From Bacilli bacterium (lineage in GTDB: Bacteria; Bacillota_I; Bacilli_A; RFN20; CAG-826): a DNA stretch of 64,000 nt. This document shows, one piece after another, positions 1 to 64,000 of this stretch. Position numbers and translations under genes: made by a program. The notes below the pieces were generated by a model. It was not told the origin of the DNA, did no database searches, and saw only the letters and a program-made list of their open reading frames with translations. Within the stretch, counting starts at the first letter, position 1. Every line of letters begins with the position of its first letter. The stretch is taken from positions 18,963 to 82,962 of the forward strand of contig JAFZRR010000062.1 in the NCBI GenBank assembly GCA_017619815.1. The letters are read 5' to 3'.

Positions 1-537
1 ATTTATATATCTGTTAAAGTTCATGAGGTTTATTTAATTGAGCTAGATACGTATGAACTAGAACTATTAAATTATCAATATGGTTATTCTTATACAAAAC
101 CAAGTGAACCAATAGAACCGATATGGAAATACTTCCTTTATAATGGTGCGGCCGTCATTGTTGGCTTAATAGTGTGTGGTCTTTTGTTTCGTGCTTATGG
201 CTATGAAAAACAAACCGAACAAAATGTCATTATTTTTGATGACAAAAAAAGACAAATACTTATTTATAAAGATTTCTCATACTGCTCAATTCCTATTAAA
301 TCCATAATCAAAATGGAAAGATTGATTGTTCCGGGTGGAGTCTATACTGGAAAAGTATTTATTCCTACATTACATCCGACAAATAGCATTGTATTCAAAT
401 ACGAAAAAGATGGTAAAAAAAGCACAATCACAAGCGAGCCGGTAAAAGAACCCGATAACGTAATTATTACTATTGAAATGTTAAGAGATTCGATTAAAAA
501 GCAAGATAAAAAAGACGACCAACACCTAAAACAATAA
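1..537 (+). CDS. hypothetical membrane protein, 5'-truncated at the window edge
   Basis: The frame of ORF 172..537 stays open back to nt 1 (IYISVKVHEVYLIELDTYELELLNYQYGYSYTKPSEPIEPIWKYFLYNGAAVIVGLIVCGL...). There is one hydrophobic segment and no recognisable domain. Confidence 0.35.
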   Translation: MYISVKVHEVYLIELDTYELELLNYQYGYSYTKPSEPIEPIWKYFLYNGAAVIVGLIVCGLLFRAYGYEKQTEQNVIIFDDKKRQILIYKDFSYCSIPIKSIIKMERLIVPGGVYTGKVFIPTLHPTNSIVFKYEKDGKKSTITSEPVKEPDNVIITIEMLRDSIKKQDKKDDQHLKQ

Positions 538-612
538 TTTGAAAGATCCAAATCTCTTTGTTGACCCTCTCTTGCTGGCGATCTTTTATATTGTTTTTTA
601 TAATATTTAAGT

Positions 613-1368
613 ATGAAAATAGCAGCAGCAGTATTAAGTTGGATTGGTGGTATTGCCACGATTGGTGTTTTATGGGGGAACTGTGTTCAACTTATCATTT
701 ATGATACGGTTTGGCTAATACTCCCATTGTTATTTACATTAGCTACTATAGGCACTCTTATATATAGACAATGGGCCACTAATCATGGCACCAAAGTTTT
801 AGCGGGTATTCTTACTATTATCTTCTGCGGTTTATTAGGAGGTATCTTTACTCTTTGTATTCCTGAAGAAGATTTAGGTGGATATACATATCAACCAAAG
901 AAGAACTCATATTTATCAAATCCAAGACCAACTAGTGGCACAACAGTTCGTAGAGTGGAACAAGTTGGTATTAAACCCACGAGTGATAACCCAGTCAGAG
1001 TGGGAGATAAGATTGAAATCATTAATGGTTTCTTTGTTAATAGCATTGGTAAAAGAGTGAATACTGGAACACTCACCAAAGCGGAATCAGTTCAAGGTGA
1101 TAAAGTATCATTCTTTGTGAGTGATGGTATATCAACATTCTCCGCAACTACAGATATGAGTAATATTCTTATTAAAGAAAGAACACCAATTCCAGTGGAA
1201 GAGAAAAAAGAAGTAAAAGCTACTCCAAAAACTGAAGAAAAACCAAAAGTGGAATCCACTAAACAAATAGATAAATTTGAAGAAATTAAAAAGTATAAAG
1301 AACTTCTTGATTTAGATATCATCACCAAAGAAGAATTCGAAGCCAAGAAGAAAGAATTAGGTATTTAA
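613..1368 (+). CDS. membrane protein with a C-terminal SHOCT domain
   Basis: The N-terminus has 3 TM helices. The C-terminus 'YKELLDLDIITKEEFEAKKKELGI' matches the SHOCT short C-terminal motif, and a KE-rich linker precedes it. Confidence 0.55.
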   Translation: MKIAAAVLSWIGGIATIGVLWGNCVQLIIYDTVWLILPLLFTLATIGTLIYRQWATNHGTKVLAGILTIIFCGLLGGIFTLCIPEEDLGGYTYQPKKNSYLSNPRPTSGTTVRRVEQVGIKPTSDNPVRVGDKIEIINGFFVNSIGKRVNTGTLTKAESVQGDKVSFFVSDGISTFSATTDMSNILIKERTPIPVEEKKEVKATPKTEEKPKVESTKQIDKFEEIKKYKELLDLDIITKEEFEAKKKELGI

Positions 1369-1370
1369 AA

Positions 1371-1510
1371 GAGAATGGGGAATAGCTTTGTCTATTCCCA
1401 CCCTCAGGAACCCCTAACATTGATTTCACCATCCGAGTACGCTAATATTAAATTGTGGTTAGGAGGAAGTTGCACTAGCGTTAATGCAGCTCCCCCTTTT
1501 TATTTTTATT
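1371..1510 (+). ncRNA. structured sRNA-like repeat element, copy A (5' hairpin, conserved ACCCUCAGGAACCC linker, intrinsic terminator)
   Basis: It starts just after the stop of the 613..1368 gene: GAGAAUGGGGAAUAG-loop-CUAUUCCCC hairpin, then ACCCUCAGGAACCCC, ending in a hairpin plus CCCCCUUUUUAUUUUUAUU. About 80% of the conserved blocks are shared with copy B at 38448..38586 on the - strand, with compensatory changes in the 5' hairpin. Confidence 0.35.
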
Positions 1511-1718
1511 AATTTTTTCTCAATAATAGTTTTACCTTTCTTCTTGTTTCTAAAAATATGAGACTCATATATGTTTCTATAAGATATATATTTCATAAAT
1601 ACGGAAAGATAAATGATGTGAATAGATATATAAATGCCTAAAAATAATAAAAATATATATTAACGGCAATAAAGTATTTATAATTATTTATGCAAAGAGA
1701 TAGGAGAATTAACTATAT

Positions 1719-3206
1719 ATGAAATATCTATCTATAAGTGAAGCGGCAAAAAAGTTTAATTTATCGGAAAGAAGTGTTCGTAATTACTGTGCGAACGGAA
1801 GAATTCCAGGAGCGGTAATGCAAGGAAAGAGCTGGTTAATACCGGAAGATGCTTCTAAACCGGAAAGAAGTAACGGCAAAAATGAAGAATTAGATAACTT
1901 AGTAGTGGAACTCGGCTACGAATTGGTGAATTTTATTAATAAGAGTCCTGTCTCATTTTTCGCTATTAATAATGTAAAAGAACTCTTATTGAGTAATGGT
2001 TATAAAGAATTAAAAGAAAATAAATCATTTGATATATCTAAAGGTGATAAGGTTTTCTTTGTTAGAAACGGTTCTTCAATTGTCGCATTAGATATTGGTG
2101 AAGATATTTCAAAAGATAACTTTGCTTATCACATCATTGCCTCTCATAGTGATTCTCCATGTTTTAAGATCAAACCAGAATGCGATAGCAAGAGTGATAT
2201 CTATAATCGCATTAATGTAGAAGTATATGGAGGACTTATCGCTTCTACTTGGTTAGATAGACCTTTATCTATCGCGGGACGTGTCGTTATTAAAAATGAA
2301 AACGGATTAGAATCTCGTTTAGTGAATTTAAGTAATCACAAGGTGATGATTCCTAACTTATGTATCCATTTCAATAGAGATATTAATAATGGTTATAAAT
2401 ATGATCCATCAGTGGACTTACAAGCTTTCTTGTCTCAAGAATTATCTGGTAAACCACTTAAGACATTATTAAAACAATCTCTTAATGTAAAAGAAGAAGA
2501 TATCGTTAATTTTGATTTATATCTATATAACCAAGAACAAGGATATCTCTGGGGTAATAAGAAAGAATATATCTCTTCTTCTAGACTTGATGACTTAGAA
2601 TGTGTCTTTACTTCTTCTAAAGCTTTAGTGAAATCACATAATAAGACCGCGATTAATGTCTTATATGTTTCTGATAATGAAGAAGTGGGTTCATCTTCCC
2701 GTCAAGGTGCGGATAGTGACTTCTTAGAAAGAATCCTTACACAAGTATCTAATAAATTAGGTATTGAACATAGTGTTGCAGTGGCGAATTCCTTCCTTGT
2801 CAGCGCGGATAACGCACACGCAGTGCATCCAAACAAACCAGGTATCTCTGATCCAAACAATAGACCATATATGAATAAAGGTGTGGCAATTAAATATAAC
2901 GCCGCTCAATCATATACAAGTGATGCCATCAGTGGAGCAATATTCCAAAAGCTTTGTGATAACGCGAATGTACCATATCAATTCTTTACCAATAGAAGTG
3001 ATTTAAGAGGTGGATCTACCTTAGGTAATATTCTTTTAAGTCACATCTCCTTATTAAGCGTAGATATGGGATTACCACAGTTAGCGATGCATTCTTCTTT
3101 TGAAACCGCAGGAACAAAAGATATTAAATATGCGATAGATGTCTTTAAAGAATTCTATTCTTCTAATATCGAAATTGACGGTAATAATTACAAGATTAAC
3201 AAATAG
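1719..3206 (+). CDS. M18-family aminopeptidase with an N-terminal MerR/excisionase-like HTH
   Basis: The RBS TAGGAG is present. The N-terminus 'MKYLSISEAAKKFNLSERSVRNYCANGRIPGA' is a helix-turn-helix. The body has M18 hallmarks 'HIIASHSDSPCFKIKPE', 'SSSRLDDLECV' and 'SADNAHAVHPN' (aspartyl/aminopeptidase I family). A terminator follows at 3244..3266. Confidence 0.75.
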   Translation: MKYLSISEAAKKFNLSERSVRNYCANGRIPGAVMQGKSWLIPEDASKPERSNGKNEELDNLVVELGYELVNFINKSPVSFFAINNVKELLLSNGYKELKENKSFDISKGDKVFFVRNGSSIVALDIGEDISKDNFAYHIIASHSDSPCFKIKPECDSKSDIYNRINVEVYGGLIASTWLDRPLSIAGRVVIKNENGLESRLVNLSNHKVMIPNLCIHFNRDINNGYKYDPSVDLQAFLSQELSGKPLKTLLKQSLNVKEEDIVNFDLYLYNQEQGYLWGNKKEYISSSRLDDLECVFTSSKALVKSHNKTAINVLYVSDNEEVGSSSRQGADSDFLERILTQVSNKLGIEHSVAVANSFLVSADNAHAVHPNKPGISDPNNRPYMNKGVAIKYNAAQSYTSDAISGAIFQKLCDNANVPYQFFTNRSDLRGGSTLGNILLSHISLLSVDMGLPQLAMHSSFETAGTKDIKYAIDVFKEFYSSNIEIDGNNYKINK

Positions 3207-3314
3207 AAAAAGGATGATAGATTTTCTATTTCGAATAGGAAAGCCACAGCGATGTGGTTTTCTTTTAGAATTATTTTTCTATTTCATAATTTAATTTAGA
3301 TAATTAAAATATAT

Positions 3315-4466
3315 TTGACGCTTATGGCAAGAAGTACTATTAAAGAATACTTTCTATATGGTGGTGTCACCAAAGAAGAATATGACTCCATCCGTCCTTT
3401 GATTCAGGAAGAAAATCACCGTGTTTGGCGACTAGTATCTATTCTTTTTGAATTTGTCTTTATTGGCTTATTCATTTTTGCTGTCGTCGCAGAAATCAAT
3501 TACACTTGGACAATTGGTTATGGCATTCTTGCTGGTAGTATGGTTTTCTCCGTCCTTGCTTTCTTCGTTTTATTAAAACCACAATCCAAAGCATTATTAC
3601 CATTTATTTATGTTTCTTTAGCAATTTTATTAGGCGCATGTATATATATCGGTGTCTTCGCTGAACCCCATAGACCTTCGATTGTTGTTCCAGCAATTAT
3701 TATCGGTGTCACATTCTTAACGCTTGATAGGCCTATTAGATTTATCATTATGCAAATTGTTACTTTAGCGGCATTCATCACTTTGGTTTGTATTTTTAAA
3801 CAAAATCAACCAGAAGGGACCACTATGATAGGTGGAATCAATTCAGTTCTTTTAACTGATGTGATGTGTAGTGGTGTCTTTACCGCAGCGGGTGTCTTAA
3901 TTTCCTTATTCTTATCATCCATACGTATGAGAGATTTGGTTATGAGAAAGAATGCCGAACAAGAAAGAGATAGAGATGCTTTAACAAATGTTGCCAACAA
4001 ATTAGCGTATGATCGTAAAGTGGATTATATCAACGGCAAATTAGGAGATAGTAACTTTAAGTTCGCTGTCGCCATCTTTGACGTCAATGGTTTAAAACAA
4101 ACTAACGATACATATGGTCATGATCAAGGTGACAAATTACTTGTTAGATGTTGTGAATTAATACAAAGTTCATTCCCAAATACCCCTATCTATCGTATCG
4201 GTGGTGACGAATTCGCTGCGATCATTCTTGGAGAAGATTACACAAATAGAGAAAAACTCATTCGTGAATTCCATGAAAGAATTGAACATTCTCACGAAGA
4301 AGCGGAATCTTTGTTAGAAGATACAAGTATTGCGATAGGTGTAGCTATCTATAATCCAAAAAGAGATAGAGACTATTTATCAGTCTTCTCTCGCGCAGAT
4401 GCGGAGATGTACGATAATAAGAGAGTGACAAAAGCGAGAAACGCTTTCTTACAAGAGAATCAATAG
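3315..4466 (+). CDS. membrane-anchored diguanylate cyclase (GGDEF domain)
   Basis: There are 5-6 N-terminal TM helices. The C-terminal domain carries 'AIFDVNGLKQTNDTYGHDQGDKLL...RIGGDEFAAI', an intact GGDEF active-site motif. The track start is TTG at 3315, and an in-frame ATG at 3324 is an alternative. A terminator follows at 4470..4494. Confidence 0.8.
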   Translation: MTLMARSTIKEYFLYGGVTKEEYDSIRPLIQEENHRVWRLVSILFEFVFIGLFIFAVVAEINYTWTIGYGILAGSMVFSVLAFFVLLKPQSKALLPFIYVSLAILLGACIYIGVFAEPHRPSIVVPAIIIGVTFLTLDRPIRFIIMQIVTLAAFITLVCIFKQNQPEGTTMIGGINSVLLTDVMCSGVFTAAGVLISLFLSSIRMRDLVMRKNAEQERDRDALTNVANKLAYDRKVDYINGKLGDSNFKFAVAIFDVNGLKQTNDTYGHDQGDKLLVRCCELIQSSFPNTPIYRIGGDEFAAIILGEDYTNREKLIREFHERIEHSHEEAESLLEDTSIAIGVAIYNPKRDRDYLSVFSRADAEMYDNKRVTKARNAFLQENQ

Positions 4467-4565
4467 AAGACCATAGAAATATGGTTTTCTTTTTATATAA
4501 ATAGAAGTACTTAATTGATATAATATTTAAGTCCTTTTGAAGATTGGAAACTTAAGGAGAAATAT

Positions 4566-5036
4566 ATGAAAACATTAATAATGTTAAGTGCCGTCCCGGC
4601 TGCAGGGAAAACCACTTGGGCAAAGAAGTATCAAGAAGAACATAATAATGTCTATATCATCAATAGTGATGAAGTTAGATTAGAAATAACACACGGTGAT
4701 TATCAAGATCATTCCCATCAAAAAGAAGTTTGGGAACTTTTTGAAAAACGCATACACGAGTACGCGAATATAGGGGATGATGTCACAGTCATATTAGATG
4801 CGCTTAACGATGTTAATGAAGTGAGACTCAAATATTTGAGTACCACTCCTGAATATGATAGAAAGGTACTTGTCTTATTCCCCACATCACTAAATAAATC
4901 ATTAGAATATAACTCTATGCGTGTATGGCCAAATAAAGTACCAGATGACATCTTAGTGGCCTTAAATAATAAATTTGAAGAACCATCTAAAGAAGTACTC
5001 GCTCTTGTAGATGAAGTGATAACAGTAAAATGGTAG
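4566..5036 (+). CDS. P-loop NTPase / AAA_33-like predicted kinase
   Basis: RBS AAGGAGAAAT precedes the start. Walker A is 'SAVPAAGKTTWAKKY', and the protein is small, 156 aa. Confidence 0.5.
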   Translation: MKTLIMLSAVPAAGKTTWAKKYQEEHNNVYIINSDEVRLEITHGDYQDHSHQKEVWELFEKRIHEYANIGDDVTVILDALNDVNEVRLKYLSTTPEYDRKVLVLFPTSLNKSLEYNSMRVWPNKVPDDILVALNNKFEEPSKEVLALVDEVITVKW

Positions 5037-5701
5037 TTAAATCATATAAAAAAGATAATTCTATAAGAAAAGATATAGAACCATTGTTTATATCTGCTTT
5101 TCCAAGAGATGAAAGACCAGAAGCAGATTATTACTTCTCTTCTTTTGATAATGAATATAAAGAACTATATGGTTTTTATGATAAACATGAATTCATAGGC
5201 TTTTCTTCAGTTATTATCTATAAGGATATCTGTTACATATTCTTTCTCGCCGTGGAAGAAGAGAATAGAAACAAAGGATATGGCACTAAAATACTTAATG
5301 AATTAAAGAAGAAATATGACAAATATACATTACTTCTTTGTTATGAATATCCTGATTCATCTTATATAGATAATTTAATAAGAAAGAAAAGAGAACAATT
5401 CTATATCAAGAATGGCTTTAAAAAGAATCCATTAGTGACAAATGAATTTGGTGTTATCTTTCAAACCGCGGTTATTGGTAAAAAGAAAGTCACATTTAAC
5501 GAATATCAAGAAATATTTAAGACTGGTTTTGGTGAATGGTCATTAAAACACTTAAAAGAAGTAGGTGTGAATACCGCAAAATGCGAGTACTGCATGAGCG
5601 AGTTCAAATATTTAGAAACCGATGTTGATCATCGTCCTTGGATTAAAGGTGGTTTTGTCACCTGTCCAACATGCGGGAAACAGATTAAACTCAATCAGTA
5701 G
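5030..5701 (+). CDS. GNAT family N-acetyltransferase with a C-terminal zinc-ribbon (CxxC...CxxC)
   Basis: The acetyl-CoA motif 'EENRNKGYGTKILNEL' is present. The C-terminus is 'CEYCMSEF...CPTCGKQ'. It overlaps the upstream gene by 7 nt. Confidence 0.55.
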   Translation: MVVKSYKKDNSIRKDIEPLFISAFPRDERPEADYYFSSFDNEYKELYGFYDKHEFIGFSSVIIYKDICYIFFLAVEEENRNKGYGTKILNELKKKYDKYTLLLCYEYPDSSYIDNLIRKKREQFYIKNGFKKNPLVTNEFGVIFQTAVIGKKKVTFNEYQEIFKTGFGEWSLKHLKEVGVNTAKCEYCMSEFKYLETDVDHRPWIKGGFVTCPTCGKQIKLNQ

Positions 5702-5916
5702 TGGGCTAATCCCACTTTTTATTTATTTTAATAAATAGTCAAAAAGTTCTTCACATATATACGCATTTCAGTATATATTATTTGTGCATGAGAATTAGGG
5801 TAGAAAGTCCCATTCTTAACTAGTTCGAAGCACATAACTATCATCCCATTCAATGAAATAGATATTCGTTGGATGATTTTGTCGTTTATACGATTATTCG
5901 AAAGGAAAATTTATTT

Positions 5917-6762
5917 ATGAAAAAGACAAAAATTTTAGTACCAGCAATGGCGATCTTAGCATTAGGTATGGCCGGTGCTGTTACAGGTACCGTCGCTTGG
6001 TACTCCAGCACAAACGTTGTTTATGCTAAAGGCTTAACAATCAAATCAACAACCGCATCCTCATTACAAATTTCATTAGAACAAAACACAGGTTATGGCA
6101 CAGTTGTTGATCACTCTGGCACAACAGGTGATGCAGCCTATATGACAGCTGCAGTTGATCCAGCTTATTGTTTAGATGCGCCAGGCACACTTACAGCTGC
6201 TCCAGAATTTGTTTACTTAGACAAAATGAAAGTTGACAATCCAGGTAGTGGTACGGGCGAAGACAAATGGTATGTTGACGCTGCAGGTAAAGTACGTGTA
6301 TTCGCAGATAATACTTTAGTTGCCCCAGCTCATGCTGTCGCAAGCGGTGAAAACGCAAACCCATGGGTTGATGATGATCCAGAAGAAGGTACTGGTCGTT
6401 ATACAAACGTTAAATCTGACTCCGATTGGCTCAAATTAGACTCCACAGAAGAAAATCCTTCTAAAACAGTTACAGTCAAAGTCCACTTCTCTAGAGGTGC
6501 TGAACCAAAATTAATTGATAGAGCAATGTCATTCGGTTTCTACAATGTCAATACAAAGAAATGGGAAGTTGAAAAACCATTCACAGGTGATAATGTTTCC
6601 GCAACTAGTGTTGATGTTACATTCACACCCGTTACAGTTACAAAAACACCATCTGAATATATCTTCTATATGTGGTATGATGGTGAAGATGATGTCACAA
6701 TCAACGCCAACGCTATTGTTAACCCAATCGCTGCCGACATCACATACAGAATTTCTGACTAA
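5917..6762 (+). CDS. secreted protein with a SipW-cognate (TasA/camelysin-type) signal peptide
   Basis: The start was moved to ATG 5917, which has RBS AAAGGAAA; the track ORF begins at 5869. The N-terminus 'MKKTKILVPAMAILALGMAGAVTGTVAWYSS' resembles the TasA 'GGGTWAAFND' / camelysin 'GGTFAYFSD' class. A strong terminator follows at 6781..6806. Confidence 0.6.
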   Translation: MKKTKILVPAMAILALGMAGAVTGTVAWYSSTNVVYAKGLTIKSTTASSLQISLEQNTGYGTVVDHSGTTGDAAYMTAAVDPAYCLDAPGTLTAAPEFVYLDKMKVDNPGSGTGEDKWYVDAAGKVRVFADNTLVAPAHAVASGENANPWVDDDPEEGTGRYTNVKSDSDWLKLDSTEENPSKTVTVKVHFSRGAEPKLIDRAMSFGFYNVNTKKWEVEKPFTGDNVSATSVDVTFTPVTVTKTPSEYIFYMWYDGEDDVTINANAIVNPIAADITYRISD

Positions 6763-6780
6763 TTAATTAGCGTAATTAAA

Positions 6781-6806
6781 CTCCCGTTTCGGCGGGAGTT
6801 TTTTTA
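6781..6806 (+). terminator. rho-independent terminator
   Basis: The perfect hairpin CTCCCG-TTTCGG-CGGGAG is followed by TTTTTTT. Confidence 0.8.
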
Positions 6807-6976
6807 TGGATTTAGTAAAATAATTTGCTATACTAAACAAAGATTACAATGCACATTAGTAAGTAGAGTGCTTTGCACTCGATGATTTCAGATTATGACG
6901 CATAACCCACAAAACAAACAAAATAGTTTGATTATTTTCAATAAATGTTTATGATTTAATTAAGTGGGAATGAATT

Positions 6977-7369
6977 ATGAATAAAACCGCAAAAAAAATT
7001 CTAGTATTCACAGGGTTAGGACTTGATGTTGCTCTAACACTTTTCTTATTTGTCGTTGCTATTATTATGATTGCAACTATGCCAAAAGATTCTTTAGCTA
7101 TGGATCATGCGATTGAAACAAATGGCAAATTCATTGGTTATTTACAACAACATTCGACTTTGTACTTATTAACTTGTGTGCTTCCATTATTTGTTTTACT
7201 AGCTGGAAATATTGCTATTTTGATTCTTTATGTTCGTAAAATTAATAAAAAGAAAGAAGCTGCTATTGATGATCTTAATGAAGAACAAAAAGCCGCTCTC
7301 CGTGCAGAATTATTAAAAGAGCTTCAAAGCGAAGCAAAAGAATCTGAAGAAGATAAAAAGTCTGAATAA
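6977..7369 (+). CDS. small membrane protein with a KE-rich C-terminal tail
   Basis: There are two TM helices and a charged coiled-coil tail. A terminator-like hairpin follows at 7401..7431. Confidence 0.5.
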   Translation: MNKTAKKILVFTGLGLDVALTLFLFVVAIIMIATMPKDSLAMDHAIETNGKFIGYLQQHSTLYLLTCVLPLFVLLAGNIAILILYVRKINKKKEAAIDDLNEEQKAALRAELLKELQSEAKESEEDKKSE

Positions 7370-7451
7370 TCAAATAATATCAAACTATAAAAATCAAAAT
7401 AGCGCCGTTAAATCGGTGCTTTTTGTTTCCTTATTATAAATAAAATTAATG

Positions 7452-7481
7452 TTGACAAGATAAATATGATTCCTATATATT
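7452..7481 (+). promoter_or_regulatory. sigma-A-like promoter driving riboswitch 1
   Basis: TTGACA is at 7452-7457, and a 17-18 nt spacer leads to TATATT at about 7476-7481. The aptamer begins about 14 nt downstream. Confidence 0.45.
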
Positions 7482-7492
7482 TGATTATGTAA

Positions 7493-7572
7493 AAAGCAAA
7501 ACAGTAGTGATACTGTGACGCAAAACTATAGGGTCTTAATAAATAAGGGGTAAGACAGCCAGTTGCCTTGTG
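7493..7572 (+). promoter_or_regulatory. c-di-GMP-I (GEMM-I) riboswitch aptamer 1
   Basis: AGCAAAAC-[CAGUA-GUGA-UACUG]-UGACGCAAAACUAUAGGGUCUUA...UAAGACAGCCAGUUGCC. The P2 hairpin has a GNRA (GUGA) tetraloop. The hallmark 'GACGCAAA(A/G)CUAUAGGGUC' is present. The P3 stem is GUCUUA/UAAGAC, and P1 pairs GCAA with UUGC. All of this matches the GEMM-I consensus as in Vc2 ('GGGCAAACC...GGACGCAAAGCC...'). Confidence 0.8.
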
Positions 7573-7620
7573 GATAGAAACAAAACCACTGTTATGATGA
7601 TAGGCAATGGCTTTTTGTTT
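7560..7620 (+). terminator. riboswitch 1 expression-platform terminator
   Basis: The 5' arm CAGUUGCCU is the P1 3' strand. It can pair with AGGCAAUGG at about 7601-7609, which is followed by CUUUUUGUUUU. This is mutually exclusive with P1, which implies an ON switch. Confidence 0.5.
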
Positions 7621-7676
7621 TAGTCCTTGGGACACATATTAATAAAAGACAAGCACTATTAAATTCAATTTTCAAT

Positions 7677-8456
7677 ATGGTCGATCTTAAATACATACGC
7701 AAACGTAAGACAAGACGAATCATAGCGGCGGTTGGAACTTCTTGTGCTGCAACAGCGATTATTATGATGGCTATTGCATTATTAGGTCAGAGGGCCGCTC
7801 CTTTAACTGTTACTTTGTCTAACAGTGGGGCGCAGCTTGCTTTATCTCAACATGCAGAGGAAGATTCTAATGCTGTTTATTTGGTAGCAGATTCAGTTCC
7901 GAGATATGATGAGTTCTGTGAAGAACAACTCATTTTAGCCAACAATGAATTGGAAATAGATGACGAAAATACTTATTCTCATTTAACTCCAAATGAACAG
8001 TCTACACTTTTCTTTAAGTATACATTCTATGTTACTAACAAAGGAAAGAGCGCAGCTAACTATGATTTGACTTTGTCAATGTCTCAACCAACCAAAGACG
8101 CGACGAATCGATACGATCTCGATTCTGTTTTGCGTGTGCGCTTCTACGAAAATAAAAATTTAGATGAGCACAACTACGTTACGTACGCGAAGAAAAGTTC
8201 CGAACCACACAAAGATGAAAACGGTAATCTTTCTTGGAAAGAAAAAGTTTCCGCTTTAGATGAAAGTGGATATGCAGAAGAATTCGTAAATTCTAGAACA
8301 ATTCTTACTTCCGCGGTTACTGGTTTAAAACCACAAGAAAAGATTAGATATACATTTGTATTTTGGATTGAGGGCGATGATCCACAATGCATGGATGAAG
8401 CCCCTGTTAATAGTGCACTTATCCTTGGAGTCGAAATAAGTGCGCACGAATCGTAA
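7677..8456 (+). CDS. secreted or membrane-anchored protein, first gene of the riboswitch-1 operon
   Basis: The N-terminal signal-anchor is 'RRIIAAVGTSCAATAIIMMAIALLG'. No known domain was recognised. The start lies 57 nt after the riboswitch terminator. Confidence 0.55.
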   Translation: MVDLKYIRKRKTRRIIAAVGTSCAATAIIMMAIALLGQRAAPLTVTLSNSGAQLALSQHAEEDSNAVYLVADSVPRYDEFCEEQLILANNELEIDDENTYSHLTPNEQSTLFFKYTFYVTNKGKSAANYDLTLSMSQPTKDATNRYDLDSVLRVRFYENKNLDEHNYVTYAKKSSEPHKDENGNLSWKEKVSALDESGYAEEFVNSRTILTSAVTGLKPQEKIRYTFVFWIEGDDPQCMDEAPVNSALILGVEISAHES

Positions 8457-9537
8457 AATATTCAACATAGCAAAAGACCGACTAATAATGCTGGCAACAG
8501 CAGTATTGTTCAATGTATCTCTCGCAGCAGTCGTCTGCGGGACTTTTGCTTGGTATTCGTACGCGACGCGCACAGGATTGGAAAAAGCATATCATGGAAC
8601 CACCGTTGGTGACATGGGATCATTACAAGCCGGTTTGGTTAGTGAGATTCAATTAGAAGACTATCTTGAATATGATTTAGCTGAAGATGACAGAACACTT
8701 GCCGACGAAGGTAAATACATTTACTGGTGTCAAGAAAATATTGCTGCAAGAACAATTAATTATGTTTTAGATAGCAATGGATATGCTACAACTGAAATGT
8801 ATCCAGTTACTTCCAGCGCTTTTGATTGGAGTGTGGAGAATCCAGAGTCTTTTTCACTATATTCAACACCTACTTATCTAAAAAATTATGATAAAAACGA
8901 TCTAGACTTTTTAGCTAATCCAAGAGACTACTCAGTCATGGATTTTGTTTTTAGATTTGAAGATATTGATAACATTGGCGAATATTTACCTGGTTATAAT
9001 GTTTTTCTTTCTGGCTGCAAAGTCGAAACTTCAAATGAAGAACACGAGATTTATAAATCAGTTCGCATTTTTTACAACAACGGATACGAAGGTGGCATAA
9101 TAAACCCAACAGCGACAGAAAATGGTTTTGATGTTGTTGGTGGTGTTCTCGATTTGAATGCCGATAACTTTTATGATTATGATGAAGAAACTTTCTTTGA
9201 AACAATATATGGTGAAGTCGAAAGTTTTGAATACAATTCAGAAGCAACAGAAAATGATGGAACACTTCCTTGGTATGAAACCGATACATTTATTTCCAAC
9301 CATAAAAAAGGTGTCTTTGCCCTTAATGACGAAACATTTGTTCCTAAAACCGTAAATTATATCGAAGGTGGTAGATTCACTTCCAAAGCGAAACGTATCA
9401 CCTATACAGATGAAACATACCATAATCTTGGCCGTTTTAAGATGTATTTATATTTTGAGGGTTGGGATACACATGTTGTTAATGAAGAGCAAGGATTTGG
9501 TTATAACCTTGATTTAGCATTCGCAGTGCAAATGTAA
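8440..9537 (+). CDS. secreted protein with a SipW-cognate-type signal peptide
   Basis: The start is GTG, with GGAG 10 nt upstream. The N-terminus 'MRTNRKIF...LMLATAVLFNVSLAAVVCGTFAWYSYA' carries the shared motif. Confidence 0.6.
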   Translation: MRTNRKIFNIAKDRLIMLATAVLFNVSLAAVVCGTFAWYSYATRTGLEKAYHGTTVGDMGSLQAGLVSEIQLEDYLEYDLAEDDRTLADEGKYIYWCQENIAARTINYVLDSNGYATTEMYPVTSSAFDWSVENPESFSLYSTPTYLKNYDKNDLDFLANPRDYSVMDFVFRFEDIDNIGEYLPGYNVFLSGCKVETSNEEHEIYKSVRIFYNNGYEGGIINPTATENGFDVVGGVLDLNADNFYDYDEETFFETIYGEVESFEYNSEATENDGTLPWYETDTFISNHKKGVFALNDETFVPKTVNYIEGGRFTSKAKRITYTDETYHNLGRFKMYLYFEGWDTHVVNEEQGFGYNLDLAFAVQM

Positions 9538-10625
9538 TGTACTATATGGACAAGAAAAAAGTAGCATTATTTGGAATAGCTGGATTGTCGCTTGTATTAG
9601 CGGCATCTATTTCTATGACTATCGCTTGGTATAACGGTAGTTCGTATTTAGCTATTAATCAGATTAACGTTGGCTTACATGATAAGAAATTATCTATTTC
9701 CACAGATAATGAAACTTTTAGAGATTTCATTCCTAACGATGAACTGAATAAGGTTGGTAAATTCAGGGCCGTTAGTACGATGTTCTGCGAGGACTGGATT
9801 GAAAGAAAAGAAGCAAAACCTGTATTTAAAGGTAGTTTTGGTACATCATCCAAAGATGTTGTTAATAGTGTGGATGATGCCAACAATACCTCAGGCGGGT
9901 ACTTCTCACAAGAAATCTTCATCAAGTGTGATTCCTCTGTTTATTTAACGTTAGATCCAGAACTAACCACATTTAATTCCGATGAAGAAGAAAACTTAAG
10001 TATGATTCAGGATTTACGTGAAAAATTCCCTGGTTTAACTGACGAGGAAATCTTATTCAACCTCAACAACGTTGTTAAATCATTGCGTATTTCGCTTCTC
10101 GTCTTAAATGATACAGGGGATGAAAGTGAAGAATTTCCTGATTATGCCTACTATATTATTGACCCATTTAAGGATAAAATAACTTTAATGGGTGGTATCC
10201 TAGATACCGATAAAGATGGTTTCTACGACTATTCTTTAGATAAAAATGAAGTCCTATACGGTCAGTCAATCTCGACTGACGAGGAAAAGTCAGTGGAAGA
10301 ATGTATCGTTTATAAAGATCCTACTGAAGCTGATGAAGAAGTAAGCACAAAAGAACTCACATGCTTTACTTCCGGCAACAAAGCAAATGTTAGAAAAATT
10401 GATTTCGATGCTTCGTTTGCCAACGGCCTGGCTATTAAAGAGGAACGTTCAACCGCTCTCGAAGATGTGGAAGAACAAGTTTTAATTCCACTTGAAGCCG
10501 ATGTCTCGAAGAGAATTATCTTATCTTTCTACCAAGAAGGATGGGACATCGAAAATACGGACTTCGTTAGATATTCTCATTTCTATGTGAATGTCATGTT
10601 TAAAATTGCCAGGGCTAGATTTTAG
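9537..10625 (+). CDS. secreted protein with a SipW-cognate-type signal peptide
   Basis: The N-terminus is 'MDKKKVALFGIAGLSLVLAASISMTIAWYNGSS'. The start overlaps the upstream stop as TAATG. Confidence 0.6.
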   Translation: MYYMDKKKVALFGIAGLSLVLAASISMTIAWYNGSSYLAINQINVGLHDKKLSISTDNETFRDFIPNDELNKVGKFRAVSTMFCEDWIERKEAKPVFKGSFGTSSKDVVNSVDDANNTSGGYFSQEIFIKCDSSVYLTLDPELTTFNSDEEENLSMIQDLREKFPGLTDEEILFNLNNVVKSLRISLLVLNDTGDESEEFPDYAYYIIDPFKDKITLMGGILDTDKDGFYDYSLDKNEVLYGQSISTDEEKSVEECIVYKDPTEADEEVSTKELTCFTSGNKANVRKIDFDASFANGLAIKEERSTALEDVEEQVLIPLEADVSKRIILSFYQEGWDIENTDFVRYSHFYVNVMFKIARARF

Positions 10626-10636
10626 GAGGTGGACTT

Positions 10637-12187
10637 ATGTCTGCATATTTTAATTATTTAGGGAAGTTGCTTGCTCAATTCTTTAGAGATTTAGCAGCGT
10701 TTTTCTATCATTTGATAGTGTGTCCATGGGGTGGCCACAGTAAAGGTTGGCCAAACATTGGATATAATTTCAAACTTTATAACGATTATTTGAAGGCATA
10801 TTCGCCAGAATTTGGTCCTCTAGGCTGGATTATGTGGGTGTTATTCTTATTACTCGCTATCGGCATGATCGGTGGTGCGTGTTATGGATTATTCCTACTT
10901 ATCCGTAAGTATGTTAAGTTCGCTAAGACTGAACTTGATAAAGATGCTTTAAAACGTCAAGTCGAAAGACTCAATTACGAGTTATATGACATGATGAAAG
11001 AAAGAGATAAGATTCTTGAATTAAAGATGAAATCTTTAGGTATTGACGGAAAACGTCCACCTGAAGAAGGTATGTCTGAAGAAGAACAAACTATCGATGA
11101 GATTCAATCTCGTTTCCCAAAATTATCACACGTTGATAATGAATATAACGGAAAAGATATGTCTATTCCTGAAGTCCCAGATCTTACTCTTGCACAAGTT
11201 TGCGAAAACTTCAGAAACTTCGCAGCAAGCCAAATGGGCTTGTATTACACAATCGACACCATCCGTCATGTTATTGCCGGTATCGGTGCGGGTAAAATTG
11301 TCATCCTTGAAGGTATTTCCGGTACAGGTAAAACCTCCATGCCTTATGCCTTAGGAAAATTCCTCAAGAACGATGCCAATATTTGTTCTGTCCAACCTAA
11401 CTGGAAGGATAGAAGTGAACTCTTAGGTTACTACAATGAATTCACAAAGAAATTCAATGAATCAGAATTCTTAAGAGCCTTATATACTTCTATTTATAGA
11501 AGAGATGTTAACATTATCGTCCTCGACGAAATGAACTTAGCTCGTGTCGAATACTACTTCGCCGAGTTCTTATCCATTCTTGAAATGCCTAATCCAAATG
11601 AATGGAATATTGAAATGATTGGTTCTCGTGACCCTCACGATCCAAAACTATTTAAAAATGGCAAAATTAAAGTCCCACAAAATGTGTTCTTCTTTGGAAC
11701 AGCGAACAACGACGATAGTACATTCACAATTTCCGATAAGGTCTATGACCGTGCTATCTGTTTATTCTTTGACAATAAAGGTATTGCCTTTGATGCTCCA
11801 TTCCAAGGACCAATGGATATTCCTTATGAACAACTTCAACACTTATATGATGAAGCTCTTGAGAAATTCCCAGTGAGTGAGAAGACACTTGAAAACTTCG
11901 CTTTATTAGATGACTTCGTTATTAAAAAGTTCAGATTGGCGTTTGGTAACCGTATTTTGAAACAACTCAAACAATTCGTTCCATGCTTCGTTGCCTGTGG
12001 TGGCACTGAACTCGATGGTATCGACTTCATCTTTACTAATAAAATTCTTAAGAAGTTCGAATCCTTAAACATCGGCTTCTTAAAACAAGAACTTAAAGAA
12101 CTTAATCAAATGCTCGATAAATTGTTCGGCACAAACACATTCCCAATGGCCCGTAACTTTATCGATCGTATGATTAGAATGAACTAA
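10637..12187 (+). CDS. membrane-anchored AAA+ ATPase of the AAA_5 / McrB-like family
   Basis: RBS GGAGGTGG precedes the start. There is an N-terminal TM ('WIMWVLFLLLAIGMIGGACYGLFLLI') and a coiled coil. Walker A is 'ILEGISGTGKTSMPYALGKF' and Walker B is 'IIVLDEMNLARVEYYFAEFLSILE'. The sensor region 'FFFGTANNDDSTFTISDKVYDRA' follows the McrB/MoxR-dynein pattern. Confidence 0.7.
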   Translation: MSAYFNYLGKLLAQFFRDLAAFFYHLIVCPWGGHSKGWPNIGYNFKLYNDYLKAYSPEFGPLGWIMWVLFLLLAIGMIGGACYGLFLLIRKYVKFAKTELDKDALKRQVERLNYELYDMMKERDKILELKMKSLGIDGKRPPEEGMSEEEQTIDEIQSRFPKLSHVDNEYNGKDMSIPEVPDLTLAQVCENFRNFAASQMGLYYTIDTIRHVIAGIGAGKIVILEGISGTGKTSMPYALGKFLKNDANICSVQPNWKDRSELLGYYNEFTKKFNESEFLRALYTSIYRRDVNIIVLDEMNLARVEYYFAEFLSILEMPNPNEWNIEMIGSRDPHDPKLFKNGKIKVPQNVFFFGTANNDDSTFTISDKVYDRAICLFFDNKGIAFDAPFQGPMDIPYEQLQHLYDEALEKFPVSEKTLENFALLDDFVIKKFRLAFGNRILKQLKQFVPCFVACGGTELDGIDFIFTNKILKKFESLNIGFLKQELKELNQMLDKLFGTNTFPMARNFIDRMIRMN

Positions 12188-12239
12188 TTTTAATAAGCAA
12201 AAATTTGCTTATTATTTCCCCTTATATTAAACTATTACT

Positions 12240-14903
12240 ATGGCAAAATTATCAAAATATCAAACTCTCCAGAAGAAATTAATGGCTCAGACAACTAAGT
12301 TGTTTGATCTTAGTGATGCCAAAGAGCTTTATACTGCACTTTCTAATGGTCAAAATTCTTATTTAAGATTTGATAGATTTGAAAGTACCGCCATGGATAT
12401 GACATGGATTAAACAAATTGAAGACTGTATCCCAGACCTCAATGAAATCGTTTCTAATCCAAAAAGAACTATTCAAACTCTCGCTGAAGTCGTGGAAGTG
12501 GAAAAAGTTAAAAGAACTACCCACGAATCTGTTCAGCATTTAGCGAGCCATTCTCAATTCGTTAAAACCATTGATGAAGATGGAAATGTTACTCCATCTA
12601 AGATTTTGAATGTTTACAACGATGACTTCTTTGCAATTTACGAAAATAAATTCGTTGCTACATTATTAAGAAGATTATTCTTATTCGTGGAAAAGAGATA
12701 TGACTACATCATCCATCAAGCGACATTAAAAGATGTTGAGTTGTTATATTTCAAAAACAAAACCGAAATCAATGGTAGTGAAATTGAGATTGAAACAAAA
12801 ATCAGATATTCAAAACCAGCTTTGGATGAAGCAGATGAAAAATTAAAAGAAATGCTTCGCAGAATTAATGATATTAGAAGATATCTTAGATTCTTTGGTG
12901 GTTCTGAATTTATGAGAATCTTACATCGTGAAAGAGATGTTAGAAACCCAATTCTTCAAACAAACATTATTCGTAAGAACCCAAAATACAGACACTGCTA
13001 CCATTTGTGGCAATTTATCAATTCATATAATGAATCTGGTGTCGAAATTAAAGTTGAAGAAAACTTTGCTAAATTAACCGAAGAAGACTTAAAAGAAATT
13101 AATAAGGTTTTAACTATTAACTTCTTAGCCTTGAAAGGTAGAGATGCACCAGTTCAAGAAGCTAAACCAAAGATTTACCGTCCTCGTATTTTAAGAACGT
13201 ATGACGATGAAATGTACAATCCAGGTGCATCTTTTGACTCACCTGTGGAATTCGTTCGTGTTGATGAGAAATATCGTCAATATAAGGAAACTTTGAAAGA
13301 TCTCAATCCTCATCCTACTAAGGCGTACGCGGAATATATGAAAAATGAGTACGCGGATAATAAATTAAGAAGAGAAGAAACCGCTCAAAAGGATTCTTTA
13401 ATTAAGCGTAAAGAAAACGAATACAAGAAATACGAAAAGACCCAAGAAGAACTTCTCATCAAAGAACAAGAAGATTGGGAAATGATTGGTGATCTTGCTG
13501 AACAACAAATTCAGGAAGAACAAGAAGAAAGACTTAGACCACTTCGTGAAAAACTCGGTATCCAAGGTGATGAAGATGAAACAAGAATTAACGATGCCAT
13601 CTCCACTGAAGGACGTATGCAAGAAATCATCGAAGATGCTCCTATTAGAAAACCTTCTCAACCAGTCGAAGAAGAACCAGAAGAACTCGACTCCATGCCA
13701 ATTGAAGTGGCGGAAGAAGTCGTTAGTAAAAAAGAGCCTCAAAAAGAAGAATCACAACAACCAGCCGAACAACCTAAAGAAGAAAAAGTTAAGGGCAGTT
13801 GGGGTGGTGCTCGTGCAGGTGCTGGTCGTAAACCAAAACCACGTCCTGAACCTGTAGAGGAAGTTCAAGAAGAACAACCACAACCTGAACCAGAACCAGT
13901 CGTGGAAGAAAAGACTGAAGAACCTGTTAAAGTTAAGGGTTCATGGGGCGGAGCACGTCCAGGCGCAGGTAGAAAACGTAAGGTTGTTGAACCAGTAGAA
14001 GAAGCTCCTGTTGAGGAAGAACCTGTGGTTGAAACTCAACCAGAACCTGTCCAAGAACAAGAACCAGTCAAGGTCAAAGGATCTTGGGGTGGTGCAAGAC
14101 CTGGCGCAGGCCGCAAACGCAAAGTGGTTGAAGAACAACCTCAAGAAACTCAACCAGAGCCGCAGCCAGAACCAGTTATAGAAGAACCTCAACCAGTTGC
14201 TGAACAACGTGTCAAAGGTAGTTGGGGCGGAGCTAGACCAGGCGCAGGAAGAAAACGCAAAATCGTTGCAGAACCTGAAGAAGTTAAGGGAGAAACTCCT
14301 ACAGAACCAGAGCCAATTAATGAATCAGAACCAGTAAAAGTGAAAGGCTCATGGGGAGGTGCACGTCCAGGTGCTGGTCGTAAACGTAAAGTGGTGGAAG
14401 AACAACCACAAGAAGCTGCTCCAATTGAAGAAAAACCAGTTGAACAACCACAACCTATAGAAGAAAAAGTTAAAGGATCTTGGGGTGGTGCAAGACCTGG
14501 AGCTGGTAGAAAACGTAAGGTTGTTGAACCTGAACCAGTCGTTGAAGAAACACCAGTTCAAGAAACTCCTATAACAGAAGAACAACCAGTTAAAAAACAA
14601 CGTGGTGGTTATCGCCCAGGTGCAGGTAGGAAACCGAAGAAACCAGTGGTTCATATGGAAGCAGTGGAAAACACACCTGCTGAAGTTGTTATTAAAAAGC
14701 AAAGAGGTGGCGCACGTCCTGGTGCAGGTCGTAAACCAAAACCAAAGACCGAGCAACCTATTAAAGGCAAATGGGGAGGCGCAAGACCAGGAGCTGGCCG
14801 TAAGCCAAAACCAAAATCTGATGTGCCAGTCGTAAAGAAACAACGTGGTGGAGCACGTCCTGGTGCAGGAAGAAAACCAAAACCACGTCCAGAAAACGAA
14901 TAA
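12240..14903 (+). CDS. cytoplasmic repeat protein: about 330-aa N-terminal domain, an E/K/Q/P-rich linker, then about ten 'GGARPGAGRK(R/P)K' basic repeats
   Basis: There is no signal peptide. The units 'VKGSWGGARPGAGRKRKVVE' recur every 42-48 aa from about aa 517, and the final four are 'KKQRGGARPGAGRKPKP'. It is tightly linked within the operon. Confidence 0.6.
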   Translation: MAKLSKYQTLQKKLMAQTTKLFDLSDAKELYTALSNGQNSYLRFDRFESTAMDMTWIKQIEDCIPDLNEIVSNPKRTIQTLAEVVEVEKVKRTTHESVQHLASHSQFVKTIDEDGNVTPSKILNVYNDDFFAIYENKFVATLLRRLFLFVEKRYDYIIHQATLKDVELLYFKNKTEINGSEIEIETKIRYSKPALDEADEKLKEMLRRINDIRRYLRFFGGSEFMRILHRERDVRNPILQTNIIRKNPKYRHCYHLWQFINSYNESGVEIKVEENFAKLTEEDLKEINKVLTINFLALKGRDAPVQEAKPKIYRPRILRTYDDEMYNPGASFDSPVEFVRVDEKYRQYKETLKDLNPHPTKAYAEYMKNEYADNKLRREETAQKDSLIKRKENEYKKYEKTQEELLIKEQEDWEMIGDLAEQQIQEEQEERLRPLREKLGIQGDEDETRINDAISTEGRMQEIIEDAPIRKPSQPVEEEPEELDSMPIEVAEEVVSKKEPQKEESQQPAEQPKEEKVKGSWGGARAGAGRKPKPRPEPVEEVQEEQPQPEPEPVVEEKTEEPVKVKGSWGGARPGAGRKRKVVEPVEEAPVEEEPVVETQPEPVQEQEPVKVKGSWGGARPGAGRKRKVVEEQPQETQPEPQPEPVIEEPQPVAEQRVKGSWGGARPGAGRKRKIVAEPEEVKGETPTEPEPINESEPVKVKGSWGGARPGAGRKRKVVEEQPQEAAPIEEKPVEQPQPIEEKVKGSWGGARPGAGRKRKVVEPEPVVEETPVQETPITEEQPVKKQRGGYRPGAGRKPKKPVVHMEAVENTPAEVVIKKQRGGARPGAGRKPKPKTEQPIKGKWGGARPGAGRKPKPKSDVPVVKKQRGGARPGAGRKPKPRPENE
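13786..14900 (+). repeat. in-frame coding tandem repeats (about 126-144 bp units, degenerate) encoding the GGARPGAGRK motifs
   Basis: AAGGG(T/A)TC(A/T)TGGGG(T/C)GG(T/A)GC(A/T)(C/A)G(T/A)CC(A/T)GG(T/C)GC(A/T)GG(T/C)(C/A)G(T/A)AAAC(G/C)(T/A)AA recurs at 13792, 13933, 14071, 14215, 14341, 14467, 14590, 14695, 14764 and 14839. Confidence 0.8.
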
Positions 14904-14916
14904 AAAGAATTAATTT

Positions 14917-15696
14917 ATGTTTGGAAAAGACAAAAAAGAGAAAAAACCTAAAAGTAAAGCCAGGAAGATAATCGATTGGGTTGTCACTGGTGTCTTTGTG
15001 GCATTAATTACTGGAGTAGTCGTTGTCCAAATTATAAATAAAACAAGTAAGAACCAATTCGTCCTCGGACCTCAATATCAAAAGGTTCTTACAGACTCAA
15101 TGTCCCCTGTCTATAAAGTTAACGATATTATTGTCGTTGAAAAGACAAGTGCAGCAGATTTGTATAAAAGGGTGAATGAGAAACACCAAGATGTTGATCT
15201 TTCATTTAAATGGGATATTGATGGCCAAGAAGTTTCTATGACGCATAGACTTCAAACAGTGACGTATTCCGAGGAAGTCCAATTTGATCCAATCTCTGGC
15301 GTTGGATACCATTACACATTTGTCGCACATGGTATCAATAAAACCAGTGAATGGTGTAAAGGCACTGGTGGCTACTATGATTGTACAAATCAAACTCAAA
15401 CGTTCCATGAGGATGCAATCATAGGAAGAGTAACTAGAAAGAGTTACTTGATGACCTTTGCGACATCTATATGGGGATTACTAATATTATTATTAGTGCC
15501 TTGTATGTATCTCATCATTGCGAGTGTGCTTGATATATTCAAAGCGGTGAAAGATGATGATGAAGTTCCTGCAAATGGTGAAGTAGTGGGTGAAGCCAGT
15601 GATAAACCAAAAGATCCACTTGCTGGATTAAGTGAAAAAGAAAAAGAAAAACTCAAGAAGCAAATGCTTGATGAAATGTTAGGAAAGAAAAAATAG
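14917..15696 (+). CDS. sipW: SipW-type (S26B, archaeal/ER-type) signal peptidase I
   Basis: The N-terminal TM is followed by 'VLTDSMSPVYKVNDIIVVEK' (B. subtilis SipW has 'VLSGSMEPTFKTGSLIAVKK', catalytic Ser). The catalytic His context 'SMTHRLQTV' parallels SipW 'AVTHRIVDI'. There is a C-terminal TM anchor and a KE-rich tail. Confidence 0.75.
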   Translation: MFGKDKKEKKPKSKARKIIDWVVTGVFVALITGVVVVQIINKTSKNQFVLGPQYQKVLTDSMSPVYKVNDIIVVEKTSAADLYKRVNEKHQDVDLSFKWDIDGQEVSMTHRLQTVTYSEEVQFDPISGVGYHYTFVAHGINKTSEWCKGTGGYYDCTNQTQTFHEDAIIGRVTRKSYLMTFATSIWGLLILLLVPCMYLIIASVLDIFKAVKDDDEVPANGEVVGEASDKPKDPLAGLSEKEKEKLKKQMLDEMLGKKK

Positions 15697-15717
15697 TTAG
15701 AAAGGAGAAGCGAAAGT

Positions 15718-17253
15718 ATGTACAAACAAAAAAGAACTGCTCGTGCGTTATTTATTGTCTTTCTTGTTTTTACAGTTGTTGGATTGATTAGCATTGTTGC
15801 TTATCAATTTGTGCCACAGTTAAAGGACTATCACTTTATTACTTTAGGTGCTGCTTTAATCACATGTGGTTATGCTGCGGTTGCTTTTGCTAACCTTTAT
15901 AAATTAATTTCCTACAATGAACAAATCCGTTCTCTTTATGTGGAAAATAGATACAACCTTTCTCGTGAAAGCTTGTTCTATAACTACACAATGTTTGAAA
16001 AGAGAATTAATAAATTAACCAAATTACATAAGAAATCGGGTTCTTATATCATTGCATTCACTGCATCAAAGAGAACCGTCATGAGAAACTTATATAGAAA
16101 CGGAACTGTTACTCAATTAAATGGTTTCATTTCTGACTCATTAAACGAAATCTTGAGTCATAACAAACAATATGAACAAGATGATTTTGCATATTGTTAT
16201 TACCATGGCCAATTTGTCATCTATACATACTTACCACTTAACAAAGTGCAAGATATCATTTTGAACATTCAAAAAGAAATCTACGCAATTGTGGCAAGAA
16301 ATGACTTAAAGGTTTATACAATACCATATTTCGGTGTTGCGGATGTGAGACCAGAATTATCTTTATTTGAATGTTTAGATAACGCATTAACTGCAAGAGA
16401 TTATTCTGAAAAGCACTTTGAAGCGGAAACATTCTATTCTGATGATTTAAGAAAAGATGCTTCTTTAAGTGAAGTTGAAGAATTAAGAGAAGCTATCAAG
16501 AACAATGAAATGGAAGTTTATTATCAACCAAAATTCCATTTAGCCACGAAGAGGTTTGTGGGCTGTGAAGCTTTGGTGAGATGGAATTCTCCAAGATATG
16601 GTTTATTAGCACCAGGCAGATTCTTAGATAAAGCAGAAATCTCTGGTTTAATTCATGAAATTGATATGTTTGTCTTTAAACGTGTCTGTGAAGACTTAGC
16701 GTCCATTCGTAGAAAAGGTGACAGAATGCTTCCTGTCTCTGTCAATTTCTCTATGTATGAATTCTATTCACAAGACTTCTTTGACAACATCTCAAAGATT
16801 ATTAATAAAACCGGTGTTTCTACTTCTTTGATCCAAATTGAAGTTACTGAAACAACCGCACAAGCAAATCCATTTATGACCACATCTATTCTTAAGAAAC
16901 TAAAAGAAAATGGTTTCCGTATTTTAATGGATGACTTTGGTTTAGGTTTTTCTAACCTAGGTAATTTAAACAGAATGGAATTTGATACAGTTAAGATTGA
17001 TAAGACATTTATCGATGGTTTAATTACCGACGCAAAGAGTAGAGAAATCGTTAAATTCTTAATTGCTTTATGTAAAACAAACAATATGGAAGTTATCGCT
17101 GAAGGTGTTGATAAGGTGGAACAAGTGGAAATCTTAAGAAAAGCCAAATGTGATGTTATTCAAGGTTTCTATTATTCCAAACCATTACCAATCAGAGATT
17201 ATCAAGACTTCCTAAAGAATAACCCATTTGAAAAGAAAGAGGAGGCTGAATAG
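15718..17253 (+). CDS. membrane-anchored c-di-GMP phosphodiesterase (EAL domain)
   Basis: RBS AAAGGAGAAG precedes the start and there are 2 N-terminal TM helices. The EAL motifs are intact: 'GCEALVRWNSP', 'LMDDFGLGFSNL', 'IAEGVDKVEQ' and 'QGFYYSKP'. Confidence 0.8.
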   Translation: MYKQKRTARALFIVFLVFTVVGLISIVAYQFVPQLKDYHFITLGAALITCGYAAVAFANLYKLISYNEQIRSLYVENRYNLSRESLFYNYTMFEKRINKLTKLHKKSGSYIIAFTASKRTVMRNLYRNGTVTQLNGFISDSLNEILSHNKQYEQDDFAYCYYHGQFVIYTYLPLNKVQDIILNIQKEIYAIVARNDLKVYTIPYFGVADVRPELSLFECLDNALTARDYSEKHFEAETFYSDDLRKDASLSEVEELREAIKNNEMEVYYQPKFHLATKRFVGCEALVRWNSPRYGLLAPGRFLDKAEISGLIHEIDMFVFKRVCEDLASIRRKGDRMLPVSVNFSMYEFYSQDFFDNISKIINKTGVSTSLIQIEVTETTAQANPFMTTSILKKLKENGFRILMDDFGLGFSNLGNLNRMEFDTVKIDKTFIDGLITDAKSREIVKFLIALCKTNNMEVIAEGVDKVEQVEILRKAKCDVIQGFYYSKPLPIRDYQDFLKNNPFEKKEEAE

Positions 17254-17254
17254 T

Positions 17255-17992
17255 ATGATTTTGATCGTTGGCAGTAATCATGATGATGTCATCTATTTTC
17301 AAAGTGCATTAAAAGACGCTAAAGAAGAAATTATTCTTAACAAGTATCGTGCATCTATCGGCACCATCCTCAATCAAAACGTGATGGTTCTTCAAGATGT
17401 CTATACATCCTATGTTAGCAGTGCATTATTAACTCATATCATTGAGAAATACTTCGTTCTCATGGTATTTGTCGTCGGCACATGTTTTGCGCAAAATAAA
17501 GCCTTAAAAGTGGGAGATATCGCTATCAGCGAAATGGCGACATTTGGTGATGTTGATCAAATCAAAATGCTCAAAGGTACAAATCTTGGTCAAATCCCAG
17601 GATACCCACAACTCTTCTATTCCCATAAAGAATTAATTAGAAATATGGAAGAAGCTCTCAACAGTGTTGGAGCGAATAACTATATGCGCTGCACATTTAT
17701 GAATTCTTCCTACTATAGAAGAGATGAACAATTAATCGAAGAATTATCAATGGAAGATAATATCGCAAATAGAAATAAGAACACTGTCCTTGATGGTGTG
17801 ACAACTGGTGTTGCTTTAGCGGCACATCTATTTGATATTCCATTTATTTCCGTCAAAGTCATTGAAGGACAAGCTGGACAAAGAACATCCATTGATTCAT
17901 ATATGACAATTCTTGAAGAATATAGTGTTGTCGGAAAAGCCGTTACTGTCTGTATTGGTGAAATCAGCCGTAACGATGTTTTGAGAGGATAA
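17255..17992 (+). CDS. MTA/SAH-nucleosidase (Pfs/PNP_UDP_1) family protein, divergent at catalytic positions
   Basis: The start was moved to ATG 17255, which has RBS AGAGGAGG. 'KVGDIAISEMATFGDVDQ' matches Pfs 'KVGDIVVSDEARYHDADV', 'IPGYP' matches 'LPGCP', and 'VTTGVALAAHLFDIPFISVKVIEG' matches '[25 protein letters not shown]'. The Pfs catalytic Asp197 and Glu174 equivalents appear to be replaced by G and D. Confidence 0.55.
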   Translation: MILIVGSNHDDVIYFQSALKDAKEEIILNKYRASIGTILNQNVMVLQDVYTSYVSSALLTHIIEKYFVLMVFVVGTCFAQNKALKVGDIAISEMATFGDVDQIKMLKGTNLGQIPGYPQLFYSHKELIRNMEEALNSVGANNYMRCTFMNSSYYRRDEQLIEELSMEDNIANRNKNTVLDGVTTGVALAAHLFDIPFISVKVIEGQAGQRTSIDSYMTILEEYSVVGKAVTVCIGEISRNDVLRG

Positions 17993-17997
17993 TAATT

Positions 17998-20900
17998 ATG
18001 AAACAAAAACAACAATCCTCATTAAGAACATATATTTCTAAGAGTTACTTAGCTTTAATCATTATCGCAGCGGTGATGATTATTTCACTAGGTTTATTCT
18101 TAGTTGGTTTTATCGTTTTAGATGGAACGCTTCAATTAGTATTTGAAATAGTGGGTGGCTCTCTCTTACTACTTTCACTTATTGGAGTATTTGTTTTATT
18201 CATTCTTTCATCCGAAAAACAATATAACTTGTTCTATAACACCCTTTACAAGGGAAGTATGAAGAACTTAGAAGCTATTAAAGATAGAAATTTAGAAGTT
18301 GATCAAATTCCTGATGAATCAGTGAAAGAATTCCAAGAAATTAACGAAATCTTCAATGATATTAATGATCAATATAAAGGCAAAATTATTACTTCTAAAG
18401 AAGGCGATATTGAGAATATCCCATTAGAATACTTTGATGATGAAAAAGTATTGGTCAGCTATGACTCATTGATGAATAACATCGTTGATTTAATTATTGT
18501 TACCAAATCATTTAGAAATGCTTTAGTGGAAATCTATTATGACTTACAAGCGGAAGATATCTCTGAAAACGATGAGAAGAGAATCTTAAATAAGATTAAA
18601 GAAGGTCTTCAATATAAGAACTTATTAATTTCTAAGAACAAGAAACAAAATGGTTTCATTATTTATGTTCCTGTCTTTGATAGTGTTTCTCAACTTCAAG
18701 AAGAAATCGAAGGCTTGTTCCGTCACATTTCTATTATCAAGAGAACAAATGAAGGTAGAAAGATTGTCGCTCCAAAAGTAGCGATAGTTATTTATCCATA
18801 TTCTTCACCAGAAAATATGGTCAATGATTTAGCAATCGCAAAGAGAAGTGATAAGACAATTAATGTCTTCTTACCATCTAAAGAAAATAAAGCTAATAAT
18901 TCTCCATTATTCGAAAATCTCAATGTTAATGAATTAGCAAAGATATCTGAAAGATTGGATTTATTAGATATCGATGATGTTGATGGTCAAAAAGAAATCA
19001 ATCGCGCCTTGAATGATATTTGTAATTACTTCTCATTCACATCTGTTGGCTACGCAAAACTCAATAAAGTTAAGAAACAATTCCTTTGTGAATATTCATA
19101 TTCTCCAGAAGAAAAACACTTAGTATTACAAGAAAAACCAATCTCCGCGAAGTTTATCAATAAATTAGTGGAAGTTAAAGATAGTGATCAATCTTACTAT
19201 TTCAGCAATAGACAACACCTTAATGATTCTTTAGCGGCGTTTATCGATAGTCACGAAATCAAATCTGGTTTGTTCTATCTCGTTATGAAAGATGGTATCG
19301 CTGTCGGTGTTATTTACTATCTCAATAACGATAAAGAGATGGAATACGATTGTTCCATCAAGCAAGGTTTAATTAATATTTCCAACAAGATTGGTAATTA
19401 CATCAAATCTATTGATGATCAACATATCGCAAATATCAACGCGAAGAGATTCCAAGAAGTCTTAAAACTCAATAATGATATTCTCTATTCTGTTAACCCA
19501 GATGATTATTCATTATTCTTTGTGTCCGCAGCGCTTCAATCTATTTGTCCAAGTGCACAAATAGGTGAGAAGTGTCATAAAGCCTTATATGGTAGTGATA
19601 CTCCATGTAAAGCTTGTCCACTTGTGACCAAGAAACATATGGTGGAAATCTTAAAACGTCGTAAATTTGAAACTAGTGTCGTTTTACATAACTCCGAAGA
19701 TAAAGCGGAACACCTATACTTAAAACCAATGGAAAAGAATAAGAATACAAGTGACTTGTTCTCACCTGATTTCTTAATCAATTCCTATTACTCCTTCTGC
19801 TCATACTTAGAAGATGAATTCGCCTTAGAACATGAAGGTGAAATCTTATTCTTAAATATCGATAACGTTCCTCAATTAATTAAATCATTAGGTAACGATG
19901 GTTATATCAAGGCGATTAGAAACTTCTTTGATGCTATTAGAGAAGAAATTGATATGAACTTAACATTATATTTATATAAGAATGATAACTTTGCGTTATT
20001 ATTCCCAAGCAGTTCAAAAGAAGATGTTATCTCTTTAACCGAATCCTTGTATAGCCTTGCTAAACAAAATATGGTGGGTAGCAAACAAGCTGCATTAAAC
20101 ATTTCTTACTATGACTTCAAATACCCTGAATCAAGCAAGGAATATAAATTATGGATAAATCATGCCGAAAAAGTCATGACAGGTCTCAGAAGAGGCAAAA
20201 AGACCGATTTAATTTACTTTAATGAAGATAAGTACACTAGAAGTGCTTCTAGAGAAGAATTCATGCTTCAAAATGTTCTCGAAGCCTTCAAGAGAAAGAA
20301 ATACTTCATGGAATATCAACCAATTGTTGGCAATAGAGATAGAGTTATCCATGGTGCTGAATTATTGCTCAGATTAAACGATCCATTTACCAATGCTCCA
20401 CTTAACATTGGTGAGGCAATCAATATCGTGACCAAACACAACCGTATTGATTTGGTCGCAGAAGCTATGACTGATTGTCTAGAAAAATTATTCCAAGTTG
20501 CGGATTTACCATTCTTCCAATCCATGGGCCTAGAACATTTATCTGTGAACGTTGATTATCAAACATTATCTGATAAATCATTTATTGAAAGCTTTGATTC
20601 TTTAACCAAGAAACATAACGTTCCAAAAGGATTTATCTGCTTTGAAGTTCCTGAATCTGACATTATGGATCATTATGATGAATTTAGAGATTTACACTTC
20701 GAAAACGAAGTCTTGGTGTGTGACCAATATCATGGTGAACTCTTAAGACTTGACCAATTACAAGCTATTGGATTTAAAGAAGTTAAGATGTCTAGAGACG
20801 TTATCTTAAATATCATTAATGATGACGTTGCCTTACAACGCGCGAATGATGTTTGGAAGTTTGCAAACGAAATCGGTATGTTTGTGACATTTGTCGGTGT

Positions 20901-21051
20901 TGAAAAACGTCAACAAGCTGACTTATTACATGATGATGTCCGTGATAGTAACTTCCAAGGTCGATTCTTCTATTCCCCAATGAGTGAAGAGAAGTTCTTC
21001 AAGACATTACGTGAATCCTCAATTAAATCAATTGCGGATTTAGATAACTAA
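17998..21051 (+). CDS. large membrane-anchored protein with a C-terminal degenerate EAL domain (candidate c-di-GMP sensor)
   Basis: There are 2 N-terminal TM helices and a Cys cluster, 'CPSAQIGEKCHKALYGSDTPCKACP'. The C-terminus 'EYQPIVGNRDRVIHGAELLLRL' is EAL-like with the catalytic E retained, but the DDFG(T/A)G metal-binding motif is replaced by 'DQYHGE'. 'FVGVEKRQQ' and 'QGRFFYSP' are retained. Confidence 0.65.
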   Translation: MKQKQQSSLRTYISKSYLALIIIAAVMIISLGLFLVGFIVLDGTLQLVFEIVGGSLLLLSLIGVFVLFILSSEKQYNLFYNTLYKGSMKNLEAIKDRNLEVDQIPDESVKEFQEINEIFNDINDQYKGKIITSKEGDIENIPLEYFDDEKVLVSYDSLMNNIVDLIIVTKSFRNALVEIYYDLQAEDISENDEKRILNKIKEGLQYKNLLISKNKKQNGFIIYVPVFDSVSQLQEEIEGLFRHISIIKRTNEGRKIVAPKVAIVIYPYSSPENMVNDLAIAKRSDKTINVFLPSKENKANNSPLFENLNVNELAKISERLDLLDIDDVDGQKEINRALNDICNYFSFTSVGYAKLNKVKKQFLCEYSYSPEEKHLVLQEKPISAKFINKLVEVKDSDQSYYFSNRQHLNDSLAAFIDSHEIKSGLFYLVMKDGIAVGVIYYLNNDKEMEYDCSIKQGLINISNKIGNYIKSIDDQHIANINAKRFQEVLKLNNDILYSVNPDDYSLFFVSAALQSICPSAQIGEKCHKALYGSDTPCKACPLVTKKHMVEILKRRKFETSVVLHNSEDKAEHLYLKPMEKNKNTSDLFSPDFLINSYYSFCSYLEDEFALEHEGEILFLNIDNVPQLIKSLGNDGYIKAIRNFFDAIREEIDMNLTLYLYKNDNFALLFPSSSKEDVISLTESLYSLAKQNMVGSKQAALNISYYDFKYPESSKEYKLWINHAEKVMTGLRRGKKTDLIYFNEDKYTRSASREEFMLQNVLEAFKRKKYFMEYQPIVGNRDRVIHGAELLLRLNDPFTNAPLNIGEAINIVTKHNRIDLVAEAMTDCLEKLFQVADLPFFQSMGLEHLSVNVDYQTLSDKSFIESFDSLTKKHNVPKGFICFEVPESDIMDHYDEFRDLHFENEVLVCDQYHGELLRLDQLQAIGFKEVKMSRDVILNIINDDVALQRANDVWKFANEIGMFVTFVGVEKRQQADLLHDDVRDSNFQGRFFYSPMSEEKFFKTLRESSIKSIADLDN

Positions 21052-21067
21052 TAAAACAAACAAAAAA

Positions 21068-21100
21068 GATGCCCAATACAAACAGGGCATCTTTTTCTTT
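21068..21100 (+). terminator. rho-independent terminator at the end of the + operon
   Basis: The hairpin GATGCCC-AATACAAACA-GGGCATC is followed by TTTTTCTTT. Confidence 0.75.
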
Positions 21101-21103
21101 ATC

Positions 21104-21158
21104 TATTAAAAAAGCTGGAAACCACCAGGTACATGACCGGTCTTGATACGAATCCAGC
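21104..21158 (-). terminator. rho-independent terminator at the end of the - operon
   Basis: On the - strand the GCUGGA...UCCAGC hairpin is followed by UUUUUUAAU. It is convergent with the previous terminator. Confidence 0.5.
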
Positions 21159-21202
21159 ACACATATTAAAACAAAGCATTATATTTTATTCAATAAGATT
21201 TG

Positions 21203-22516
21203 TTATTTCTCTTTCTTGACTGATTTCTTTTCTTTGCTTTTCCTGTTGATAATCAAACTCCTAAAGAAGTGCACTAAGAAGGTGATACAAACCACCAAGA
21301 CAACTATTTGAAGAATTGTGACGTTAAATAGAACCGCGATATATTTAGCCACTTTTGGTGCAAAATATGTACTGATTGCGGCGATTTCAAGTAACGAGAA
21401 GAATGCGCTTAATAGTGATATATATCCAACACCTAATTTATATGTATTGTTTTCTCTTCTGCTAACTCTAATGGTTTTAATCGCGTTAACAAATCTTAAG
21501 ATACCAAATGGAGCGATGATGAATAAGAATAATAAGATGTCTTTTCCTAATGTTGCGTCTGTTGTCATTAAGAATATTGCGGCGAATGTAATAACACCAG
21601 AGAAGAAGAAATAGGCAAAAGCATTGAATAAGAGTATAAAAGATGATTTGCGGTTTTCTGCAATTTTATTATCGCCAACTTGTTTCAATATCTTTCTGTG
21701 CCACAAGTAGTTGATTAATCTTATTAAACCTGTACCAAGATAGAATGCTGCTAAAACGATATAAACCCAGTGTTGTTTAGCATTTAATAAAGCAAGGATT
21801 GCTAGATACACTGTAAAGATTAATCCAAAGAACATTGCAACTTCATGTTCATTAAACCATCTAATGGTATGTTTGATTTTTGCCCCTGTAGAGAGTTCTT
21901 CTTTGGTTTTACTACGAATATCTGTGGATAACGCTAAAAGGGCGGCAATAATCGTAAAAGTGGCATTTAAGGCTACATCTATGATGTATACCCAGATAGG
22001 TTTATCACTAAAAGTGAATGTAAACGGATTTAAATTCTCTCCTGGGAAGAATTGATTCATTAACACTAATTCGAAAATAAGTATTAAATAAAATGAACTT
22101 AATAAATCATTATTACGATATGCATGTGAAAGTGGTGCATAGTTTTTCTTAATAGATATATGAAGTATTAATGAAATGAATAACTTTAATAACGCTACTC
22201 CACCAAAGATGAGATATGCAAGTGGCCAATATAACATTGTGTTATTTGGATCATTCCACAATGACATCACAAGTAAGTAGTCCATCATAATAACGACACT
22301 TATGACTTGGAATACACCTTGTACGCGCATGGCTTTATATTCATCTTTGATACCCATTGGAACAAAGATAAATAATCCTTCAAACATGAAGTGAACACCG
22401 ATAGTTATAAACCACCAGTTTTGAAGATATGAAAGATAAAAACAAAATCCGCCGATAGCGAAAGATGCTATAGCGGATATTATTTCTAATAAGATTGTTG
22501 AAGTTTTATTTTTCAT
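21203..22516 (-). CDS. polytopic membrane protein (about 12 TM), last gene of the riboswitch-2 operon
   Basis: It is hydrophobic throughout with a basic C-terminal tail, 'RKSKEKKSVKKEK'. No known family was recognised. Confidence 0.5.
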   Translation of the reverse strand: MKNKTSTILLEIISAIASFAIGGFCFYLSYLQNWWFITIGVHFMFEGLFIFVPMGIKDEYKAMRVQGVFQVISVVIMMDYLLVMSLWNDPNNTMLYWPLAYLIFGGVALLKLFISLILHISIKKNYAPLSHAYRNNDLLSSFYLILIFELVLMNQFFPGENLNPFTFTFSDKPIWVYIIDVALNATFTIIAALLALSTDIRSKTKEELSTGAKIKHTIRWFNEHEVAMFFGLIFTVYLAILALLNAKQHWVYIVLAAFYLGTGLIRLINYLWHRKILKQVGDNKIAENRKSSFILLFNAFAYFFFSGVITFAAIFLMTTDATLGKDILLFLFIIAPFGILRFVNAIKTIRVSRRENNTYKLGVGYISLLSAFFSLLEIAAISTYFAPKVAKYIAVLFNVTILQIVVLVVCITFLVHFFRSLIINRKSKEKKSVKKEK

Positions 22517-22566
22517 AAATCTTATTGTATAAGGATTGTTTTGATTTTAGTAGTAATAGTGCATCA

Positions 22567-25500
22567 TCAAGGCGTATTATTAGCCGGAATGGTAATTGAT
22601 ATCGTGCCAGTGTAATAAGTTGTCGATACACCATTTACTACAACGACTAATGTAGTGGCGTTGTTATCGTATTTAAAGAAGTTGATTATCAATGGTTCTG
22701 TTAGAACAGTTTTTGTTGAGTCAATAGTAACTGTGTAAGTTGTTCCTTGGAATGTTACATTGATTCCAACCTTTTGACCTGTTGCTGTGACATCGTAATA
22801 AATACTTAATGCGGAAAAATCAACTTGTTGTCCTCCAGCAACCGAACCTGTAAATGCGCCTGTGTTGGCATCATATGAAGCGCTTCTATAATCAACTTTA
22901 CCTCCATAGCCAATGTTGCCAGGAACAGCATTAAATGTGAACGTAACGTTTTCAATATGAACATCTGGAGAAGCCCCTAAGACGACTAGATATTTAGTCA
23001 TATCAGGATCATCAGCGGAGCAGTATTTAAATGGTTCAACAGCATCACCTACACCCTTAATACATGCATAGGCTAATGATTGAATATTTATTGCATTGAT
23101 ATTAAGTAAATATGACTTCCGGTCATTTGAAGGGCTCGTATCAACTGCCCCTGCCTCAACCAGATTTTCCGTCGTACCATCCGCTAATTTAAAGTATGGT
23201 ATTGTACTTGTCGAAGTACATTCAAATATCAAGGTACCCAAATCCCTTGATCCGTTATTATCAATCAATAGTGTGATTGCATTTTTGAATTGAACAGATG
23301 GGTAGAAATTATCGCCATTTGAAGGTGCAGAAATTACTGATGGACTTTGATTCATTTTCATGTATGTAGAATGATATTCAATATTTGGACCAACAGCATC
23401 CATACGGAATGGTTCAAAGTCATTGATTAAATCACCAACATATGTTGCCTTGTCAGCACTTGATTGTGCTAATTTATAGAGCTGAATTGAGGTTTGATTG
23501 CCGGTAAAACATGAGAAGTATCCGCTGTTCCACCTTGAATAATATTGTATTTTATTATGCGTGTAATTGCCTTGTGAAACAATGCTTGCCGTTCCATCGG
23601 TTAAAATAGAAATTGACCAGTTGGCATTTCCGTTAGTATCTGGTGTTGCCTCCGTTCGTAAATAGTTTTGGCTGGACGAACAGGCATACAAGAAGCCATT
23701 TCCAGAGTCAAATCGCCAACCAGTTTCAGTTCGGACAATGGTAAATCGTTGTGCATTGCTCGGCACGTTTTGAGCTTTAACGTATGGCGGTGCAAAGTTT
23801 ACGCTCGACGATCGATTTCGATAGTTGCTCGCTTGCGAGCCCATAAAGTAGTGGGTCGGTGTATTACCGCTTCCTGTCTTTGCGGCAATCATGACTTGAT
23901 CACCACTTTTAATTTCGCTAACAATATTTACTCTCTTCCAAACTTCTATCAAAGCATCAAAATATTGAACTTTACTTTGTGTCGTATTGAAATACACGTT
24001 ATAAGAAGGATTGACTGTAAAATTTGTATATTTTGCATAATCTGTTGGACTATTTTCTACATCTGAACCTAATAAGTCATAATAAGTCACTGTTTTAAAT
24101 GGGTGAATCGTGCCTTGAATTTCAATTGTTTTTGAAATTGTAAAATGGACGTTTTGAATGGTTTGACCGATTTGTTGCTTGTAAATATAGAACCAACATC
24201 TAACATTTGGATATCCATCATAGTCGTTATTAACATTTTCATTACTAAATCCAGTTGCGCCAGCAGCAACTACTTCAGGTTTTGCTAGATATGAAGATAA
24301 TGAATATGTAGCGAAAACATTACTTCTAATGTTGTAACATAGATATCTATCTGGATCACCGACATTTTGGAATCTATATCTTGTATAATATCCAGATTGA
24401 ACATATGGATCGAATTTCCATTGCGAATAAGGAATTCTATTTGAGTGTCCTTCTTCGTAGATTGTGTCGTAGTCGAATGTTCTTAGCCAGTTGGATCCAT
24501 TGGTTCCGTGTTCATAAACACCGTCGCCTTTTGGAAATGCTAAATAACCAGTTCCGTCATACAAAGTAAAAATTGTTTTTCCATCATTTGGATCTGTTCC
24601 AACTTCGTCAAAAATAAGTTTGGCAACACCGGTTGTTTCGTTTAAAACATAACCGCTTGTGTCTCTAACTTCTTTAACTTGTAAAACAGCACGGTTATTT
24701 TGTGTTTGTGTTCCCATCGCATAGTCGAGAGAATATGTGCTTGTTTGTTCGCCCTTATAACCAGCAATAACTAAAGTTGAGTCATCTACGATTTCTGATG
24801 AGTAGGAAGTTAATTTATAGTTAATAGCATCAGTTAATGTTGTTGTTTGCTCTTCGATATAATCACCAATAGTAAAGAATCCACCAGGACATTGAGCAGT
24901 CATTTTGTGACCGCCAAAAGCGCCAGCAGCGTTTGTAATATTTGAACCTTGTAAAGCACCCTTGTATGGGCCAGCAGTACGTCCAGCATTAGCATCAAAG
25001 TCATCGTTAACGTTGCGCTCATTACCTGTGAATTTATTATCAACTGCATCATATGAAATTTGAGTTTTTGGACCTCCAATAGTGAATTTCATTGGCATAT
25101 GTCGTTTGTTTGTTTCAACTTCTATTCCTTCTTCTGGAACGAAAATAGGAGTATGAACTAAATTTGCAGCCAAATATGGTTCGTCTGAATTAACGTTTTG
25201 TGGTGAATATGTGCAAAGATATTTTTGCCCAACTGGAGAATAAATATAGTAATCATTTTCGCCTGAACATTCTGTAAAACGGGAAACACCGTTACTGCCA
25301 AAAGATGTTTTAAAGCAGAAATAATAATCATCCGTTTGTGGTGGAGTACTACTCGTCCATTCAACCGGTAACATCTTGTCGTAAGCACCGTTTGCGCCTG
25401 CAACATAATGCAAGAAATATTTTTTGGTAACACTGTTGACTGTTTGTTCAAAAGAAATAGTGAAACAGTTTAATTCAACTGTGCCTTGTGATGATTCGTT

Positions 25501-26883
25501 TGTGGCGACAACTTCAGCATATTTCCATTTTTCGTTTGTGGCATCATAGAAAATGTAAGAGCCGTCATTCATGCCATAGAAATCATATCTACTTTCATTA
25601 CCATGGTTAATTGGTTCTGTTGGATCACCATTTTCATCAACACCATATTCAATATATACTGGCTTTTCAGTTAAAATGTTTTCTGGTTCGACGTGTTCAA
25701 TTCCTTTATAGTGTTGAGCATTATCGTTCGGATCGTAATAACGGATATATTTAGATGAACCGGCATCACCAGAAGAGTAACCTATTGATGATAATGAATA
25801 TGGTTTTGTCCCGCTATTACCATCTTGTCCAATTGTGTAAACTTCATTTGAAGAAGAAACAGCATTGCTAAATGTTTTGCCTGGACTTGTTTCGCTTGTA
25901 TATCTTCTAGCTAATGGGTTGCTATAACCTGTTGAGTATGTATAGGCTAGTGCATCATATGCGTTAGATGCAACTAATTGAGATGTGTAACTACTAGAAT
26001 CAGATGTCGATTCAAGAGGTTCATCAGTATGACCAAAATAACCATATGTATTGATCATTTCATATGTGTTGTTTCTGTCGTTATATATAACGCAGTTGTT
26101 TAAATAAACGTTATAGAAAACATTTGGATTATAAACATGTCCTGCTAAATATCCAACATATACGTGAGATCTATGCGCGGCATGCCCAATAGAACCAGGA
26201 GCATCACCAACAGCACCACCAGCATTAATGGATGGAGAATCAAAATATAATTCATTCACGACAGCATTTGAGGCAACATAACCAAAAATGCCAACATCTG
26301 AATATCCAGAACCATCAATATGTAGATTTTGGACTGTTAAATTATGACCGATTATATGACCTTCAAAAGGATGTCTTGCAGATCCTATAGGAGCTAATGC
26401 TAAAGAACCACTGTAATACTCCATGTTTAAGTAAGGAGTATATTCGCCTTCTTGAATAACACCATTATCGTTGTAATCATAGAAAAGATAAGGATATTCT
26501 GTTGTTTGCTGACCGTGTGGAACACTTGATGGTTTGCCAAATTGTTTTCCAAATTCAAAATACGTATTATTATCGAAACCATATTCGCCACCTTCATGCA
26601 ATCTAACCAAATTGTAATAGTGGACTGGCCTTGTAATGACATATGGATTATTGGCACTACCATGAGGATAAACACTCTCATCAATTTCGCCATCTCTTCT
26701 ATCGAAGTAACTAGTCAAAATAGAACTAGGAATATTTGTTTCTGGCTCAATTGTTTCCATGGCGCTAAACCAAGAAACGGTCGAAATAATTAAGGCCGCA
26801 CTTAAAGTTGCAATCACAGTCGATAATAATGTGATTAATCTTGCTTTTTTACTTCTAAATATTTTTAATTTTAGCAATTTCAT
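22567..26883 (-). CDS. giant secreted/surface protein (1438 aa), S/T/N/Y-rich, with a SipW-cognate-type signal
   Basis: The N-terminus is 'MKLLKLKIFRSKKARLITLLSTVIATLSAALIISTVSWFSAME'. It is low-complexity and adhesin-like. It lies 18 nt downstream of the 1491-aa gene. Confidence 0.65.
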   Translation of the reverse strand: MKLLKLKIFRSKKARLITLLSTVIATLSAALIISTVSWFSAMETIEPETNIPSSILTSYFDRRDGEIDESVYPHGSANNPYVITRPVHYYNLVRLHEGGEYGFDNNTYFEFGKQFGKPSSVPHGQQTTEYPYLFYDYNDNGVIQEGEYTPYLNMEYYSGSLALAPIGSARHPFEGHIIGHNLTVQNLHIDGSGYSDVGIFGYVASNAVVNELYFDSPSINAGGAVGDAPGSIGHAAHRSHVYVGYLAGHVYNPNVFYNVYLNNCVIYNDRNNTYEMINTYGYFGHTDEPLESTSDSSSYTSQLVASNAYDALAYTYSTGYSNPLARRYTSETSPGKTFSNAVSSSNEVYTIGQDGNSGTKPYSLSSIGYSSGDAGSSKYIRYYDPNDNAQHYKGIEHVEPENILTEKPVYIEYGVDENGDPTEPINHGNESRYDFYGMNDGSYIFYDATNEKWKYAEVVATNESSQGTVELNCFTISFEQTVNSVTKKYFLHYVAGANGAYDKMLPVEWTSSTPPQTDDYYFCFKTSFGSNGVSRFTECSGENDYYIYSPVGQKYLCTYSPQNVNSDEPYLAANLVHTPIFVPEEGIEVETNKRHMPMKFTIGGPKTQISYDAVDNKFTGNERNVNDDFDANAGRTAGPYKGALQGSNITNAAGAFGGHKMTAQCPGGFFTIGDYIEEQTTTLTDAINYKLTSYSSEIVDDSTLVIAGYKGEQTSTYSLDYAMGTQTQNNRAVLQVKEVRDTSGYVLNETTGVAKLIFDEVGTDPNDGKTIFTLYDGTGYLAFPKGDGVYEHGTNGSNWLRTFDYDTIYEEGHSNRIPYSQWKFDPYVQSGYYTRYRFQNVGDPDRYLCYNIRSNVFATYSLSSYLAKPEVVAAGATGFSNENVNNDYDGYPNVRCWFYIYKQQIGQTIQNVHFTISKTIEIQGTIHPFKTVTYYDLLGSDVENSPTDYAKYTNFTVNPSYNVYFNTTQSKVQYFDALIEVWKRVNIVSEIKSGDQVMIAAKTGSGNTPTHYFMGSQASNYRNRSSSVNFAPPYVKAQNVPSNAQRFTIVRTETGWRFDSGNGFLYACSSSQNYLRTEATPDTNGNANWSISILTDGTASIVSQGNYTHNKIQYYSRWNSGYFSCFTGNQTSIQLYKLAQSSADKATYVGDLINDFEPFRMDAVGPNIEYHSTYMKMNQSPSVISAPSNGDNFYPSVQFKNAITLLIDNNGSRDLGTLIFECTSTSTIPYFKLADGTTENLVEAGAVDTSPSNDRKSYLLNINAINIQSLAYACIKGVGDAVEPFKYCSADDPDMTKYLVVLGASPDVHIENVTFTFNAVPGNIGYGGKVDYRSASYDANTGAFTGSVAGGQQVDFSALSIYYDVTATGQKVGINVTFQGTTYTVTIDSTKTVLTEPLIINFFKYDNNATTLVVVVNGVSTTYYTGTISITIPANNTP

Positions 26884-26901
26884 TGTTCGACCTCCTTATT
26901 A

Positions 26902-29900
26902 CTATGTTGATATTTTTGTATATGTTATTGTCAGATTCACTATTTGGCAGTTGTTATCATTAGTGACATATAACATAAAGTATGAATAACTTGTGTTTGT
27001 ATTTGTTAATGTAATTGTTGCACCTTTAACTGCTTTTGCTAAGTTTGTGGCATTTGACGGAGTAGTTAAAGCAGTTGCCCCATAACTAATACTTAATATT
27101 ACTTTTTCGGATGTGTTGTTTGAGTAAGTGAAAACAATTTGAGAAATATAATAACCACTTGGTGCACTAATATTTCTTAAATATGCACCAGTTTTACCGA
27201 ATAAAATATAAGTCGTAGATGATGGATTTGCTGCAGATGCTTTAGCACCATTTCCTCCACCGAAAACTAAACCAGCGCCATCACCCGTAAGAGTTTGATC
27301 GCCTTGCGTTCCTGTAATGCCATAGAAATTCTGTGTAAAATCAAGTGATATAACCACGGTATCGGATTGGCTTCCTCCGCTGCTAACCGTAATAGGTTGA
27401 GCACATGTTTTGCCTTGATATGTAATAGTTATAGAAGTATCGGTTGTTGTTAATTCATAAGATGTTGTTGGGCTGAATGTAAAGCCGCTCGAGTTGCTAG
27501 CATAAGAAACATCAGTTGTTGATCCATCATTGTAATGTAATGTGATTTCTAAACCAGTAGGATCAAATGTTTCTCCAGCTGTATATGCAATTTTTGTTGG
27601 AGCTGTTTTAACTGAAATGCTGACCAAAGAGACAACCGGTGCTACGTTTGTTTCGACTTTCTTATATAATTCAATACTCGATTGTGTGCTTGTGTATGGA
27701 ATGAAACGGCCACTTCCGTTGTTGTGATTGTATTGCAAACTACCACAGTCTGCATTTGTACTTGTTATTGTGGCTGTTCCACTGCTTATTGAAACAGTCC
27801 AAGTTCCAGTTCCGTTACTATCGTAGTTAATTTTCTTTGCTGCTTGGGTATATAATTGACCACTCGATGATGTAAATGTCCAAGCGCCTGTTGTACCGCC
27901 TACTGTAAATTCAACACCATCACATTTGAATGGAATTGTACCATTGTTATCAATTGTAACGGAGGCAGGCAATAACAAATCACCAGATTTTGCGCCAGCA
28001 ACCACATTGTATTGAGCACACCCAATTAATACTATGTCGCCAGCAGCTAATCCTGCAGTACTGGTAATCCTTTGATAAATATAATAGACAGGTCCTGTGC
28101 TAGACACAGTGATTGAATATGTCGTTTCTTTTGTAACACCACCTTCTGTATAAGTGATAGTAACTGTCTTTGAACCAGATGTTGACATATCTGGAGAACT
28201 AATTGTTAAATTTGGTGAGGAAGTGACATTTGCGGTCGTACCATCGCTATATGTTGCTGTAACAACACCATTTCCAATCGTAAATGTATCACCAACATTG
28301 AATGTTACTGTTTGTCCACTTATAGCAATTGATGATAATGTTTTAGTTAAATTTGACCAAGTTAAAGTGAATGTTGCTTCTACTGGATTGCCATTTGAAT
28401 CTAAATCAGTAGTGGTCGCTTTTATGGTTGCGCTTCCAGAAACAGAGTTAATAGAGATTTGTCCTGAACTTTGATTAATTGTTAATCCTGTTCCGCTTGT
28501 TATTGACCATGTAACATTGTTACTTGTTGTAGTATCGCTATATGTAACGAGTGCGGTTGGCGTCCAAACATATGGAATAGTTCCGTTTGAAACAGTCTTT
28601 GTTCCACTCGTTATATCGGTATTTCCATCTTTAATTGCTAATGACGTGACGGAAGCAAGTGTTCCTTGTTCGTAATAAATAGTGTAGCTTTCGCAATAAA
28701 GTGAGTTAACAGTTGCGGCAATTGTTAAAACAACATTTTGACCATTTTGAACTGTTAAATCATTAGTTATCATTGGTTCAACTGTGACGAAATTAGTTGA
28801 CCATGATCCATGCCAACTTGAATCATTAAAGTTAGCAGTGGCAATGGAAGAAATGGTGTTGCTTCCGACAACAGCGTTAAAATTACCAGCACCTTTATCG
28901 GAGTTGGATTTCATACTCAAAAGAATTCTTGTGATTTTATAACCTTTATAACCGCTTAAAGTTAAGGTCATTGAGTTACCTGCGGTTAATTGATATTTCT
29001 GATTATAAGTGGATGAATATATAGCACTCGAGCCAGATGGAACATCTCCTGATGCAGTAACTGCACTAGTAGATGTAATTGTGTAAGTTGCATATGTTTC
29101 CGAACCATCAGAAACCCTAATAATGCATGTATCTTTAATATTTGTGCCGTGAATAGTTGCAGTAAGGGTAGATGTACCTGCCGCCAAACCATAAACAGTA
29201 ATTGTTCCATTTTGTATTTCGAAGTTAGAACCTGTGTATGTGGTGGATGAAGTTAATACGGTTGCATCGGAGCTTGAAAATGATAAAGAACCTGATGTTC
29301 CTATGATTGACCAATCGACATCTCCATTAAACGAGAAGTCTAATGTTAAACTCGAGTTCAAAGTAATTACTTCATTCGTTCCATCAATATCTATATTGTA
29401 ATTGTAAATAGTGATTTTAAACGTCTTATCAGCGTAGAAGTCACCTAATGTTGCGCCGCCATTATAATGGACAAGAACTGAAAGGTTATTTCCTGAAATA
29501 TTTAATGTTTGACCATTAGCATAATATGTTCCGCCAATACTAAAAACACAATCTGATGTGACATCGATCTCACCAACTGTTGCAAAGTGTCCTGTAACGA
29601 CCAAACCACTTGTGTCGAATTGATCACCTTTAACATATGTTGTTTTAGTTGGTTGAGTTGTAATGGCAATATATTCAAGAACATCTGCTAAAACAGTGAT
29701 AGGGAATGAACCATTTTTTGTAGTACCTCTATCCGTATATGTAACATTAATGGTTTTTGGACTACCAATGTTAGTGAATACAGTTTTATTTGGAATTAAT
29801 GTTCCTTCGCCTGAAGTCGTGTAAGAGCAATCGGAAGTTACATTAAGTGTAAACGTATCATTATTAGGTTTTGTATATGTTGCGATACATGTTATGCCCC

Positions 29901-31332
29901 TTAAACTGAAATATTCACCGACACTATAAATTGCATCTGAACCTTGTGGTCCGGTAATAGATAAACTTGTTAAGGAAGCACTAATGATGTCATTTTCATG
30001 GAATCGATATAAACTAATGTCATTTTTGGACGTTCCATAATACGCAAATTTGGAATTAGCAGTGTCATATTGCATTTGCATTGAACTGTGTGCGGCAGAT
30101 TTAACAACAGCAGAAGTCCCGTTATATGCTAATGTATTAGACATATTTTCAGCACTAGAATTAGAAATGATGCCGTCTGTTGTTGTGTTGTTACCAACAT
30201 AGTAGTTGTTATCTGTGCGGTATGTTCCATTTGCTCTATCATATGTTAAAGAGGCATCATCAATTGCATCAGTTGAATAAACTGTGTCTTTTCCGTTTGA
30301 TATATAATCACCAATATTTAATTGGTTGTTGTTTGTATTGATACCACTTGATGATCCAATTGTTTCAGAGCCTGTTGCTTTTGAACCATCTAAAATTTGT
30401 TGGCTAGAATCTGTAATGTATGAAGATAAATATTGGCCGCTATAAGAGCCGCCAACATCATTCATACGAATGTATTTGCCTGTATTATTATTTCCATAGG
30501 TTGAAGTAGAAAAATCTCTAATATAGAAATCAATATTAGAAATATCACCAACAAGATTATGAATGGCATCTGTGGAATTAATATGGTCTTCAACGAAGCC
30601 ATCGACTAATTTTTCATTATATGAACACTCAATATAAACGATTGATTTTTTAATAGTACCAACATTATATAGTTCAGGAACAATTGTAATCTTGTTGCCG
30701 TTTTCTGGATCAACAGGTTGATTGTTCATCAAAGAGATAAACGTTGATGGTGTTTTTCTAGAAGCAAAATACGCAATAGAAGTTCTATACATTGCGTCTT
30801 CTTCATCTTTATAGGTTCCTTGGTCTTCTGAAATGCCAACACCAATTGGTATTGCAGTATCACTATTAAATGGTGTGTATGAAGTAGCGATGCATTGGAA
30901 TTGAACAACGTTCGAAGTTAATAATCTAATGCCATCAGCATCTGTTAATGTTGAACTAGCTAATTTGCGAACATCAATTTCAACTGCCTTCGTGGTTGTA
31001 TCCAATCCATTAGGAAAAGATAATTCGGTTCTGATAACGATATTTGAATAAACATTTCTAGCTTTAATGTATTGGTCGTAATCAGGCAATACAAATTCGC
31101 TTGCATCATTAGTAAAAGCAACACCCTTCTTTAGGTCGTCGTCATATTTTAGAATTGTAAAATTATCAATAATTAAATTTCTTGATGCCGATTTAATTGA
31201 AAGATTGGTGGAGTGTGTAACTTTATTAGAATTGTACCAGGCGAACGTGGCTGCGCCTGCAACTGCAACAGAAAAAGAAAGATTGGCGATTGCGCCTGCT
31301 AATGCTAAAACTTTCTTTTTACTTAGACTCAT
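26902..31332 (-). CDS. giant secreted/surface protein with multiple Big_3 (bacterial Ig-like) repeats and a SipW-cognate-type signal
   Basis: The likely start is ATG 31332, 'MSLSKKKVLALAGAIANLSFSVAVAGAATFAWYNSN'. The track start at 31377 lies inside the riboswitch terminator loop. Repeated Big_3-like units include 'TKTTYVKGDQFDTSGLVVTGHFATVGEIDVTSD', 'TKIAYTAGETFDPTGLEITLHYNDGSTTDVS' and 'VTFNVGDTFTIGNGVVTATYSDGTTANVT'. Confidence 0.7.
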   Translation of the reverse strand: MSLSKKKVLALAGAIANLSFSVAVAGAATFAWYNSNKVTHSTNLSIKSASRNLIIDNFTILKYDDDLKKGVAFTNDASEFVLPDYDQYIKARNVYSNIVIRTELSFPNGLDTTTKAVEIDVRKLASSTLTDADGIRLLTSNVVQFQCIATSYTPFNSDTAIPIGVGISEDQGTYKDEEDAMYRTSIAYFASRKTPSTFISLMNNQPVDPENGNKITIVPELYNVGTIKKSIVYIECSYNEKLVDGFVEDHINSTDAIHNLVGDISNIDFYIRDFSTSTYGNNNTGKYIRMNDVGGSYSGQYLSSYITDSSQQILDGSKATGSETIGSSSGINTNNNQLNIGDYISNGKDTVYSTDAIDDASLTYDRANGTYRTDNNYYVGNNTTTDGIISNSSAENMSNTLAYNGTSAVVKSAAHSSMQMQYDTANSKFAYYGTSKNDISLYRFHENDIISASLTSLSITGPQGSDAIYSVGEYFSLRGITCIATYTKPNNDTFTLNVTSDCSYTTSGEGTLIPNKTVFTNIGSPKTINVTYTDRGTTKNGSFPITVLADVLEYIAITTQPTKTTYVKGDQFDTSGLVVTGHFATVGEIDVTSDCVFSIGGTYYANGQTLNISGNNLSVLVHYNGGATLGDFYADKTFKITIYNYNIDIDGTNEVITLNSSLTLDFSFNGDVDWSIIGTSGSLSFSSSDATVLTSSTTYTGSNFEIQNGTITVYGLAAGTSTLTATIHGTNIKDTCIIRVSDGSETYATYTITSTSAVTASGDVPSGSSAIYSSTYNQKYQLTAGNSMTLTLSGYKGYKITRILLSMKSNSDKGAGNFNAVVGSNTISSIATANFNDSSWHGSWSTNFVTVEPMITNDLTVQNGQNVVLTIAATVNSLYCESYTIYYEQGTLASVTSLAIKDGNTDITSGTKTVSNGTIPYVWTPTALVTYSDTTTSNNVTWSITSGTGLTINQSSGQISINSVSGSATIKATTTDLDSNGNPVEATFTLTWSNLTKTLSSIAISGQTVTFNVGDTFTIGNGVVTATYSDGTTANVTSSPNLTISSPDMSTSGSKTVTITYTEGGVTKETTYSITVSSTGPVYYIYQRITSTAGLAAGDIVLIGCAQYNVVAGAKSGDLLLPASVTIDNNGTIPFKCDGVEFTVGGTTGAWTFTSSSGQLYTQAAKKINYDSNGTGTWTVSISSGTATITSTNADCGSLQYNHNNGSGRFIPYTSTQSSIELYKKVETNVAPVVSLVSISVKTAPTKIAYTAGETFDPTGLEITLHYNDGSTTDVSYASNSSGFTFSPTTSYELTTTDTSITITYQGKTCAQPITVSSGGSQSDTVVISLDFTQNFYGITGTQGDQTLTGDGAGLVFGGGNGAKASAANPSSTTYILFGKTGAYLRNISAPSGYYISQIVFTYSNNTSEKVILSISYGATALTTPSNATNLAKAVKGATITLTNTNTSYSYFMLYVTNDNNCQIVNLTITYTKIST

Positions 31333-31353
31333 TTTTAATTCTTCTTTCCTTAG

Positions 31354-31385
31354 AAATAAAAAACCGAAGTTTTTCATCCCCTCGG
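31354..31385 (-). terminator. riboswitch 2 expression-platform terminator
   Basis: On the - strand, CCGAGG-GGAUGAAAAA-CUUCGG is followed by UUUUUUAUUU. The 5' arm overlaps the 3' end of P1 (GUUGCC|GAGG). Confidence 0.55.
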
Positions 31386-31450
31386 CAACTGGCTGTCTTC
31401 GATTAAGACCCTATAGCTTTGCGTCACCACATCACTGTGGGTTTGCTATT
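31382..31450 (-). promoter_or_regulatory. c-di-GMP-I (GEMM-I) riboswitch aptamer 2
   Basis: On the - strand: AGCAAACC-[CACA-GUGA-UGUG]-GUGACGCAAAGCUAUAGGGUCUUAAUCGAAGACAGCCAGUUGCC. The P2 base pairs covary relative to aptamer 1 (CAGUA/UACUG becomes CACA/UGUG) while the conserved nucleotides are identical. Confidence 0.8.
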
Positions 31451-31460
31451 AACGTCTTAT

Positions 31461-31489
31461 ATTATATTTATATAAATAATATCACGCAA
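31461..31489 (-). promoter_or_regulatory. sigma-A-like promoter driving riboswitch 2
   Basis: On the - strand, TTGCGT is followed by a 17-nt spacer and TATAAT. The aptamer starts about 10 nt downstream of the -10. Confidence 0.45.
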
Positions 31490-31587
31490 GTGTTTTTGTA
31501 TACGCGTATATGAATAAAGATTTATAAAAGTGCAAAATGTATGTACAAAAGATGTACAAATGGTATTATTATTCATGAGGTGATATT

Positions 31588-32466
31588 ATGCCCACAGTTT
31601 ATAAAACCAATAGAATCAACATTAGATTATCTAATGAAGATAAAGACTTGTTAGAAGCCGCAGCAAAGAGAAATAGACAAAGTCTATCTTCTTACATTAT
31701 CAGCGCGGCTATTAGACAAGCAGATCATTCTGGTTATATAGAAGAATCTAATAACTCTCCATATAAATCCATCTGCAGCAAAGAAATTTTAGATTTTTAT
31801 TATTCTGCGGAGAATTATGTTTTAAGTTGTAGCAATGATTTAGAGAGAGTAAAGGAACTATATTTATCTACTATTAAGAGGAACAAAGAGGAAGCTAATA
31901 CATTCGCGAATAAATTAGTTTTAGTGAGGAAACAATTAGATGATGACTTAACCTTCTTCATGGATAGTGACCCTGCTGTGGATTCAAGAGAAGAAGTCAT
32001 ACTTGCGTATCCTGGTTTTAAGGCTATTAGATTTCATAGAATTGCTCATGAATTATATCTATTAAATGAAAAGCTGTTCGCAAGAATTATTGCAGAAGAG
32101 GCTCATAAAGAAACTGGTGTAGATATTCATCCAGGTGCTACAATTGGATCACCTTTCTTTATTGACCATGGCACCGGTATTGTTATTGGTGAAACCACAG
32201 TCATTGGTCAAAGAGTAAAGATATATCAATCAGTGACATTGGGAGCGTTATCATTAGCCAAAGGCAGTAAGATGAAAGGTGAAAAACGCCACCCTACAAT
32301 TGGTAATGATGTTACTATATATGCTGGTGTATCTATTTTAGGTGGAGATGTACAAATTGGTGATCGTGTCACAATTGGTAGTAACGTCTTCTTAACCGAA
32401 TCAATACCCGCGAATACGCGCGTATTAAATGGAAAACCAGAATTGGTTCTCCAAGAAAGAAAATAA
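31588..32466 (+). CDS. serine O-acetyltransferase (CysE-like) with an N-terminal RHH/TacA(DUF1778)-like extension
   Basis: 'LAYPGFKAIRFHRIAHELY', 'DIHPGATIGSPFFIDHGTGIVIGETTVIG' and 'IGNDVTIYAGVSILGGDVQIGDRVTIG' are CysE hexapeptide motifs. The N-terminus 'TNRINIRLSNEDKDLLEAAAKRNRQSLSSYII' resembles ribbon-helix-helix antitoxins. Confidence 0.7.
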   Translation: MPTVYKTNRINIRLSNEDKDLLEAAAKRNRQSLSSYIISAAIRQADHSGYIEESNNSPYKSICSKEILDFYYSAENYVLSCSNDLERVKELYLSTIKRNKEEANTFANKLVLVRKQLDDDLTFFMDSDPAVDSREEVILAYPGFKAIRFHRIAHELYLLNEKLFARIIAEEAHKETGVDIHPGATIGSPFFIDHGTGIVIGETTVIGQRVKIYQSVTLGALSLAKGSKMKGEKRHPTIGNDVTIYAGVSILGGDVQIGDRVTIGSNVFLTESIPANTRVLNGKPELVLQERK

Positions 32467-32529
32467 AAAATAGTAGAAGTTTTTTAACTAGTTAATATAA
32501 TAATTTATGAAATCGAAGGGAGAATTTTT

Positions 32530-32943
32530 ATGAGAAAACTTCAAGAACTCTTTTATAAAATCGGTAGAATTGTTAACTTTGTCATGGTTGGTATTCATGG
32601 CTTAGTGGTTCTCATCAACATCATTCTTTTAATCGTTGATGCAATTGCTGGTAATTATGTTGCTGACAATATCAGCGCTATTATCACAAACATTATCTTT
32701 GCCGGTTTCGCTGTTGCTTTGATTATTGTGGATCGCATTTATGCAAAGGATGCCCTTAATGCACCAATCAACAACTTAAAACCAGTCATCATCTTAATGG
32801 TTGGTGGTTTATTTGTCGCATTCTGGTGCCACGTCGCTGGCGGTGTCTTTGGTATCATCGCAGCCATCCAAGAAAAAAACAACGGTGGCGAAGCTAAGAA
32901 AGAAGAACCAGCTGAAGAGAAAAAAGAAGAAAAGGCTGAATAA
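32530..32943 (+). CDS. small membrane protein with a KE-rich C-terminal tail
   Basis: RBS GAAGGGAG precedes the start. There are 3-4 TM helices and the tail is 'EAKKEEPAEEKKEEKAE'. Confidence 0.5.
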   Translation: MRKLQELFYKIGRIVNFVMVGIHGLVVLINIILLIVDAIAGNYVADNISAIITNIIFAGFAVALIIVDRIYAKDALNAPINNLKPVIILMVGGLFVAFWCHVAGGVFGIIAAIQEKNNGGEAKKEEPAEEKKEEKAE

Positions 32944-33102
32944 TTCAGTTTTATCAAATTACAGATGGGACCTATTAAGGTCTCTTTTGTTATATGCATT
33001 TATCTAATATTTGGTATAATTAAAACAACAAAAAACATTTATCCATTATTATCGCGATTTTTGGATTGATGTTATTTACTACTTTATAGGAGGTCTCTAT
33101 CC

Positions 33103-33516
33103 ATGGAAGAAGAAAAGAAAGAAGTAGTCGAAGCAGAAGTTAAAGAAGAACAAGTTGAAGAAGCTCCTGCTCAAGAAGTTAATGCTGAATAAAATGAGAA
33201 AAATGCATTAGTCGCATTCATTCTCGCCGTTGTTGGCTTTGTCTTAGCATCAACCGCTCTTGGCTTACTCATTTGTGGTATTATCTCAAAGAGTTTTGTC
33301 AAGAAAGTTAACGGCCCAGTTGAAAAGAAACCACATGCTGTTTTCTACAAAGTAGCCAAAGTTGCCGCACCAATCGAAATTATCGTTGGTATCGTCTTAC
33401 TCTGTTTAGCGGTTCTCGGCTTATTGATTTGGCTCATTTACTTCATCGTAGTGGTCGTTATTATTGGTGGCGCAGCTGCTGCTGATGCTGCATCAATCGC
33501 AATGTTATTATTCTAA
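33103..33516 (+). pseudogene. small membrane-protein gene interrupted by an in-frame TAA at codon 30 (pseudogene or readthrough candidate)
   Basis: A strong RBS (AGGAGGT, 9-nt spacer) precedes ATG 33103. The 29-aa acidic segment 'MEEEKKEVVEAEVKEEQVEEAPAQEVNAE' ends at TAA 33190-33192. The same frame then continues for 107 codons of hydrophobic sequence (...ALVAFILAVVGFVLASTALGLLICGI...LLIWLIYFIVVVVIIGG...) with no ATG, GTG or TTG start, to TAA 33514-33516. A terminator follows at 33533..33565. Confidence 0.45.
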
Positions 33517-33614
33517 TCATTAAGTTAGAAAATGGAGAAGAGGGTTTATCCCTCTTTTCTTTTTGTGTTTGAATAATAATTCTATAGTAAGATAGAATAG
33601 TTAGCGAATTTACT

Positions 33615-34358
33615 ATGGATCTATTAGCGTGGCATAAATATAACAAAGAGTTACTTCATGAGAACGCTTATGAATTAACACCTTATTTAAGTGAGGATAA
33701 AAACGCTCCAGTGGTGATTGTCTGCCCAGGTGGTGGATACCGCATGGTATGTACTTTTAGAGAGGGACATCCAGTGGCAAAGTTTTTCCAAGAACAAGGT
33801 TATAACGCTTTTGTTTTAAGATACCGTATCAAAGATCAAGCTCATTATCCTCATCCACTTGAAGATATTGCTCGCGCTTTAAAAGATGTACAAGAACTAT
33901 ATAACTTATCTTTAGATAACTATTCTCTCTGTGGATTCTCCGCAGGAGGACATATGTGTGCGTTATTTGGCGTGGAAGAATATGGCTATGGAAAATATAA
34001 TCTTCCAAAACCAAATCTCTTGATGCTTGTATATCCTGTTATTTCTTTAGAAAAGAAAATCACCCACAGAAGTACAAGAAAGTACTTTGCGGGAGAAAAA
34101 GATAAAGAAGCTTTAGAAGTCGGCAATATCTATCATCACGTGAATGATTCTTATCCAAAGACATTTATTTGGAGAGGGGATATTGATCGCTCTGTTAAAC
34201 ATGTAAATAGTGATTTAATGATTGATGAATTATTAAAACACAATGTTCCATGCAAATACTTTAAATATGGCAAAGTTGGTCATGGTGTTGGTTTAGCAGA
34301 AAAAACCATCGCCAAAGATTGGCCATATGAAGCCGTAAAATTCTGGAAAGAAAACTAA
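33615..34358 (+). CDS. alpha/beta-hydrolase fold esterase/lipase
   Basis: 'VIVCPGGGYRMV' is the oxyanion HGG-type motif and 'GFSAGGHM' is the GxSxG nucleophile elbow. Confidence 0.7.
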   Translation: MDLLAWHKYNKELLHENAYELTPYLSEDKNAPVVIVCPGGGYRMVCTFREGHPVAKFFQEQGYNAFVLRYRIKDQAHYPHPLEDIARALKDVQELYNLSLDNYSLCGFSAGGHMCALFGVEEYGYGKYNLPKPNLLMLVYPVISLEKKITHRSTRKYFAGEKDKEALEVGNIYHHVNDSYPKTFIWRGDIDRSVKHVNSDLMIDELLKHNVPCKYFKYGKVGHGVGLAEKTIAKDWPYEAVKFWKEN

Positions 34359-34398
34359 TATTTTTTGATTAAATCAAACAATCATATAGAATAAGTGT

Positions 34399-35991
34399 AT
34401 GAAAAAGAAACTATTAATACTTCCTTTAATAACCTTATTAGCGGTACCTGGTTGTAAGAACAACACAAACGGAAATAAAAAAGGTGATGTTGTTAACGAG
34501 GCCGTTTTAAGAGCGAATACAAAAGAAATTAAGAAAAGTATTTTTTCTGACTTTGAATTAAAAGAAAAGAGTTTACCAGTTGCTAATGCAACTTCATATA
34601 CCATTTCCAATGGATTCTATGTAATTAAAGATTCCACAAATACACATTTCTATAGTCCACTTATTGAAGGTGTGGTGGCCACGATTGGTAACAGTGATGA
34701 CTACCATACATATACATCTGATGTGGCTGGAAGTTATTTGGTGTACACAAATGAAAATGGTGCCTCAGTGGTGGATGCTTTAGGCAACAAGCTTGTTGAA
34801 GATTCAAAAAGAACATATTCGTCCTTATCTATTACCAGTGGAATTAATTCCAAAGGTATTTATTACGCAGATGTGGCGTTTGATGATACACATCTATATT
34901 TCCACTATAGCGATAAAGGTGTGGCAACAGTCCACTCCACAGAAATCGGTGATGACTATGGTTCTGGCACAACAGTGCAAGGATTAGATTATGTTTTACT
35001 CGATGACTTTGGTCATCCTGGATATCAAAGAATTAAGAATAGTTCTAGATACATTATCTTTGATAACAAAGGAAATGAAATATCTTCCTTTACCGATCCA
35101 CATGCGGATGCATCTTTCTTTGTGGGCGATTATTTGATTTATCAAAACAGTGTGAAATTAGATAATAACAATAATAACTATGACTATATTTCTGAAACCG
35201 GAGAAAGGTATTCTTTAGAAACATATCGTATTAACTATTTAAATGCGAAGAAAGAAGCGATTGATGTTTCTTATCTCCTATCAACGGGTTCTAATGATAT
35301 CCATTCCTTTAGAAACGCAAAAGGTATTTATGCATATGCTTACGCAAATATGAGAACTATCTCTGATAAGAAGATTCTTTCTAGCACACTAGAAACATAT
35401 ATCGTTGATGGAAATGGAAACCTCCATGACAATGTCACCGGAATTAACTTAGGAGCGTTTGAAAGAATTGGTAATAACTTCTATAACACTGAAAACCAAA
35501 CCATCTATGATGGCAATCTTAATGAATTATCCATATTAACCAATATGAATCCAAATAAGATTGATAACGCGGAAATGATTATTTGTGAAGTCGAAGGCTT
35601 ATATGGCGCAGTCAATCAAAAAGGACAAGTTGTTTTACCATTTCAATATGATGCGATTATTACCACTTATATTTCTAATAACAAAGCCCTTGTTTTTGAT
35701 GATGGTGTAACCAAGATTGTGGAATTTGATGTTAATAAAGCCACATATAAAGATTTCAAAACATATGACACTAATACTTTCTCTTATTTTGGATGTGGTA
35801 TTTATAAAATTGGCGATCAATTCTTCAATTTAATTGATGGTGAATTAGATACACTTCTATTTGAAGAAGACTATCATATCGTGGCCACCAAGACCATTAG
35901 CTATGCTATCAATACGGCAAAGATATTTACTTTGCAAGGCAATGCTTCAACAACAGTTTATGGTTCTGGAACAATTACAATTACTCGTTAA
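34399..35991 (+). CDS. lipoprotein, function unknown
   Basis: The signal plus lipobox is 'LITLLAVPGCKNN'. The C-terminal half has WG/KWG-like repeats ('YGAVNQKGQVVLPFQYD'). Confidence 0.55.
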   Translation: MKKKLLILPLITLLAVPGCKNNTNGNKKGDVVNEAVLRANTKEIKKSIFSDFELKEKSLPVANATSYTISNGFYVIKDSTNTHFYSPLIEGVVATIGNSDDYHTYTSDVAGSYLVYTNENGASVVDALGNKLVEDSKRTYSSLSITSGINSKGIYYADVAFDDTHLYFHYSDKGVATVHSTEIGDDYGSGTTVQGLDYVLLDDFGHPGYQRIKNSSRYIIFDNKGNEISSFTDPHADASFFVGDYLIYQNSVKLDNNNNNYDYISETGERYSLETYRINYLNAKKEAIDVSYLLSTGSNDIHSFRNAKGIYAYAYANMRTISDKKILSSTLETYIVDGNGNLHDNVTGINLGAFERIGNNFYNTENQTIYDGNLNELSILTNMNPNKIDNAEMIICEVEGLYGAVNQKGQVVLPFQYDAIITTYISNNKALVFDDGVTKIVEFDVNKATYKDFKTYDTNTFSYFGCGIYKIGDQFFNLIDGELDTLLFEEDYHIVATKTISYAINTAKIFTLQGNASTTVYGSGTITITR

Positions 35992-35992
35992 T

Positions 35993-36367
35993 ATGGAATG
36001 TGTATTTTGCAATATTATCAAAGATAAAAAAGAGATTATCGCTGAAAATGATTTAGCAGTGGCTTTTTATGATTCTTTTCCAGTTAGTAAAGGTCATACA
36101 TTAATCATTCCTAAAAGACATGTCGAAACATATTTCGATTTAAATGAAGAAGAGATGAAAGCGATATTTAATTTATCGCAAGAAGTGAAAAAGATATTAA
36201 CCAACTTATATCAACCAGATGGATATAACGTTGGATTCAATGTTGGTGTTGATGGTGGGCAATCCGTCATGCACTGCCACATGCACGTTATACCTAGATA
36301 CCACGGCGATGCGTTAAACCCACGTGGTGGTATAAGGAAAGTCGTTAAGAACGAGAAAAAATATTAG
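35993..36367 (+). CDS. HIT-family hydrolase
   Basis: The start was moved to ATG 35993, because the track ORF overlaps the upstream gene in another frame. The histidine-triad motif 'HCHMHVIP' is present. A terminator follows at 36368..36392. Confidence 0.75.
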   Translation: MECVFCNIIKDKKEIIAENDLAVAFYDSFPVSKGHTLIIPKRHVETYFDLNEEEMKAIFNLSQEVKKILTNLYQPDGYNVGFNVGVDGGQSVMHCHMHVIPRYHGDALNPRGGIRKVVKNEKKY

Positions 36368-36431
36368 ACCACAATAATGTGGTTTTTTATTTGATTCACA
36401 TTTTTTGTATAATACATGTGAGGAACTTTTA

Positions 36432-36647
36432 ATGGTTATTTCAATAAAATTGACAAAAGAAGAACAACAAGAAGCGGAATCATATGCAAAACGCAATGGT
36501 CTTTCTTTAAACGATGCCATTAAAAGAGTATTTTTTGAAAAGATCGAAGATGAATATGATGCCGCAATTGCGGATGTCGCAATGGAAAAATATGAAAAGA
36601 ATCCAAAAACGTATTCTTTGGACGAACTTATAAAATCATTAAATTAA
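36432..36647 (+). CDS. small ribbon-helix-helix / RelB-DinJ-like antitoxin-domain protein (orphan)
   Basis: The start was moved to ATG 36432, with GAGGA 7 nt upstream. The track start at 36405 sits in a TGnTATAAT promoter. 'IKLTKEEQQEAESYAKRNGLSLNDAIKRVFF...YDAAIADVAMEKYEKNPKTYSLDEL' is typical of RHH antitoxins. No toxin gene is adjacent. Confidence 0.4.
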   Translation: MVISIKLTKEEQQEAESYAKRNGLSLNDAIKRVFFEKIEDEYDAAIADVAMEKYEKNPKTYSLDELIKSLN

Positions 36648-36764
36648 AATCTCAAATTATGTATAGAATATAGAAATCATCATTTGATGATTTTTATTTT
36701 ACTCTCCTTAATTAAATAAACTTGTTTATCTTTGTTAAACATGTTTAATTATTAAAACGAGATT

Positions 36765-37547
36765 ATGAAGAACAAAAACATCCTCTACATTTCAATAGCC
36801 TTAGCGATATATGTCTTATTCATTACATTCCCGACATATCTTTTCATTAAGGATGATCCAGAGCTCTGCTATATCATCGAAATCATTTTAAGAAGTGTTT
36901 ATCTCGTCTTCATTGTTTTATTCTCTATATTTACTAAATTAGCTAAGTCTTATACTGGTAAAACTAAATGGATGAATATGTTATTCTTACTCCCACTTTT
37001 CTTTGTGGCGTTTTTTAACATCTTCTATTACCGCGTTGTCGCTGGTTCTTCTGTTGAATCCTTGTGGAACAATCTCACCAAAGTATTCTATAGCGATGGT
37101 GTGAATACATATGAAATCTTAAGATTTACTTCAGTGGTCATCACTGTTGTCGAAGAAGAAATCTTATTTAGATTCTTATTACAAAAGAACCTCAATTTAG
37201 GTCATAAGTTTGTCCGTATCGCCATTACCGCTGCAGTATATGCCACATGCCACTTCTTTATGATGCTATATGACGGATATGGATTTATTGAACCATTACA
37301 ATTATTAGAAATCTTATTTGTCTTCGGCATCGGTATGATTCTCGGTGTTCTTTATGAATACACAAATAGCATTGCCTATTCCATGACATTTAATATGTTA
37401 TTCTCCTTAGGAGTTAGCATTTATCCAATCGCGATTACTAACACTGTAGGATATAAGATTTATTTAACATCCGCATTATTTATATTAGGTGCGGCAGCAT
37501 ATATCTGTTTATTTTATTTTGTCATTCTTAAGAAAGAACAAAGATAA
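36765..37547 (+). CDS. CPBP-family (CAAX/Abi) intramembrane metalloprotease
   Basis: Motif 1 is 'VEEEILFRFLLQ' (EExxxR) and motif 2 is 'ATCHFFMM' (FxxxH). The protein is polytopic. Confidence 0.7.
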   Translation: MKNKNILYISIALAIYVLFITFPTYLFIKDDPELCYIIEIILRSVYLVFIVLFSIFTKLAKSYTGKTKWMNMLFLLPLFFVAFFNIFYYRVVAGSSVESLWNNLTKVFYSDGVNTYEILRFTSVVITVVEEEILFRFLLQKNLNLGHKFVRIAITAAVYATCHFFMMLYDGYGFIEPLQLLEILFVFGIGMILGVLYEYTNSIAYSMTFNMLFSLGVSIYPIAITNTVGYKIYLTSALFILGAAAYICLFYFVILKKEQR

Positions 37548-37548
37548 C

Positions 37549-38199
37549 ATGAAAAAGCCCATATTATTACTCTTACCATTAATCCTTGCCTTAGGAGCTT
37601 GTAACAACAAAAATAACAAACCAAGTTGGGGCGAAACATCCACAAAAACAATTGTTTTTAAAGGTGATAAGAATAGAAGTGGGCTTGGTAGTGGTTCTCA
37701 ATTAGGAACAGAAGCATTCGATAATGCATTAACCAGTTTAATTAATGAACAAGCAGATAATTCTTTAACTAAATTAGGTGGAAAGAAATGTGGCACCCAA
37801 TTAGTGGGTGGTGACAGTGGTACTGATACATCCCTTACAATAGGTACAGGTAGTTATGATGGGTTGATATATCTCACTTTTAATCTTGATATTGTAAAGA
37901 TTGATGTCACACTTCAAAACTATTACAAACCACATCATGATTATCAAACCAATCAAGATGTCAGTGGTATTGACGCAAACGCAGAAGCCACAATCTGTTC
38001 ATATGATCCCTCAGGCGATGGAACAGTGATTGAACAGAAAGAAATTGATTTATCAACTGAAGATGTTGTCAATGTTCCCGCGGAAAGAGAAGAAACATTA
38101 GAACTAAAAGAAAAGACAAACACAATTGCCTTCTATAATAGTGCGGAAAAGCATAGAACATATATTCATTCATTAACCGTTACATATTTAGTTAAATAA
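37549..38199 (+). CDS. lipoprotein, function unknown
   Basis: The start was moved to ATG 37549, 'MKKPILLLLPLILALGACNN', which carries the lipobox. A terminator follows at 38216..38243. Confidence 0.6.
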   Translation: MKKPILLLLPLILALGACNNKNNKPSWGETSTKTIVFKGDKNRSGLGSGSQLGTEAFDNALTSLINEQADNSLTKLGGKKCGTQLVGGDSGTDTSLTIGTGSYDGLIYLTFNLDIVKIDVTLQNYYKPHHDYQTNQDVSGIDANAEATICSYDPSGDGTVIEQKEIDLSTEDVVNVPAEREETLELKEKTNTIAFYNSAEKHRTYIHSLTVTYLVK

Positions 38200-38382
38200 A
38201 AAATGAAACCAAATCATCCCGTTTTAAACGGGATTTTTTCTTGCTGAAAAGTTTTTTGTAAAAGATTTATGAAATGACCACTATTAGTTTAATAGGAGGG
38301 CAAATTGCCCCTGGAGGGAAGAAGCATGAAAATGTTTCGGAAATTCAGGCCCTCGATCCTCCAGGAAGGAGGAGACCCCTTG

Positions 38383-38448
38383 ATGGAGTCTGTTCTGATA
38401 CTCCTGATACTTGCGGTGCTTATTTATCTTTTACGAGGTAAGAGGTAA
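38383..38448 (+). CDS. 21-aa hydrophobic peptide ORF 'MESVLILLILAVLIYLLRGKR' (type-I-toxin-like); a possible longer 40-aa form starts at ATG 38326
   Basis: A perfect SD, GGAAGGAGGAG, ends 9 nt before ATG 38383. It encodes a single TM helix plus a basic C-terminus. The in-frame upstream ATG 38326 also has a GGAGGG SD. It is convergent with sRNA-like copy B, whose terminator abuts the stop codon. Confidence 0.35.
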   Translation: MESVLILLILAVLIYLLRGKR

Positions 38449-38586
38449 ATAAAAAGGGAGAGACTAACGGTTGTGCTAGGTTAGTCCTCTCTCTAACGAC
38501 AAGTAAATACTAGCACATCAGGGTGGCTTTTTCAAGGTTCGAGGGTTCCTGAGGGTGGGGATAGGTTCGCCTATTTCCCATTCTCA
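38448..38586 (-). ncRNA. structured sRNA-like repeat element, copy B
   Basis: On the - strand: GAGAAUGGGAAAUAGG-CGAA-CCUAUCCCC hairpin, then ACCCUCAGGAACCC, then the GAGAGAGGACUAACC-loop-GUUAGUCUCUCCC hairpin plus UUUUUAUUU. It is homologous to copy A at 1371..1510. Confidence 0.4.
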
Positions 38587-38685
38587 TATTGGTGGCAATC
38601 AATAAAAAAAATAGATAGATAAGTTGAGCACTTAAAAATCTACCTATGTGTAACGATTGTTACGTAATTATTATAAATAATATTT

Positions 38686-38716
38686 TTTCAAAAGAAAAGG
38701 GAGGTTGCCCTCCCTA
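38686..38716 (-). terminator. rho-independent terminator of the marR-ABC operon
   Basis: On the - strand, GGGAGGGCAACCUCCC is followed by UUUUCUUUUG, directly after the stop of 38720..40696. Confidence 0.7.
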
Positions 38717-38719
38717 GTT

Positions 38720-40696
38720 TTATTCGAGTTCGAATGCTCCGGTGTATAACTGATAGTAAACACCTTTTTGAGCAATCAAATCTGTGTGGCTACCACGTTC
38801 TATAATACGTCCATGATCTAACACCATAATCGCATCACTGTTTTGAACTGTGGATAATCTATGAGCAATCACAAATACCGTTCTACCTTCCATCAGTTTA
38901 TCCATGCCTTCTTGGACAAGTTTTTCGGTTCTGGTATCGATTGATGATGTCGCTTCATCGAGAATCATAACTGGTGCATCAGCGACCGCCGCTCTAGCGA
39001 TAGAGAGCAATTGTCTTTGACCTTGTGATAAGTTACTACCATCACCGTTGAGCATGGTGTTAAATCCTTCTGGTAGTCTGGTAATGAAGTCATAAGCATT
39101 AGCAATCTTTGCGGCTTCATAAACTTCTTCATCAGTCGCATCTAATCTACCATAACGGATATTATCCATAACTGTTCCGGTGAACAAGTTAGTATCTTGC
39201 AAAACAATGCCTAATGAACGACGTAAGTCATCTTTTTTAATTTTATTAATATTTATGCCATCGTATCTGATTTTGCCATCTGCAATGTCATAAAAACGGT
39301 TTAAAAGGTTAGTAATTGTGGTCTTACCCGCACCAGTGGCACCGACAAAGGCAATTTTTTGACCTGGATGGGCATAAATAGAGACATCGTGTAAGACCGG
39401 CTTATCTGGTGTATAAGCGAAATCAACATCCGTTAAAACGATATCACCTTTGAGTTCGGTATATGTCGTTGTGCCATCGGCTTTGTGGTAGTGTTTCCAA
39501 GCAAAGTCTCTAGTCTTTTCTGTGGTTTCTTCAAATGAACCATCTTCATGTTTCTTGATATGGACTAATTCAACATAGCCTTCATCCGCTTCTTTTTGTT
39601 CATCTAATAAATCGAAGCATCTTGAAGCACCCGCCATACCCATGACGATGAATGTCACTTGTTGTGAGAAGTTATTCACGTTATTGGAGAACATTCTGGA
39701 TAGCATTAAGAATGACACAATAACATTGAAGAATTCTGTTGGATCGGCAACATCTTGGATAAATGGTCGTGATAGGGCGACGTTTTTGAATCCTGGAATA
39801 ACAGCGATAAGAACACCCATAATCGCGGTTAAGACATACATGAAGTTACCAATGTTACCATTGATAGGCATCATTGTATTACCAGCGATATTCGCTGTAG
39901 TGCTATGTCTTCTGAGTTCTTCATTGAGTTTATCAAAGTCTTCCGCAGATTTTTCTTCGTGGCAGAATACTTTAACAACTTTAAGACCTTGGATAGTTTC
40001 TTCAATATCACCTTCGACCTTCGCCATTTGAATTTGTTGTTTGACGAAATATTTCGCAGAACGACCACCGATAAAGATGGTGTTGAGTAACATGAGCATC
40101 GCGCAGAAGACGACCACAAGAGTCATCCATAAGCTGTTCATTAACATAACAACGAAACTGAAGACCACCGCTAAACCAGCGCTTAAGAAGCTTGGCAAAG
40201 CTTGTGAAATGAATTGTCTAATGGTGTCGATGTCGTTTGTATATACGGACATGATTGCACCGTGAGCGTGTGTATCAAAATATTTGATTGGTAAATCTTG
40301 CATATGATTGAACATCGCTTTTCTAAAGATGTTCATAAATCTTTGTGTGACAATCGCCATTGTTCTATTCCAGAACCATGAAGCAAAGACACCTAAACTA
40401 TAAATACCGATTAAGATACCCACTAAAACGGTGACGTTTGTGTTTAAAGTAATACCCATAGCTTCAGTTGGGTGAGCACCCACTAATGGGTTAGTTCCAT
40501 CTTTAATACATACTGTAAGAACTTTAGTAACAAAGTTCATAAAGATAGAGGATGAAAGGTTTGCGAATATGTTAAAGATGATACATAACGCAGAGACGAT
40601 TAATTGGCCAGGATATCTCTTGAAGAGTTCTTTTAATAATCTCTTCATTGTACCTTTCTTGGCTCTTGCTCTTTCTTTAATTCTAATTGGAGGCAT
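38720..40696 (-). CDS. ABC transporter ATP-binding/permease protein (exporter half, heterodimer partner)
   Basis: There are six N-terminal TM helices. Walker A is 'GATGAGKTT', the signature is 'LSQGQRQLLSIARA' and Walker B is 'ILDEATS'. The start overlaps the upstream stop as ATGA. Confidence 0.8.
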   Translation of the reverse strand: MPPIRIKERARAKKGTMKRLLKELFKRYPGQLIVSALCIIFNIFANLSSSIFMNFVTKVLTVCIKDGTNPLVGAHPTEAMGITLNTNVTVLVGILIGIYSLGVFASWFWNRTMAIVTQRFMNIFRKAMFNHMQDLPIKYFDTHAHGAIMSVYTNDIDTIRQFISQALPSFLSAGLAVVFSFVVMLMNSLWMTLVVVFCAMLMLLNTIFIGGRSAKYFVKQQIQMAKVEGDIEETIQGLKVVKVFCHEEKSAEDFDKLNEELRRHSTTANIAGNTMMPINGNIGNFMYVLTAIMGVLIAVIPGFKNVALSRPFIQDVADPTEFFNVIVSFLMLSRMFSNNVNNFSQQVTFIVMGMAGASRCFDLLDEQKEADEGYVELVHIKKHEDGSFEETTEKTRDFAWKHYHKADGTTTYTELKGDIVLTDVDFAYTPDKPVLHDVSIYAHPGQKIAFVGATGAGKTTITNLLNRFYDIADGKIRYDGININKIKKDDLRRSLGIVLQDTNLFTGTVMDNIRYGRLDATDEEVYEAAKIANAYDFITRLPEGFNTMLNGDGSNLSQGQRQLLSIARAAVADAPVMILDEATSSIDTRTEKLVQEGMDKLMEGRTVFVIAHRLSTVQNSDAIMVLDHGRIIERGSHTDLIAQKGVYYQLYTGAFELE

Positions 40697-42504
40697 TATC
40701 TATCACCTCCTTGGTTATTTTGAGTGTAGTAGATTTCTTGGTAAATATGGTTATTCTTGAGTAACTCATTATGTGTACCAATCGCGTTAATCTTGCCGTC
40801 TTCCATAATGATGATTTGATCAGCATCTTCAATAGAAGAAATACGTTGGGCAATCACGATCTTTGTGGTTTGTGGTAAGTCTTCTCTTAAACCACGTCTA
40901 ATCAATCTATCAGTCTTTGTGTCGACTGCGGAAGTGGAGTCATCCAAGATAAGAATCTTTGGTTTCTTTAATAACGCACGAGCGATACAAAGTCTTTGTT
41001 TTTGACCACCGGAAACGTTACTACCACCTTGTTCAATTCTCGTTTCATATTTTTGAGGGAAGGATTCAATGAATTCTTCCGCTTGAGAAATCTTACAAGC
41101 TTGTTCGAGTTCTTCTTGTGTGGCGTTTAAATCGCCCCATCTTAAGTTGTCCGCGATTGTGCCACTGAAAAGGAAATTCTTTTGTAAGACAACAGCGACG
41201 TTATTTCTTAAGACTTCTAAGTCATATTCTTTGACATCGTGTCCACCGACTTTAAGAGAACCTTCTTGGATGTCATATAATCTAGAGATTAAGTTCACTA
41301 ATGATGTCTTTCCGGAACCTGTACTTCCGAGGATACCGATGAATTGACCGGATTTAATATTGATATTGATATTTTCTAAGGCATTCTTTTCCGCAGTTTC
41401 AGAGTATTTGAAGTTCACATTATCGAAGATAACTTCACCATTAGGAACTTCCATAATTGGATTTTCTGGGTTCTTAATTGTGGGTTCTTCTTCAAGAACT
41501 TCACCAATTCTTCTCACACCTTCAATGGACATGACTAACATGACCATGATCATGGAGACAAACATTAAGGACATTAAGATTTGAATACCATATGTAAGTA
41601 ATGCGGACATTTGTCCGATTGTTAATGTTTCTGTGCCATTTTGAATATCGCGTCCGATGAAGTATGCACCTAAACCAATAATTAAAACGTTAGATAAGTG
41701 AATACCTGTGTTCATAACAGGGTTATTCAAAGCGACAATCTTTTCCGCTTTCACGAATTCGCCAGTCATACCGTCAGAGGCTCTATTGAATTTTTCTTTT
41801 TCATAATCTTCTCTAACATATGATTTCACAACACGCATACCGGTGATGTTTTCTTGGACGGATTCATTGAGCTTATCGTATCTCTTAAATAATCTTCTAA
41901 AGATTTTCATCGCTACGCGAATGATTAAGAATAAGCAAAGACCAATAACTGGAATTAAGCAAACGAAGATCCACGCCATTTGACCACCAGTCATAAAGGC
42001 CATGACTGCGGAGAATATCATCATAAGTGGTGCGCGGACAACCGCTCTAATGACCATTTGGAAAGCCATTTGCACTGTCGATATATCTGTTGTCATTCTA
42101 GTCACTAAACTAGATGCGGAGAATTTATCGATATTAGCAAAGCTAAATGTTTCAAGTTTCTTATACATATCGCTTCTGAGGTTTGCGGCTAAACCAACGG
42201 ATGCTCGAGAAGCAAATACGCCACCTAAGATACCAAACATCAAGGAGAGCAACGCCATGACCACTAAAGTGATGAGGATATAGAATAATGAGATTTCTAA
42301 TTGAATAGGACCATTTTCATATGGGAATGGTGTCATGATATCTTCGAGTTTGGTGATATTTCTCATCGTATCCACGAACATGGACATGACAAATGGAAGA
42401 GCGCATTCTAATGCGGCTTCGCCAATCATGAAGAAAGGAGTCACAATCGCGTCTTTTTTATATTGTCTAAGTGATTTAAGAATTAATTTGATTTTCTTCC
42501 ACAT
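40696..42504 (-). CDS. ABC transporter ATP-binding/permease protein (exporter half)
   Basis: Walker A is 'GSTGSGKTS', the signature is 'VSGGQKQRLCIARA' and Walker B is 'ILDDSTS'. There is an ATGA overlap with marR. Confidence 0.8.
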   Translation of the reverse strand: MWKKIKLILKSLRQYKKDAIVTPFFMIGEAALECALPFVMSMFVDTMRNITKLEDIMTPFPYENGPIQLEISLFYILITLVVMALLSLMFGILGGVFASRASVGLAANLRSDMYKKLETFSFANIDKFSASSLVTRMTTDISTVQMAFQMVIRAVVRAPLMMIFSAVMAFMTGGQMAWIFVCLIPVIGLCLFLIIRVAMKIFRRLFKRYDKLNESVQENITGMRVVKSYVREDYEKEKFNRASDGMTGEFVKAEKIVALNNPVMNTGIHLSNVLIIGLGAYFIGRDIQNGTETLTIGQMSALLTYGIQILMSLMFVSMIMVMLVMSIEGVRRIGEVLEEEPTIKNPENPIMEVPNGEVIFDNVNFKYSETAEKNALENININIKSGQFIGILGSTGSGKTSLVNLISRLYDIQEGSLKVGGHDVKEYDLEVLRNNVAVVLQKNFLFSGTIADNLRWGDLNATQEELEQACKISQAEEFIESFPQKYETRIEQGGSNVSGGQKQRLCIARALLKKPKILILDDSTSAVDTKTDRLIRRGLREDLPQTTKIVIAQRISSIEDADQIIIMEDGKINAIGTHNELLKNNHIYQEIYYTQNNQGGDR

Positions 42505-42947
42505 TATTCGTTACCTCCTTCCATGTTTTCGATTAATTTATTTAGTTCTTCTTTAAGAATGGTTTGTTGTTCTTTAGTTAGACCATCCATTAATTTATTA
42601 TCAACATCTGTTTTCTTATCAATTAATTGATGAATAATACATTCACCTTTTTCACTCGGTCTAAGTACTGCGTAAGGGTGTTGCTTTTCTATAGAAATAA
42701 CACCTTTTTTCTCCATCCTTTTGACTAGTCCACTGACCGTGGATTTAGATAAGTGGAATTCTTGTTCAATATCGTTTTGATGAACTTCTAATTTACATAT
42801 GTTCGTACGCTTCGCGATAAAGAAAAGAATTCGACCCTGTTGCCCTGTTAAATCAAATTCTGATAAACGAGCATCTAAGTCTTTATCGAGTAATTTCCCT
42901 AAGTATTTAATAAGGAAGATAATATCGTCTCTACGGCTTTGATTCAT
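42504..42947 (-). CDS. MarR-family transcriptional regulator
   Basis: The wHTH is 'LTGQQGRILFFIAKRTNICKLEVHQNDIEQEFHLSKSTVSGLVKRMEKKGVI'. Confidence 0.75.
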   Translation of the reverse strand: MNQSRRDDIIFLIKYLGKLLDKDLDARLSEFDLTGQQGRILFFIAKRTNICKLEVHQNDIEQEFHLSKSTVSGLVKRMEKKGVISIEKQHPYAVLRPSEKGECIIHQLIDKKTDVDNKLMDGLTKEQQTILKEELNKLIENMEGGNE

Positions 42948-42972
42948 AAAAATCTCCGGAATTATATAGTAC

Positions 42973-42988
42973 AGTTCGCATACGAACT
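42973..42988 (-). promoter_or_regulatory. candidate MarR operator (inverted repeat within the marR promoter)
   Basis: AGTTCG-CATA-CGAACT is a perfect palindrome lying between the -35 TTGACA (plus 42987-42992 on the - strand) and the -10 region. Confidence 0.4.
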
Positions 42989-43115
42989 TGTCAATAAAAC
43001 AATTAAATGTTTTGCTGTTTAACTACATATTTTTTACTGAGTTTATCTTTCAATACTTGAAAATTCCCAATAAATACTTAAAATAGAAAATCTCACTATA
43101 TTGGAGGTGGGGATT

Positions 43116-44447
43116 ATGAAAAAAGGAATCATCGCAGTCGGATTAACAACGTTGGCGTTACTCCTCAGTGGCTGCAACATCAAATTCGGTTCTAAAAAAG
43201 CCAAGGCCACGATTATGGTCTATATGTGTGGTAGTGACCTCGAAAGTGGTTACGATGGTTATCACACAAACGTACAATACGCCGGCATGGGTAGTGCGGA
43301 TATTTTAGAAATGTGCCAAGCTGACAACAAACCAAAAGATGTGAATGTTATCATTCAAACTGGTGGTTCTAAAGCCTGGAAAAATAGCAAAATCTCTGCA
43401 AAGAAATCCCAAAGATGGTATATCAAAGATGGCGCTTTACAAGCGGATTCCGAACTCACTCTTTCCAATATGGGTAAAGCCAGTACTTTCCAAGAATTCT
43501 TGGAATGGGGTTTAAAGAAATATCCTGCAGAGAAGACTGGTGTCATTATGTGGAACCATGGTGGTGCAATGCAAGGCGTTTGTTCTGATGAAAATTTCAG
43601 TGGCGATACATTACTCGCAGATGAAGTGACAACCGCACTTGAAGGAGCTTTTAAAAACACAAAAAGAAAAGAAAAATTAGAATGGATTGGCTATGATGCC
43701 TGCCTTATGGCAGTTCAAGACATTGCTGAAAAGAATAGTGACTATTTTAACTATATGGTTTCCGCTCAAGAATCCGAAGCGGGTTCCGGTTGGAAATATA
43801 ATGCTTGGTTAAGAAATCTTTACGAAGGTAAATCCACAGAAGAAGTCCTATCTTCCATCTGCGATTCATTTGTTGCATCAGTGGGTAGTATATCTTCTAA
43901 ATCTAACGATCAAACCTTATCAGTTTTGAATCTTAATAAGATGGCAAAATACAAAGAAGAGTTTGAGTCTTTAGCGGAACGTATTTTAGAAGTTGTTCCT
44001 AGTTCACAAAAGAAAACATTCCAAAATACCGGAAAACAAGCTAAAACATACGGCACAGATGTCTATACATTATCTGATCTTCAAGAAGCAGGTTTAAGCA
44101 CAAATCCATCCAGTTCTTACTATTATGAGAATTACGGATTTGAAAAAGAAGGTAATTTATATTACCTCTATGGCTATAGCACCTTTGGTGTTCTTGACCT
44201 TGTTGACTTCTTAAATAATATCGAAAATCAATATTCATCTTTATCTAGTGATATTGCTAAAGTCAAAGCCGCTTACAACGATATGCTCGTGCATAACACA
44301 GTGGGTAAAGGCGCAGGAAATAGCAATGGCTTATGCTTATTCTTCCCAATGAATCAAATGTGTCATTCCAGTACCTATTACTCCGCAAAACAAACAAGAT
44401 TCACCAACTGGAGAAACGTGACTTTGGCGTTGGGTGAAAATAAATAA
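43116..44447 (+). CDS. clostripain-like (peptidase C11, clan CD) lipoprotein
   Basis: The start was moved to ATG 43116, which has RBS GGAGGTGG. The lipobox is 'LLLSGCN'. The His motif is 'IMWNHGGAMQG' and the Cys motif is 'IGYDACLMAVQD'. A terminator follows at 44476..44508. Confidence 0.7.
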   Translation: MKKGIIAVGLTTLALLLSGCNIKFGSKKAKATIMVYMCGSDLESGYDGYHTNVQYAGMGSADILEMCQADNKPKDVNVIIQTGGSKAWKNSKISAKKSQRWYIKDGALQADSELTLSNMGKASTFQEFLEWGLKKYPAEKTGVIMWNHGGAMQGVCSDENFSGDTLLADEVTTALEGAFKNTKRKEKLEWIGYDACLMAVQDIAEKNSDYFNYMVSAQESEAGSGWKYNAWLRNLYEGKSTEEVLSSICDSFVASVGSISSKSNDQTLSVLNLNKMAKYKEEFESLAERILEVVPSSQKKTFQNTGKQAKTYGTDVYTLSDLQEAGLSTNPSSSYYYENYGFEKEGNLYYLYGYSTFGVLDLVDFLNNIENQYSSLSSDIAKVKAAYNDMLVHNTVGKGAGNSNGLCLFFPMNQMCHSSTYYSAKQTRFTNWRNVTLALGENK

Positions 44448-44625
44448 TATTTATAAAAAAGTTAGTTTATTAATGAAGACTGCACTTCTGGTGCGGTCTT
44501 TCTTATTTAAGAACATTATTTATTTTGTATAGATAAATCTACATACATAATATTTTCACTTTCATTACACATAGACTTACGCATATAATGTGCTTTCACG
44601 TGTGTGAAGAATTAAGGTAAAAAAC

Positions 44626-47600
44626 ATGGACAAAAGAAAGACGTTAGGAGTATTGACTGCAACAAGCTTGACCGCGGTCGGGTTAGCTTTAAGTACACTT
44701 GCATTCAGTAACTACAAAACTAGCACTCGTTTGAAGGCTAGTGATTACACCTTAACACTTAACTCCAGCAATGGTATCAGTGGCACAAATGTTACTACAA
44801 CACAAAATGTAACCACTGATAGCGGTGCTTACGAAGTGGAATTCGGTTACACAAACTGTTCCTCTTACGCAAGCGGACACGCAACCATCAATGCTGGTGG
44901 AAAGATTGTTAACAATGACCACATCCGTTCTATTTATTCTTTAGTCGCTGACTTTGAAACAAGTGGTGAATTAAAGTTTAGAACATCCTATGATGGCGCA
45001 ACTTGGGGTGGATATACCTCAATGAAAGCCTCTGAAGAATATCAACTTGGAAGCAATCCTTACTATGTTGAATTCACTACAGATGGAACTCATTCCGTCA
45101 ATTTAAAAACAGTGCAATTCTCATATACTTGCGAAGAAAATCCAAATGCTATTCCACAACCAAGTGATGAATACCAATATGAAAAGGTAACATCTTCTCA
45201 AACAGATTGGTCTGGCGATTATATCCTTGTTAATGAAGCTTCGTCAACAAGTGGACGAGTTTATAGAGGGTTGTATTACAATACAAGCTCATCAAATTAT
45301 GAATATGAATCACTTTCTATTAGTAATGGTGTCATTACAGAAACTCCCTATACCACAGTCACATTAACAGCGATGTCTGGTGGATATTCAATGTTGATTA
45401 ACAGTGGAACAAACAGTGGTAAATATGCTTATGGCGATGATGGTCAAAATCATATGAACTATGGTACAACCGCTAGTGCTTGCACAGTCATTTGGAATTC
45501 TAATGGATATGCCGAAATTGCTTGGATTGGCGATAGTGGAAACCACATTTTAAGAATGAATGATGGCTCTAATGGTAGCACCGCAACATATCAATTTAGA
45601 TTCTTTAAACCTACTTCTTCTTATGGTGGAAATGCTACTGATGCAGTTGCAGCCAGTGCAGCCGTCAAACTTTATAAAAAAGTCACTATTGAATCAGTTC
45701 AAACTCCAGTTGATGAAAATGGTTTTACCGCAGTTGATAGCAATAAAGATAACTACACAACCAATTCTATCTTTGATAGTGCTAACGGTTTAACAGTCAA
45801 AGCCACATTCACAGATGGTTCAACACAAACATTATCAAAAGGTGCTGATGGCTATTCTTATGTCATTAAGAACAGCAGTGGCACTGCGATTGATACATCA
45901 AAAGCATTTGGTACCGAAGATGTATATACATTATTCGTTTCTTATAAGAACTACATCCCAGTTCAAATCACATTAAATGTTGGCTTATACACATACTTAA
46001 CTGGTATTACACCAAGTATGACCAATACAGCATTTAATACCGCTGATGTGTTATCTAACACAATTTCAAACACATTATCCGCGGCCTTAACATATAACGT
46101 CTCTTCTTTAAATAAATCAGTCAATTATGGTAACTTCTCCGCTAACAACTTAGCGGTTACATTAATTGATCCAAATGGTGTTACAAAGAGTATCTCTTCC
46201 GCCTTTGGCGTTGCAGGTACTTGGACATTAAAAGTTTCTTCAACCGAAGATACTTCCATTTATGGAACAATTGAATTAACAGTCTCTGCTATTGCAGTTA
46301 CTGATATTTCATTAGATAACAGCGCATTAACACTTTATGTTGGTGGCACCGCTCAATTAACAGCAACAGTTAATCCAACCAACGCAACAAACCAAGGCAT
46401 TGCTTGGTCAAGCGACGATACCACAGTAGCAACAGTTAGCGAAACTGGTTTAGTTACCGCTAAGAAAGTTGGTACAGCCACAATTACCGCAACATCATCT
46501 GATGGTGGTAAAACAGCAACTTGTGCAATCACTGTTAAGAAACAATCCGCAACACAAGCAACAATCACTGCCAGTAATCCACAAACAGACACTTCCAAAA
46601 CTGTTACATATTCAAGTTCAGGTTTTACAACAAATGGTATTACATTAACTGATGGTTCTTTAACACAAGCATATGGTACAAGTGATGGATCATATAGAAT
46701 GTCTTCTAAAAACAATGCTGGCGAAATTGTCTTATACTTTGATGAAGTCCTTATTACAGGCATCACACTCAATGCAAAAGTATATGACAGTAATGCTAGT
46801 GTTAATATTTCTACAAGCGCAAATACTACTGGTGAAACCGTTACAATTTCAGAAGATGGTGATTACGTTACAACAGCATTTGCTTCTGATACTGAAAAAT
46901 CAACAAGCATTACAATTAGCAATGCTAAGAAAAACCGTTATTACTTTGTGAGTTTAACAATTACTTGTGGTGTTGCTGAACCTGTTTATCCAACAGCAAT
47001 TTCTTTAGAAAACACTACATGTAATGTCGGATATACAACACAATTAACACCAGTATTCACACCTTCTGATACAAACCAAACAACATTAGTGTGGGAATCA
47101 AGCAACACAAGTGTTGCCACAGTTTCTCAAACAGGTTTAGTGACAGGCGTTGCTGCTGGTACATCCACAATTACTGCAACTGGATATGATGAAAATGATC
47201 AACCAGTCGTTGGTACATGTACTGTTACAGTTACAACGGTCGCAGTTACAGGCGTTTCATTGAATAAAACATCCAGTGATTTATCACTCGGTGCAACATT
47301 AACTCTTGAAGCAACAGTTGCTCCTGCTAACGCCACAAACAAGAATGTGACATGGACAAGTAGTAACACAAGCGTTGCTACAGTCAGCGCAGGTACAGTT
47401 ACCGCTAAAGCAGTTGGCTCAACAACAATCACTGTTAAAACAGTTGATGGCAACAAAACCGCAACATGTGCAATTACAGTTGTGGAAGCCGCATCAGATG
47501 ACTACACAATTATGATTTATATGTGTGGTGCAGACTTAGAATCTGATAGTGGTTTAGCTACAGGCGACTTAGCGGAAATCTTCAACGTTACTGGTCAACC

Positions 47601-48606
47601 AGATGGAGTCAATATTATTGTTGAAACTGGTGGTGCTACATCTTGGAAGAATTACAACATTAGTGCAAACTACTTAACTAGATATCACGTAGCAAATCAA
47701 GGTCTTGTTAAAGATACCCAATTAACAAAAGCGAGCATGGGCTTGCAAAGCACATTCCAAAGCTTCCTTGAATGGGGTATGACTGAATATCCTGCAAAGA
47801 AGACTGGTGTCATTATGTGGAACCATGGTGGTGCTTTAGATGGTTGTTGCTTCGATGAAAACTTCAACGATGACCCAATCACCAACGATGAAGCAAATGC
47901 CGCATATGCCGCAGCCTTCAGCAATGTTAATAGAACTGAAAACCTTGAATGGATTGGTTACGATGCCTGCTTAATGGCAGTTCAAGATGTTGCTGAATTC
48001 AATAGTCATTACTTCAACTACATGGTTTGTTCACAAGAAACCGAAGGTGGCTATGGTTGGGACTATGATGGCGGTTGGTTAAAGAACCTTTACAATAATC
48101 CAACTGGTATCACAACAAGCAACTTGTTAACTCAAATCTGTACAACATTTATCGCGGATAACACATCAGAATCCACATTATCTGTCTTAGATTTAACTAA
48201 GATGTCTGCTTATAAGACAGCTTGGGAAACTGTTGCTTCTGAACTTACAAGCATTATTAACAGTTCTTCAAAATGGACAACATTTAAAAACGTTGTTAAT
48301 CAATGTAAGAAGTTTGGTTACTATTCGGATTATTCCCAATATAACGGCGGATATGTTTATGACGTCTTTGACGCTCAAGACTTAATCACAAAGTGTCAAA
48401 GTAATTCCACATATTCTTCATGCTCTTGGTCAGCATTACAAACAGCATTCAACAATTTAGTTGTTTGTAGCAAGTACACAAGTGACTACAGTGGCTCTCA
48501 TGGTTTGAACTTCTTCTGCCCAATTTCCGGTATTAATAGTTCAAGTTATTACTCCACAAGCGTGACTAACTTCACAACTTGGAGAACACTTTGCTTTAAA
48601 TATTAA
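44626..48606 (+). CDS. large surface protein: N-terminal signal-anchor, conserved about 170-aa N-domain, Big_2 domains and a C-terminal C11 peptidase domain
   Basis: The Big_2 units include 'ISLDNSALTLYVGGTAQLTATVNPTNATNQGIAWSSDDTTVATVSETGLVTAKKVGTATITA' and the C-terminus carries 'IMWNHGGALDG' and 'IGYDACLMAVQD'. A terminator follows at 48629..48658. Confidence 0.7.
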   Translation: MDKRKTLGVLTATSLTAVGLALSTLAFSNYKTSTRLKASDYTLTLNSSNGISGTNVTTTQNVTTDSGAYEVEFGYTNCSSYASGHATINAGGKIVNNDHIRSIYSLVADFETSGELKFRTSYDGATWGGYTSMKASEEYQLGSNPYYVEFTTDGTHSVNLKTVQFSYTCEENPNAIPQPSDEYQYEKVTSSQTDWSGDYILVNEASSTSGRVYRGLYYNTSSSNYEYESLSISNGVITETPYTTVTLTAMSGGYSMLINSGTNSGKYAYGDDGQNHMNYGTTASACTVIWNSNGYAEIAWIGDSGNHILRMNDGSNGSTATYQFRFFKPTSSYGGNATDAVAASAAVKLYKKVTIESVQTPVDENGFTAVDSNKDNYTTNSIFDSANGLTVKATFTDGSTQTLSKGADGYSYVIKNSSGTAIDTSKAFGTEDVYTLFVSYKNYIPVQITLNVGLYTYLTGITPSMTNTAFNTADVLSNTISNTLSAALTYNVSSLNKSVNYGNFSANNLAVTLIDPNGVTKSISSAFGVAGTWTLKVSSTEDTSIYGTIELTVSAIAVTDISLDNSALTLYVGGTAQLTATVNPTNATNQGIAWSSDDTTVATVSETGLVTAKKVGTATITATSSDGGKTATCAITVKKQSATQATITASNPQTDTSKTVTYSSSGFTTNGITLTDGSLTQAYGTSDGSYRMSSKNNAGEIVLYFDEVLITGITLNAKVYDSNASVNISTSANTTGETVTISEDGDYVTTAFASDTEKSTSITISNAKKNRYYFVSLTITCGVAEPVYPTAISLENTTCNVGYTTQLTPVFTPSDTNQTTLVWESSNTSVATVSQTGLVTGVAAGTSTITATGYDENDQPVVGTCTVTVTTVAVTGVSLNKTSSDLSLGATLTLEATVAPANATNKNVTWTSSNTSVATVSAGTVTAKAVGSTTITVKTVDGNKTATCAITVVEAASDDYTIMIYMCGADLESDSGLATGDLAEIFNVTGQPDGVNIIVETGGATSWKNYNISANYLTRYHVANQGLVKDTQLTKASMGLQSTFQSFLEWGMTEYPAKKTGVIMWNHGGALDGCCFDENFNDDPITNDEANAAYAAAFSNVNRTENLEWIGYDACLMAVQDVAEFNSHYFNYMVCSQETEGGYGWDYDGGWLKNLYNNPTGITTSNLLTQICTTFIADNTSESTLSVLDLTKMSAYKTAWETVASELTSIINSSSKWTTFKNVVNQCKKFGYYSDYSQYNGGYVYDVFDAQDLITKCQSNSTYSSCSWSALQTAFNNLVVCSKYTSDYSGSHGLNFFCPISGINSSSYYSTSVTNFTTWRTLCFKY

Positions 48607-48741
48607 GCAATAGAAAAACCTATAATTTAAGGAGAACTTATGTTCTCCTTTTAATTTGTTTACTTATTTTTGACTATGTTTACTCATACATATGCGTATA
48701 TAATCTAAACGAATTAGCACACTGTGCAAAAAGGAGAATAT

Positions 48742-49722
48742 ATGAATAAATTAAAATTCATTCCTACTTTAGCGGTTGTCGCTTTGCTATCCGCATGTGG
48801 AGCAAGCAAATCAGCATCATCCGTTAAAGAACCTAAGTTTGAAAAAGAAGGCTCTCAAATTGAATCTGATGAATTTTTCTTAGGTGTTCAAAATGGCTTA
48901 GACGGTATGGATATTTTCGGTGAAAAGAAAATCGGTTCCAAAGTCGCCAATTCAACCTCAGGTACAGAAATAAGATCTACACTTTCCAACAGCAAAGGTA
49001 AACTCATTGCCGATGAAGGCACTTCACAAGTTTACGAATATGATGTCAAAAACGATGCGAAGAATTTCGTTGGCGTTTTATCAGGAAAAGACACAAACAA
49101 ACAATGGGAAAAGATGGTAGGCAAACAAGAAAGCTCTTCCGCCAGAGTTTCAGACTACAAAGTCACTTATCAACAAATTGAATACGATGGTGATGAATAC
49201 TTTGGCATGGTTGATGAAAAAGCCAAACTCTTTGCTACACAAATGCAAATTACCGAAGCTAACCCAATCGCTGATGCATTTGATTACTACAACAAGAGCG
49301 TGCTCGAATACGCTTCTGGTCTTTATGAAATATTTGACATGATTGATGAAGTTTCTAGCTACACTTCATTTGAAGGTTACACATTCTATAAGAATGGCAA
49401 TACATATACATATGTGTCTGAAGTTAGTGAAGATCCAGAAGAAACCAGAAACGATGAAGATGTCCTTCTTTACGTTACCGAATTCTCATATAAAGCGAAA
49501 TTCCAACTCACAATTAACGGTAATGATTTAAAAGGCGCTTTCTATGGTTGTGTTACTCAAAAAACAACATATCACACACCTATGTATACAAATGGTTATG
49601 ATGTGTTTGAAGGTGACGTTGCGGAAATAACATACAAAAACGCAAAAACCATGGAATTAAAAGATAAAAATTTATCTTTGAAACCAGTTAGCTATGAAGG
49701 CTATCAATTCACCAATTATTAA
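48742..49722 (+). CDS. lipoprotein, paralog family A (copy 1)
   Basis: The start was moved to ATG 48742, which has RBS AAGGAGAA. The lipobox is 'LLSACGAS'. It is 40-50% identical to 50782..51774. Confidence 0.6.
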   Translation: MNKLKFIPTLAVVALLSACGASKSASSVKEPKFEKEGSQIESDEFFLGVQNGLDGMDIFGEKKIGSKVANSTSGTEIRSTLSNSKGKLIADEGTSQVYEYDVKNDAKNFVGVLSGKDTNKQWEKMVGKQESSSARVSDYKVTYQQIEYDGDEYFGMVDEKAKLFATQMQITEANPIADAFDYYNKSVLEYASGLYEIFDMIDEVSSYTSFEGYTFYKNGNTYTYVSEVSEDPEETRNDEDVLLYVTEFSYKAKFQLTINGNDLKGAFYGCVTQKTTYHTPMYTNGYDVFEGDVAEITYKNAKTMELKDKNLSLKPVSYEGYQFTNY

Positions 49723-49742
49723 TTAAAGGAGCAAATGAAATT

Positions 49743-50762
49743 ATGAAAAACTTTAAAATTATTCCTTTATTAGCAATCGTTCCATTCCTCGCTGGATGTA
49801 ACATCTCTAAGGCCGGTGGCTCCGTGAAATCACCAAACTTTGCCAAATTAGGTGAAGAAGTGGAATTCGAAGACTTTTCTAAAGAAATCGAAGAACCAGG
49901 ACTTATGGGCGTTTGGGAAAACCTCAATAATAACCATGTTCCATCCTCAGTTATCAAAATGAAAGTGAATACGTTAGATGAGTTTAAACTTGTTTCCAAA
50001 AAGAAAACTGTCGAAAACGAGAAAACAACTGGTGTTGGTGATCTCCTACTCAAAGCGGACATGAACAATCTTCGTCTTGCTTCTAAACTCACTTCCAAAT
50101 ACGTTGTTGAATCCAAAAATGAATTAGGCAGTCAAAATGTTGAACAAATATTTAACATGGATGAAAACTTCCAATTTTCCAACCTCACAATGGGTGAAGA
50201 AGAAATTAATAGTTGGGTGGCAATTGATAACACTAATAAGATTTATTATCCATTAGAAGACGCGACAAATTATGTTGCGAACCAAAAGAGAGAACTTGCG
50301 GAAGGCGAAGTTATTGATTTACTTAATCAATACCAAGTCTATCCAGCAGATTTCTTTAATTTAATCACTTCTTATGGAAATTCATCTGTTGAAGGAAAGA
50401 AAGAATACAAATTCTATAAGAATAACAAGATTTACACAATTACACGCGAATCAGAATATAGCATTGCGGTCAATGGTGCTGATGGAACTGTTAATAACAT
50501 CACCAATGTCAAAGTAGAAACAAAAGCGCAACTTGACGCTACTGATGGTGATTCCTTCAAAGTCAAATTCTACGAAGTTGAAACACAAGAAGTTGAATTC
50601 CTTAAAAACTTTGTCGATACCGATAATGATGTCGCAAGATTCTTAGGTGATAAAGGAACAGGTAAATCTGTTTACGCTATGGAAATTGATATCAAGGCAC
50701 AAGATGTCAACCTCAAAGAAGTTGATTTATCCAAATATCATATGACCAATCAAAATATCTAA
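49743..50762 (+). CDS. lipoprotein, paralog family B (copy 1)
   Basis: RBS AAAGGAG precedes the start and the lipobox is 'FLAGCNIS'. It is a paralog of 51795..52799. Confidence 0.6.
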   Translation: MKNFKIIPLLAIVPFLAGCNISKAGGSVKSPNFAKLGEEVEFEDFSKEIEEPGLMGVWENLNNNHVPSSVIKMKVNTLDEFKLVSKKKTVENEKTTGVGDLLLKADMNNLRLASKLTSKYVVESKNELGSQNVEQIFNMDENFQFSNLTMGEEEINSWVAIDNTNKIYYPLEDATNYVANQKRELAEGEVIDLLNQYQVYPADFFNLITSYGNSSVEGKKEYKFYKNNKIYTITRESEYSIAVNGADGTVNNITNVKVETKAQLDATDGDSFKVKFYEVETQEVEFLKNFVDTDNDVARFLGDKGTGKSVYAMEIDIKAQDVNLKEVDLSKYHMTNQNI

Positions 50763-50781
50763 TTACGTGAAAGGAGTTTAT

Positions 50782-51774
50782 ATGAAAAATTTAAAAATCA
50801 TTCCTATCTTAGCGATTGTTGCTTTGCTATCAGCTTGTGGCGAATCAAAACAACAAAAAGTTAAAGCCCCAAAATTTGACAAAGAAGGCGACGCTATTGA
50901 AAAAGCAGATTTCTTTGAAACTTTAGAATTTAATTCCGCTGGTATCGATATCTCTAACAGTAAGAGAATTGGTTCCAAAGTATTAACAATGTCATACGGT
51001 TCTAGCTGGGCCACTTCTGTGACTAGAGAAAACAAATTATATAAAGAAACAGCGGAACTTGATTTTGGAAACAGCAAATCCGAAATGGATGCCAAATCAG
51101 CTGTTATTAGATCTACTAGTGAATGGACCTCTACAGACTACACAAATTACCCAAATTTCGGTAGTGAAGAAGAATCATACAAAGAAATGTATGATGACTA
51201 CTATCAAGTAGTAAACTTTGATGGTAAAGATTACTATGCCTATGTCAATGCTAAACAAAAAACCGTTAGCATTATGGGCCCAGCTGAAAATGTAGAAGAA
51301 CGCGCTGAAGCATTTGACTATTTTGCCAAGAGTTCATTCTATTATGGTGTTGGCTTACAATATGCCGAACAAATGTTTAATACCGCTTCTGGAGCATCTG
51401 ATGAAGAAATCGCCAAATACTGGGGATTCTATAAGAATGGTGACACACTTACCCTTTCTTATAATTACGAAGAAGAACCAGTTGAAGTTTATGATAATCC
51501 AGATAGTGAAAATCCAGTCTTGCAATATACAGAAAAAAATAGTGCAACCGCAAAACTTCAAATCACATTTACCGGATCAAGTTTCAAATTAGTACAATAC
51601 CAAGAATATAACTATGAATGCACATATGCTGTTGATATCATGGGCAACATGCAATACTATGCCGGCGATGTTTATAAAGAAGGTAGAAAATTCTCATTAA
51701 CATCTGAAATGAAAGATGCCAAGTTAAATGTTAAACCAGTTAACTACGAAGGTTTCTACTTCTACGTTAGTTAA
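50782..51774 (+). CDS. lipoprotein, paralog family A (copy 2)
   Basis: The start was moved to ATG 50782, which has RBS AAGGAG. The lipobox is 'LLSACGES'. Confidence 0.6.
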   Translation: MKNLKIIPILAIVALLSACGESKQQKVKAPKFDKEGDAIEKADFFETLEFNSAGIDISNSKRIGSKVLTMSYGSSWATSVTRENKLYKETAELDFGNSKSEMDAKSAVIRSTSEWTSTDYTNYPNFGSEEESYKEMYDDYYQVVNFDGKDYYAYVNAKQKTVSIMGPAENVEERAEAFDYFAKSSFYYGVGLQYAEQMFNTASGASDEEIAKYWGFYKNGDTLTLSYNYEEEPVEVYDNPDSENPVLQYTEKNSATAKLQITFTGSSFKLVQYQEYNYECTYAVDIMGNMQYYAGDVYKEGRKFSLTSEMKDAKLNVKPVNYEGFYFYVS

Positions 51775-51794
51775 TTAAAGGAGCAAACGAAATT

Positions 51795-52799
51795 ATGAAA
51801 AACTATAAAATTATTCCTTTATTAGCCATTATCCCATTCCTTGCTGGATGCAACGTTTCTAAATCCGGTTCTGCGAAAGCTCCTAGCTTTGCTAAAATGG
51901 GTGAAAAAGTCTCATATGAAGACTGGGCTGAAGCCATGACAAAAAACGATTTACTAGGCGCTTGGACAAATCCAAATGAATTACATATTCCTTCCGCAGT
52001 CGCTACCGTCAAACGTTCTTATGTAGAATCCAGCAAAATCACTTCCAATAAGAAAGTTGTTGAAAGCTATTTAATGTCTGATGCCTATGACATCAACATG
52101 AAAGCGGATATGGCCAACCTCCGTTTACAATTCTCAGGAACAGGCGAACACAAGGAAGAATATCTCCGTGAAGCTGAAGAAGAACGCGAAATCGCAAAAG
52201 AAAAAGAAGAATTAGTTTTGCAATATTCCGATGTTCAAGTTAATGATGAAAGCAAATTATATTTTGTGAGTGTTAATATGCTTGACAAAACCTATTCTTT
52301 AAACGCGAATGCTTCTAATTACACACCTGCAGAAAAGAAGGCTCTTGTGGAGAATCAAGCTGTTCAAGCAGTTTATAACTACGCAATGCCATATTTCTTC
52401 AGTTACTTATTTAATAACTATCCAAACTATAGTGTGGAACAAAAAGAGAAATACACTTTCTATCAAAAAGGACAAGTTTTCTCTTATACCTATACTGATG
52501 AATATTCCAGAGCCACTACTGATAGCAATGGTTTTGTCAAAACAATTACGACACACAAGATTGAAGAAAAACATCAATTAGATGCAACAAAAGTTGAAAC
52601 ATGGAGCTATAAAGAATTCGTCGAAGATAAATACGAAACGAAGTATTTACGCGATCAAGTTGAGTATAGCACCGCAAGATTTAAAGGCGATGTTCTTAAA
52701 GGCTCTGATGTCACTTGTATCGACGCCAACGTCAAAGCACAAGACGTCACAATTAAAGAAGTCGACATTTCCGGTTATAAAGAGGCCAATGCACATTAA
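51795..52799 (+). CDS. lipoprotein, paralog family B (copy 2)
   Basis: RBS AAAGGAG precedes the start and the lipobox is 'FLAGCNVS'. A terminator follows at 52822..52850. Confidence 0.6.
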   Translation: MKNYKIIPLLAIIPFLAGCNVSKSGSAKAPSFAKMGEKVSYEDWAEAMTKNDLLGAWTNPNELHIPSAVATVKRSYVESSKITSNKKVVESYLMSDAYDINMKADMANLRLQFSGTGEHKEEYLREAEEEREIAKEKEELVLQYSDVQVNDESKLYFVSVNMLDKTYSLNANASNYTPAEKKALVENQAVQAVYNYAMPYFFSYLFNNYPNYSVEQKEKYTFYQKGQVFSYTYTDEYSRATTDSNGFVKTITTHKIEEKHQLDATKVETWSYKEFVEDKYETKYLRDQVEYSTARFKGDVLKGSDVTCIDANVKAQDVTIKEVDISGYKEANAH

Positions 52800-53055
52800 T
52801 CGGTGAAAAATACCGAGATAGAGAGGGACCAAAACGGTTCCTCTTTTTAGTTTACATATTCCAAAAAGTGTAAATTTAACTTACATAATAGATATTATAG
52901 ATATATTAATAGTATAACTATTAATGATTTCAATTTTATATATTTGTTTACTTAAAAGCATATATTTGTTTATAAGTTTCGCTTTGTGTTTATCGCGCAT
53001 AAGAGTATAGTTAGACACATATTATTTACCCAAAAAGCGGAAAGGATGTGGTTTT

Positions 53056-56000
53056 ATGAATAGGAATAAGACTACGGGAATGCTTGTGGGCACAGGATTA
53101 TTGTTGTTGACAATAGTCGCATCTACATTAGCATTCAAAAATAACATTACCACCAGAACCCAAGCGAGTGATTACTCATTAACGCTCAATAACAGCAATG
53201 GTATCAGTGGAAATAATGTATCAATTAATCAAAACGTCACCACCGATAGCGGAAACTATCAAGTCGCGTTTGCGTATGACAAATGTTCAGCTTTAAACAA
53301 TGGACACGCAACGATTCTTTCAGGTGGCACAATTAAAAATGCTGATCATATCCTTTCTATTCATGCTATTACAGCCAACTTCTCCACAAGCGGTGTTTTA
53401 AAATTTAGAACATCTTATGATGGCTCTTCTTGGGGAACTTATACATCCTTAACTAGTGGTGTGCCATATGCTTTTAGCAGCAATCCATATTACGTTGAAT
53501 TGGCCACAGATGGCGCGCACGCAGTTAATTTAAATACTTTTAGATTTGATTACACATGTGAAGTGAATCCAAGCGCCAGTGGTTTACCAAGCGAAGAAAA
53601 TGGATTTACCGCCACAGATACAAAGAAAGATGACTACACAATCGCAGACGTCTTTGATGAAGATAATGAATTAGAAGTCAGAGCTCTAAATACAAATGGT
53701 GAAGACACATTATTAAATAAATCTCAATACACATACTCTGTTAAAAACAGTAATGGTGTGGCGATTAATACTGCTCAAGCATTTGCTAGCGAAGGTACAT
53801 ATTACTTAACAGTTAACTATAAGTCCTATCCAGCAGTGCAAATTGAATTAACAGTTTCTTCAATTCACGTTATTGATATCTCTTTAAATACAGACTTAAT
53901 TAGATTAAGAGTTGGTGAAACCGCTCAATTGACCGCATCAGTTAATCCAGTGAATGCCACAAATCAATCTATTAACTGGTCAAGCTCTAACACATCCGTT
54001 TTAACAGTTTCCGCTACAGGTTTAGTTACTGCTAAAGCAGTTGGTCAAGCTACAGTTACTGCTTCTTCTGTTGACGGTAATAAGACTGCAACATGTGATT
54101 TCTATGTGAAAGCTCAAGCCAGCAACTCAACCGCAACAATTATTCCAAACTATACTGGTTCAGCTGGTTATAGTACAAGTTACTCTAATAGCGCTTTTAC
54201 AACAAATGGCATTTCATTAATTGATGGCCAATTCTCAAGCGTTTATGGCATGAGTACAACATCATATTTGCTCTATGCAAATGGTGGTCAAGCCTACATG
54301 ATTATGTACTTTGATAGACCATACATTATTAGAGGCATTTCCGTTAATGCTAAATACTATGGTAGTGCTACTACACTTTCATACATCACTGATGATGACT
54401 CCACAGGTGCTAGCGTCAGCGTTAGCTCAAGTAGTAATACAAATTACTCTTTAGGCAGTTTATCTAGTAACACAAGTGCATCAAATGGTATTGCGTTTAT
54501 TGCTTCTAACAGCACAAGTGGCACTGGCGTCTACATCAATCAAATTTCTTTGACTTTATATGATGCAGAAGCTAGATTCCCAACTCAAATTGCTTTACAA
54601 GATACAGATTGTAGTTTGGGTTACACAAAACAATTAACCCCAACATTCTATCCTGCTGATACAGATATGACAGGAGTGACCTGGACAAGTAGTAATACAA
54701 ATATTGCTACAGTTACCGCAAACGGTTTGGTCTATGGTAACGCTGTTGGTACAGCCACAATTACTGCCTCAATCGTCAACGAATATGGCAGAACAATTAG
54801 TGGTTCATGTGAAGTTAATGTTCATACAGTTTCTGCAACTGGTGTTGCTATCTATGCCGCATCTACAGAACTTGCAATTGGACAAACAACACAATTACAT
54901 CAAGTTTTAACACCAAGTGACACAACAAATAAGAATGTTACATGGTCATCATCTAACAATAATGTCGCAACAGTTGATTCTGAAGGTGTTGTTACCGCTA
55001 TTAGTGCTGGCACAGCCACAATTACCGTTAGAACAGTTGATGGTGGATTTACAAACACCGTATTAATCACAGTCTTGAATCAACAATTAGATGCATACAC
55101 AATCTTGCTCTACTTATGTGGTGCTGACTTAGAAAGTGAAAACGGCCAAGCAACAACTGATATTGCAGAAATTCTTTCAGTAAGTTGCCCAAGCAATGTT
55201 AACTTTGTTATTCAAACTGGTGGTGCTGCTGCATGGAAGAATTACAATATTAGCGCTACTAACATTGGCAGATATCACGTCAATAATAAGTCATTAGTAC
55301 AAGATGCTTCATTGGATCAAGCAAGCATGGGTGATTATGAAACATTTAGAGATTTCCTTGAATGGGGTATGGTTACATATCCAGCTCAAAAATATGGCGT
55401 TATCATGTGGAACCATGGTGGTGCTATGCAAGGTGTCTGTTATGATGAAAATTTCAACGATGACAGCTTATACAATAGTGAAGTCTATTGGGGCGTCAAT
55501 GATGCCAGAATCTTAGCTGGTGTTAGTGAAAAATTAGAATTCATTGCTTACGACGTCTGCTTAATGGCAGTTCAAGATGTTGCTGAATTCAATAGTCACA
55601 ACTTCAACTATATGATTGCTTCTCAAGAGAGCGAGTCTGGAACAGGATATGATTATGATGGATGGTTACCAACCTTATATAACAATCCTGCCAACGTTAA
55701 TACAGTTACATTATTAACAAAGATTGCTGATACATTTATGGCAGAACAAGGCACAAGAAATAACCAAACTCAAGCCGTTTATGATTTGAGCAAAATGTCA
55801 GCTTACCTTACTGCATTTGAATCCTTGGCTTCCAAACTCACAACAGTGATTACAAGTTCATCAGTTTGGACTAGATTTAAAAACGTTTGTAACTCCGCAC
55901 AAAGATACGGCGCGCAAACATATCAAGGAACAACATATTATTTATTTGATGTATTTGATGTTTCTACATTCATTACAAAGATGCAGTCAAATACCACTTT

Positions 56001-56214
56001 CAAGAATCAATGTTCTTCACAATTAACTACTTTGAAAACAGCTCTTACTAATTTAGTTGTTTATGAAAAACATGGTAGTCAAACAAGTGGCGGTGGCTTA
56101 TGCTTCTTCTGCCCAATCAGTGGTTATGCTGCACATGTTGAATATGATGAATACGAGACCAACTTCACAACTTGGAGACTCCTTTGTGAAAAATACGGTT
56201 CTTGGTACGACTAA
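53056..56214 (+). CDS. large surface protein: signal-anchor, conserved N-domain, Big_2 domains and a C-terminal C11 peptidase domain (paralog of 44626..48606)
   Basis: The N-terminus 'ASDYSLTLNNSNGISGNNVSINQNVTTDSGNYQVAFAYDKCS...' is shared with 44626. The C-terminus carries 'IMWNHGGAMQG' and 'IAYDVCLMAVQD'. A terminator follows at 56232..56260. Confidence 0.7.
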   Translation: MNRNKTTGMLVGTGLLLLTIVASTLAFKNNITTRTQASDYSLTLNNSNGISGNNVSINQNVTTDSGNYQVAFAYDKCSALNNGHATILSGGTIKNADHILSIHAITANFSTSGVLKFRTSYDGSSWGTYTSLTSGVPYAFSSNPYYVELATDGAHAVNLNTFRFDYTCEVNPSASGLPSEENGFTATDTKKDDYTIADVFDEDNELEVRALNTNGEDTLLNKSQYTYSVKNSNGVAINTAQAFASEGTYYLTVNYKSYPAVQIELTVSSIHVIDISLNTDLIRLRVGETAQLTASVNPVNATNQSINWSSSNTSVLTVSATGLVTAKAVGQATVTASSVDGNKTATCDFYVKAQASNSTATIIPNYTGSAGYSTSYSNSAFTTNGISLIDGQFSSVYGMSTTSYLLYANGGQAYMIMYFDRPYIIRGISVNAKYYGSATTLSYITDDDSTGASVSVSSSSNTNYSLGSLSSNTSASNGIAFIASNSTSGTGVYINQISLTLYDAEARFPTQIALQDTDCSLGYTKQLTPTFYPADTDMTGVTWTSSNTNIATVTANGLVYGNAVGTATITASIVNEYGRTISGSCEVNVHTVSATGVAIYAASTELAIGQTTQLHQVLTPSDTTNKNVTWSSSNNNVATVDSEGVVTAISAGTATITVRTVDGGFTNTVLITVLNQQLDAYTILLYLCGADLESENGQATTDIAEILSVSCPSNVNFVIQTGGAAAWKNYNISATNIGRYHVNNKSLVQDASLDQASMGDYETFRDFLEWGMVTYPAQKYGVIMWNHGGAMQGVCYDENFNDDSLYNSEVYWGVNDARILAGVSEKLEFIAYDVCLMAVQDVAEFNSHNFNYMIASQESESGTGYDYDGWLPTLYNNPANVNTVTLLTKIADTFMAEQGTRNNQTQAVYDLSKMSAYLTAFESLASKLTTVITSSSVWTRFKNVCNSAQRYGAQTYQGTTYYLFDVFDVSTFITKMQSNTTFKNQCSSQLTTLKTALTNLVVYEKHGSQTSGGGLCFFCPISGYAAHVEYDEYETNFTTWRLLCEKYGSWYD

Positions 56215-56354
56215 TATCAAAACAATAACTAGGGACAGGGAAACCTGTTCCTTTTTATATGAAAATAGGCGATTTAAGACATTTTTATAATATAAACGGT
56301 TAATTGCTCGTTTTGTGCGTGTTACGCGTATCAGCGCATTAAAAAAGAACAGGA

Positions 56355-57338
56355 TTATTGTTGTTCTTCCTGTTCTTCTTTGTTTTCAATTTCTTTTCTA
56401 TTCTTTCTTTCAAGTCTTACAAGCATATACGAACCGAATGCACACGCCGCTAAGACGATAATTCCAATTAGTATTTCTAACCACATTGGTAAGACTGGGT
56501 TGATGACTTCCACTGTTGGCCTACCCGCCCAATGGAGATAGTAGTTATAGATTTGATAATTGAAGAATAAGACTAATATTGATCCACCGATGAAACCGAT
56601 AATGGTGAAGAATGTGTTATCTCTGAACTTCTTCAATAAGAGAGTCATGACTTTACTAACAAGTACCACACCGATGAGACATCCTAGTCCGAAACATCCT
56701 ATGACACCGAGAAGTGGTCCAATCATTGACCAATCTCCGTGTATACACATAGAACCCCATCCTTTGACAGAATCCACAAGTGGGCGATAGAAGCCAATGA
56801 CTAATAAGATTAATGAACCGGATAAACCTGGAACTGTTAACGCGACTGCGGCAAGAACACCAACAGGCACTAATACAAAGTATAACCACCAGTTTTGATT
56901 AATATTTGCGAATAATCCACCGATATTCATCTTATCGCCAAAGGCTACTGATAAGATGCCTAATGCGATAACGAATAATGCACCTGTGATAATTAATGCT
57001 ATTTGAAGCTTATTCGGTTTAATACCTTTTACTTTTTCAGTAATACTTGGGAATGAACCAATTAAGAATCCTGCAAAGATACATATGAGAACAAACATCA
57101 AATGTTCAAACGCTAATGAGAAGAGATAAATACAAGGAATGACCGCAAGAACGATACCTAATAAAATTGGAATGAGAACTAAGATGGCATGACCAAACTT
57201 TTTTCTAAAGTTATTAACGGCATCAATGATGTCTTCATAAACTCGAAAAATAACGGCAATAGCGGCACCTGATACTCCTGGTATAGCAGCACCAACACCG
57301 ATGCCCATACCTGCTAATAATCGTTTCAAAAACTTCAT
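56355..57338 (-). CDS. DUF368-family membrane protein (putative polyprenyl-phosphate transporter family)
   Basis: The N-terminus 'LAGMGIGVGAAIPGVSGAAIAVIFRVYEDII' matches the DUF368 'IPGvSRSG' signature region. A second repeat, 'VPGLSGSLILLVIGFY', is present and the protein is polytopic. Confidence 0.6.
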   Translation of the reverse strand: MKFLKRLLAGMGIGVGAAIPGVSGAAIAVIFRVYEDIIDAVNNFRKKFGHAILVLIPILLGIVLAVIPCIYLFSLAFEHLMFVLICIFAGFLIGSFPSITEKVKGIKPNKLQIALIITGALFVIALGILSVAFGDKMNIGGLFANINQNWWLYFVLVPVGVLAAVALTVPGLSGSLILLVIGFYRPLVDSVKGWGSMCIHGDWSMIGPLLGVIGCFGLGCLIGVVLVSKVMTLLLKKFRDNTFFTIIGFIGGSILVLFFNYQIYNYYLHWAGRPTVEVINPVLPMWLEILIGIIVLAACAFGSYMLVRLERKNRKEIENKEEQEEQQ

Positions 57339-57385
57339 ACGTTATTAAATATAACACAAAAAAGTGTATAATACGTGGAGAGCGT

Positions 57386-57943
57386 ATGAAATTAATTGTC
57401 GGCTTAGGAAATCCAGGAAAGAAATATGAGCATACCCGTCACAATATGGGTTTTGATGCCATAGATCTATTATCTGACTTATCGCAAATTGATGTTGATA
57501 AGGAAGTTTTTCATGGTTTGATGGGAAGAGGCAATGTCTTTGATGAAGATATTATGCTTTTTAAACCAACAACCTTTATGAACCTTTCTGGTACAGCGGT
57601 TAGAGAAGTCGTTAATTATTTCAAAATACCATTAGAAGATGTGATTATCATTTTCGATGATATGGCGCTTGCACCCGGCAAAATTAGATTAAGACCTGAT
57701 GGATCTAGTGGTGGACATAAGGGAATGCAAAACATTATCGATAATTTAGGTACCGATAAGATTAAACGCATTCGTATCGGTATTGGTGAACCAGAAGAAA
57801 ATGACAATATCGACTATGTCTTATCTAAACCAATTAAAGAAGAAAGAGAATTAATCGACGAAGCCATTAAGAATGTAATCGAAGCAGTAAAGGAGATCTT
57901 GAAGTCCGATAATTTTGAACGGGCGATGAACAAATTCAACTAA
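57386..57943 (+). CDS. pth: peptidyl-tRNA hydrolase
   Basis: The N-terminus is 'MKLIVGLGNPGKKYEHTRHNMGF'. A TGnTATAAT promoter lies at about 57360-57373 and the RBS is GGAGAG. Confidence 0.9.
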   Translation: MKLIVGLGNPGKKYEHTRHNMGFDAIDLLSDLSQIDVDKEVFHGLMGRGNVFDEDIMLFKPTTFMNLSGTAVREVVNYFKIPLEDVIIIFDDMALAPGKIRLRPDGSSGGHKGMQNIIDNLGTDKIKRIRIGIGEPEENDNIDYVLSKPIKEERELIDEAIKNVIEAVKEILKSDNFERAMNKFN

Positions 57944-57953
57944 GGAGGTCATT

Positions 57954-60900
57954 TTGAACCTATTTGAAAAGTTGAAAACCAATATGCCTACCCCCTCCCT
58001 CTTGAAGAAAAAGGGACATTTTGTCGTGGATGACTCTATTGGAATCTCCTTATTAACCGCGTTAAATTACTACGAAAACAAAGGCAGTTATCTATTAGTA
58101 ACTAGCAATTTATATAAAGCTCAAAACATCTATTCCAAGATTTGTTCTTTTGTTCCAGAAAAGGATGTTTTGTTATTCCCTTCCGATGAACTTATTAGAG
58201 CGGAAACTTTAGCCCAAACAAAAGAAATGGTGGCGACAAGGTTATACACACTTAATGAGCTACTTAATGGTCATGGAAAAATCGTTGTTGCCAATTTAGC
58301 TAGTGCGACAAGATATTTACCAAATCCAAGTGTCTTTAAGAACTTAACTTTAGATTTTGAAGTTGGTGGTCATTACAACATTTCCGAGATTAAAAAGCAA
58401 CTCATCAAAGCGGGTTATTATCTCGTAAATAAAATTGATCAATCATTACAGTTCGCTAGCCGTGGTGACATCGTTGATATCTTCTCAGTTAATTACGATA
58501 AACCGATAAGAATTGAGTTCTTTGATGATGAAATTGAGTCAATAAGATTTTTCGAAATATCTACGCAAATCTCAGTTAAAAGTTTGCAAAAAGTCACTAT
58601 TTTGCCAGCATCCGATATTATTTTATCTGATGAAGAAGTGCAAAAATGTGGAGATATAATTCTTGACCAATTGCAAAAGGATCAAGAGCATTTAGACCTT
58701 GGAACTTTTGAGAAATTAAGAGATCAAACAATGAATGATGTTTCCGATATTATGGAAGGAAATGTCTCAGAAAGACTTTATAAATATTACGGATTAATAA
58801 CACAAAAACATAATTCCATTTTTGACTATTGTGAGGGTTTCACAACCATCTTTGTGGATGAAGATTCTTTAAAACATTCTTACGACATTTTATTTAATGA
58901 ATCGTTTAATTACTTAGAAGAATTACATGAAAGTGGAAGACTCATTTCTCATCTCCAAATGTATCAAAATATCGATTCACTAAATACAGGCAAATCGATA
59001 AGGACTTCTTCTCTTTCTAGTTCTCCAGATGATGTTATTTTCAATGTTAGAACCGTTCCGTTCCAAGCAAATAAATCTAGTGATGCGATAAATATCATCC
59101 ATACATATTTAAATGAGAGTTATACAATTTGTGTTTGTTTAAATAACCATGAGCAAGCCTCTTTGTTAACTAAACAATTAAATGAACTAGTTATTCCATA
59201 TGAGCTTACGCACGCATTCGATTTACCAGAGAAAACTAATATTGGAATATCTTTAACTAACTTAGATTCTGGATTTGTTTTACCGGATGCGAAGATTGTT
59301 TTCCTTACAAGTAAGGAACTCTTTAATGAAAAAGTAAGAGTATCTCGTTTTGACTCACGTTTTAAAGAAGGAACTATTCTTAAGAGTTATGAAGACTTAG
59401 AACCTGGTGATTATGTTGTTCATGAATATCAAGGTATTGGTCAATTCTTAGAACTTCAAACTTTAGAGGTTGATGGAACACATCGCGATTATTTAAAGAT
59501 TGCATATCACGGCGGAGAAATCCTTTACGTCCCATTATCTCAATTCCAATTAGTGAGAAAGTATATTGGTAAAGAAGGTTCCGCACCTCGTTTATCTCAT
59601 CTCCACACAAAGGATTGGGAGAATACCAAAAAGAAGATTAAAGAAAGAGTTAACGATTTAGCAAATCGCTTAATGAACTTATATATCGAAAGAAATAAAG
59701 TCAAAGGATTTGCCTTCCAAAAAGATGATGAATTCCAAAAGCAATTCGAAGATTCTTTTGAGTACGAATTAACACCTGATCAAGTCACCGCATTAAAAGC
59801 AATTAAAGACGATATGGAATCGCCTCACCCAATGGATAGGCTTCTTTGTGGTGATGTTGGATTTGGTAAAACTGAGTTAGCATTCCGAGCCGCATTTAAG
59901 GCCATATTATCTGGCAAACAAGTTGCAATTCTTTGTCCAACAACATTATTAGCGAGACAGCATTATGAGCTAGCTTTGCAGCGTTTTTTACCATTTGATG
60001 TCAATATTGCAGTGTTTTCGAGATTAGTTCCAGAACGACAACAACAAGAATTTTTAAAGCAAGTCAGTAGTGGAAAAGCTCATCTTGTAATAGGCACTCA
60101 TAGATTGTTAAGTAAAGATATTTGTTTTAAAGATTTAGGTCTTTTAATCGTCGATGAAGAGCAAAGATTTGGCGTGGAACAAAAAGAGAAAATTAAAGAA
60201 CTAAAAACTAATATTGATGTTTTGTCTTTATCCGCGACACCTATTCCAAGAACGCTTCAAATATCTTTATTAGGTGTGAGATCAATGTCCATCATCAATA
60301 CTGCACCTAAAGAAAGAATGCCAATACAAACATATGTCACACCATTTGATTTAGATGTTGCTAAAGAACTTATTGAAAGAGAACTTGGAAGAAATGGTCA
60401 AGTCTTCTATATGCATAACAATATTTCTACTTTGTATATGCGCGCTAATAGATTAGAAAAACTTCTTCCAGGAGTAACTATCGGAGTTGCTCATGGACAA
60501 ATGAGTAGAGATGATATTGAAGATGTCATGATTCGTTTCTATAACGGAGAAATAAAGGTACTCGTATGTACATCAATCGTGGAGAACGGTATCGATGTTC
60601 CTAACGCAAATATGATTATCGTCGAAGATAGTGATAAATATGGATTATCTCAACTTTATCAGATCAAAGGTCGTGTGGGACGTAGCGATCGTATTGCGTA
60701 CGCGTATTTAATGTATAACAAATACAAGCAATTAAATGAAAAGGCACAAAAGAGATTAAAAGCCCTTCAAGATTTCACAGAACTTGGTAGTGGATATAAG
60801 ATTGCTCAACGTGACTTAATGATTCGTGGCGCAGGTGATATTCTCGGTCCTGAACAAGCTGGCTTTATTGATTCCATTGGTTTAGACATGTACATCAAAT

Positions 60901-61424
60901 TATTAAATGAAGCAGTTCAAGATAAGATGAACCCACATGAAGAAAAGCCAATTGAAGCCAATCCAGAACTTGGTTTGGATGCATATATTCCAAAGGAATA
61001 TGCTTCTGATAGTGATAAGATTGGTTTGTATCAAGAAATCTTAATGGCGCCTTCTTTAGAAGATTTAGCAATTTTAAAGAATAAAACCAAAGATATATAT
61101 GGTGATTTACCAGATGAAGTTGATAAATTATTCACTAAACGAATGATTGATTTATTGGTAAGAGAAGGACAAGTTGAAAACTTATCTGAAGTCTATCAAA
61201 AGATTGAAATTGTTTTAGGAGATGCTTATCTCAAGATTAAAGGTATCGGAAATATACTTTTTGAAGCTTTAATTCCATATCTCAATTTCATCAAAGTTAG
61301 TTATACAAATAACAAATTTAAAATATTAGTAACTAAGAGAAAAACTTGGATAAGTGATTTAGAAAAGATATTAAGAACCTTAACTAATATCGTTAAAGGA
61401 AATAAAATAAAAGAAGTTATATGA
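57954..61424 (+). CDS. mfd: transcription-repair coupling factor
   Basis: The protein is 1156 aa. Helicase motifs include 'LLCGDVGFGKTE', 'LIVDEEQRFGV' and 'QLYQIKGRVGRS', plus a UvrB-interaction N-domain. It lies immediately downstream of pth. Confidence 0.9.
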   Translation: MNLFEKLKTNMPTPSLLKKKGHFVVDDSIGISLLTALNYYENKGSYLLVTSNLYKAQNIYSKICSFVPEKDVLLFPSDELIRAETLAQTKEMVATRLYTLNELLNGHGKIVVANLASATRYLPNPSVFKNLTLDFEVGGHYNISEIKKQLIKAGYYLVNKIDQSLQFASRGDIVDIFSVNYDKPIRIEFFDDEIESIRFFEISTQISVKSLQKVTILPASDIILSDEEVQKCGDIILDQLQKDQEHLDLGTFEKLRDQTMNDVSDIMEGNVSERLYKYYGLITQKHNSIFDYCEGFTTIFVDEDSLKHSYDILFNESFNYLEELHESGRLISHLQMYQNIDSLNTGKSIRTSSLSSSPDDVIFNVRTVPFQANKSSDAINIIHTYLNESYTICVCLNNHEQASLLTKQLNELVIPYELTHAFDLPEKTNIGISLTNLDSGFVLPDAKIVFLTSKELFNEKVRVSRFDSRFKEGTILKSYEDLEPGDYVVHEYQGIGQFLELQTLEVDGTHRDYLKIAYHGGEILYVPLSQFQLVRKYIGKEGSAPRLSHLHTKDWENTKKKIKERVNDLANRLMNLYIERNKVKGFAFQKDDEFQKQFEDSFEYELTPDQVTALKAIKDDMESPHPMDRLLCGDVGFGKTELAFRAAFKAILSGKQVAILCPTTLLARQHYELALQRFLPFDVNIAVFSRLVPERQQQEFLKQVSSGKAHLVIGTHRLLSKDICFKDLGLLIVDEEQRFGVEQKEKIKELKTNIDVLSLSATPIPRTLQISLLGVRSMSIINTAPKERMPIQTYVTPFDLDVAKELIERELGRNGQVFYMHNNISTLYMRANRLEKLLPGVTIGVAHGQMSRDDIEDVMIRFYNGEIKVLVCTSIVENGIDVPNANMIIVEDSDKYGLSQLYQIKGRVGRSDRIAYAYLMYNKYKQLNEKAQKRLKALQDFTELGSGYKIAQRDLMIRGAGDILGPEQAGFIDSIGLDMYIKLLNEAVQDKMNPHEEKPIEANPELGLDAYIPKEYASDSDKIGLYQEILMAPSLEDLAILKNKTKDIYGDLPDEVDKLFTKRMIDLLVREGQVENLSEVYQKIEIVLGDAYLKIKGIGNILFEALIPYLNFIKVSYTNNKFKILVTKRKTWISDLEKILRTLTNIVKGNKIKEVI

Positions 61425-61654
61425 GATTAGATTTAGTACTCAAACAAACACGAATAATTAAAAGAAGAACCATCGCCAAAGAAGTATGCGACGCAGGTAA
61501 AATTTTCGTTAACGGTAAAGTGGGAAAACCATCCACTGAAGTTAACGATCAAGATATTTTAGAACTTCATTTAGGTCAAAAAATCTTAAAAGTAAAAATA
61601 ACCTATATTCAACAAGGTAAAAAGCAAGTTCCAACATTTGAAGAATTACAATAA
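61421..61654 (+). CDS. S4-domain RNA-binding protein (YabO/Hsp15-like)
   Basis: 'MRLDLVLKQTRIIKRRTIAKEVCDAGKIFVNGKVGKPSTEV' is an S4 fold. The gene has 4-nt overlaps on both sides. Confidence 0.7.
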   Translation: MRLDLVLKQTRIIKRRTIAKEVCDAGKIFVNGKVGKPSTEVNDQDILELHLGQKILKVKITYIQQGKKQVPTFEELQ

Positions 61655-62871
61655 TGTTAAATTTAGATAAAAACAAAAAATACTTATTAGCATGTTCGTT
61701 TGGACCTGATTCAATGGCGCTTTTTGATATGCTTCTTAAAGCTGGCTACATCTTTGAAGTGGCCCACGTGAATTACCATTTAAGAAAAGAATCTGACTAC
61801 GAAGAATTATGTTTAAGAAACTACTGCAAAGAATACGACATCAAGCTTCATGTATTTAGAAATAAGAAAAAGATTAGAAATAACGTCGAAGCTATTTGTC
61901 GTGAAATTAGATATGACTTTTTCGCGAAAATTTATCACAAGAATAAGTTTGATGGTTTATTGATCGCACATAATGAAGATGACTTAATTGAGACATATTT
62001 GCTGCAAAAAAAGCGCAAAAACCTCGTATTTTGCTTTGGATTAAGTAAAGAAAATATCATCAAAGGAATGAGAGTTTTGAGACCGTTACTTGATGTTAAG
62101 AAAAACGAACTTTTAAATTACTGCAAAGAAAACGAGATTCCGTACTCAATTGATAAAACGAACCTTCTTCCGATTTTTGAGAGAAATAAAATCAGAATTA
62201 ACGTTGTTTCGAAAATGAAAGAAGATGACAGACAATATGTTCTCTACAATATTTGCATTGAGAATGAGTCCTTACATAAAATGATCGAAAAAGTTAAATT
62301 ATGTTCTGATCAAATTAAAGAACTTCAACAATTGACTGAAATTGAATTTGCGTATTATCTCAATATTAAATTACGAAATTTGGAAATTTATAAACCGATA
62401 ACCTACAAACAAAGTATTGAAGTAGGGAAGTTTTTGCATTCAGAAAAGCCGAATATTTTCTTAAAAGTCGCTCAAAACGAAGCATGCGTTTATAAAGCAT
62501 ATGACCGTTTGCTTATTGAAAAAAACGAACAATCATTTGAACCATTCAACATTGAAAAGCCATGCGTTATTGATAACCAAGTTCTTTTTGCTGATTTAGT
62601 TAAAGAAGGCGAAAAGAGAAATATCAAAGAAAATGATTACCCATTAACGATTAGAACTTATCAAGCTGGAGACAAAACAATGATCTCTGATTACCAAGTT
62701 CTTGTTCGTCGTTTATTTATCGATTGGAAGATGCCACTTTATTTAAGAAAGAGATGGCCTCTATTTGTTAATAAAGATAATAAGATTGTTTATATTCCTC
62801 GTTACAGATCTGATTTTCAAGTATCCAATTCTCCAAATTTTTACGTTAAAGAGTGTTTTACTTTGAAATAA
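61654..62871 (+). CDS. tilS: tRNA(Ile)-lysidine synthetase
   Basis: The PP-loop is '[17 protein letters not shown]'. '[13 protein letters not shown]' is present and the synteny before ftsH fits. Confidence 0.8.
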
Positions 62872-62923
62872 AGTAATTTATCTTTATAATATTTTCACTA
62901 CCAAAAAAGAGGAGGTATTTAAT

Positions 62924-64000
62924 ATGGCTGAAGAACAACAACCTGTTAGAAGACGCTTTTCGTGGAGTTATTTATTCTCGTTTTTACTTATTGCCGGTAT
63001 TATCGTTACCGTTATAGTTTTACTATTCAATAGAAGTGGCGCTAAAGAATTTAAGCAAACTGAATTCTTAGCACAATTAGGCCAAAACAATATTACCGAA
63101 GTTAGAGAAACCCCTAAAGAAAACACCATCGTTAATTTAGCGGGTACTTATAAGTACACCACTCAAAGTGGAAAAACCGCTTATAAGAGTTTCACATTCA
63201 ATATTTCTTATCACGAATTATATGAAGATGAAAATCCATGGACCTATGTTGGTACAGATGGTCAAAACTACTACTTAATCGATAATGAAAAAGTAGCAGA
63301 TTTCGCTGGTGATCCATCCACAAAGGCAATTACCTTATACTCATTCATGAGTAACAAAGCCGCTTTAGCCGCAACTGAAGAAAAACCTTCATTTGTTTTA
63401 CATAGTGCTAAAGACCCATATGTTACCTCTTGGTGGGATCAATGGGGACCAACCATCATTATGCTTGGTGGTAGCTTATTAATCTGTATCTTCTTATTCA
63501 CAAGATTATCTGCCTCTGTTGCTGGAAGCAACAACAAGGCTTTGGAATTCAATAAATCCCGCGCTAGAAGAATGACTAACTCAAAGGTTCACTTTGATGA
63601 TGTCGCTGGTGCAGAAGAAGAAAAAGTGGAAATGGCTGAACTCGTTTCCTACTTAAAAGAACCAAAGAAATTCGCCAAATTTGGTGCCAAATTACCAAAA
63701 GGCGTCTTATTAGTGGGCCCTCCAGGATGTGGTAAAACCTTATTAGCGAAAGCTGTTGCTGGTGAAGCAGGCGTTCCATTCTATTACATTTCCGGTTCCG
63801 ACTTTGTCGAAATGTTCGTCGGTGTCGGTGCAGGACGTGTCAGAGATATGTTTAAGATTGCGAAAGAAAATGCACCATGTCTTGTTTTCATCGATGAAAT
63901 CGATGCAGTCGGTCGTCAAAGAGGCGCTGGCTTAGGTGGTGGCAACGATGAACGTGAACAAACACTTAACCAATTACTCGTTGAAATGGATGGTTTCTCT
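62924..64000 (+). CDS. ftsH: ATP-dependent zinc metalloprotease FtsH, 3'-truncated at the window edge
   Basis: RBS GGAGG ends 9 nt before ATG 62924. Two TM helices flank a periplasmic region. The AAA module includes '[47 protein letters not shown]' and '[15 protein letters not shown]'. Confidence 0.9.

Follow-up and report, generated by a model that had tools for sequence, protein, structure and literature searches.

What does the second of the two riboswitches in this DNA control, and what kind of proteins are made under it? The reading that we favour for this part of the window (the whole 64,000-nt stretch analysed), with a probability of about 55%, is a cyclic-dinucleotide-induced (ON) unit encoding two large proteins, the passenger-carrying members of a conserved surface-protein cluster. 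All sequences behind it come from MAGs or metagenomes. Three co-directional open reading frames lie on the minus strand within 21203..31332, and the three-gene arrangement described in the initial annotation is thus real.

26902..31332, minus strand: gene A, 1476 aa, start ATG 31332
22567..26883, minus strand: gene B, 1438 aa
21203..22516, minus strand: gene C, 437 aa, polytopic membrane protein with ~12 TM segments
31461..31489, minus strand: candidate sigma-70-type promoter (TTGCGT, 17-nt spacer, TATAAT), read from sequence
21062..21158, minus strand: two hairpin and T-run terminators 3´ of C, read from sequence
21158-21108, minus strand: terminator 1 after C (GCTGGA..TCCAGC, then T6)
21091-21062, minus strand: terminator 2 after C (GATGCCC..GGGCATC, then T6)

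Gene A had been taken to encode 1491 aa, a length that we reject, the ATG at 31377 being spurious and located inside a terminator. The true start is the ATG at 31332, which has an AGGAAAG ribosome-binding site upstream. A and B are separated by 18 nt, and the B start follows an AAGGAGG ribosome-binding site; B and C are 50 nt apart, in a spacer that shows a poor ribosome-binding site, a TACAAT-like hexamer and no hairpin. Inspection of both spacers revealed no hairpin and T-run comparable to those after C. With short gaps and the first terminators after C, the three genes are probably one transcript, and the single operon proposed earlier holds to that extent; C is not part of the conserved system (see below). 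Terminator 2 would also serve the convergent EAL gene on the plus strand. The putative promoter would start transcription close to where the aptamer has its 5´ edge. It falls under the threshold of the promoter scan because its -35 hexamer matches at only 3/6 positions, and the same motif is found in a related locus (L001).

Control of the unit would reside in its leader, which comprises two overlapping elements.

31381..31457, minus strand: c-di-GMP-I (GEMM-I) aptamer, Rfam RF01051, 5´ of gene A
31354..31386, minus strand: expression platform, intrinsic terminator, hairpin dG -9.3 kcal/mol

The aptamer matches the full RF01051 model (1-87) with 57.6 bits (gathering score 35) and scores 90 bits with our own covariance model R1. 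In the terminator stem, GCCGAGG (31386-31380) pairs with CUUCGGU (31369-31363), followed by UUUUUUAUUU. The 5´ arm of this stem takes in the final 6 nt of the aptamer match, and GCCGAGG is shared by the 3´ flank of the aptamer and the terminator, which would make the two structures mutually exclusive. The same overlap is found in 6/6 close loci and, by inspection, in ~35/40 related riboswitches. Because the 5´ arm of the terminator is the 3´ end of the aptamer, and because this overlap is conserved, the platform is predicted to be a transcriptional ON design, which bears out the logic suggested at the outset. The window terminator is weak, with 7 bp, and the full-length MFE fold favours a different A/U hairpin. 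A same-strand riboswitch lies upstream of an A/B-type pair in ~30/39 genome loci from Bacilli, Erysipelotrichaceae and Clostridia.

Are the products exported, and by what route? A and B each have a single N-terminal hydrophobic segment preceded by a K/R-rich start and are therefore not cytoplasmic, in agreement with the initial annotation, which had in addition assigned them a SipW-type signal. A, B and the ORFs 5914..6762, 8440..9537 and 9537..10625 have an N-terminal motif, T-x-[AS]-W-[FY], in common. In A, the signal ends in A-T-F-A before W32, no other column being invariant in the A-N family alignment (A6), and we infer that cleavage would occur before this residue. In B, it ends in S-T-V-S before W38, which is invariant in 31 homologues, and the motif is retained in distant relatives. 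By hhalign, the A signal is in register with that of TasA (GTWA, followed by AFND after the cut). The end of the h-region is TasA-like (G/A-T-x-A, then aromatic residues), and a SipW-like gene is found nearby.

14917..15696, plus strand: SipW-like (ER/archaeal-type) signal peptidase I, in the riboswitch-1 operon

This peptidase matches NCBIfam NF046067 (SipW) with E 1.3e-12 and 47.6 bits, where the curated cutoff is 190, and TIGR02228 with E 3e-5. SipW-like homologues adjoin A/B in seven loci (L001, L003, L005, L009, L011, L013 and L014), and in L019, L022 and L025 the gene is placed directly downstream of B. The enzyme encoded at 14917..15696 presumably processes A and B. A search with the 63/64-aa N-termini and with full-length A and B gave no NCBIfam match at E <= 10, neither to the SipW-dependent signal HMM (TIGR04088 class) nor to any other family. 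The signals thus resemble those of SipW substrates with respect to motif and linked peptidase, but not by the signal-peptide HMM. No LPXTG-like motif, C-terminal TM or hydrophobic segment, or known wall-binding domain was found in A or B, nor the combination of LPXTG, hydrophobic segment and positive tail of sortase-anchored MSCRAMM-type proteins, which leaves cell attachment without an explanation if the signal is cleaved.

The architecture of the mature proteins was assessed from sequence comparison and AF2 models, beginning with A.

31240..31332, minus strand: A signal peptide, aa 1-31, hydrophobic segment (KD) aa 8-26
30508..31239, minus strand: A conserved N-domain, aa 32-275, predicted beta-sandwich
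29413..29982, minus strand: A Big_3-like repeats 1 and 2, aa 451-545 and 546-640, motif matches at aa 469 and 566
28105..28347, minus strand: A Big_3 repeat 3, aa 996-1076, the repeat passing the Pfam threshold
27655..28089, minus strand: A beta-trefoil-type domain, aa 1082-1226, common to A and B
27391..27645, minus strand: A Big_3-like repeat 4, aa 1230-1314, motif YTAGETFDPTGL at aa 1250

Between the conserved N-domain and the first two repeats lies a poorly modelled trefoil-like region; after repeat 2 come Ig-like and beta-sandwich domains, Big_3, the beta-trefoil, Big_3 again and a C-terminal beta-sandwich. Pfam PF07523 is matched at aa 1010-1076 (E 5.7e-13, 49.4 bits against a gathering score of 21.2), and Big_3 is seen in three stretches at a lenient Pfam threshold. 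The four segments 451-545, 546-640, 996-1076 and 1230-1314 can be mutually aligned and carry the Y-x-G-[DE]-x-F motif, in line with the at least four repeats first noticed. BLASTP aligns A 1007-1297 with B 910-1204 (E 4.7e-12), the B counterpart being modelled as a beta-trefoil. The N-domain, with pLDDT 75-92 over aa 40-275 in a model of moderate overall pLDDT (58), is homologous to window ORF 5914..6762 and to stand-alone proteins of 260-300 aa that are encoded directly upstream of B-type genes elsewhere. A relationship of this domain to TasA was considered. There was no Pfam match to TasA or camelysin, the A-N family profile found no match among PDB sequences, hhalign against TasA aligned the signal only, and Foldseek with the N-domain model (overall pLDDT 58) did not return TasA, nor any match at E < 0.001. 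These results give no support to a donor-strand fibre of the TasA type.

Protein B is organized differently.

26773..26883, minus strand: B signal peptide or signal anchor, aa 1-37, KD segment aa 16-34
25984..26706, minus strand: B conserved N-domain, aa ~60-300, GLUG-type right-handed beta-helix (predicted)
23464..25566, minus strand: B tandem beta-trefoil region, aa ~440-1140 (predicted)
22570..23463, minus strand: B C-terminal region, aa 1141-1438, with conserved D, G and R residues

B matches no family in Pfam or NCBIfam, but the first description of it as having no recognizable domain was not upheld: the AF2 model (mean pLDDT 78, aa 1201-1438 outside the modelled part) predicts recognizable folds, in which a GLUG-type beta-helix leads into tandem beta-trefoils. 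The N-domain contains the majority of the invariant residues (G75, P80, D196, G198, F200, G201, Y202, H249 and N268). The C-terminal region has a faint jelly-roll-like sequence match, and its sole PDB match, a GH16 glucanase at E 0.11, is not significant. The description of B as compositionally extreme was not upheld: S+T+N make up 26% of its residues versus 21% in other window proteins, an entropy scan found no 40-aa window < 3.2 bits, and the protein is modelled well enough to reach the pLDDT given above. A is moderately rich in these residues (35%) and likewise free of low-complexity tracts.

Gene C encodes ~12 hydrophobic segments with alternating K/R-rich loops, consistent with an N-in/C-in topology, and matches no Pfam or NCBIfam family, as expected of the 12-TM protein of no recognized family that had been described. 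The suggestion that it is a dedicated glycosyltransferase or exporter was not supported. No glycosyltransferase or transporter family is matched, all loops are <= 30 aa, C is missing from most A/B loci (L002-L005, L010-L014), and, among its >150 homologues, the two examined (~50% identity) are found in unrelated contexts without a riboswitch. Judged by gene context, C is an accessory gene outside the conserved system.

What, then, is conserved? In ~34/38 loci, a B-type gene comes immediately after an A-type gene. In the distant Clostridia (L019, L022, L025), the SipW-like gene downstream of B is followed by genes for AAA_5 (membrane ATPase) and DUF2357 proteins, and the same three genes also occur within the partner (riboswitch-1) operon of the window. 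Gene order thus points to A and B as the conserved pair at the core of a larger surface-protein cluster shared with the riboswitch-1 operon. From the comparisons made here, the cluster is previously undescribed and occurs in many Bacillota of gut and rumen that have not been cultured. Both families join conserved N-modules to variable C-terminal domains, with lengths of 600-2400 aa. The neighbourhood holds GGDEF and EAL genes, and in L003 and L004 genes for an extracellular Endonuclease_1 come after B; a nuclease-bearing protein has a domain in common with A. Neither the status of A and B as a core pair nor the absence of a cell-wall anchor was part of the initial annotation.

The unit is reminiscent of several known systems. 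In C. difficile, class-II c-di-GMP ON riboswitches are found upstream of adhesin and pilus genes (CD2831, CD3246, pilA1), and in B. thuringiensis the class-I ON riboswitch Bc2 precedes the collagen-adhesion gene cap. As predicted for the window, a 5´-leader aptamer and a termination platform allow the ligand to turn on large secreted surface proteins with Ig-like repeats. However, those adhesins are sortase-anchored (LPXTG) and of known families, whereas A and B have no LPXTG and N-modules without a Pfam model. The window system moreover adds the SipW-like peptidase, the AAA_5 ATPase and DUF2357, and in its aptamer the position equivalent to G20 is an A. Matrix fibre proteins are likewise known to be secreted in a SipW-dependent manner, under the protein regulator SinR in B. 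subtilis. The systems described are tapA-sipW-tasA of B. subtilis, sipW-tasA-calY of B. cereus and sipW-bsaABC of C. perfringens (PMC7395162, PMC9674648, PMC10151520), the last with the protein regulators BsaR/BsaS (PMC7395162). They resemble the window in having a dedicated ER/archaeal-type peptidase encoded with several secreted proteins, in signals that end in G/A-T-x-A before aromatic residues, and in their role in biofilm or sessile-state biology, which we count as a likeness. They differ in that the mature domains of A and B have no detected TasA, camelysin or BsaA homology, that the window substrates include 1400-aa multidomain proteins, and that the window cluster, which is riboswitch-controlled, also comprises a membrane AAA_5 ATPase along with a DUF2357 protein.

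By predicted fold, the nearest counterparts of B may be the GLUG/Peptidase_M26_N beta-helix regions (PF07581, PF05342; PDB 3n6z) present in IgA1 proteases of streptococci and in giant surface proteins of Firmicutes. Compared to these, B stays under the Glug and M26_N Pfam thresholds, has only a small number of rungs, lacks an M26 peptidase domain, and carries its beta-helix directly after the signal peptide as the family-defining N-module. Its trefoils are predicted to have the fold of Ricin-B/HA33/MTX-type (CBM13-like) lectins but lack the sequence signature: there was no Pfam Ricin_B_lectin or RicinB_lectin_2 match at E <= 10, and no QxW motif was seen by eye in one copy (aa ~980-1139), and sugar binding is therefore not established. 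Our hypothesis, based on the models, is that the trefoils may bind sugars. Beta-trefoils occur in non-lectin proteins too, e.g., IL-1, FGF, fascin and MIR.

Building on the observed aptamer, terminator overlap, conserved gene order, domain folds and common signal motif, we propose the following mechanism. Without ligand, the 3´ strand of the aptamer and the downstream segment would form the intrinsic terminator; ligand would hold this strand in the aptamer, such that polymerase reads into A, B and probably C. A and B would be exported by Sec and presumably cut between [AS] and W of the T-x-[AS]-W-[FY] motif by the SipW-like peptidase of the riboswitch-1 operon. Assembly would rest on the system-specific N-modules (the A-N beta-sandwich and the B-N GLUG-type beta-helix), which may tie the proteins to the surface or matrix, probably joined in tethering by the small paralogues with the same signal motif. 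The variable C-terminal parts, consisting of Big_3/Ig stalks, lectin-like trefoil modules and beta-sandwiches, would bind external ligands, possibly glycans, and a high level of second messenger would therefore promote attachment or aggregation. Feedback on the signal would come from the EAL phosphodiesterases encoded in the partner operon. The evidence supports A and B as exported proteins of binding-type modules; that they are adhesins, we infer.

Some elements of this scheme may be read differently. It is possible, if doubtful, that A, B and C do not form one operon, C being transcribed from a promoter of its own and serving an unrelated function. The B-C spacer with its length, poor ribosome-binding site and TACAAT-like hexamer would fit such an arrangement, as would the absence of C from most A/B loci and its solitary homologues in contexts without riboswitches; against it, the spacer has no hairpin and T-run, two terminators follow C, and the B-C order is retained in L001 and L009. 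Under the same regulation and export, the N-terminus might also remain uncleaved, with A and B as type-II signal-anchored proteins and the Trp motif as an interfacial or recognition element. We regard this as unlikely, even though it would account for cell retention in proteins that lack a sortase motif, an anchor at the C-terminus and a wall-binding domain, and is consistent with the one continuous helix that AF2 gives for B aa 12-39 and with the missing match to the SipW-signal HMM. T at -3 and A/S at -1 satisfy the -3/-1 rule, the motif is in register with a signal that is cleaved in TasA, and SipW-like peptidases in clusters of distant lineages, sometimes in two copies, are hard to explain without substrates.

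The nature of the ligand and the function of B invite two further alternatives, both less probable than the preceding ones. The A47 and C92 contact contexts (Vc2 numbering, mapped from the Rfam consensus) are present in the aptamer, and the G20 equivalent is A, as read from alignments, in both window aptamers and in 17/42 cluster riboswitches. A is also found at this position in c-GAMP riboswitches. The Vc2 G20A mutant binds both c-di-GMP (53 nM) and cGAMP (120 nM) (PMC6140456), so that the window aptamers might be bispecific for the two. That 3´,3´-cGAMP acts instead of or besides c-di-GMP nevertheless seems improbable, given that G and A alternate among orthologous riboswitches before the same genes, which argues for one common ligand, and that the cluster holds GGDEF and EAL genes of c-di-GMP metabolism; no cGAMP synthase was noticed in an unsystematic inspection. 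Least probable of all is that B, and perhaps A as well, acts chiefly as a secreted enzyme modifying polysaccharide or matrix through a catalytic beta-helix, with the trefoils as CBM13-like targeting modules, or as a lectin-type toxin component. The invariant polar residues D196, H249, N268 and R327 are grouped in the beta-helix and N-terminal region of B, the closest fold matches of B include lectin subunits of toxins (MTX, HA33, Bin/Tpp, Cry35) and glycosidases that carry CBMs, and the Endonuclease_1 genes and the nuclease-bearing protein mentioned above point in the same direction. However, Pfam, NCBIfam and PDB sequence profiles detect no catalytic family, no pore-forming or ADP-ribosyltransferase domain was found, and in IgA1 proteases the catalytic part lies outside the GLUG/M26_N region. 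The reading of A and B as members of an ON-switched surface-protein cluster agrees with their architecture, in which a conserved N-module is joined to C-termini of binding type that vary strongly, as is typical of adhesins.

The A/B operon appears from its sequence to be a riboswitch-controlled unit encoding adhesin-like proteins of uncharacterised families, A and B, within a conserved and undescribed gene cluster. Its parts, and the second aptamer of the window (35% G+C), are:

31457..31381, minus strand: c-di-GMP-I aptamer, riboswitch 2 (Rfam, 57.6 bits against a gathering score of 35)
26902..31332, minus strand: gene A, 1476 aa (ATG at 31332, 11 nt 3´ of an AGGAAAG ribosome-binding site)
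22567..26883, minus strand: gene B, 1438 aa
21203..22516, minus strand: gene C, 437 aa
21158-21108 and 21091-21062, minus strand: two hairpin and T-run terminators after C, read from the sequence
7485..7570, plus strand: c-di-GMP-I aptamer, riboswitch 1 (Rfam)

The initial annotation gave A 1491 aa, in line with the ORF call (26902..31377). That upstream ATG, at 31377, falls within the riboswitch's terminator hairpin and lacks a ribosome-binding site, and the credible start is the one at 31332. A and B, separated by 18 nt with an AAGGAGG ribosome-binding site, are very likely co-transcribed. The 50-nt gap between B and C has a poor ribosome-binding site, as might be expected were C transcribed independently; inspection of the gap revealed no hairpin, and co-transcription of C with A and B is the more probable arrangement. 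The second terminator would also serve the convergent EAL gene.

Directly 3´ of the riboswitch-2 aptamer, GCCGAGG-GGAUGAAAAA-CUUCGGU-UUUUUAUUU forms a 7-bp hairpin (dG -9.3 kcal/mol) with a U-run after it; the final portion of the aptamer match supplies the 5´ arm of the hairpin. Since one strand serves both structures, the aptamer and terminator folds would be mutually exclusive, which is the architecture of an ON switch. Riboswitch 1 has the same overlap (terminator AGCCAGTTGCCT...AGGCAATGGCT, then a T-run). It is stronger in distant homologous loci, where the conserved aptamer strand AGCCAGUUGCC is the 5´ arm of a 10-12-bp terminator stem. By inspection of the sequences, approximately 35 of 40 related riboswitches share the design; an automated ON-switch classifier scored only 18 of the 40, because minimum free energy folds lengthened the outer stems or paired them differently. 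The window's riboswitch-2 terminator is itself weak, and the unconstrained fold favours an A/U hairpin. Terminator anatomy and its conservation argue for the ON switch originally proposed.

The ligand requires more discussion. In the Vc2 riboswitch, G20 contacts one guanine of the ligand. Mapped from the Rfam consensus, the equivalent position is A in both window aptamers and, across the orthologous or paralogous riboswitches of the cluster family, A in 17 of 42 and G in 25. An A is also found here in c-GAMP riboswitches, and the Vc2 G20A mutant binds both c-di-GMP (53 nM) and cGAMP (120 nM) (PMC6140456), so that a response to cGAMP, with bispecificity, may be considered. We favour c-di-GMP because G and A alternate at orthologous positions and GGDEF/EAL genes lie nearby. 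This natural alternation provides a ready test set for the evolution of ligand specificity. Among the related loci, the aptamer of L004 scores best as the Rfam variant c-di-GMP-I-GGC (RF03167). In two others (L018, 9020..9190; L020, 4745..4900), a second GACGCAAAGCUA...AGCCAG aptamer-like unit follows the first, and tandem c-di-GMP-I aptamers appear to precede the A-type/B-type pair.

Pfam identifies Big_3 in protein A (E 5.7e-13), with three stretches when the threshold is lenient. On the motif Y-x-G-[DE]-x-F-D-x-x-G-L, four segments of A can be aligned (aa 451-545, 546-640, 996-1076, and 1230-1314), and the count of at least four repeats therefore holds. Serine, threonine and asparagine make up 35% of A against a background of 21%, and composition and entropy analysis found no low-complexity tracts. 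The Ig array is not the most conserved part of A among its homologues; this is the N-terminal ~460 aa. An AlphaFold2 model shows a beta-sandwich at aa 40-275 (pLDDT 75-92), the remainder being poorly modelled, and Foldseek found no significant PDB match to the model. The conserved N-terminal domain, A-N, is homologous to stand-alone proteins of 260-300 aa from other lineages and to the window ORF 5914..6762. Neither an LPXTG motif nor a C-terminal anchor was found in A. Exact copies of A and C occur in metagenome assemblies. The homologues of A and B, all without a functional name, come exclusively from MAGs or metagenomes (rumen, gut and similar sources).

Protein B matches no Pfam or NCBIfam family, and Pfam likewise found none in ten distant B-type proteins. 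It had been called compositionally extreme and devoid of recognisable domains. The former description was rejected on a serine, threonine and asparagine content of 26% and a minimum 40-aa entropy of 3.2 bits; the latter needs correction, B being predicted to contain beta-trefoils. It shares one domain of this type with A (BLASTP E 4.7e-12). The remainder of the original observation, apart from the length of A, was mostly right. AlphaFold2 modelled aa 1-1200 of B from 31 sequences with a mean pLDDT of 78. Most invariant residues lie within the N-terminal 300 aa, the region that defines a family with 434 members in a set of 1.84 billion cluster representatives. All members of the B-type family are from uncultured gut and rumen Bacillota. 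The trefoils match no ricin-B sequence model, and carbohydrate binding by them is for that reason only hypothetical. A full-length profile of B against PDB sequences gave no significant match, its sole hit being a GH16 glucanase at E 0.11. An enzymatic or toxin-like role for B is a rival reading; we prefer to view B as a binding-type protein.

The two proteins share a type of export signal. The hydrophobic region ends in A-T-F-A-W-Y-N-S in A and in S-T-V-S-W-F-S-A in B, and T-x-[AS]-W-[FY] also ends the signals of three neighbours (5914..6762, 8440..9537, and 9537..10625). A-type and B-type proteins carry the motif across a range reaching from Clostridia to Erysipelotrichaceae, and its tryptophan does not vary: 31 B homologues all keep W38, and no column but W32 is invariant in the A-N family alignment. 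The motif offers a simple sequence handle for finding substrates. By hhalign, it falls in register with the TasA signal (GGTWA↓AFND). As the motif satisfies the -3/-1 rule, cleavage directly before the tryptophan is predicted. The NCBIfam model of SipW-dependent signal peptides matched neither A nor B, and both could instead be signal-anchored; the -3/-1 fit and a SipW-like peptidase gene in the window lead us to prefer cleavage. The similarity to TasA ends with the signal. Pfam, a family profile against PDB sequences, hhalign and Foldseek aligned the signal peptide alone, and membership of A-N in the TasA/camelysin family was rejected on this ground; donor-strand assembly of the TasA type is supported by none of these tests. 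The products of 8440..9537 and 9537..10625 were similarly rejected as A-N homologues, the signal motif alone aligning.

The ORF at 5869..6762 (plus strand; 297 aa as listed, 282 aa from an internal start at 5914) combines a signal motif, GTVAWYSS, with a mature domain homologous to A-N. The ORF is located in a separate unit 5´ of riboswitch 1, where a small TM protein (6977..7369) and, around 7400-7430, a terminator come after it; it could encode a constitutively expressed small A-N paralogue.

The riboswitch-1 operon (7485..21051, plus strand) belongs to the same system as A and B and contains:

7677..8456, plus strand: TM protein
8440..9537, plus strand: secreted protein, T-x-A-W-Y signal
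9537..10625, plus strand: secreted protein, T-x-A-W-Y signal
10637..12187, plus strand: membrane-anchored AAA_5 ATPase
12240..14903, plus strand: DUF2357 protein
14917..15696, plus strand: SipW-like peptidase (NF046067 E 1.3e-12, below the curated cutoff; TIGR02228 E 3e-5)
15718..17253, plus strand: EAL protein
17228..17992, plus strand: PNP_UDP_1 protein
17998..21051, plus strand: GGDEF-EAL protein

The order riboswitch, A-type, B-type does not vary among five metagenome loci (B identity 25-58%), each of which has EAL-PNP_UDP_1-EAL genes adjacent. Scanning one genome for each GTDB species gave 39 loci, in MAGs assigned to Bacilli, Erysipelotrichaceae, Ruminococcus, Lachnospiraceae and other Clostridia. 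A riboswitch precedes the B-type gene on the same strand in some 30 of the 39, as detected by our own covariance model built from cluster aptamers, and iterative searches found an A-type gene immediately 5´ of the B-type gene in roughly 34 of 38 loci. The A-type gene is often the N-domain alone (260-300 aa, e.g., L030). A and B constitute the core pair of the cluster, enlarged in the window with Ig, trefoil and beta-sandwich passengers. In three loci (L019, L022, and L025), SipW-like, AAA_5 and DUF2357 genes directly follow the B-type gene; L022 has the order riboswitch, 258 aa, p259-like, A-N, then riboswitch, A-N, B, SipW, AAA_5, DUF2357, SipW. On the basis of such gene orders, the two convergent operons of the window are read as one ancestral cluster split in two. 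The conserved cluster comprises riboswitch, A-type, B-type, SipW-like peptidase, AAA_5 ATPase and DUF2357 protein, the last two resembling a McrB/McrC-like pairing in a secretion context. Literature searches on SipW, c-di-GMP riboswitch, GLUG, adhesin and signal peptidase topics found no description of this system.

Gene C stands apart. K/R-rich loops alternate along its product, which has ~12 TM segments, no loop longer than 30 aa, no assignment in Pfam or NCBIfam, and the annotation "MAG: hypothetical protein J5511_05555 [Bacilli bacterium]" only. C is found after B in the closest relatives alone (L001 and L009); L002-L005 and L010-L014 lack it. Among more than 150 homologues, the two examined (~50% identity) lie in unrelated, riboswitch-free contexts. 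On synteny, C was rejected as a dedicated partner of A and B, and the dedicated glycosyltransferase or exporter suggested by the initial annotation is not supported; the ON switch, export and SipW link in the same interpretation are supported.

In C. difficile and B. thuringiensis, c-di-GMP ON switches precede adhesins, and such adhesin-activating riboswitches are known from a few cultured pathogens. The logic here is the same; what differs is that the families have no Pfam or NCBIfam model. Precedent also exists for SipW-dependent matrix proteins (PMC7395162; PMC9674648; PMC10151520), and by analogy with both, a sessile-state logic for A and B is plausible. The ligand would switch on a transcription unit yielding two exported, modular, binding-type proteins, with conserved N-modules belonging to the SipW-linked cluster and variable C-termini (Ig-like stalks, trefoils) exposed to the environment. 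One tentative proposal, to which we give about one chance in four, is that A and B are cargo-bearing subunits of a surface-filament or matrix system of Bacillota that is undescribed and induced by cyclic dinucleotides. It would combine a T-x-A↓W-[FY] signal cut by a dedicated SipW-like peptidase, an obligatory pair of A-N and B-N proteins, and a membrane-anchored McrB-like AAA_5 ATPase with a DUF2357 (McrC-N-like) partner in assembly or export. If true, this pathway of surface assembly would be energy-dependent and linked to SipW, and would differ from sortase pili, type IV pili and TasA fibres. Should the cluster build a surface structure, rumen and gut Firmicutes would have in it a major, hitherto invisible determinant of attachment or biofilm, and the unusual McrBC-like membrane ATPase pair would gain a function.

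Several further observations concern the surroundings. A membrane-bound GGDEF diguanylate cyclase is encoded 3 kb upstream of riboswitch 1 (3315..4466, plus strand); with the two EAL proteins and two riboswitches, synthesis, degradation and outputs of the signal therefore lie within 30 kb. The C-terminal half of the DUF2357 protein carries ~10 tandem basic motifs, K-G-S-W-G-G-A-R-P-G-A-G-R-K-[RP]-K, separated by E/P/V-rich linkers. They look like an AT-hook or terminase-small-subunit-like DNA-binding motif, unexpected beside secreted proteins. Extracellular Endonuclease_1 genes directly follow the B-type gene in L003 (14002..17088, minus strand; also with Big_2 and LTD domains) and L004 (13946..15298, plus strand), and a nuclease-bearing protein, P0086, has 36% identity to A across 20% of the length of A; these hint at a link of the cluster to extracellular DNA. 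Divergent from riboswitch 2, the gene at 31588..32466 (plus strand) has a 292-aa product in which a TacA1/NikA-like ribbon-helix-helix N-terminus is fused to a hexapeptide-repeat (acetyltransferase-like) C-terminus, and L001 has a gene of equal length with weak matches to the same Pfam families, also divergent upstream of its riboswitch. Finally, three clostripain-family (Peptidase_C11) proteins (43101..44447, 44626..48606, and 53056..56214, plus strand), two of them large (1326 and 1052 aa) and each of these with several Big_2 domains, are a further set of big secreted proteins.

What the first reader, a model, noticed from the sequence alone, without database searches (positions are those of the whole stretch)
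31354..31490. Second c-di-GMP-I riboswitch (minus strand) with covarying helices, controlling the giant-adhesin operon
The - strand aptamer at 31384-31447 has the same conserved nucleotides as aptamer 1. The P2 base pairs are switched in a compensatory manner (CACA-GUGA-UGUG versus CAGUA-GUGA-UACUG) and the P3 loop is shortened. That is structure-preserving covariation, the strongest in-sequence evidence that these are functional RNAs and not chance matches. A CCGAGG...CUUCGG hairpin plus U6AU3 directly follows and overlaps the P1 3' end. The annotated ATG at 31377 lies inside that terminator loop, so the real start of the 1491-aa gene is probably ATG 31332 (MSLSKKK...). The promoter is TTGCGT-17-TATAAT.
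Basis: partly seen in the sequence, partly recalled or inferred. Interest (0 to 1): 0.75.

Follow-up and report, generated by a model that had tools for sequence, protein, structure and literature searches.

The report
Cyclic-di-GMP riboswitch before surface-protein operon
This is a genuine RNA switch of a well-known class that senses the bacterial signal c-di-GMP and most likely turns on an operon for two very large secreted proteins when the signal is high. It is an ordinary example that a standard database search detects, not a new kind of element.

Summary
Rfam's c-di-GMP-I model (RF01051) matches window 31457..31381 (- strand) at 57.6 bits (threshold 35, E 1.2e-08). A second copy lies at 7485..7570 (+).

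The same aptamer sits about 50 nt upstream of the orthologous gene in every related locus where the upstream DNA was recovered. Those leaders are 83-93% identical, against 67-76% for the start of the coding region.

- **Terminator:** the hairpin is C92-G97 / CUUCGG (31385..31364) followed by U6AU3. It uses the ligand-pairing C92 and the two P1 bases C93 and G94. Aptamer and terminator therefore exclude each other, which is an ON (antitermination) design. More distant paralogs make this plain: their terminator 3' arm pairs with GCCAGUUGCC inside the aptamer.
- **Start codon:** the true start is ATG 31332. ATG 31377 lies in the terminator loop.
- **Promoter:** TTGCGT-17-TATAAT is conserved in the orthologs.

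Two refinements. The base at the G20 ligand contact is A, as in the Bacillus thuringiensis Bc2 ON switch that controls an adhesin, so some cGAMP cross-recognition cannot be excluded. "Adhesin" is unproven: the family has only Ig-like domains and no name.

Verdict: new member of a known kind, low to moderate interest.

The parts
31484..31489 (-). -35 hexamer TTGCGT of the riboswitch promoter
   Evidence: Read. TTGCG is invariant in 10 aligned orthologous intergenic regions. No transcript data.
31461..31466 (-). -10 hexamer TATAAT, 17 nt after the -35. The inferred transcription start is about 31456-31453.
   Evidence: ATAAATATAAT is invariant. The start site is inferred from spacing only.
31381..31457 (-). 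c-di-GMP-I aptamer (Rfam RF01051 match)
   Evidence: 57.6 bits against a threshold of 35, E 1.2e-08, full-length model match.
31453..31454 (-). P1 5' strand (C13 G14). It pairs with C93 G94 at 31384-31383.
   Evidence: Register taken from the RF03167 structure line. Pair 13-94 is C-G in 10 sequences, U-G in 4 and A-U in 1. Pair 14-93 is G-C in all 18.
31447..31447 (-). Position 20 (contacts the first base of the ligand): A here, G in Vc2
   Evidence: It lies 27 nt 5' of A47, as in Vc2 (20/47) and Bc2 (A11/A38; PMC4933901). A47 was fixed from the RF01051 and RF03167 consensus sequences.
31426..31441 (-). P2 hairpin CCCACA-GUGA-UGUGGU with a GNRA tetraloop at 31435-31432
   Evidence: Four of 6 pairs show changes on both sides among paralogs. 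The loop is GUGA, GUAA, GCGA or GCAA across loci.
31420..31420 (-). A47, the base that intercalates between the two ligand bases
   Evidence: First A after GACGC. Invariant in 18 sequences.
31387..31418 (-). P3 hairpin with a truncated tip (loop AAUCG, 31404-31400)
   Evidence: The distal loop varies in length and sequence among orthologs (0-11 alignment columns filled).
31385..31385 (-). C92, the Watson-Crick partner of the second ligand guanine. It is also the first base of the terminator stem.
   Evidence: for the register, for the terminator stem.
31364..31385 (-). Intrinsic terminator hairpin CCGAGG / GGAUGAAAAA / CUUCGG
   Evidence: -7.0 kcal/mol. An equivalent hairpin (GCCGAGG with CCGCGGC, CUCCGGC or CCAUCGGC) is present in all orthologs.
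31354..31363 (-). U-tract U6AU3
   Evidence: UUUUUAUUU is conserved in the orthologs.
31347..31351 (-). Shine-Dalgarno-like AAGGA
   Evidence: Conserved, but the spacing to the ATG is long (about 12-14 nt).
26902..31332 (-). Gene 1: 1476-aa protein with an N-terminal hydrophobic leader and one Big_3 domain. True start is ATG 31332.
   Evidence: P0001 in the public collection is identical and starts at this ATG.
22567..26883 (-). Gene 2: 1438-aa protein, no Pfam or PDB match, 18 nt after gene 1
   Evidence: A 1303-1501-aa gene follows gene 1, wherever it was recovered whole, in all related loci.
21203..22516 (-). Gene 3: 437-aa protein with hydrophobic segments, probably the last gene of the operon
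   Evidence: Operon membership is inferred from the 50-nt gap and shared strand.
7485..7621 (+). Sister riboswitch: aptamer 7485-7570. Its terminator 3' arm GGCAAUGGC (7603-7611) pairs with GCCAGUUGCC (7558-7567). U-tract 7612-7621.
   Evidence: -13.6 kcal/mol. Promoter TTGACA-18-TATATT at 7452-7481.

Best explanation
This is a class I c-di-GMP (GEMM-I) riboswitch that controls transcription termination and works as an ON switch.

Transcription starts a few bases after the TATAAT box, so the RNA begins almost at the aptamer. P2 and P3 fold first.

- **c-di-GMP present:** the ligand is clamped at the three-helix junction by A20, A47 and C92, and the two-base-pair P1 (C13-G94, G14-C93) closes. 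C92, C93 and G94 are then unavailable. The terminator stem loses its three G-C base pairs, and polymerase reads through into the 1476-aa, 1438-aa and 437-aa genes.
- **c-di-GMP absent:** C92-G97 pair with CUUCGG just ahead of U6AU3, and transcription stops about 100 nt from the start.

What is shown: family membership, conservation, the physical overlap of the two structures, the start codon, and c-di-GMP enzymes in the same window. What is inferred: the transcription start, ligand identity, the direction and size of the response, and the role of the proteins.
For: - **Membership:** RF01051 at 57.6 bits against a threshold of 35.
- **Conservation:** the aptamer is found about 50 nt upstream of the orthologous gene in all 13 loci scanned with Rfam. 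It is also seen by eye in the 7 further leaders that reach the aptamer core. The leader is 83-93% identical against 67-76% for the first 900 nt of the coding region, and the differences cluster in the P3 tip and the terminator loop.
- **Structure:** 94.7% of cells pair in 18 sequences, against 25-51% when partners are slid. Five pairs change on both sides.
- **Overlap:** the terminator stem starts at C92.
- **Paralogs:** in aptamer 1, L002a, L002b and L003 the terminator 3' arm pairs with GCCAG(U/C)UGCC inside the aptamer (-13.6 to -19.3 kcal/mol). It follows the U-to-C change in L002a.
- **Energies:** P2+P3 is -15.0 kcal/mol, with P1 -12.9, with the terminator -22.0. The gap is within reach of nanomolar ligand binding.
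- **Not a gene-end terminator:** no co-directional gene lies upstream, so the terminator does not end another gene.
- **Signalling enzymes in the window:** a canonical GGDEF cyclase (GHDQGD...RIGGDEF, 3315-4466) and EAL proteins (15718-17253 and 17998-21051).
- **Precedent:** Bc2 of B. thuringiensis is class I, has A at the same ligand contact, is an ON switch by antitermination, responds to c-di-GMP and controls an adhesin (PMC4933901). In ON-type GEMM switches the aptamer and terminator exclude each other; in the OFF-type Cd1 they coexist (PMC9262584).
Against: - The terminator hairpin is weak: 6 bp with one G-U, a 10-nt loop, -7.0 kcal/mol.
- The terminator and the ligand-bound aptamer (P1 plus C92) share only C92, C93 and G94; P2 and P3 are not shared. 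In the minimum-energy fold, P2, P3 and the terminator coexist.
- P1 is only 2 bp, and the canonical tetraloop-receptor part of P3 is missing.
- Orthologs contribute no changes on both sides of a pair. The 5' arm of the terminator never varies, and most orthologs carry an A-G mismatch in the stem.
- A at position 20 lowers c-di-GMP affinity in Vc2 from picomolar to 53 nM and admits cGAMP (PMC6140456).
- In C. difficile all functional class I switches are OFF, and several predicted ones do nothing (PMC6366702).
- There are no transcript or binding data.
Confidence: 0.8

Rival explanations
1. The fold is the same but the ligand differs. Because position 20 is A, the switch senses 3'3'-cGAMP as the Geobacter GEMM-Ib switches do, or senses c-di-GMP and cGAMP alike.
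For: A at position 20 in both window aptamers and in all close orthologs. Vc2 G20A binds c-di-GMP at 53 nM and cGAMP at 120 nM. Natural A20 switches range from cGAMP-selective to bispecific (PMC6140456).
Against: Bc2 has the same A and responds to c-di-GMP in vitro and in vivo (PMC4933901). The A20 aptamer Cbe 1-2 binds c-di-GMP 15-fold better than cGAMP (PMC6140456). The window encodes a canonical GGDEF with the guanine-specifying Asp, plus EAL enzymes. No cGAMP synthase was seen among the proteins scanned, which are only part of one 64-kb window.
Confidence: 0.1
2. It is an OFF switch. Without ligand an antiterminator holds the terminator 3' arm, and ligand binding frees it so that termination occurs.
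For: In this window AAUCGAAG (31404-31397, P3 tip and 3' strand) can pair with CUUCGGUU (31369-31362) over 8 bp (read). All seven functional C. difficile class I switches are OFF (PMC6366702). P2, P3 and the terminator can coexist in the minimum-energy fold.
Against: That complementarity is absent in every ortholog, where the P3 tips differ and the 3' arm is CCGCGGC. The terminator 5' arm contains C92, C93 and G94, which the bound aptamer needs. In the paralogs the terminator consumes 9-11 nt of the aptamer, which is an unambiguous ON design.
Confidence: 0.06
3. The aptamer is decayed or non-responsive. The hairpin plus U-tract is then just a constitutive leaky attenuator.
For: Truncated P3 without a recognisable 11-nt receptor, a 2-bp P1 and a weak terminator. 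Five of 16 predicted C. difficile c-di-GMP riboswitches are non-functional (PMC6366702).
Against: The ligand contacts and junction bases are invariant across loci whose proteins are only 50-63% identical. The non-coding leader is better conserved than the coding sequence, and the GNRA loop is kept while its N and R bases vary. Non-functional C. difficile copies are reported as poorly conserved (PMC6366702).
Confidence: 0.05
4. The relevant hairpin is the longer A-tract/U-tract stem GGGGAUGAAAAAC-UUCG-GUUUUUUAUUUCU, which does not touch the aptamer. Termination would then be independent of the ligand.
For: It is the minimum-energy fold once the U-tract is included (-10.7 kcal/mol). The window's A-U pair is replaced by G-C in the orthologs (AAAAGC-CGCG-GCUUUU).
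Against: At the moment of termination the U-tract is still in the RNA-DNA hybrid and cannot be part of the stem (established mechanism of intrinsic termination). No U-tract follows this longer stem. L004 has an A-C mismatch in it. It does not exist in the paralogous leaders, whose only strong stem uses the aptamer.
Confidence: 0.04

Closest known systems
Bc2 RNA of Bacillus thuringiensis BMB171 (class I c-di-GMP riboswitch upstream of cap, the collagen adhesion protein; PMC4933901)
   Same: Class I aptamer. Adenine at the contact for the first ligand base (A11 in Bc2, 31447 here). Cytosine partner for the second base. An intrinsic terminator directly before the gene. ON logic by antitermination. 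It lies upstream of a large surface protein in a Firmicute.
   Different: Bc2 lies 76 nt from its transcription start and has a 40-90 nt expression platform. Here the RNA starts at the aptamer and the platform is about 30 nt, sharing only 3 nt with the ligand-bound aptamer. P3 is truncated here. The downstream protein is unrelated to Cap, with no LPXTG motif and no collagen-binding domain found. Nothing has been tested experimentally here.
Vc2 of Vibrio cholerae (reference structure of the class; Smith et al. 2009, as cited in PMC6140456)
   Same: Three-helix junction, GCAAA and GACGCAAA junction strands, A47, C92, and a GNRA tetraloop on P2.
   Different: Vc2 has G20, a long P3 with a tetraloop receptor and picomolar affinity. 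It does not act through a terminator (PMC6366702).
Cd1 (Cdi-1-3) of Clostridioides difficile, upstream of flgB
   Same: Class I, transcriptional control in a Firmicute, and a very short or absent P1 (PMC9262584).
   Different: Cd1 is an OFF switch in which aptamer and terminator coexist and an antiterminator competes (PMC9262584, PMC6366702). It represses motility genes, whereas this switch most likely activates surface-protein genes.
GEMM-Ib cGAMP riboswitches (Geobacter pilM, Gs1761)
   Same: Adenine at position 20. ON switch with mutually exclusive aptamer and terminator (PMC9262584, PMC6140456).
   Different: Those sense 3'3'-cGAMP, sit in genomes with Hypr-GGDEF enzymes and have a stable P1. 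Here the neighbouring enzymes are of the canonical c-di-GMP type.
Aptamer 1 of the same window (7485-7570, +)
   Same: Same class, A20, identical junction and P3-base sequence, GUGA loop, ON-type terminator. The downstream proteins carry the same N-terminal leader.
   Different: Longer P3, a different P2 sequence, and an expression platform about 55 nt long with an extra hairpin. Its terminator pairs with 10 nt of the aptamer (-13.6 kcal/mol, against -7.0 here).

Membership tests
c-di-GMP-I riboswitch (GEMM-I, Rfam RF01051) | Covariance-model score at or above the curated gathering score | tested here: met
   57.6 bits against 35, E 1.2e-08, model positions 1-87.
c-di-GMP-I riboswitch (GEMM-I, Rfam RF01051) | P2 and P3 hairpins joined by the conserved strands GCAAA, GACGCAAA and GCC | tested here: met
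   All junction bases are invariant in 18 aligned sequences. 94.7% of cells pair.
c-di-GMP-I riboswitch (GEMM-I, Rfam RF01051) | Base-pair covariation that supports the helices | tested here: met
   Five pairs change on both sides (4 in P2, 1 in P1); at most 1 of 500 shuffles reaches this. All such changes come from three paralogous copies. P3 is invariant or changes on one side only.
c-di-GMP-I riboswitch (GEMM-I, Rfam RF01051) | Ligand contacts G20, A47 and C92 (Vc2 numbering) | tested here: inconclusive
   A47 (31420) and C92 (31385) are present. Position 20 (31447) is A, not G. The same A occurs in the validated c-di-GMP switch Bc2 (PMC4933901).
c-di-GMP-I riboswitch (GEMM-I, Rfam RF01051) | GNRA tetraloop on P2 docking into a receptor in P3 | tested here: inconclusive
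   The GUGA loop is present and is GNRA in all loci. The model's distal P3 (13 positions) is replaced by 3 nt. Docking onto the conserved CU:AG pairs of the P3 stem is my inference.
c-di-GMP-I riboswitch (GEMM-I, Rfam RF01051) | Specific binding of c-di-GMP | not testable with these tools
   Needs in-line probing, ITC or a gel shift.
Transcriptional ON riboswitch (ligand-dependent antitermination) | Intrinsic terminator (stem plus U-tract) between aptamer and start codon | tested here: met
   31385-31354, -7.0 kcal/mol, U6AU3. Conserved in the orthologs.
Transcriptional ON riboswitch (ligand-dependent antitermination) | The terminator stem uses nucleotides that the ligand-bound aptamer needs | tested here: met
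   C92, C93 and G94 are shared. Nine to 11 nt are shared in the paralogs.
Transcriptional ON riboswitch (ligand-dependent antitermination) | More read-through when the ligand is present | not testable with these tools
   Needs in vitro transcription or reporter assays.
GEMM-Ib (3'3'-cGAMP riboswitch) | Adenine at position 20 | tested here: met
   A at 31447. This is necessary but not sufficient: Bc2 and Cbe 1-2 carry it and bind c-di-GMP (PMC4933901, PMC6140456).
GEMM-Ib (3'3'-cGAMP riboswitch) | A cGAMP-producing enzyme (Hypr GGDEF or DncV-type) in the organism | tested here: inconclusive
   The only active-looking GGDEF in the window has the canonical Asp (GHDQGD). No CD-NTase was found among the proteins scanned. 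Only 64 kb of the genome is available.
SipW-dependent (TasA-type) signal peptide on the regulated proteins | Match to the NCBIfam signal-peptide model, or a cognate peptidase nearby | tested here: inconclusive
   No NCBIfam hit for four N-terminal peptides even at E 10. A SipW-like peptidase is encoded at 14917-15696 (NF046067, E 1.3e-12, 47.6 bits against a cut-off of 190). The leader KKK...T[FI]AWY is shared by proteins of both riboswitch operons.

The most novel reading that the evidence does not exclude
The most novel reading not excluded has two parts.

1. The two A20-type riboswitches at the ends of a roughly 24-kb island (7.4-31.5 kb) form one regulon for a matrix or fibre system that has not been described, in uncultured rumen and gut Bacilli. 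In this system giant 1,400-1,500-aa proteins and small 360-aa proteins share a TasA-like leader that a SipW-like peptidase in the island would cleave.
2. The A20 aptamers respond to 3'3'-cGAMP as well as to c-di-GMP.
Probability: 0.12. Interest if true: 0.5.

Novelty: new member of a known kind. Interest (0 to 1): 0.25.

Why it matters
It corrects the start of a 1476-aa gene. It assigns a regulatory input (high c-di-GMP turns expression on) to a family of giant, unnamed secreted proteins found only in metagenome-assembled Bacilli from rumen and gut, which gives a handle on their role in attachment or matrix formation.

It adds a compact example of a class I ON switch: about 100 nt from transcription start to U-tract, a 2-bp P1, and only 3 nt shared between the ligand-bound aptamer (P1 plus C92) and the terminator. 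It is also another natural A20 aptamer on which the c-di-GMP versus cGAMP specificity rules could be tested.

None of this changes how the class is understood.

Tried and rejected
- **Scan tools:** the consensus promoter and terminator scans missed both real features, because the -35 matches 3 of 6 and the loop is 10 nt. I read them directly and checked them by conservation.
- **Alternative hairpin:** RNAfold on the leader including the U-tract prefers an A-tract/U-tract hairpin. I rejected it as the terminator on mechanistic and comparative grounds.
- **Reference-genome scan:** it returned only 3 related loci. The metagenome scan and exact-protein look-ups supplied the rest.
- **Papers not held:** the primary papers on position 20 (Smith 2009 and 2010, Kellenberger 2015, Nelson 2015, Ren 2015). 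I fixed the numbering instead from the RF01051 and RF03167 consensus sequences and from the Bc2 numbering (PMC4933901).
- **What the proteins are:**
  - Pfam gives only Big_3.
  - NCBIfam gives nothing.
  - PDB sequence search gives nothing useful.
  - Source names are absent or 'hypothetical'.
  - Pfam on 11 N-terminal domains gives nothing.
  - The AlphaFold model of residues 1-345 reached mean pLDDT 50.5, too low for a fold search, so none was run.
- **Signal-peptide model:** the NCBIfam search gave no signal-peptide match to the shared leader.
- **OFF-switch antiterminator:** I considered the window-specific pairing of the P3 tip with the terminator 3' arm and rejected it because no ortholog has it.

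Full report
**Is the feature there?**

Yes. A scan of the 64-kb window against all 4227 Rfam families at curated thresholds returns only two hits, both to RF01051 (c-di-GMP-I). One is at 31457..31381 on the minus strand: 57.6 bits against a threshold of 35, E 1.2e-08, full-length. The other is at 7485..7570 on the plus strand at 63.4 bits.

- TTGCGT (31489-31484), 17 nt, TATAAT (31466-31461)
- the aptamer
- CCGAGG (31385-31380), a 10-nt loop GGAUGAAAAA (31379-31370) that holds ATG 31377, and CUUCGG (31369-31364)
- U6AU3 (31363-31354)
- AAGGA (31351-31347)
- ATG 31332

The simple consensus scans missed both the promoter and the terminator. The -35 matches TTGACA at only three positions, and the loop exceeds the scan's 8-nt limit.

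**Anatomy in standard numbering**

The consensus of the GGC variant model (RF03167) differs from RF01051 by G for A at the first base after GACGC. In the Bc2 paper the contacts are A11, C37/A38 and C89 (PMC4933901). Both place A47 at that base, position 20 exactly 27 nt upstream, and C92 at the first C of the GCC that follows P3. In the window this gives:

| Element | Window coordinates (- strand) |
|---|---|
| P1 | C13 G14 (31454-31453) with C93 G94 (31384-31383) |
| Position 20 | A at 31447 |
| P2 | 31441-31426, GUGA loop |
| A47 | 31420 |
| P3 | 31418-31387, with only a 5-nt tip |
| C92 | 31385 |

So two of the three ligand contacts are canonical and the third is A instead of G. The sister aptamer at 7485 and all close orthologs also have A20. 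One distant relative (L003) has G.

**Related sequences**

The downstream protein has about 40 relatives, all from metagenomes or metagenome-assembled Bacilli and none named. The reference-genome scan gave three loci: "Bacilli bacterium MAG020", a rumen Bacilli MAG and an Erysipelotrichaceae MAG. The metagenome scan and exact-protein look-ups gave the rest.

Rfam finds a class I aptamer about 50 nt upstream of the gene in all 13 loci scanned. The further leaders read carry the same sequence.

The non-coding leader is 83-93% identical to its orthologs, while the best-conserved part of the coding region is 67-76% identical. The leader differences sit in the P3 tip, the terminator loop and the terminator 3' arm. 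The promoter hexamers are invariant or nearly so. That is the pattern of a functional RNA, not a chance match.

**Covariation**

I took 18 distinct sequences (this aptamer, 14 orthologs and 3 paralog types) and counted pairs for the structure P1/P2/P3.
- 94.7% of cells are standard pairs, against 25-51% when partners are slid by one to three columns.
- Five pairs change on both sides, four in P2 and one in P1. At most 1 of 500 shuffles reaches this.
- All these changes on both sides come from aptamer 1, L002b and L003. The orthologs are too similar to add any, and P3 is invariant or changes on one side only.

It remains the main covariation evidence. Family membership rests chiefly on the covariance-model score.

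**Expression platform and direction**

Cut before the U-tract, the RNA folds with P2, P3 and a hairpin C92-G97/CUUCGG of -7.0 kcal/mol. Orthologs have GCCGAGG paired with CCGCGGC, CUCCGGC or CCAUCGGC, at -7.2 to -8.3 kcal/mol. The stem therefore begins at the very cytosine that must pair with the ligand, and it includes both P1 bases.

Nearest-neighbour energies are -15.0 for P2+P3, -12.9 with P1 closed and -22.0 with the terminator. P1 needs the ligand to form, and the roughly 9 kcal/mol gap is what nanomolar binding can supply.

The paralogous leaders settle the design. In aptamer 1, L002a, L002b and L003 the arm just before the U-tract pairs with GCCAG(U/C)UGCC, which is 9-11 nt of the aptamer's P3 3' strand plus C92/C93 (-13.6 to -19.3 kcal/mol). 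It tracks the U-to-C change in L002a.

Mutually exclusive aptamer and terminator is the ON architecture described for pilM. In the OFF switch Cd1 the two coexist and an antiterminator competes (PMC9262584).

I looked for an antiterminator. The window has an 8-bp match between the P3 tip and the terminator 3' arm, but no ortholog shares it. RNAfold prefers a longer A-tract/U-tract hairpin once the U-tract is included. That stem cannot exist while the U-tract is in the transcription hybrid, and nothing U-rich follows it.

**Start codon and operon**

ATG 31377 is in frame with ATG 31332. However:
- the public collection already holds the 1476-aa form (P0001)
- 36 homologs align from the Met that corresponds to 31332
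- the -45 ATG occurs only in this window, and several orthologs have a stop 6-21 nt upstream of the conserved ATG

Gene 2 (1438 aa) starts 18 nt after gene 1, and a 437-aa hydrophobic protein follows after 50 nt. Gene 1 followed by a gene of comparable size (1303-1501 aa where it was recovered whole) is conserved.

**Which ligand?**

A20 is the state that makes Vc2 bispecific (53 nM c-di-GMP, 120 nM cGAMP) and that typifies cGAMP switches. It is not sufficient for cGAMP selectivity, because the A20 aptamer Cbe 1-2 binds c-di-GMP at 30 nM and cGAMP at 463 nM (PMC6140456). Bc2, with the same A, responds to c-di-GMP in vitro and in vivo (PMC4933901).

The window itself encodes:
- a membrane GGDEF protein with the canonical guanine-specifying Asp (GHDQGD...RIGGDEF)
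- an EAL protein at 15718-17253
- a degenerate GGDEF-EAL protein at 17998-21051

No cGAMP synthase appeared among the proteins scanned.

**What is regulated?**

"Giant adhesin" is plausible but unproven. Gene 1 has a single Big_3 domain, and relatives add Big_2 or Flg_new. There is no sortase motif at the C-terminus, and NCBIfam, the PDB and source names give nothing. An AlphaFold model of the conserved N-terminal 345 residues was too poor to use (pLDDT 50.5).

One link is worth noting. The N-terminal leader of gene 1 (KKKVLALAGAIANLSFSVAVAGAATFAWYN) recurs in gene 2 and in the two roughly 360-aa proteins downstream of aptamer 1. It resembles the leaders of TasA-type proteins from my own knowledge. 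A distant SipW-like signal peptidase is encoded between the two operons, although the NCBIfam search returned no signal-peptide hit for these N-termini.

**Comparison and verdict**

The closest known system is Bc2 of B. thuringiensis. It shares the class, the A at the first ligand contact, the ON logic through a terminator, and a position upstream of a large surface protein in a Firmicute (PMC4933901, PMC6366702).

This element differs only in being more compact:
- transcription starts at the aptamer
- P1 is 2 bp
- the P3 tip is truncated
- only 3 nt are shared between the ligand-bound aptamer and a weak terminator
- the protein family it precedes is different

It is a new member of a known kind. 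My additions are the direction of the switch, the A20 state, the comparative evidence, and a caution about the word "adhesin".

Noticed in passing
window 7452-7621 (+): The sister c-di-GMP-I riboswitch has a near-consensus promoter (TTGACA-18-TATATT, 7452-7481), A20, and an ON-type platform. GGCAAUGGC (7603-7611) pairs with GCCAGUUGCC (7558-7567) ahead of U5GU4. A rumen Bacilli MAG (L002 14570-14654) has the same design.
   Followed up: partly
window 31332-31240 (-), 26883-26790 (-), 8440-8560 (+), 9537-9650 (+): Proteins downstream of both riboswitches share an N-terminal leader: basic residues, a hydrophobic stretch, then T[FI]AWY or TVSWF. Pairwise BLASTP gives E 1e-4 and 8e-4. It looks like a TasA/SipW-type signal peptide, but the NCBIfam search gave no signal-peptide hit for it.
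   Followed up: partly
window 14917-15696 (+): A 259-aa protein with an LTDSMSP motif matches SipW (NF046067, E 1.3e-12) and archaeal-type signal peptidase I, both far below the curated cut-offs. It lies between the two riboswitch-controlled operons.
   Followed up: partly
window 3315-4466 (+), 15718-17253 (+), 17998-21051 (+): c-di-GMP enzymes cluster here: a membrane GGDEF cyclase with canonical motifs, an EAL protein, and a degenerate GGDEF-EAL protein. The EAL genes lie on the same strand as, and downstream of, the aptamer-1 operon. If they are co-transcribed, that would give negative feedback. Operon limits were not determined.
   Followed up: no
window 31541-31560 and 31588-32466 (+): The divergent gene encodes a ribbon-helix-helix domain (TacA/RelB-like) fused to a serine O-acetyltransferase; it passes the EpsC cut-off at 155 bits against 150. 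The gene is syntenic in 7 related loci. Two tandem ATGTACAAA repeats, 11 nt apart and almost invariant in the orthologs, overlap its likely -35. This could be an auto-operator.
   Followed up: partly
L003 2384-2458 (+): The Erysipelotrichaceae-MAG copy scores as the c-di-GMP-I-GGC variant (RF03167, 60.1 bits against a threshold of 59). Yet it has A, not G, at the variant-defining position 47, and G at position 20. The call probably reflects its short P3 and not a variant binding pocket.
   Followed up: partly
window 10637-14903 (+): An AAA_5 ATPase gene followed by a DUF2357 gene looks like a McrBC-type restriction pair inserted between the aptamer-1 genes and the peptidase and EAL genes.
   Followed up: no
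window 31397-31404 and 31362-31369 (-): In this window only, the P3 tip and 3' strand AAUCGAAG is complementary to the terminator 3' arm CUUCGGUU over 8 bp. No ortholog shares this, so it is probably fortuitous.
   Followed up: yes
window 31380-31382 (-) and orthologous leaders: The three bases AGG after G94 are invariant in all close orthologs although they lie outside the aptamer model core. Most orthologs keep an A-G or A-C mismatch opposite A95 in the terminator stem, whereas the window has A-U. Selection may keep the terminator weak. This is unexplained.
   Followed up: no
window 43101-56214 (+): Three clostripain-family (Peptidase_C11) proteins are encoded here, two of them over 1000 aa with Big_2 repeats. 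They are further large secreted proteins in the neighbourhood, with no riboswitch hit upstream.
   Followed up: no
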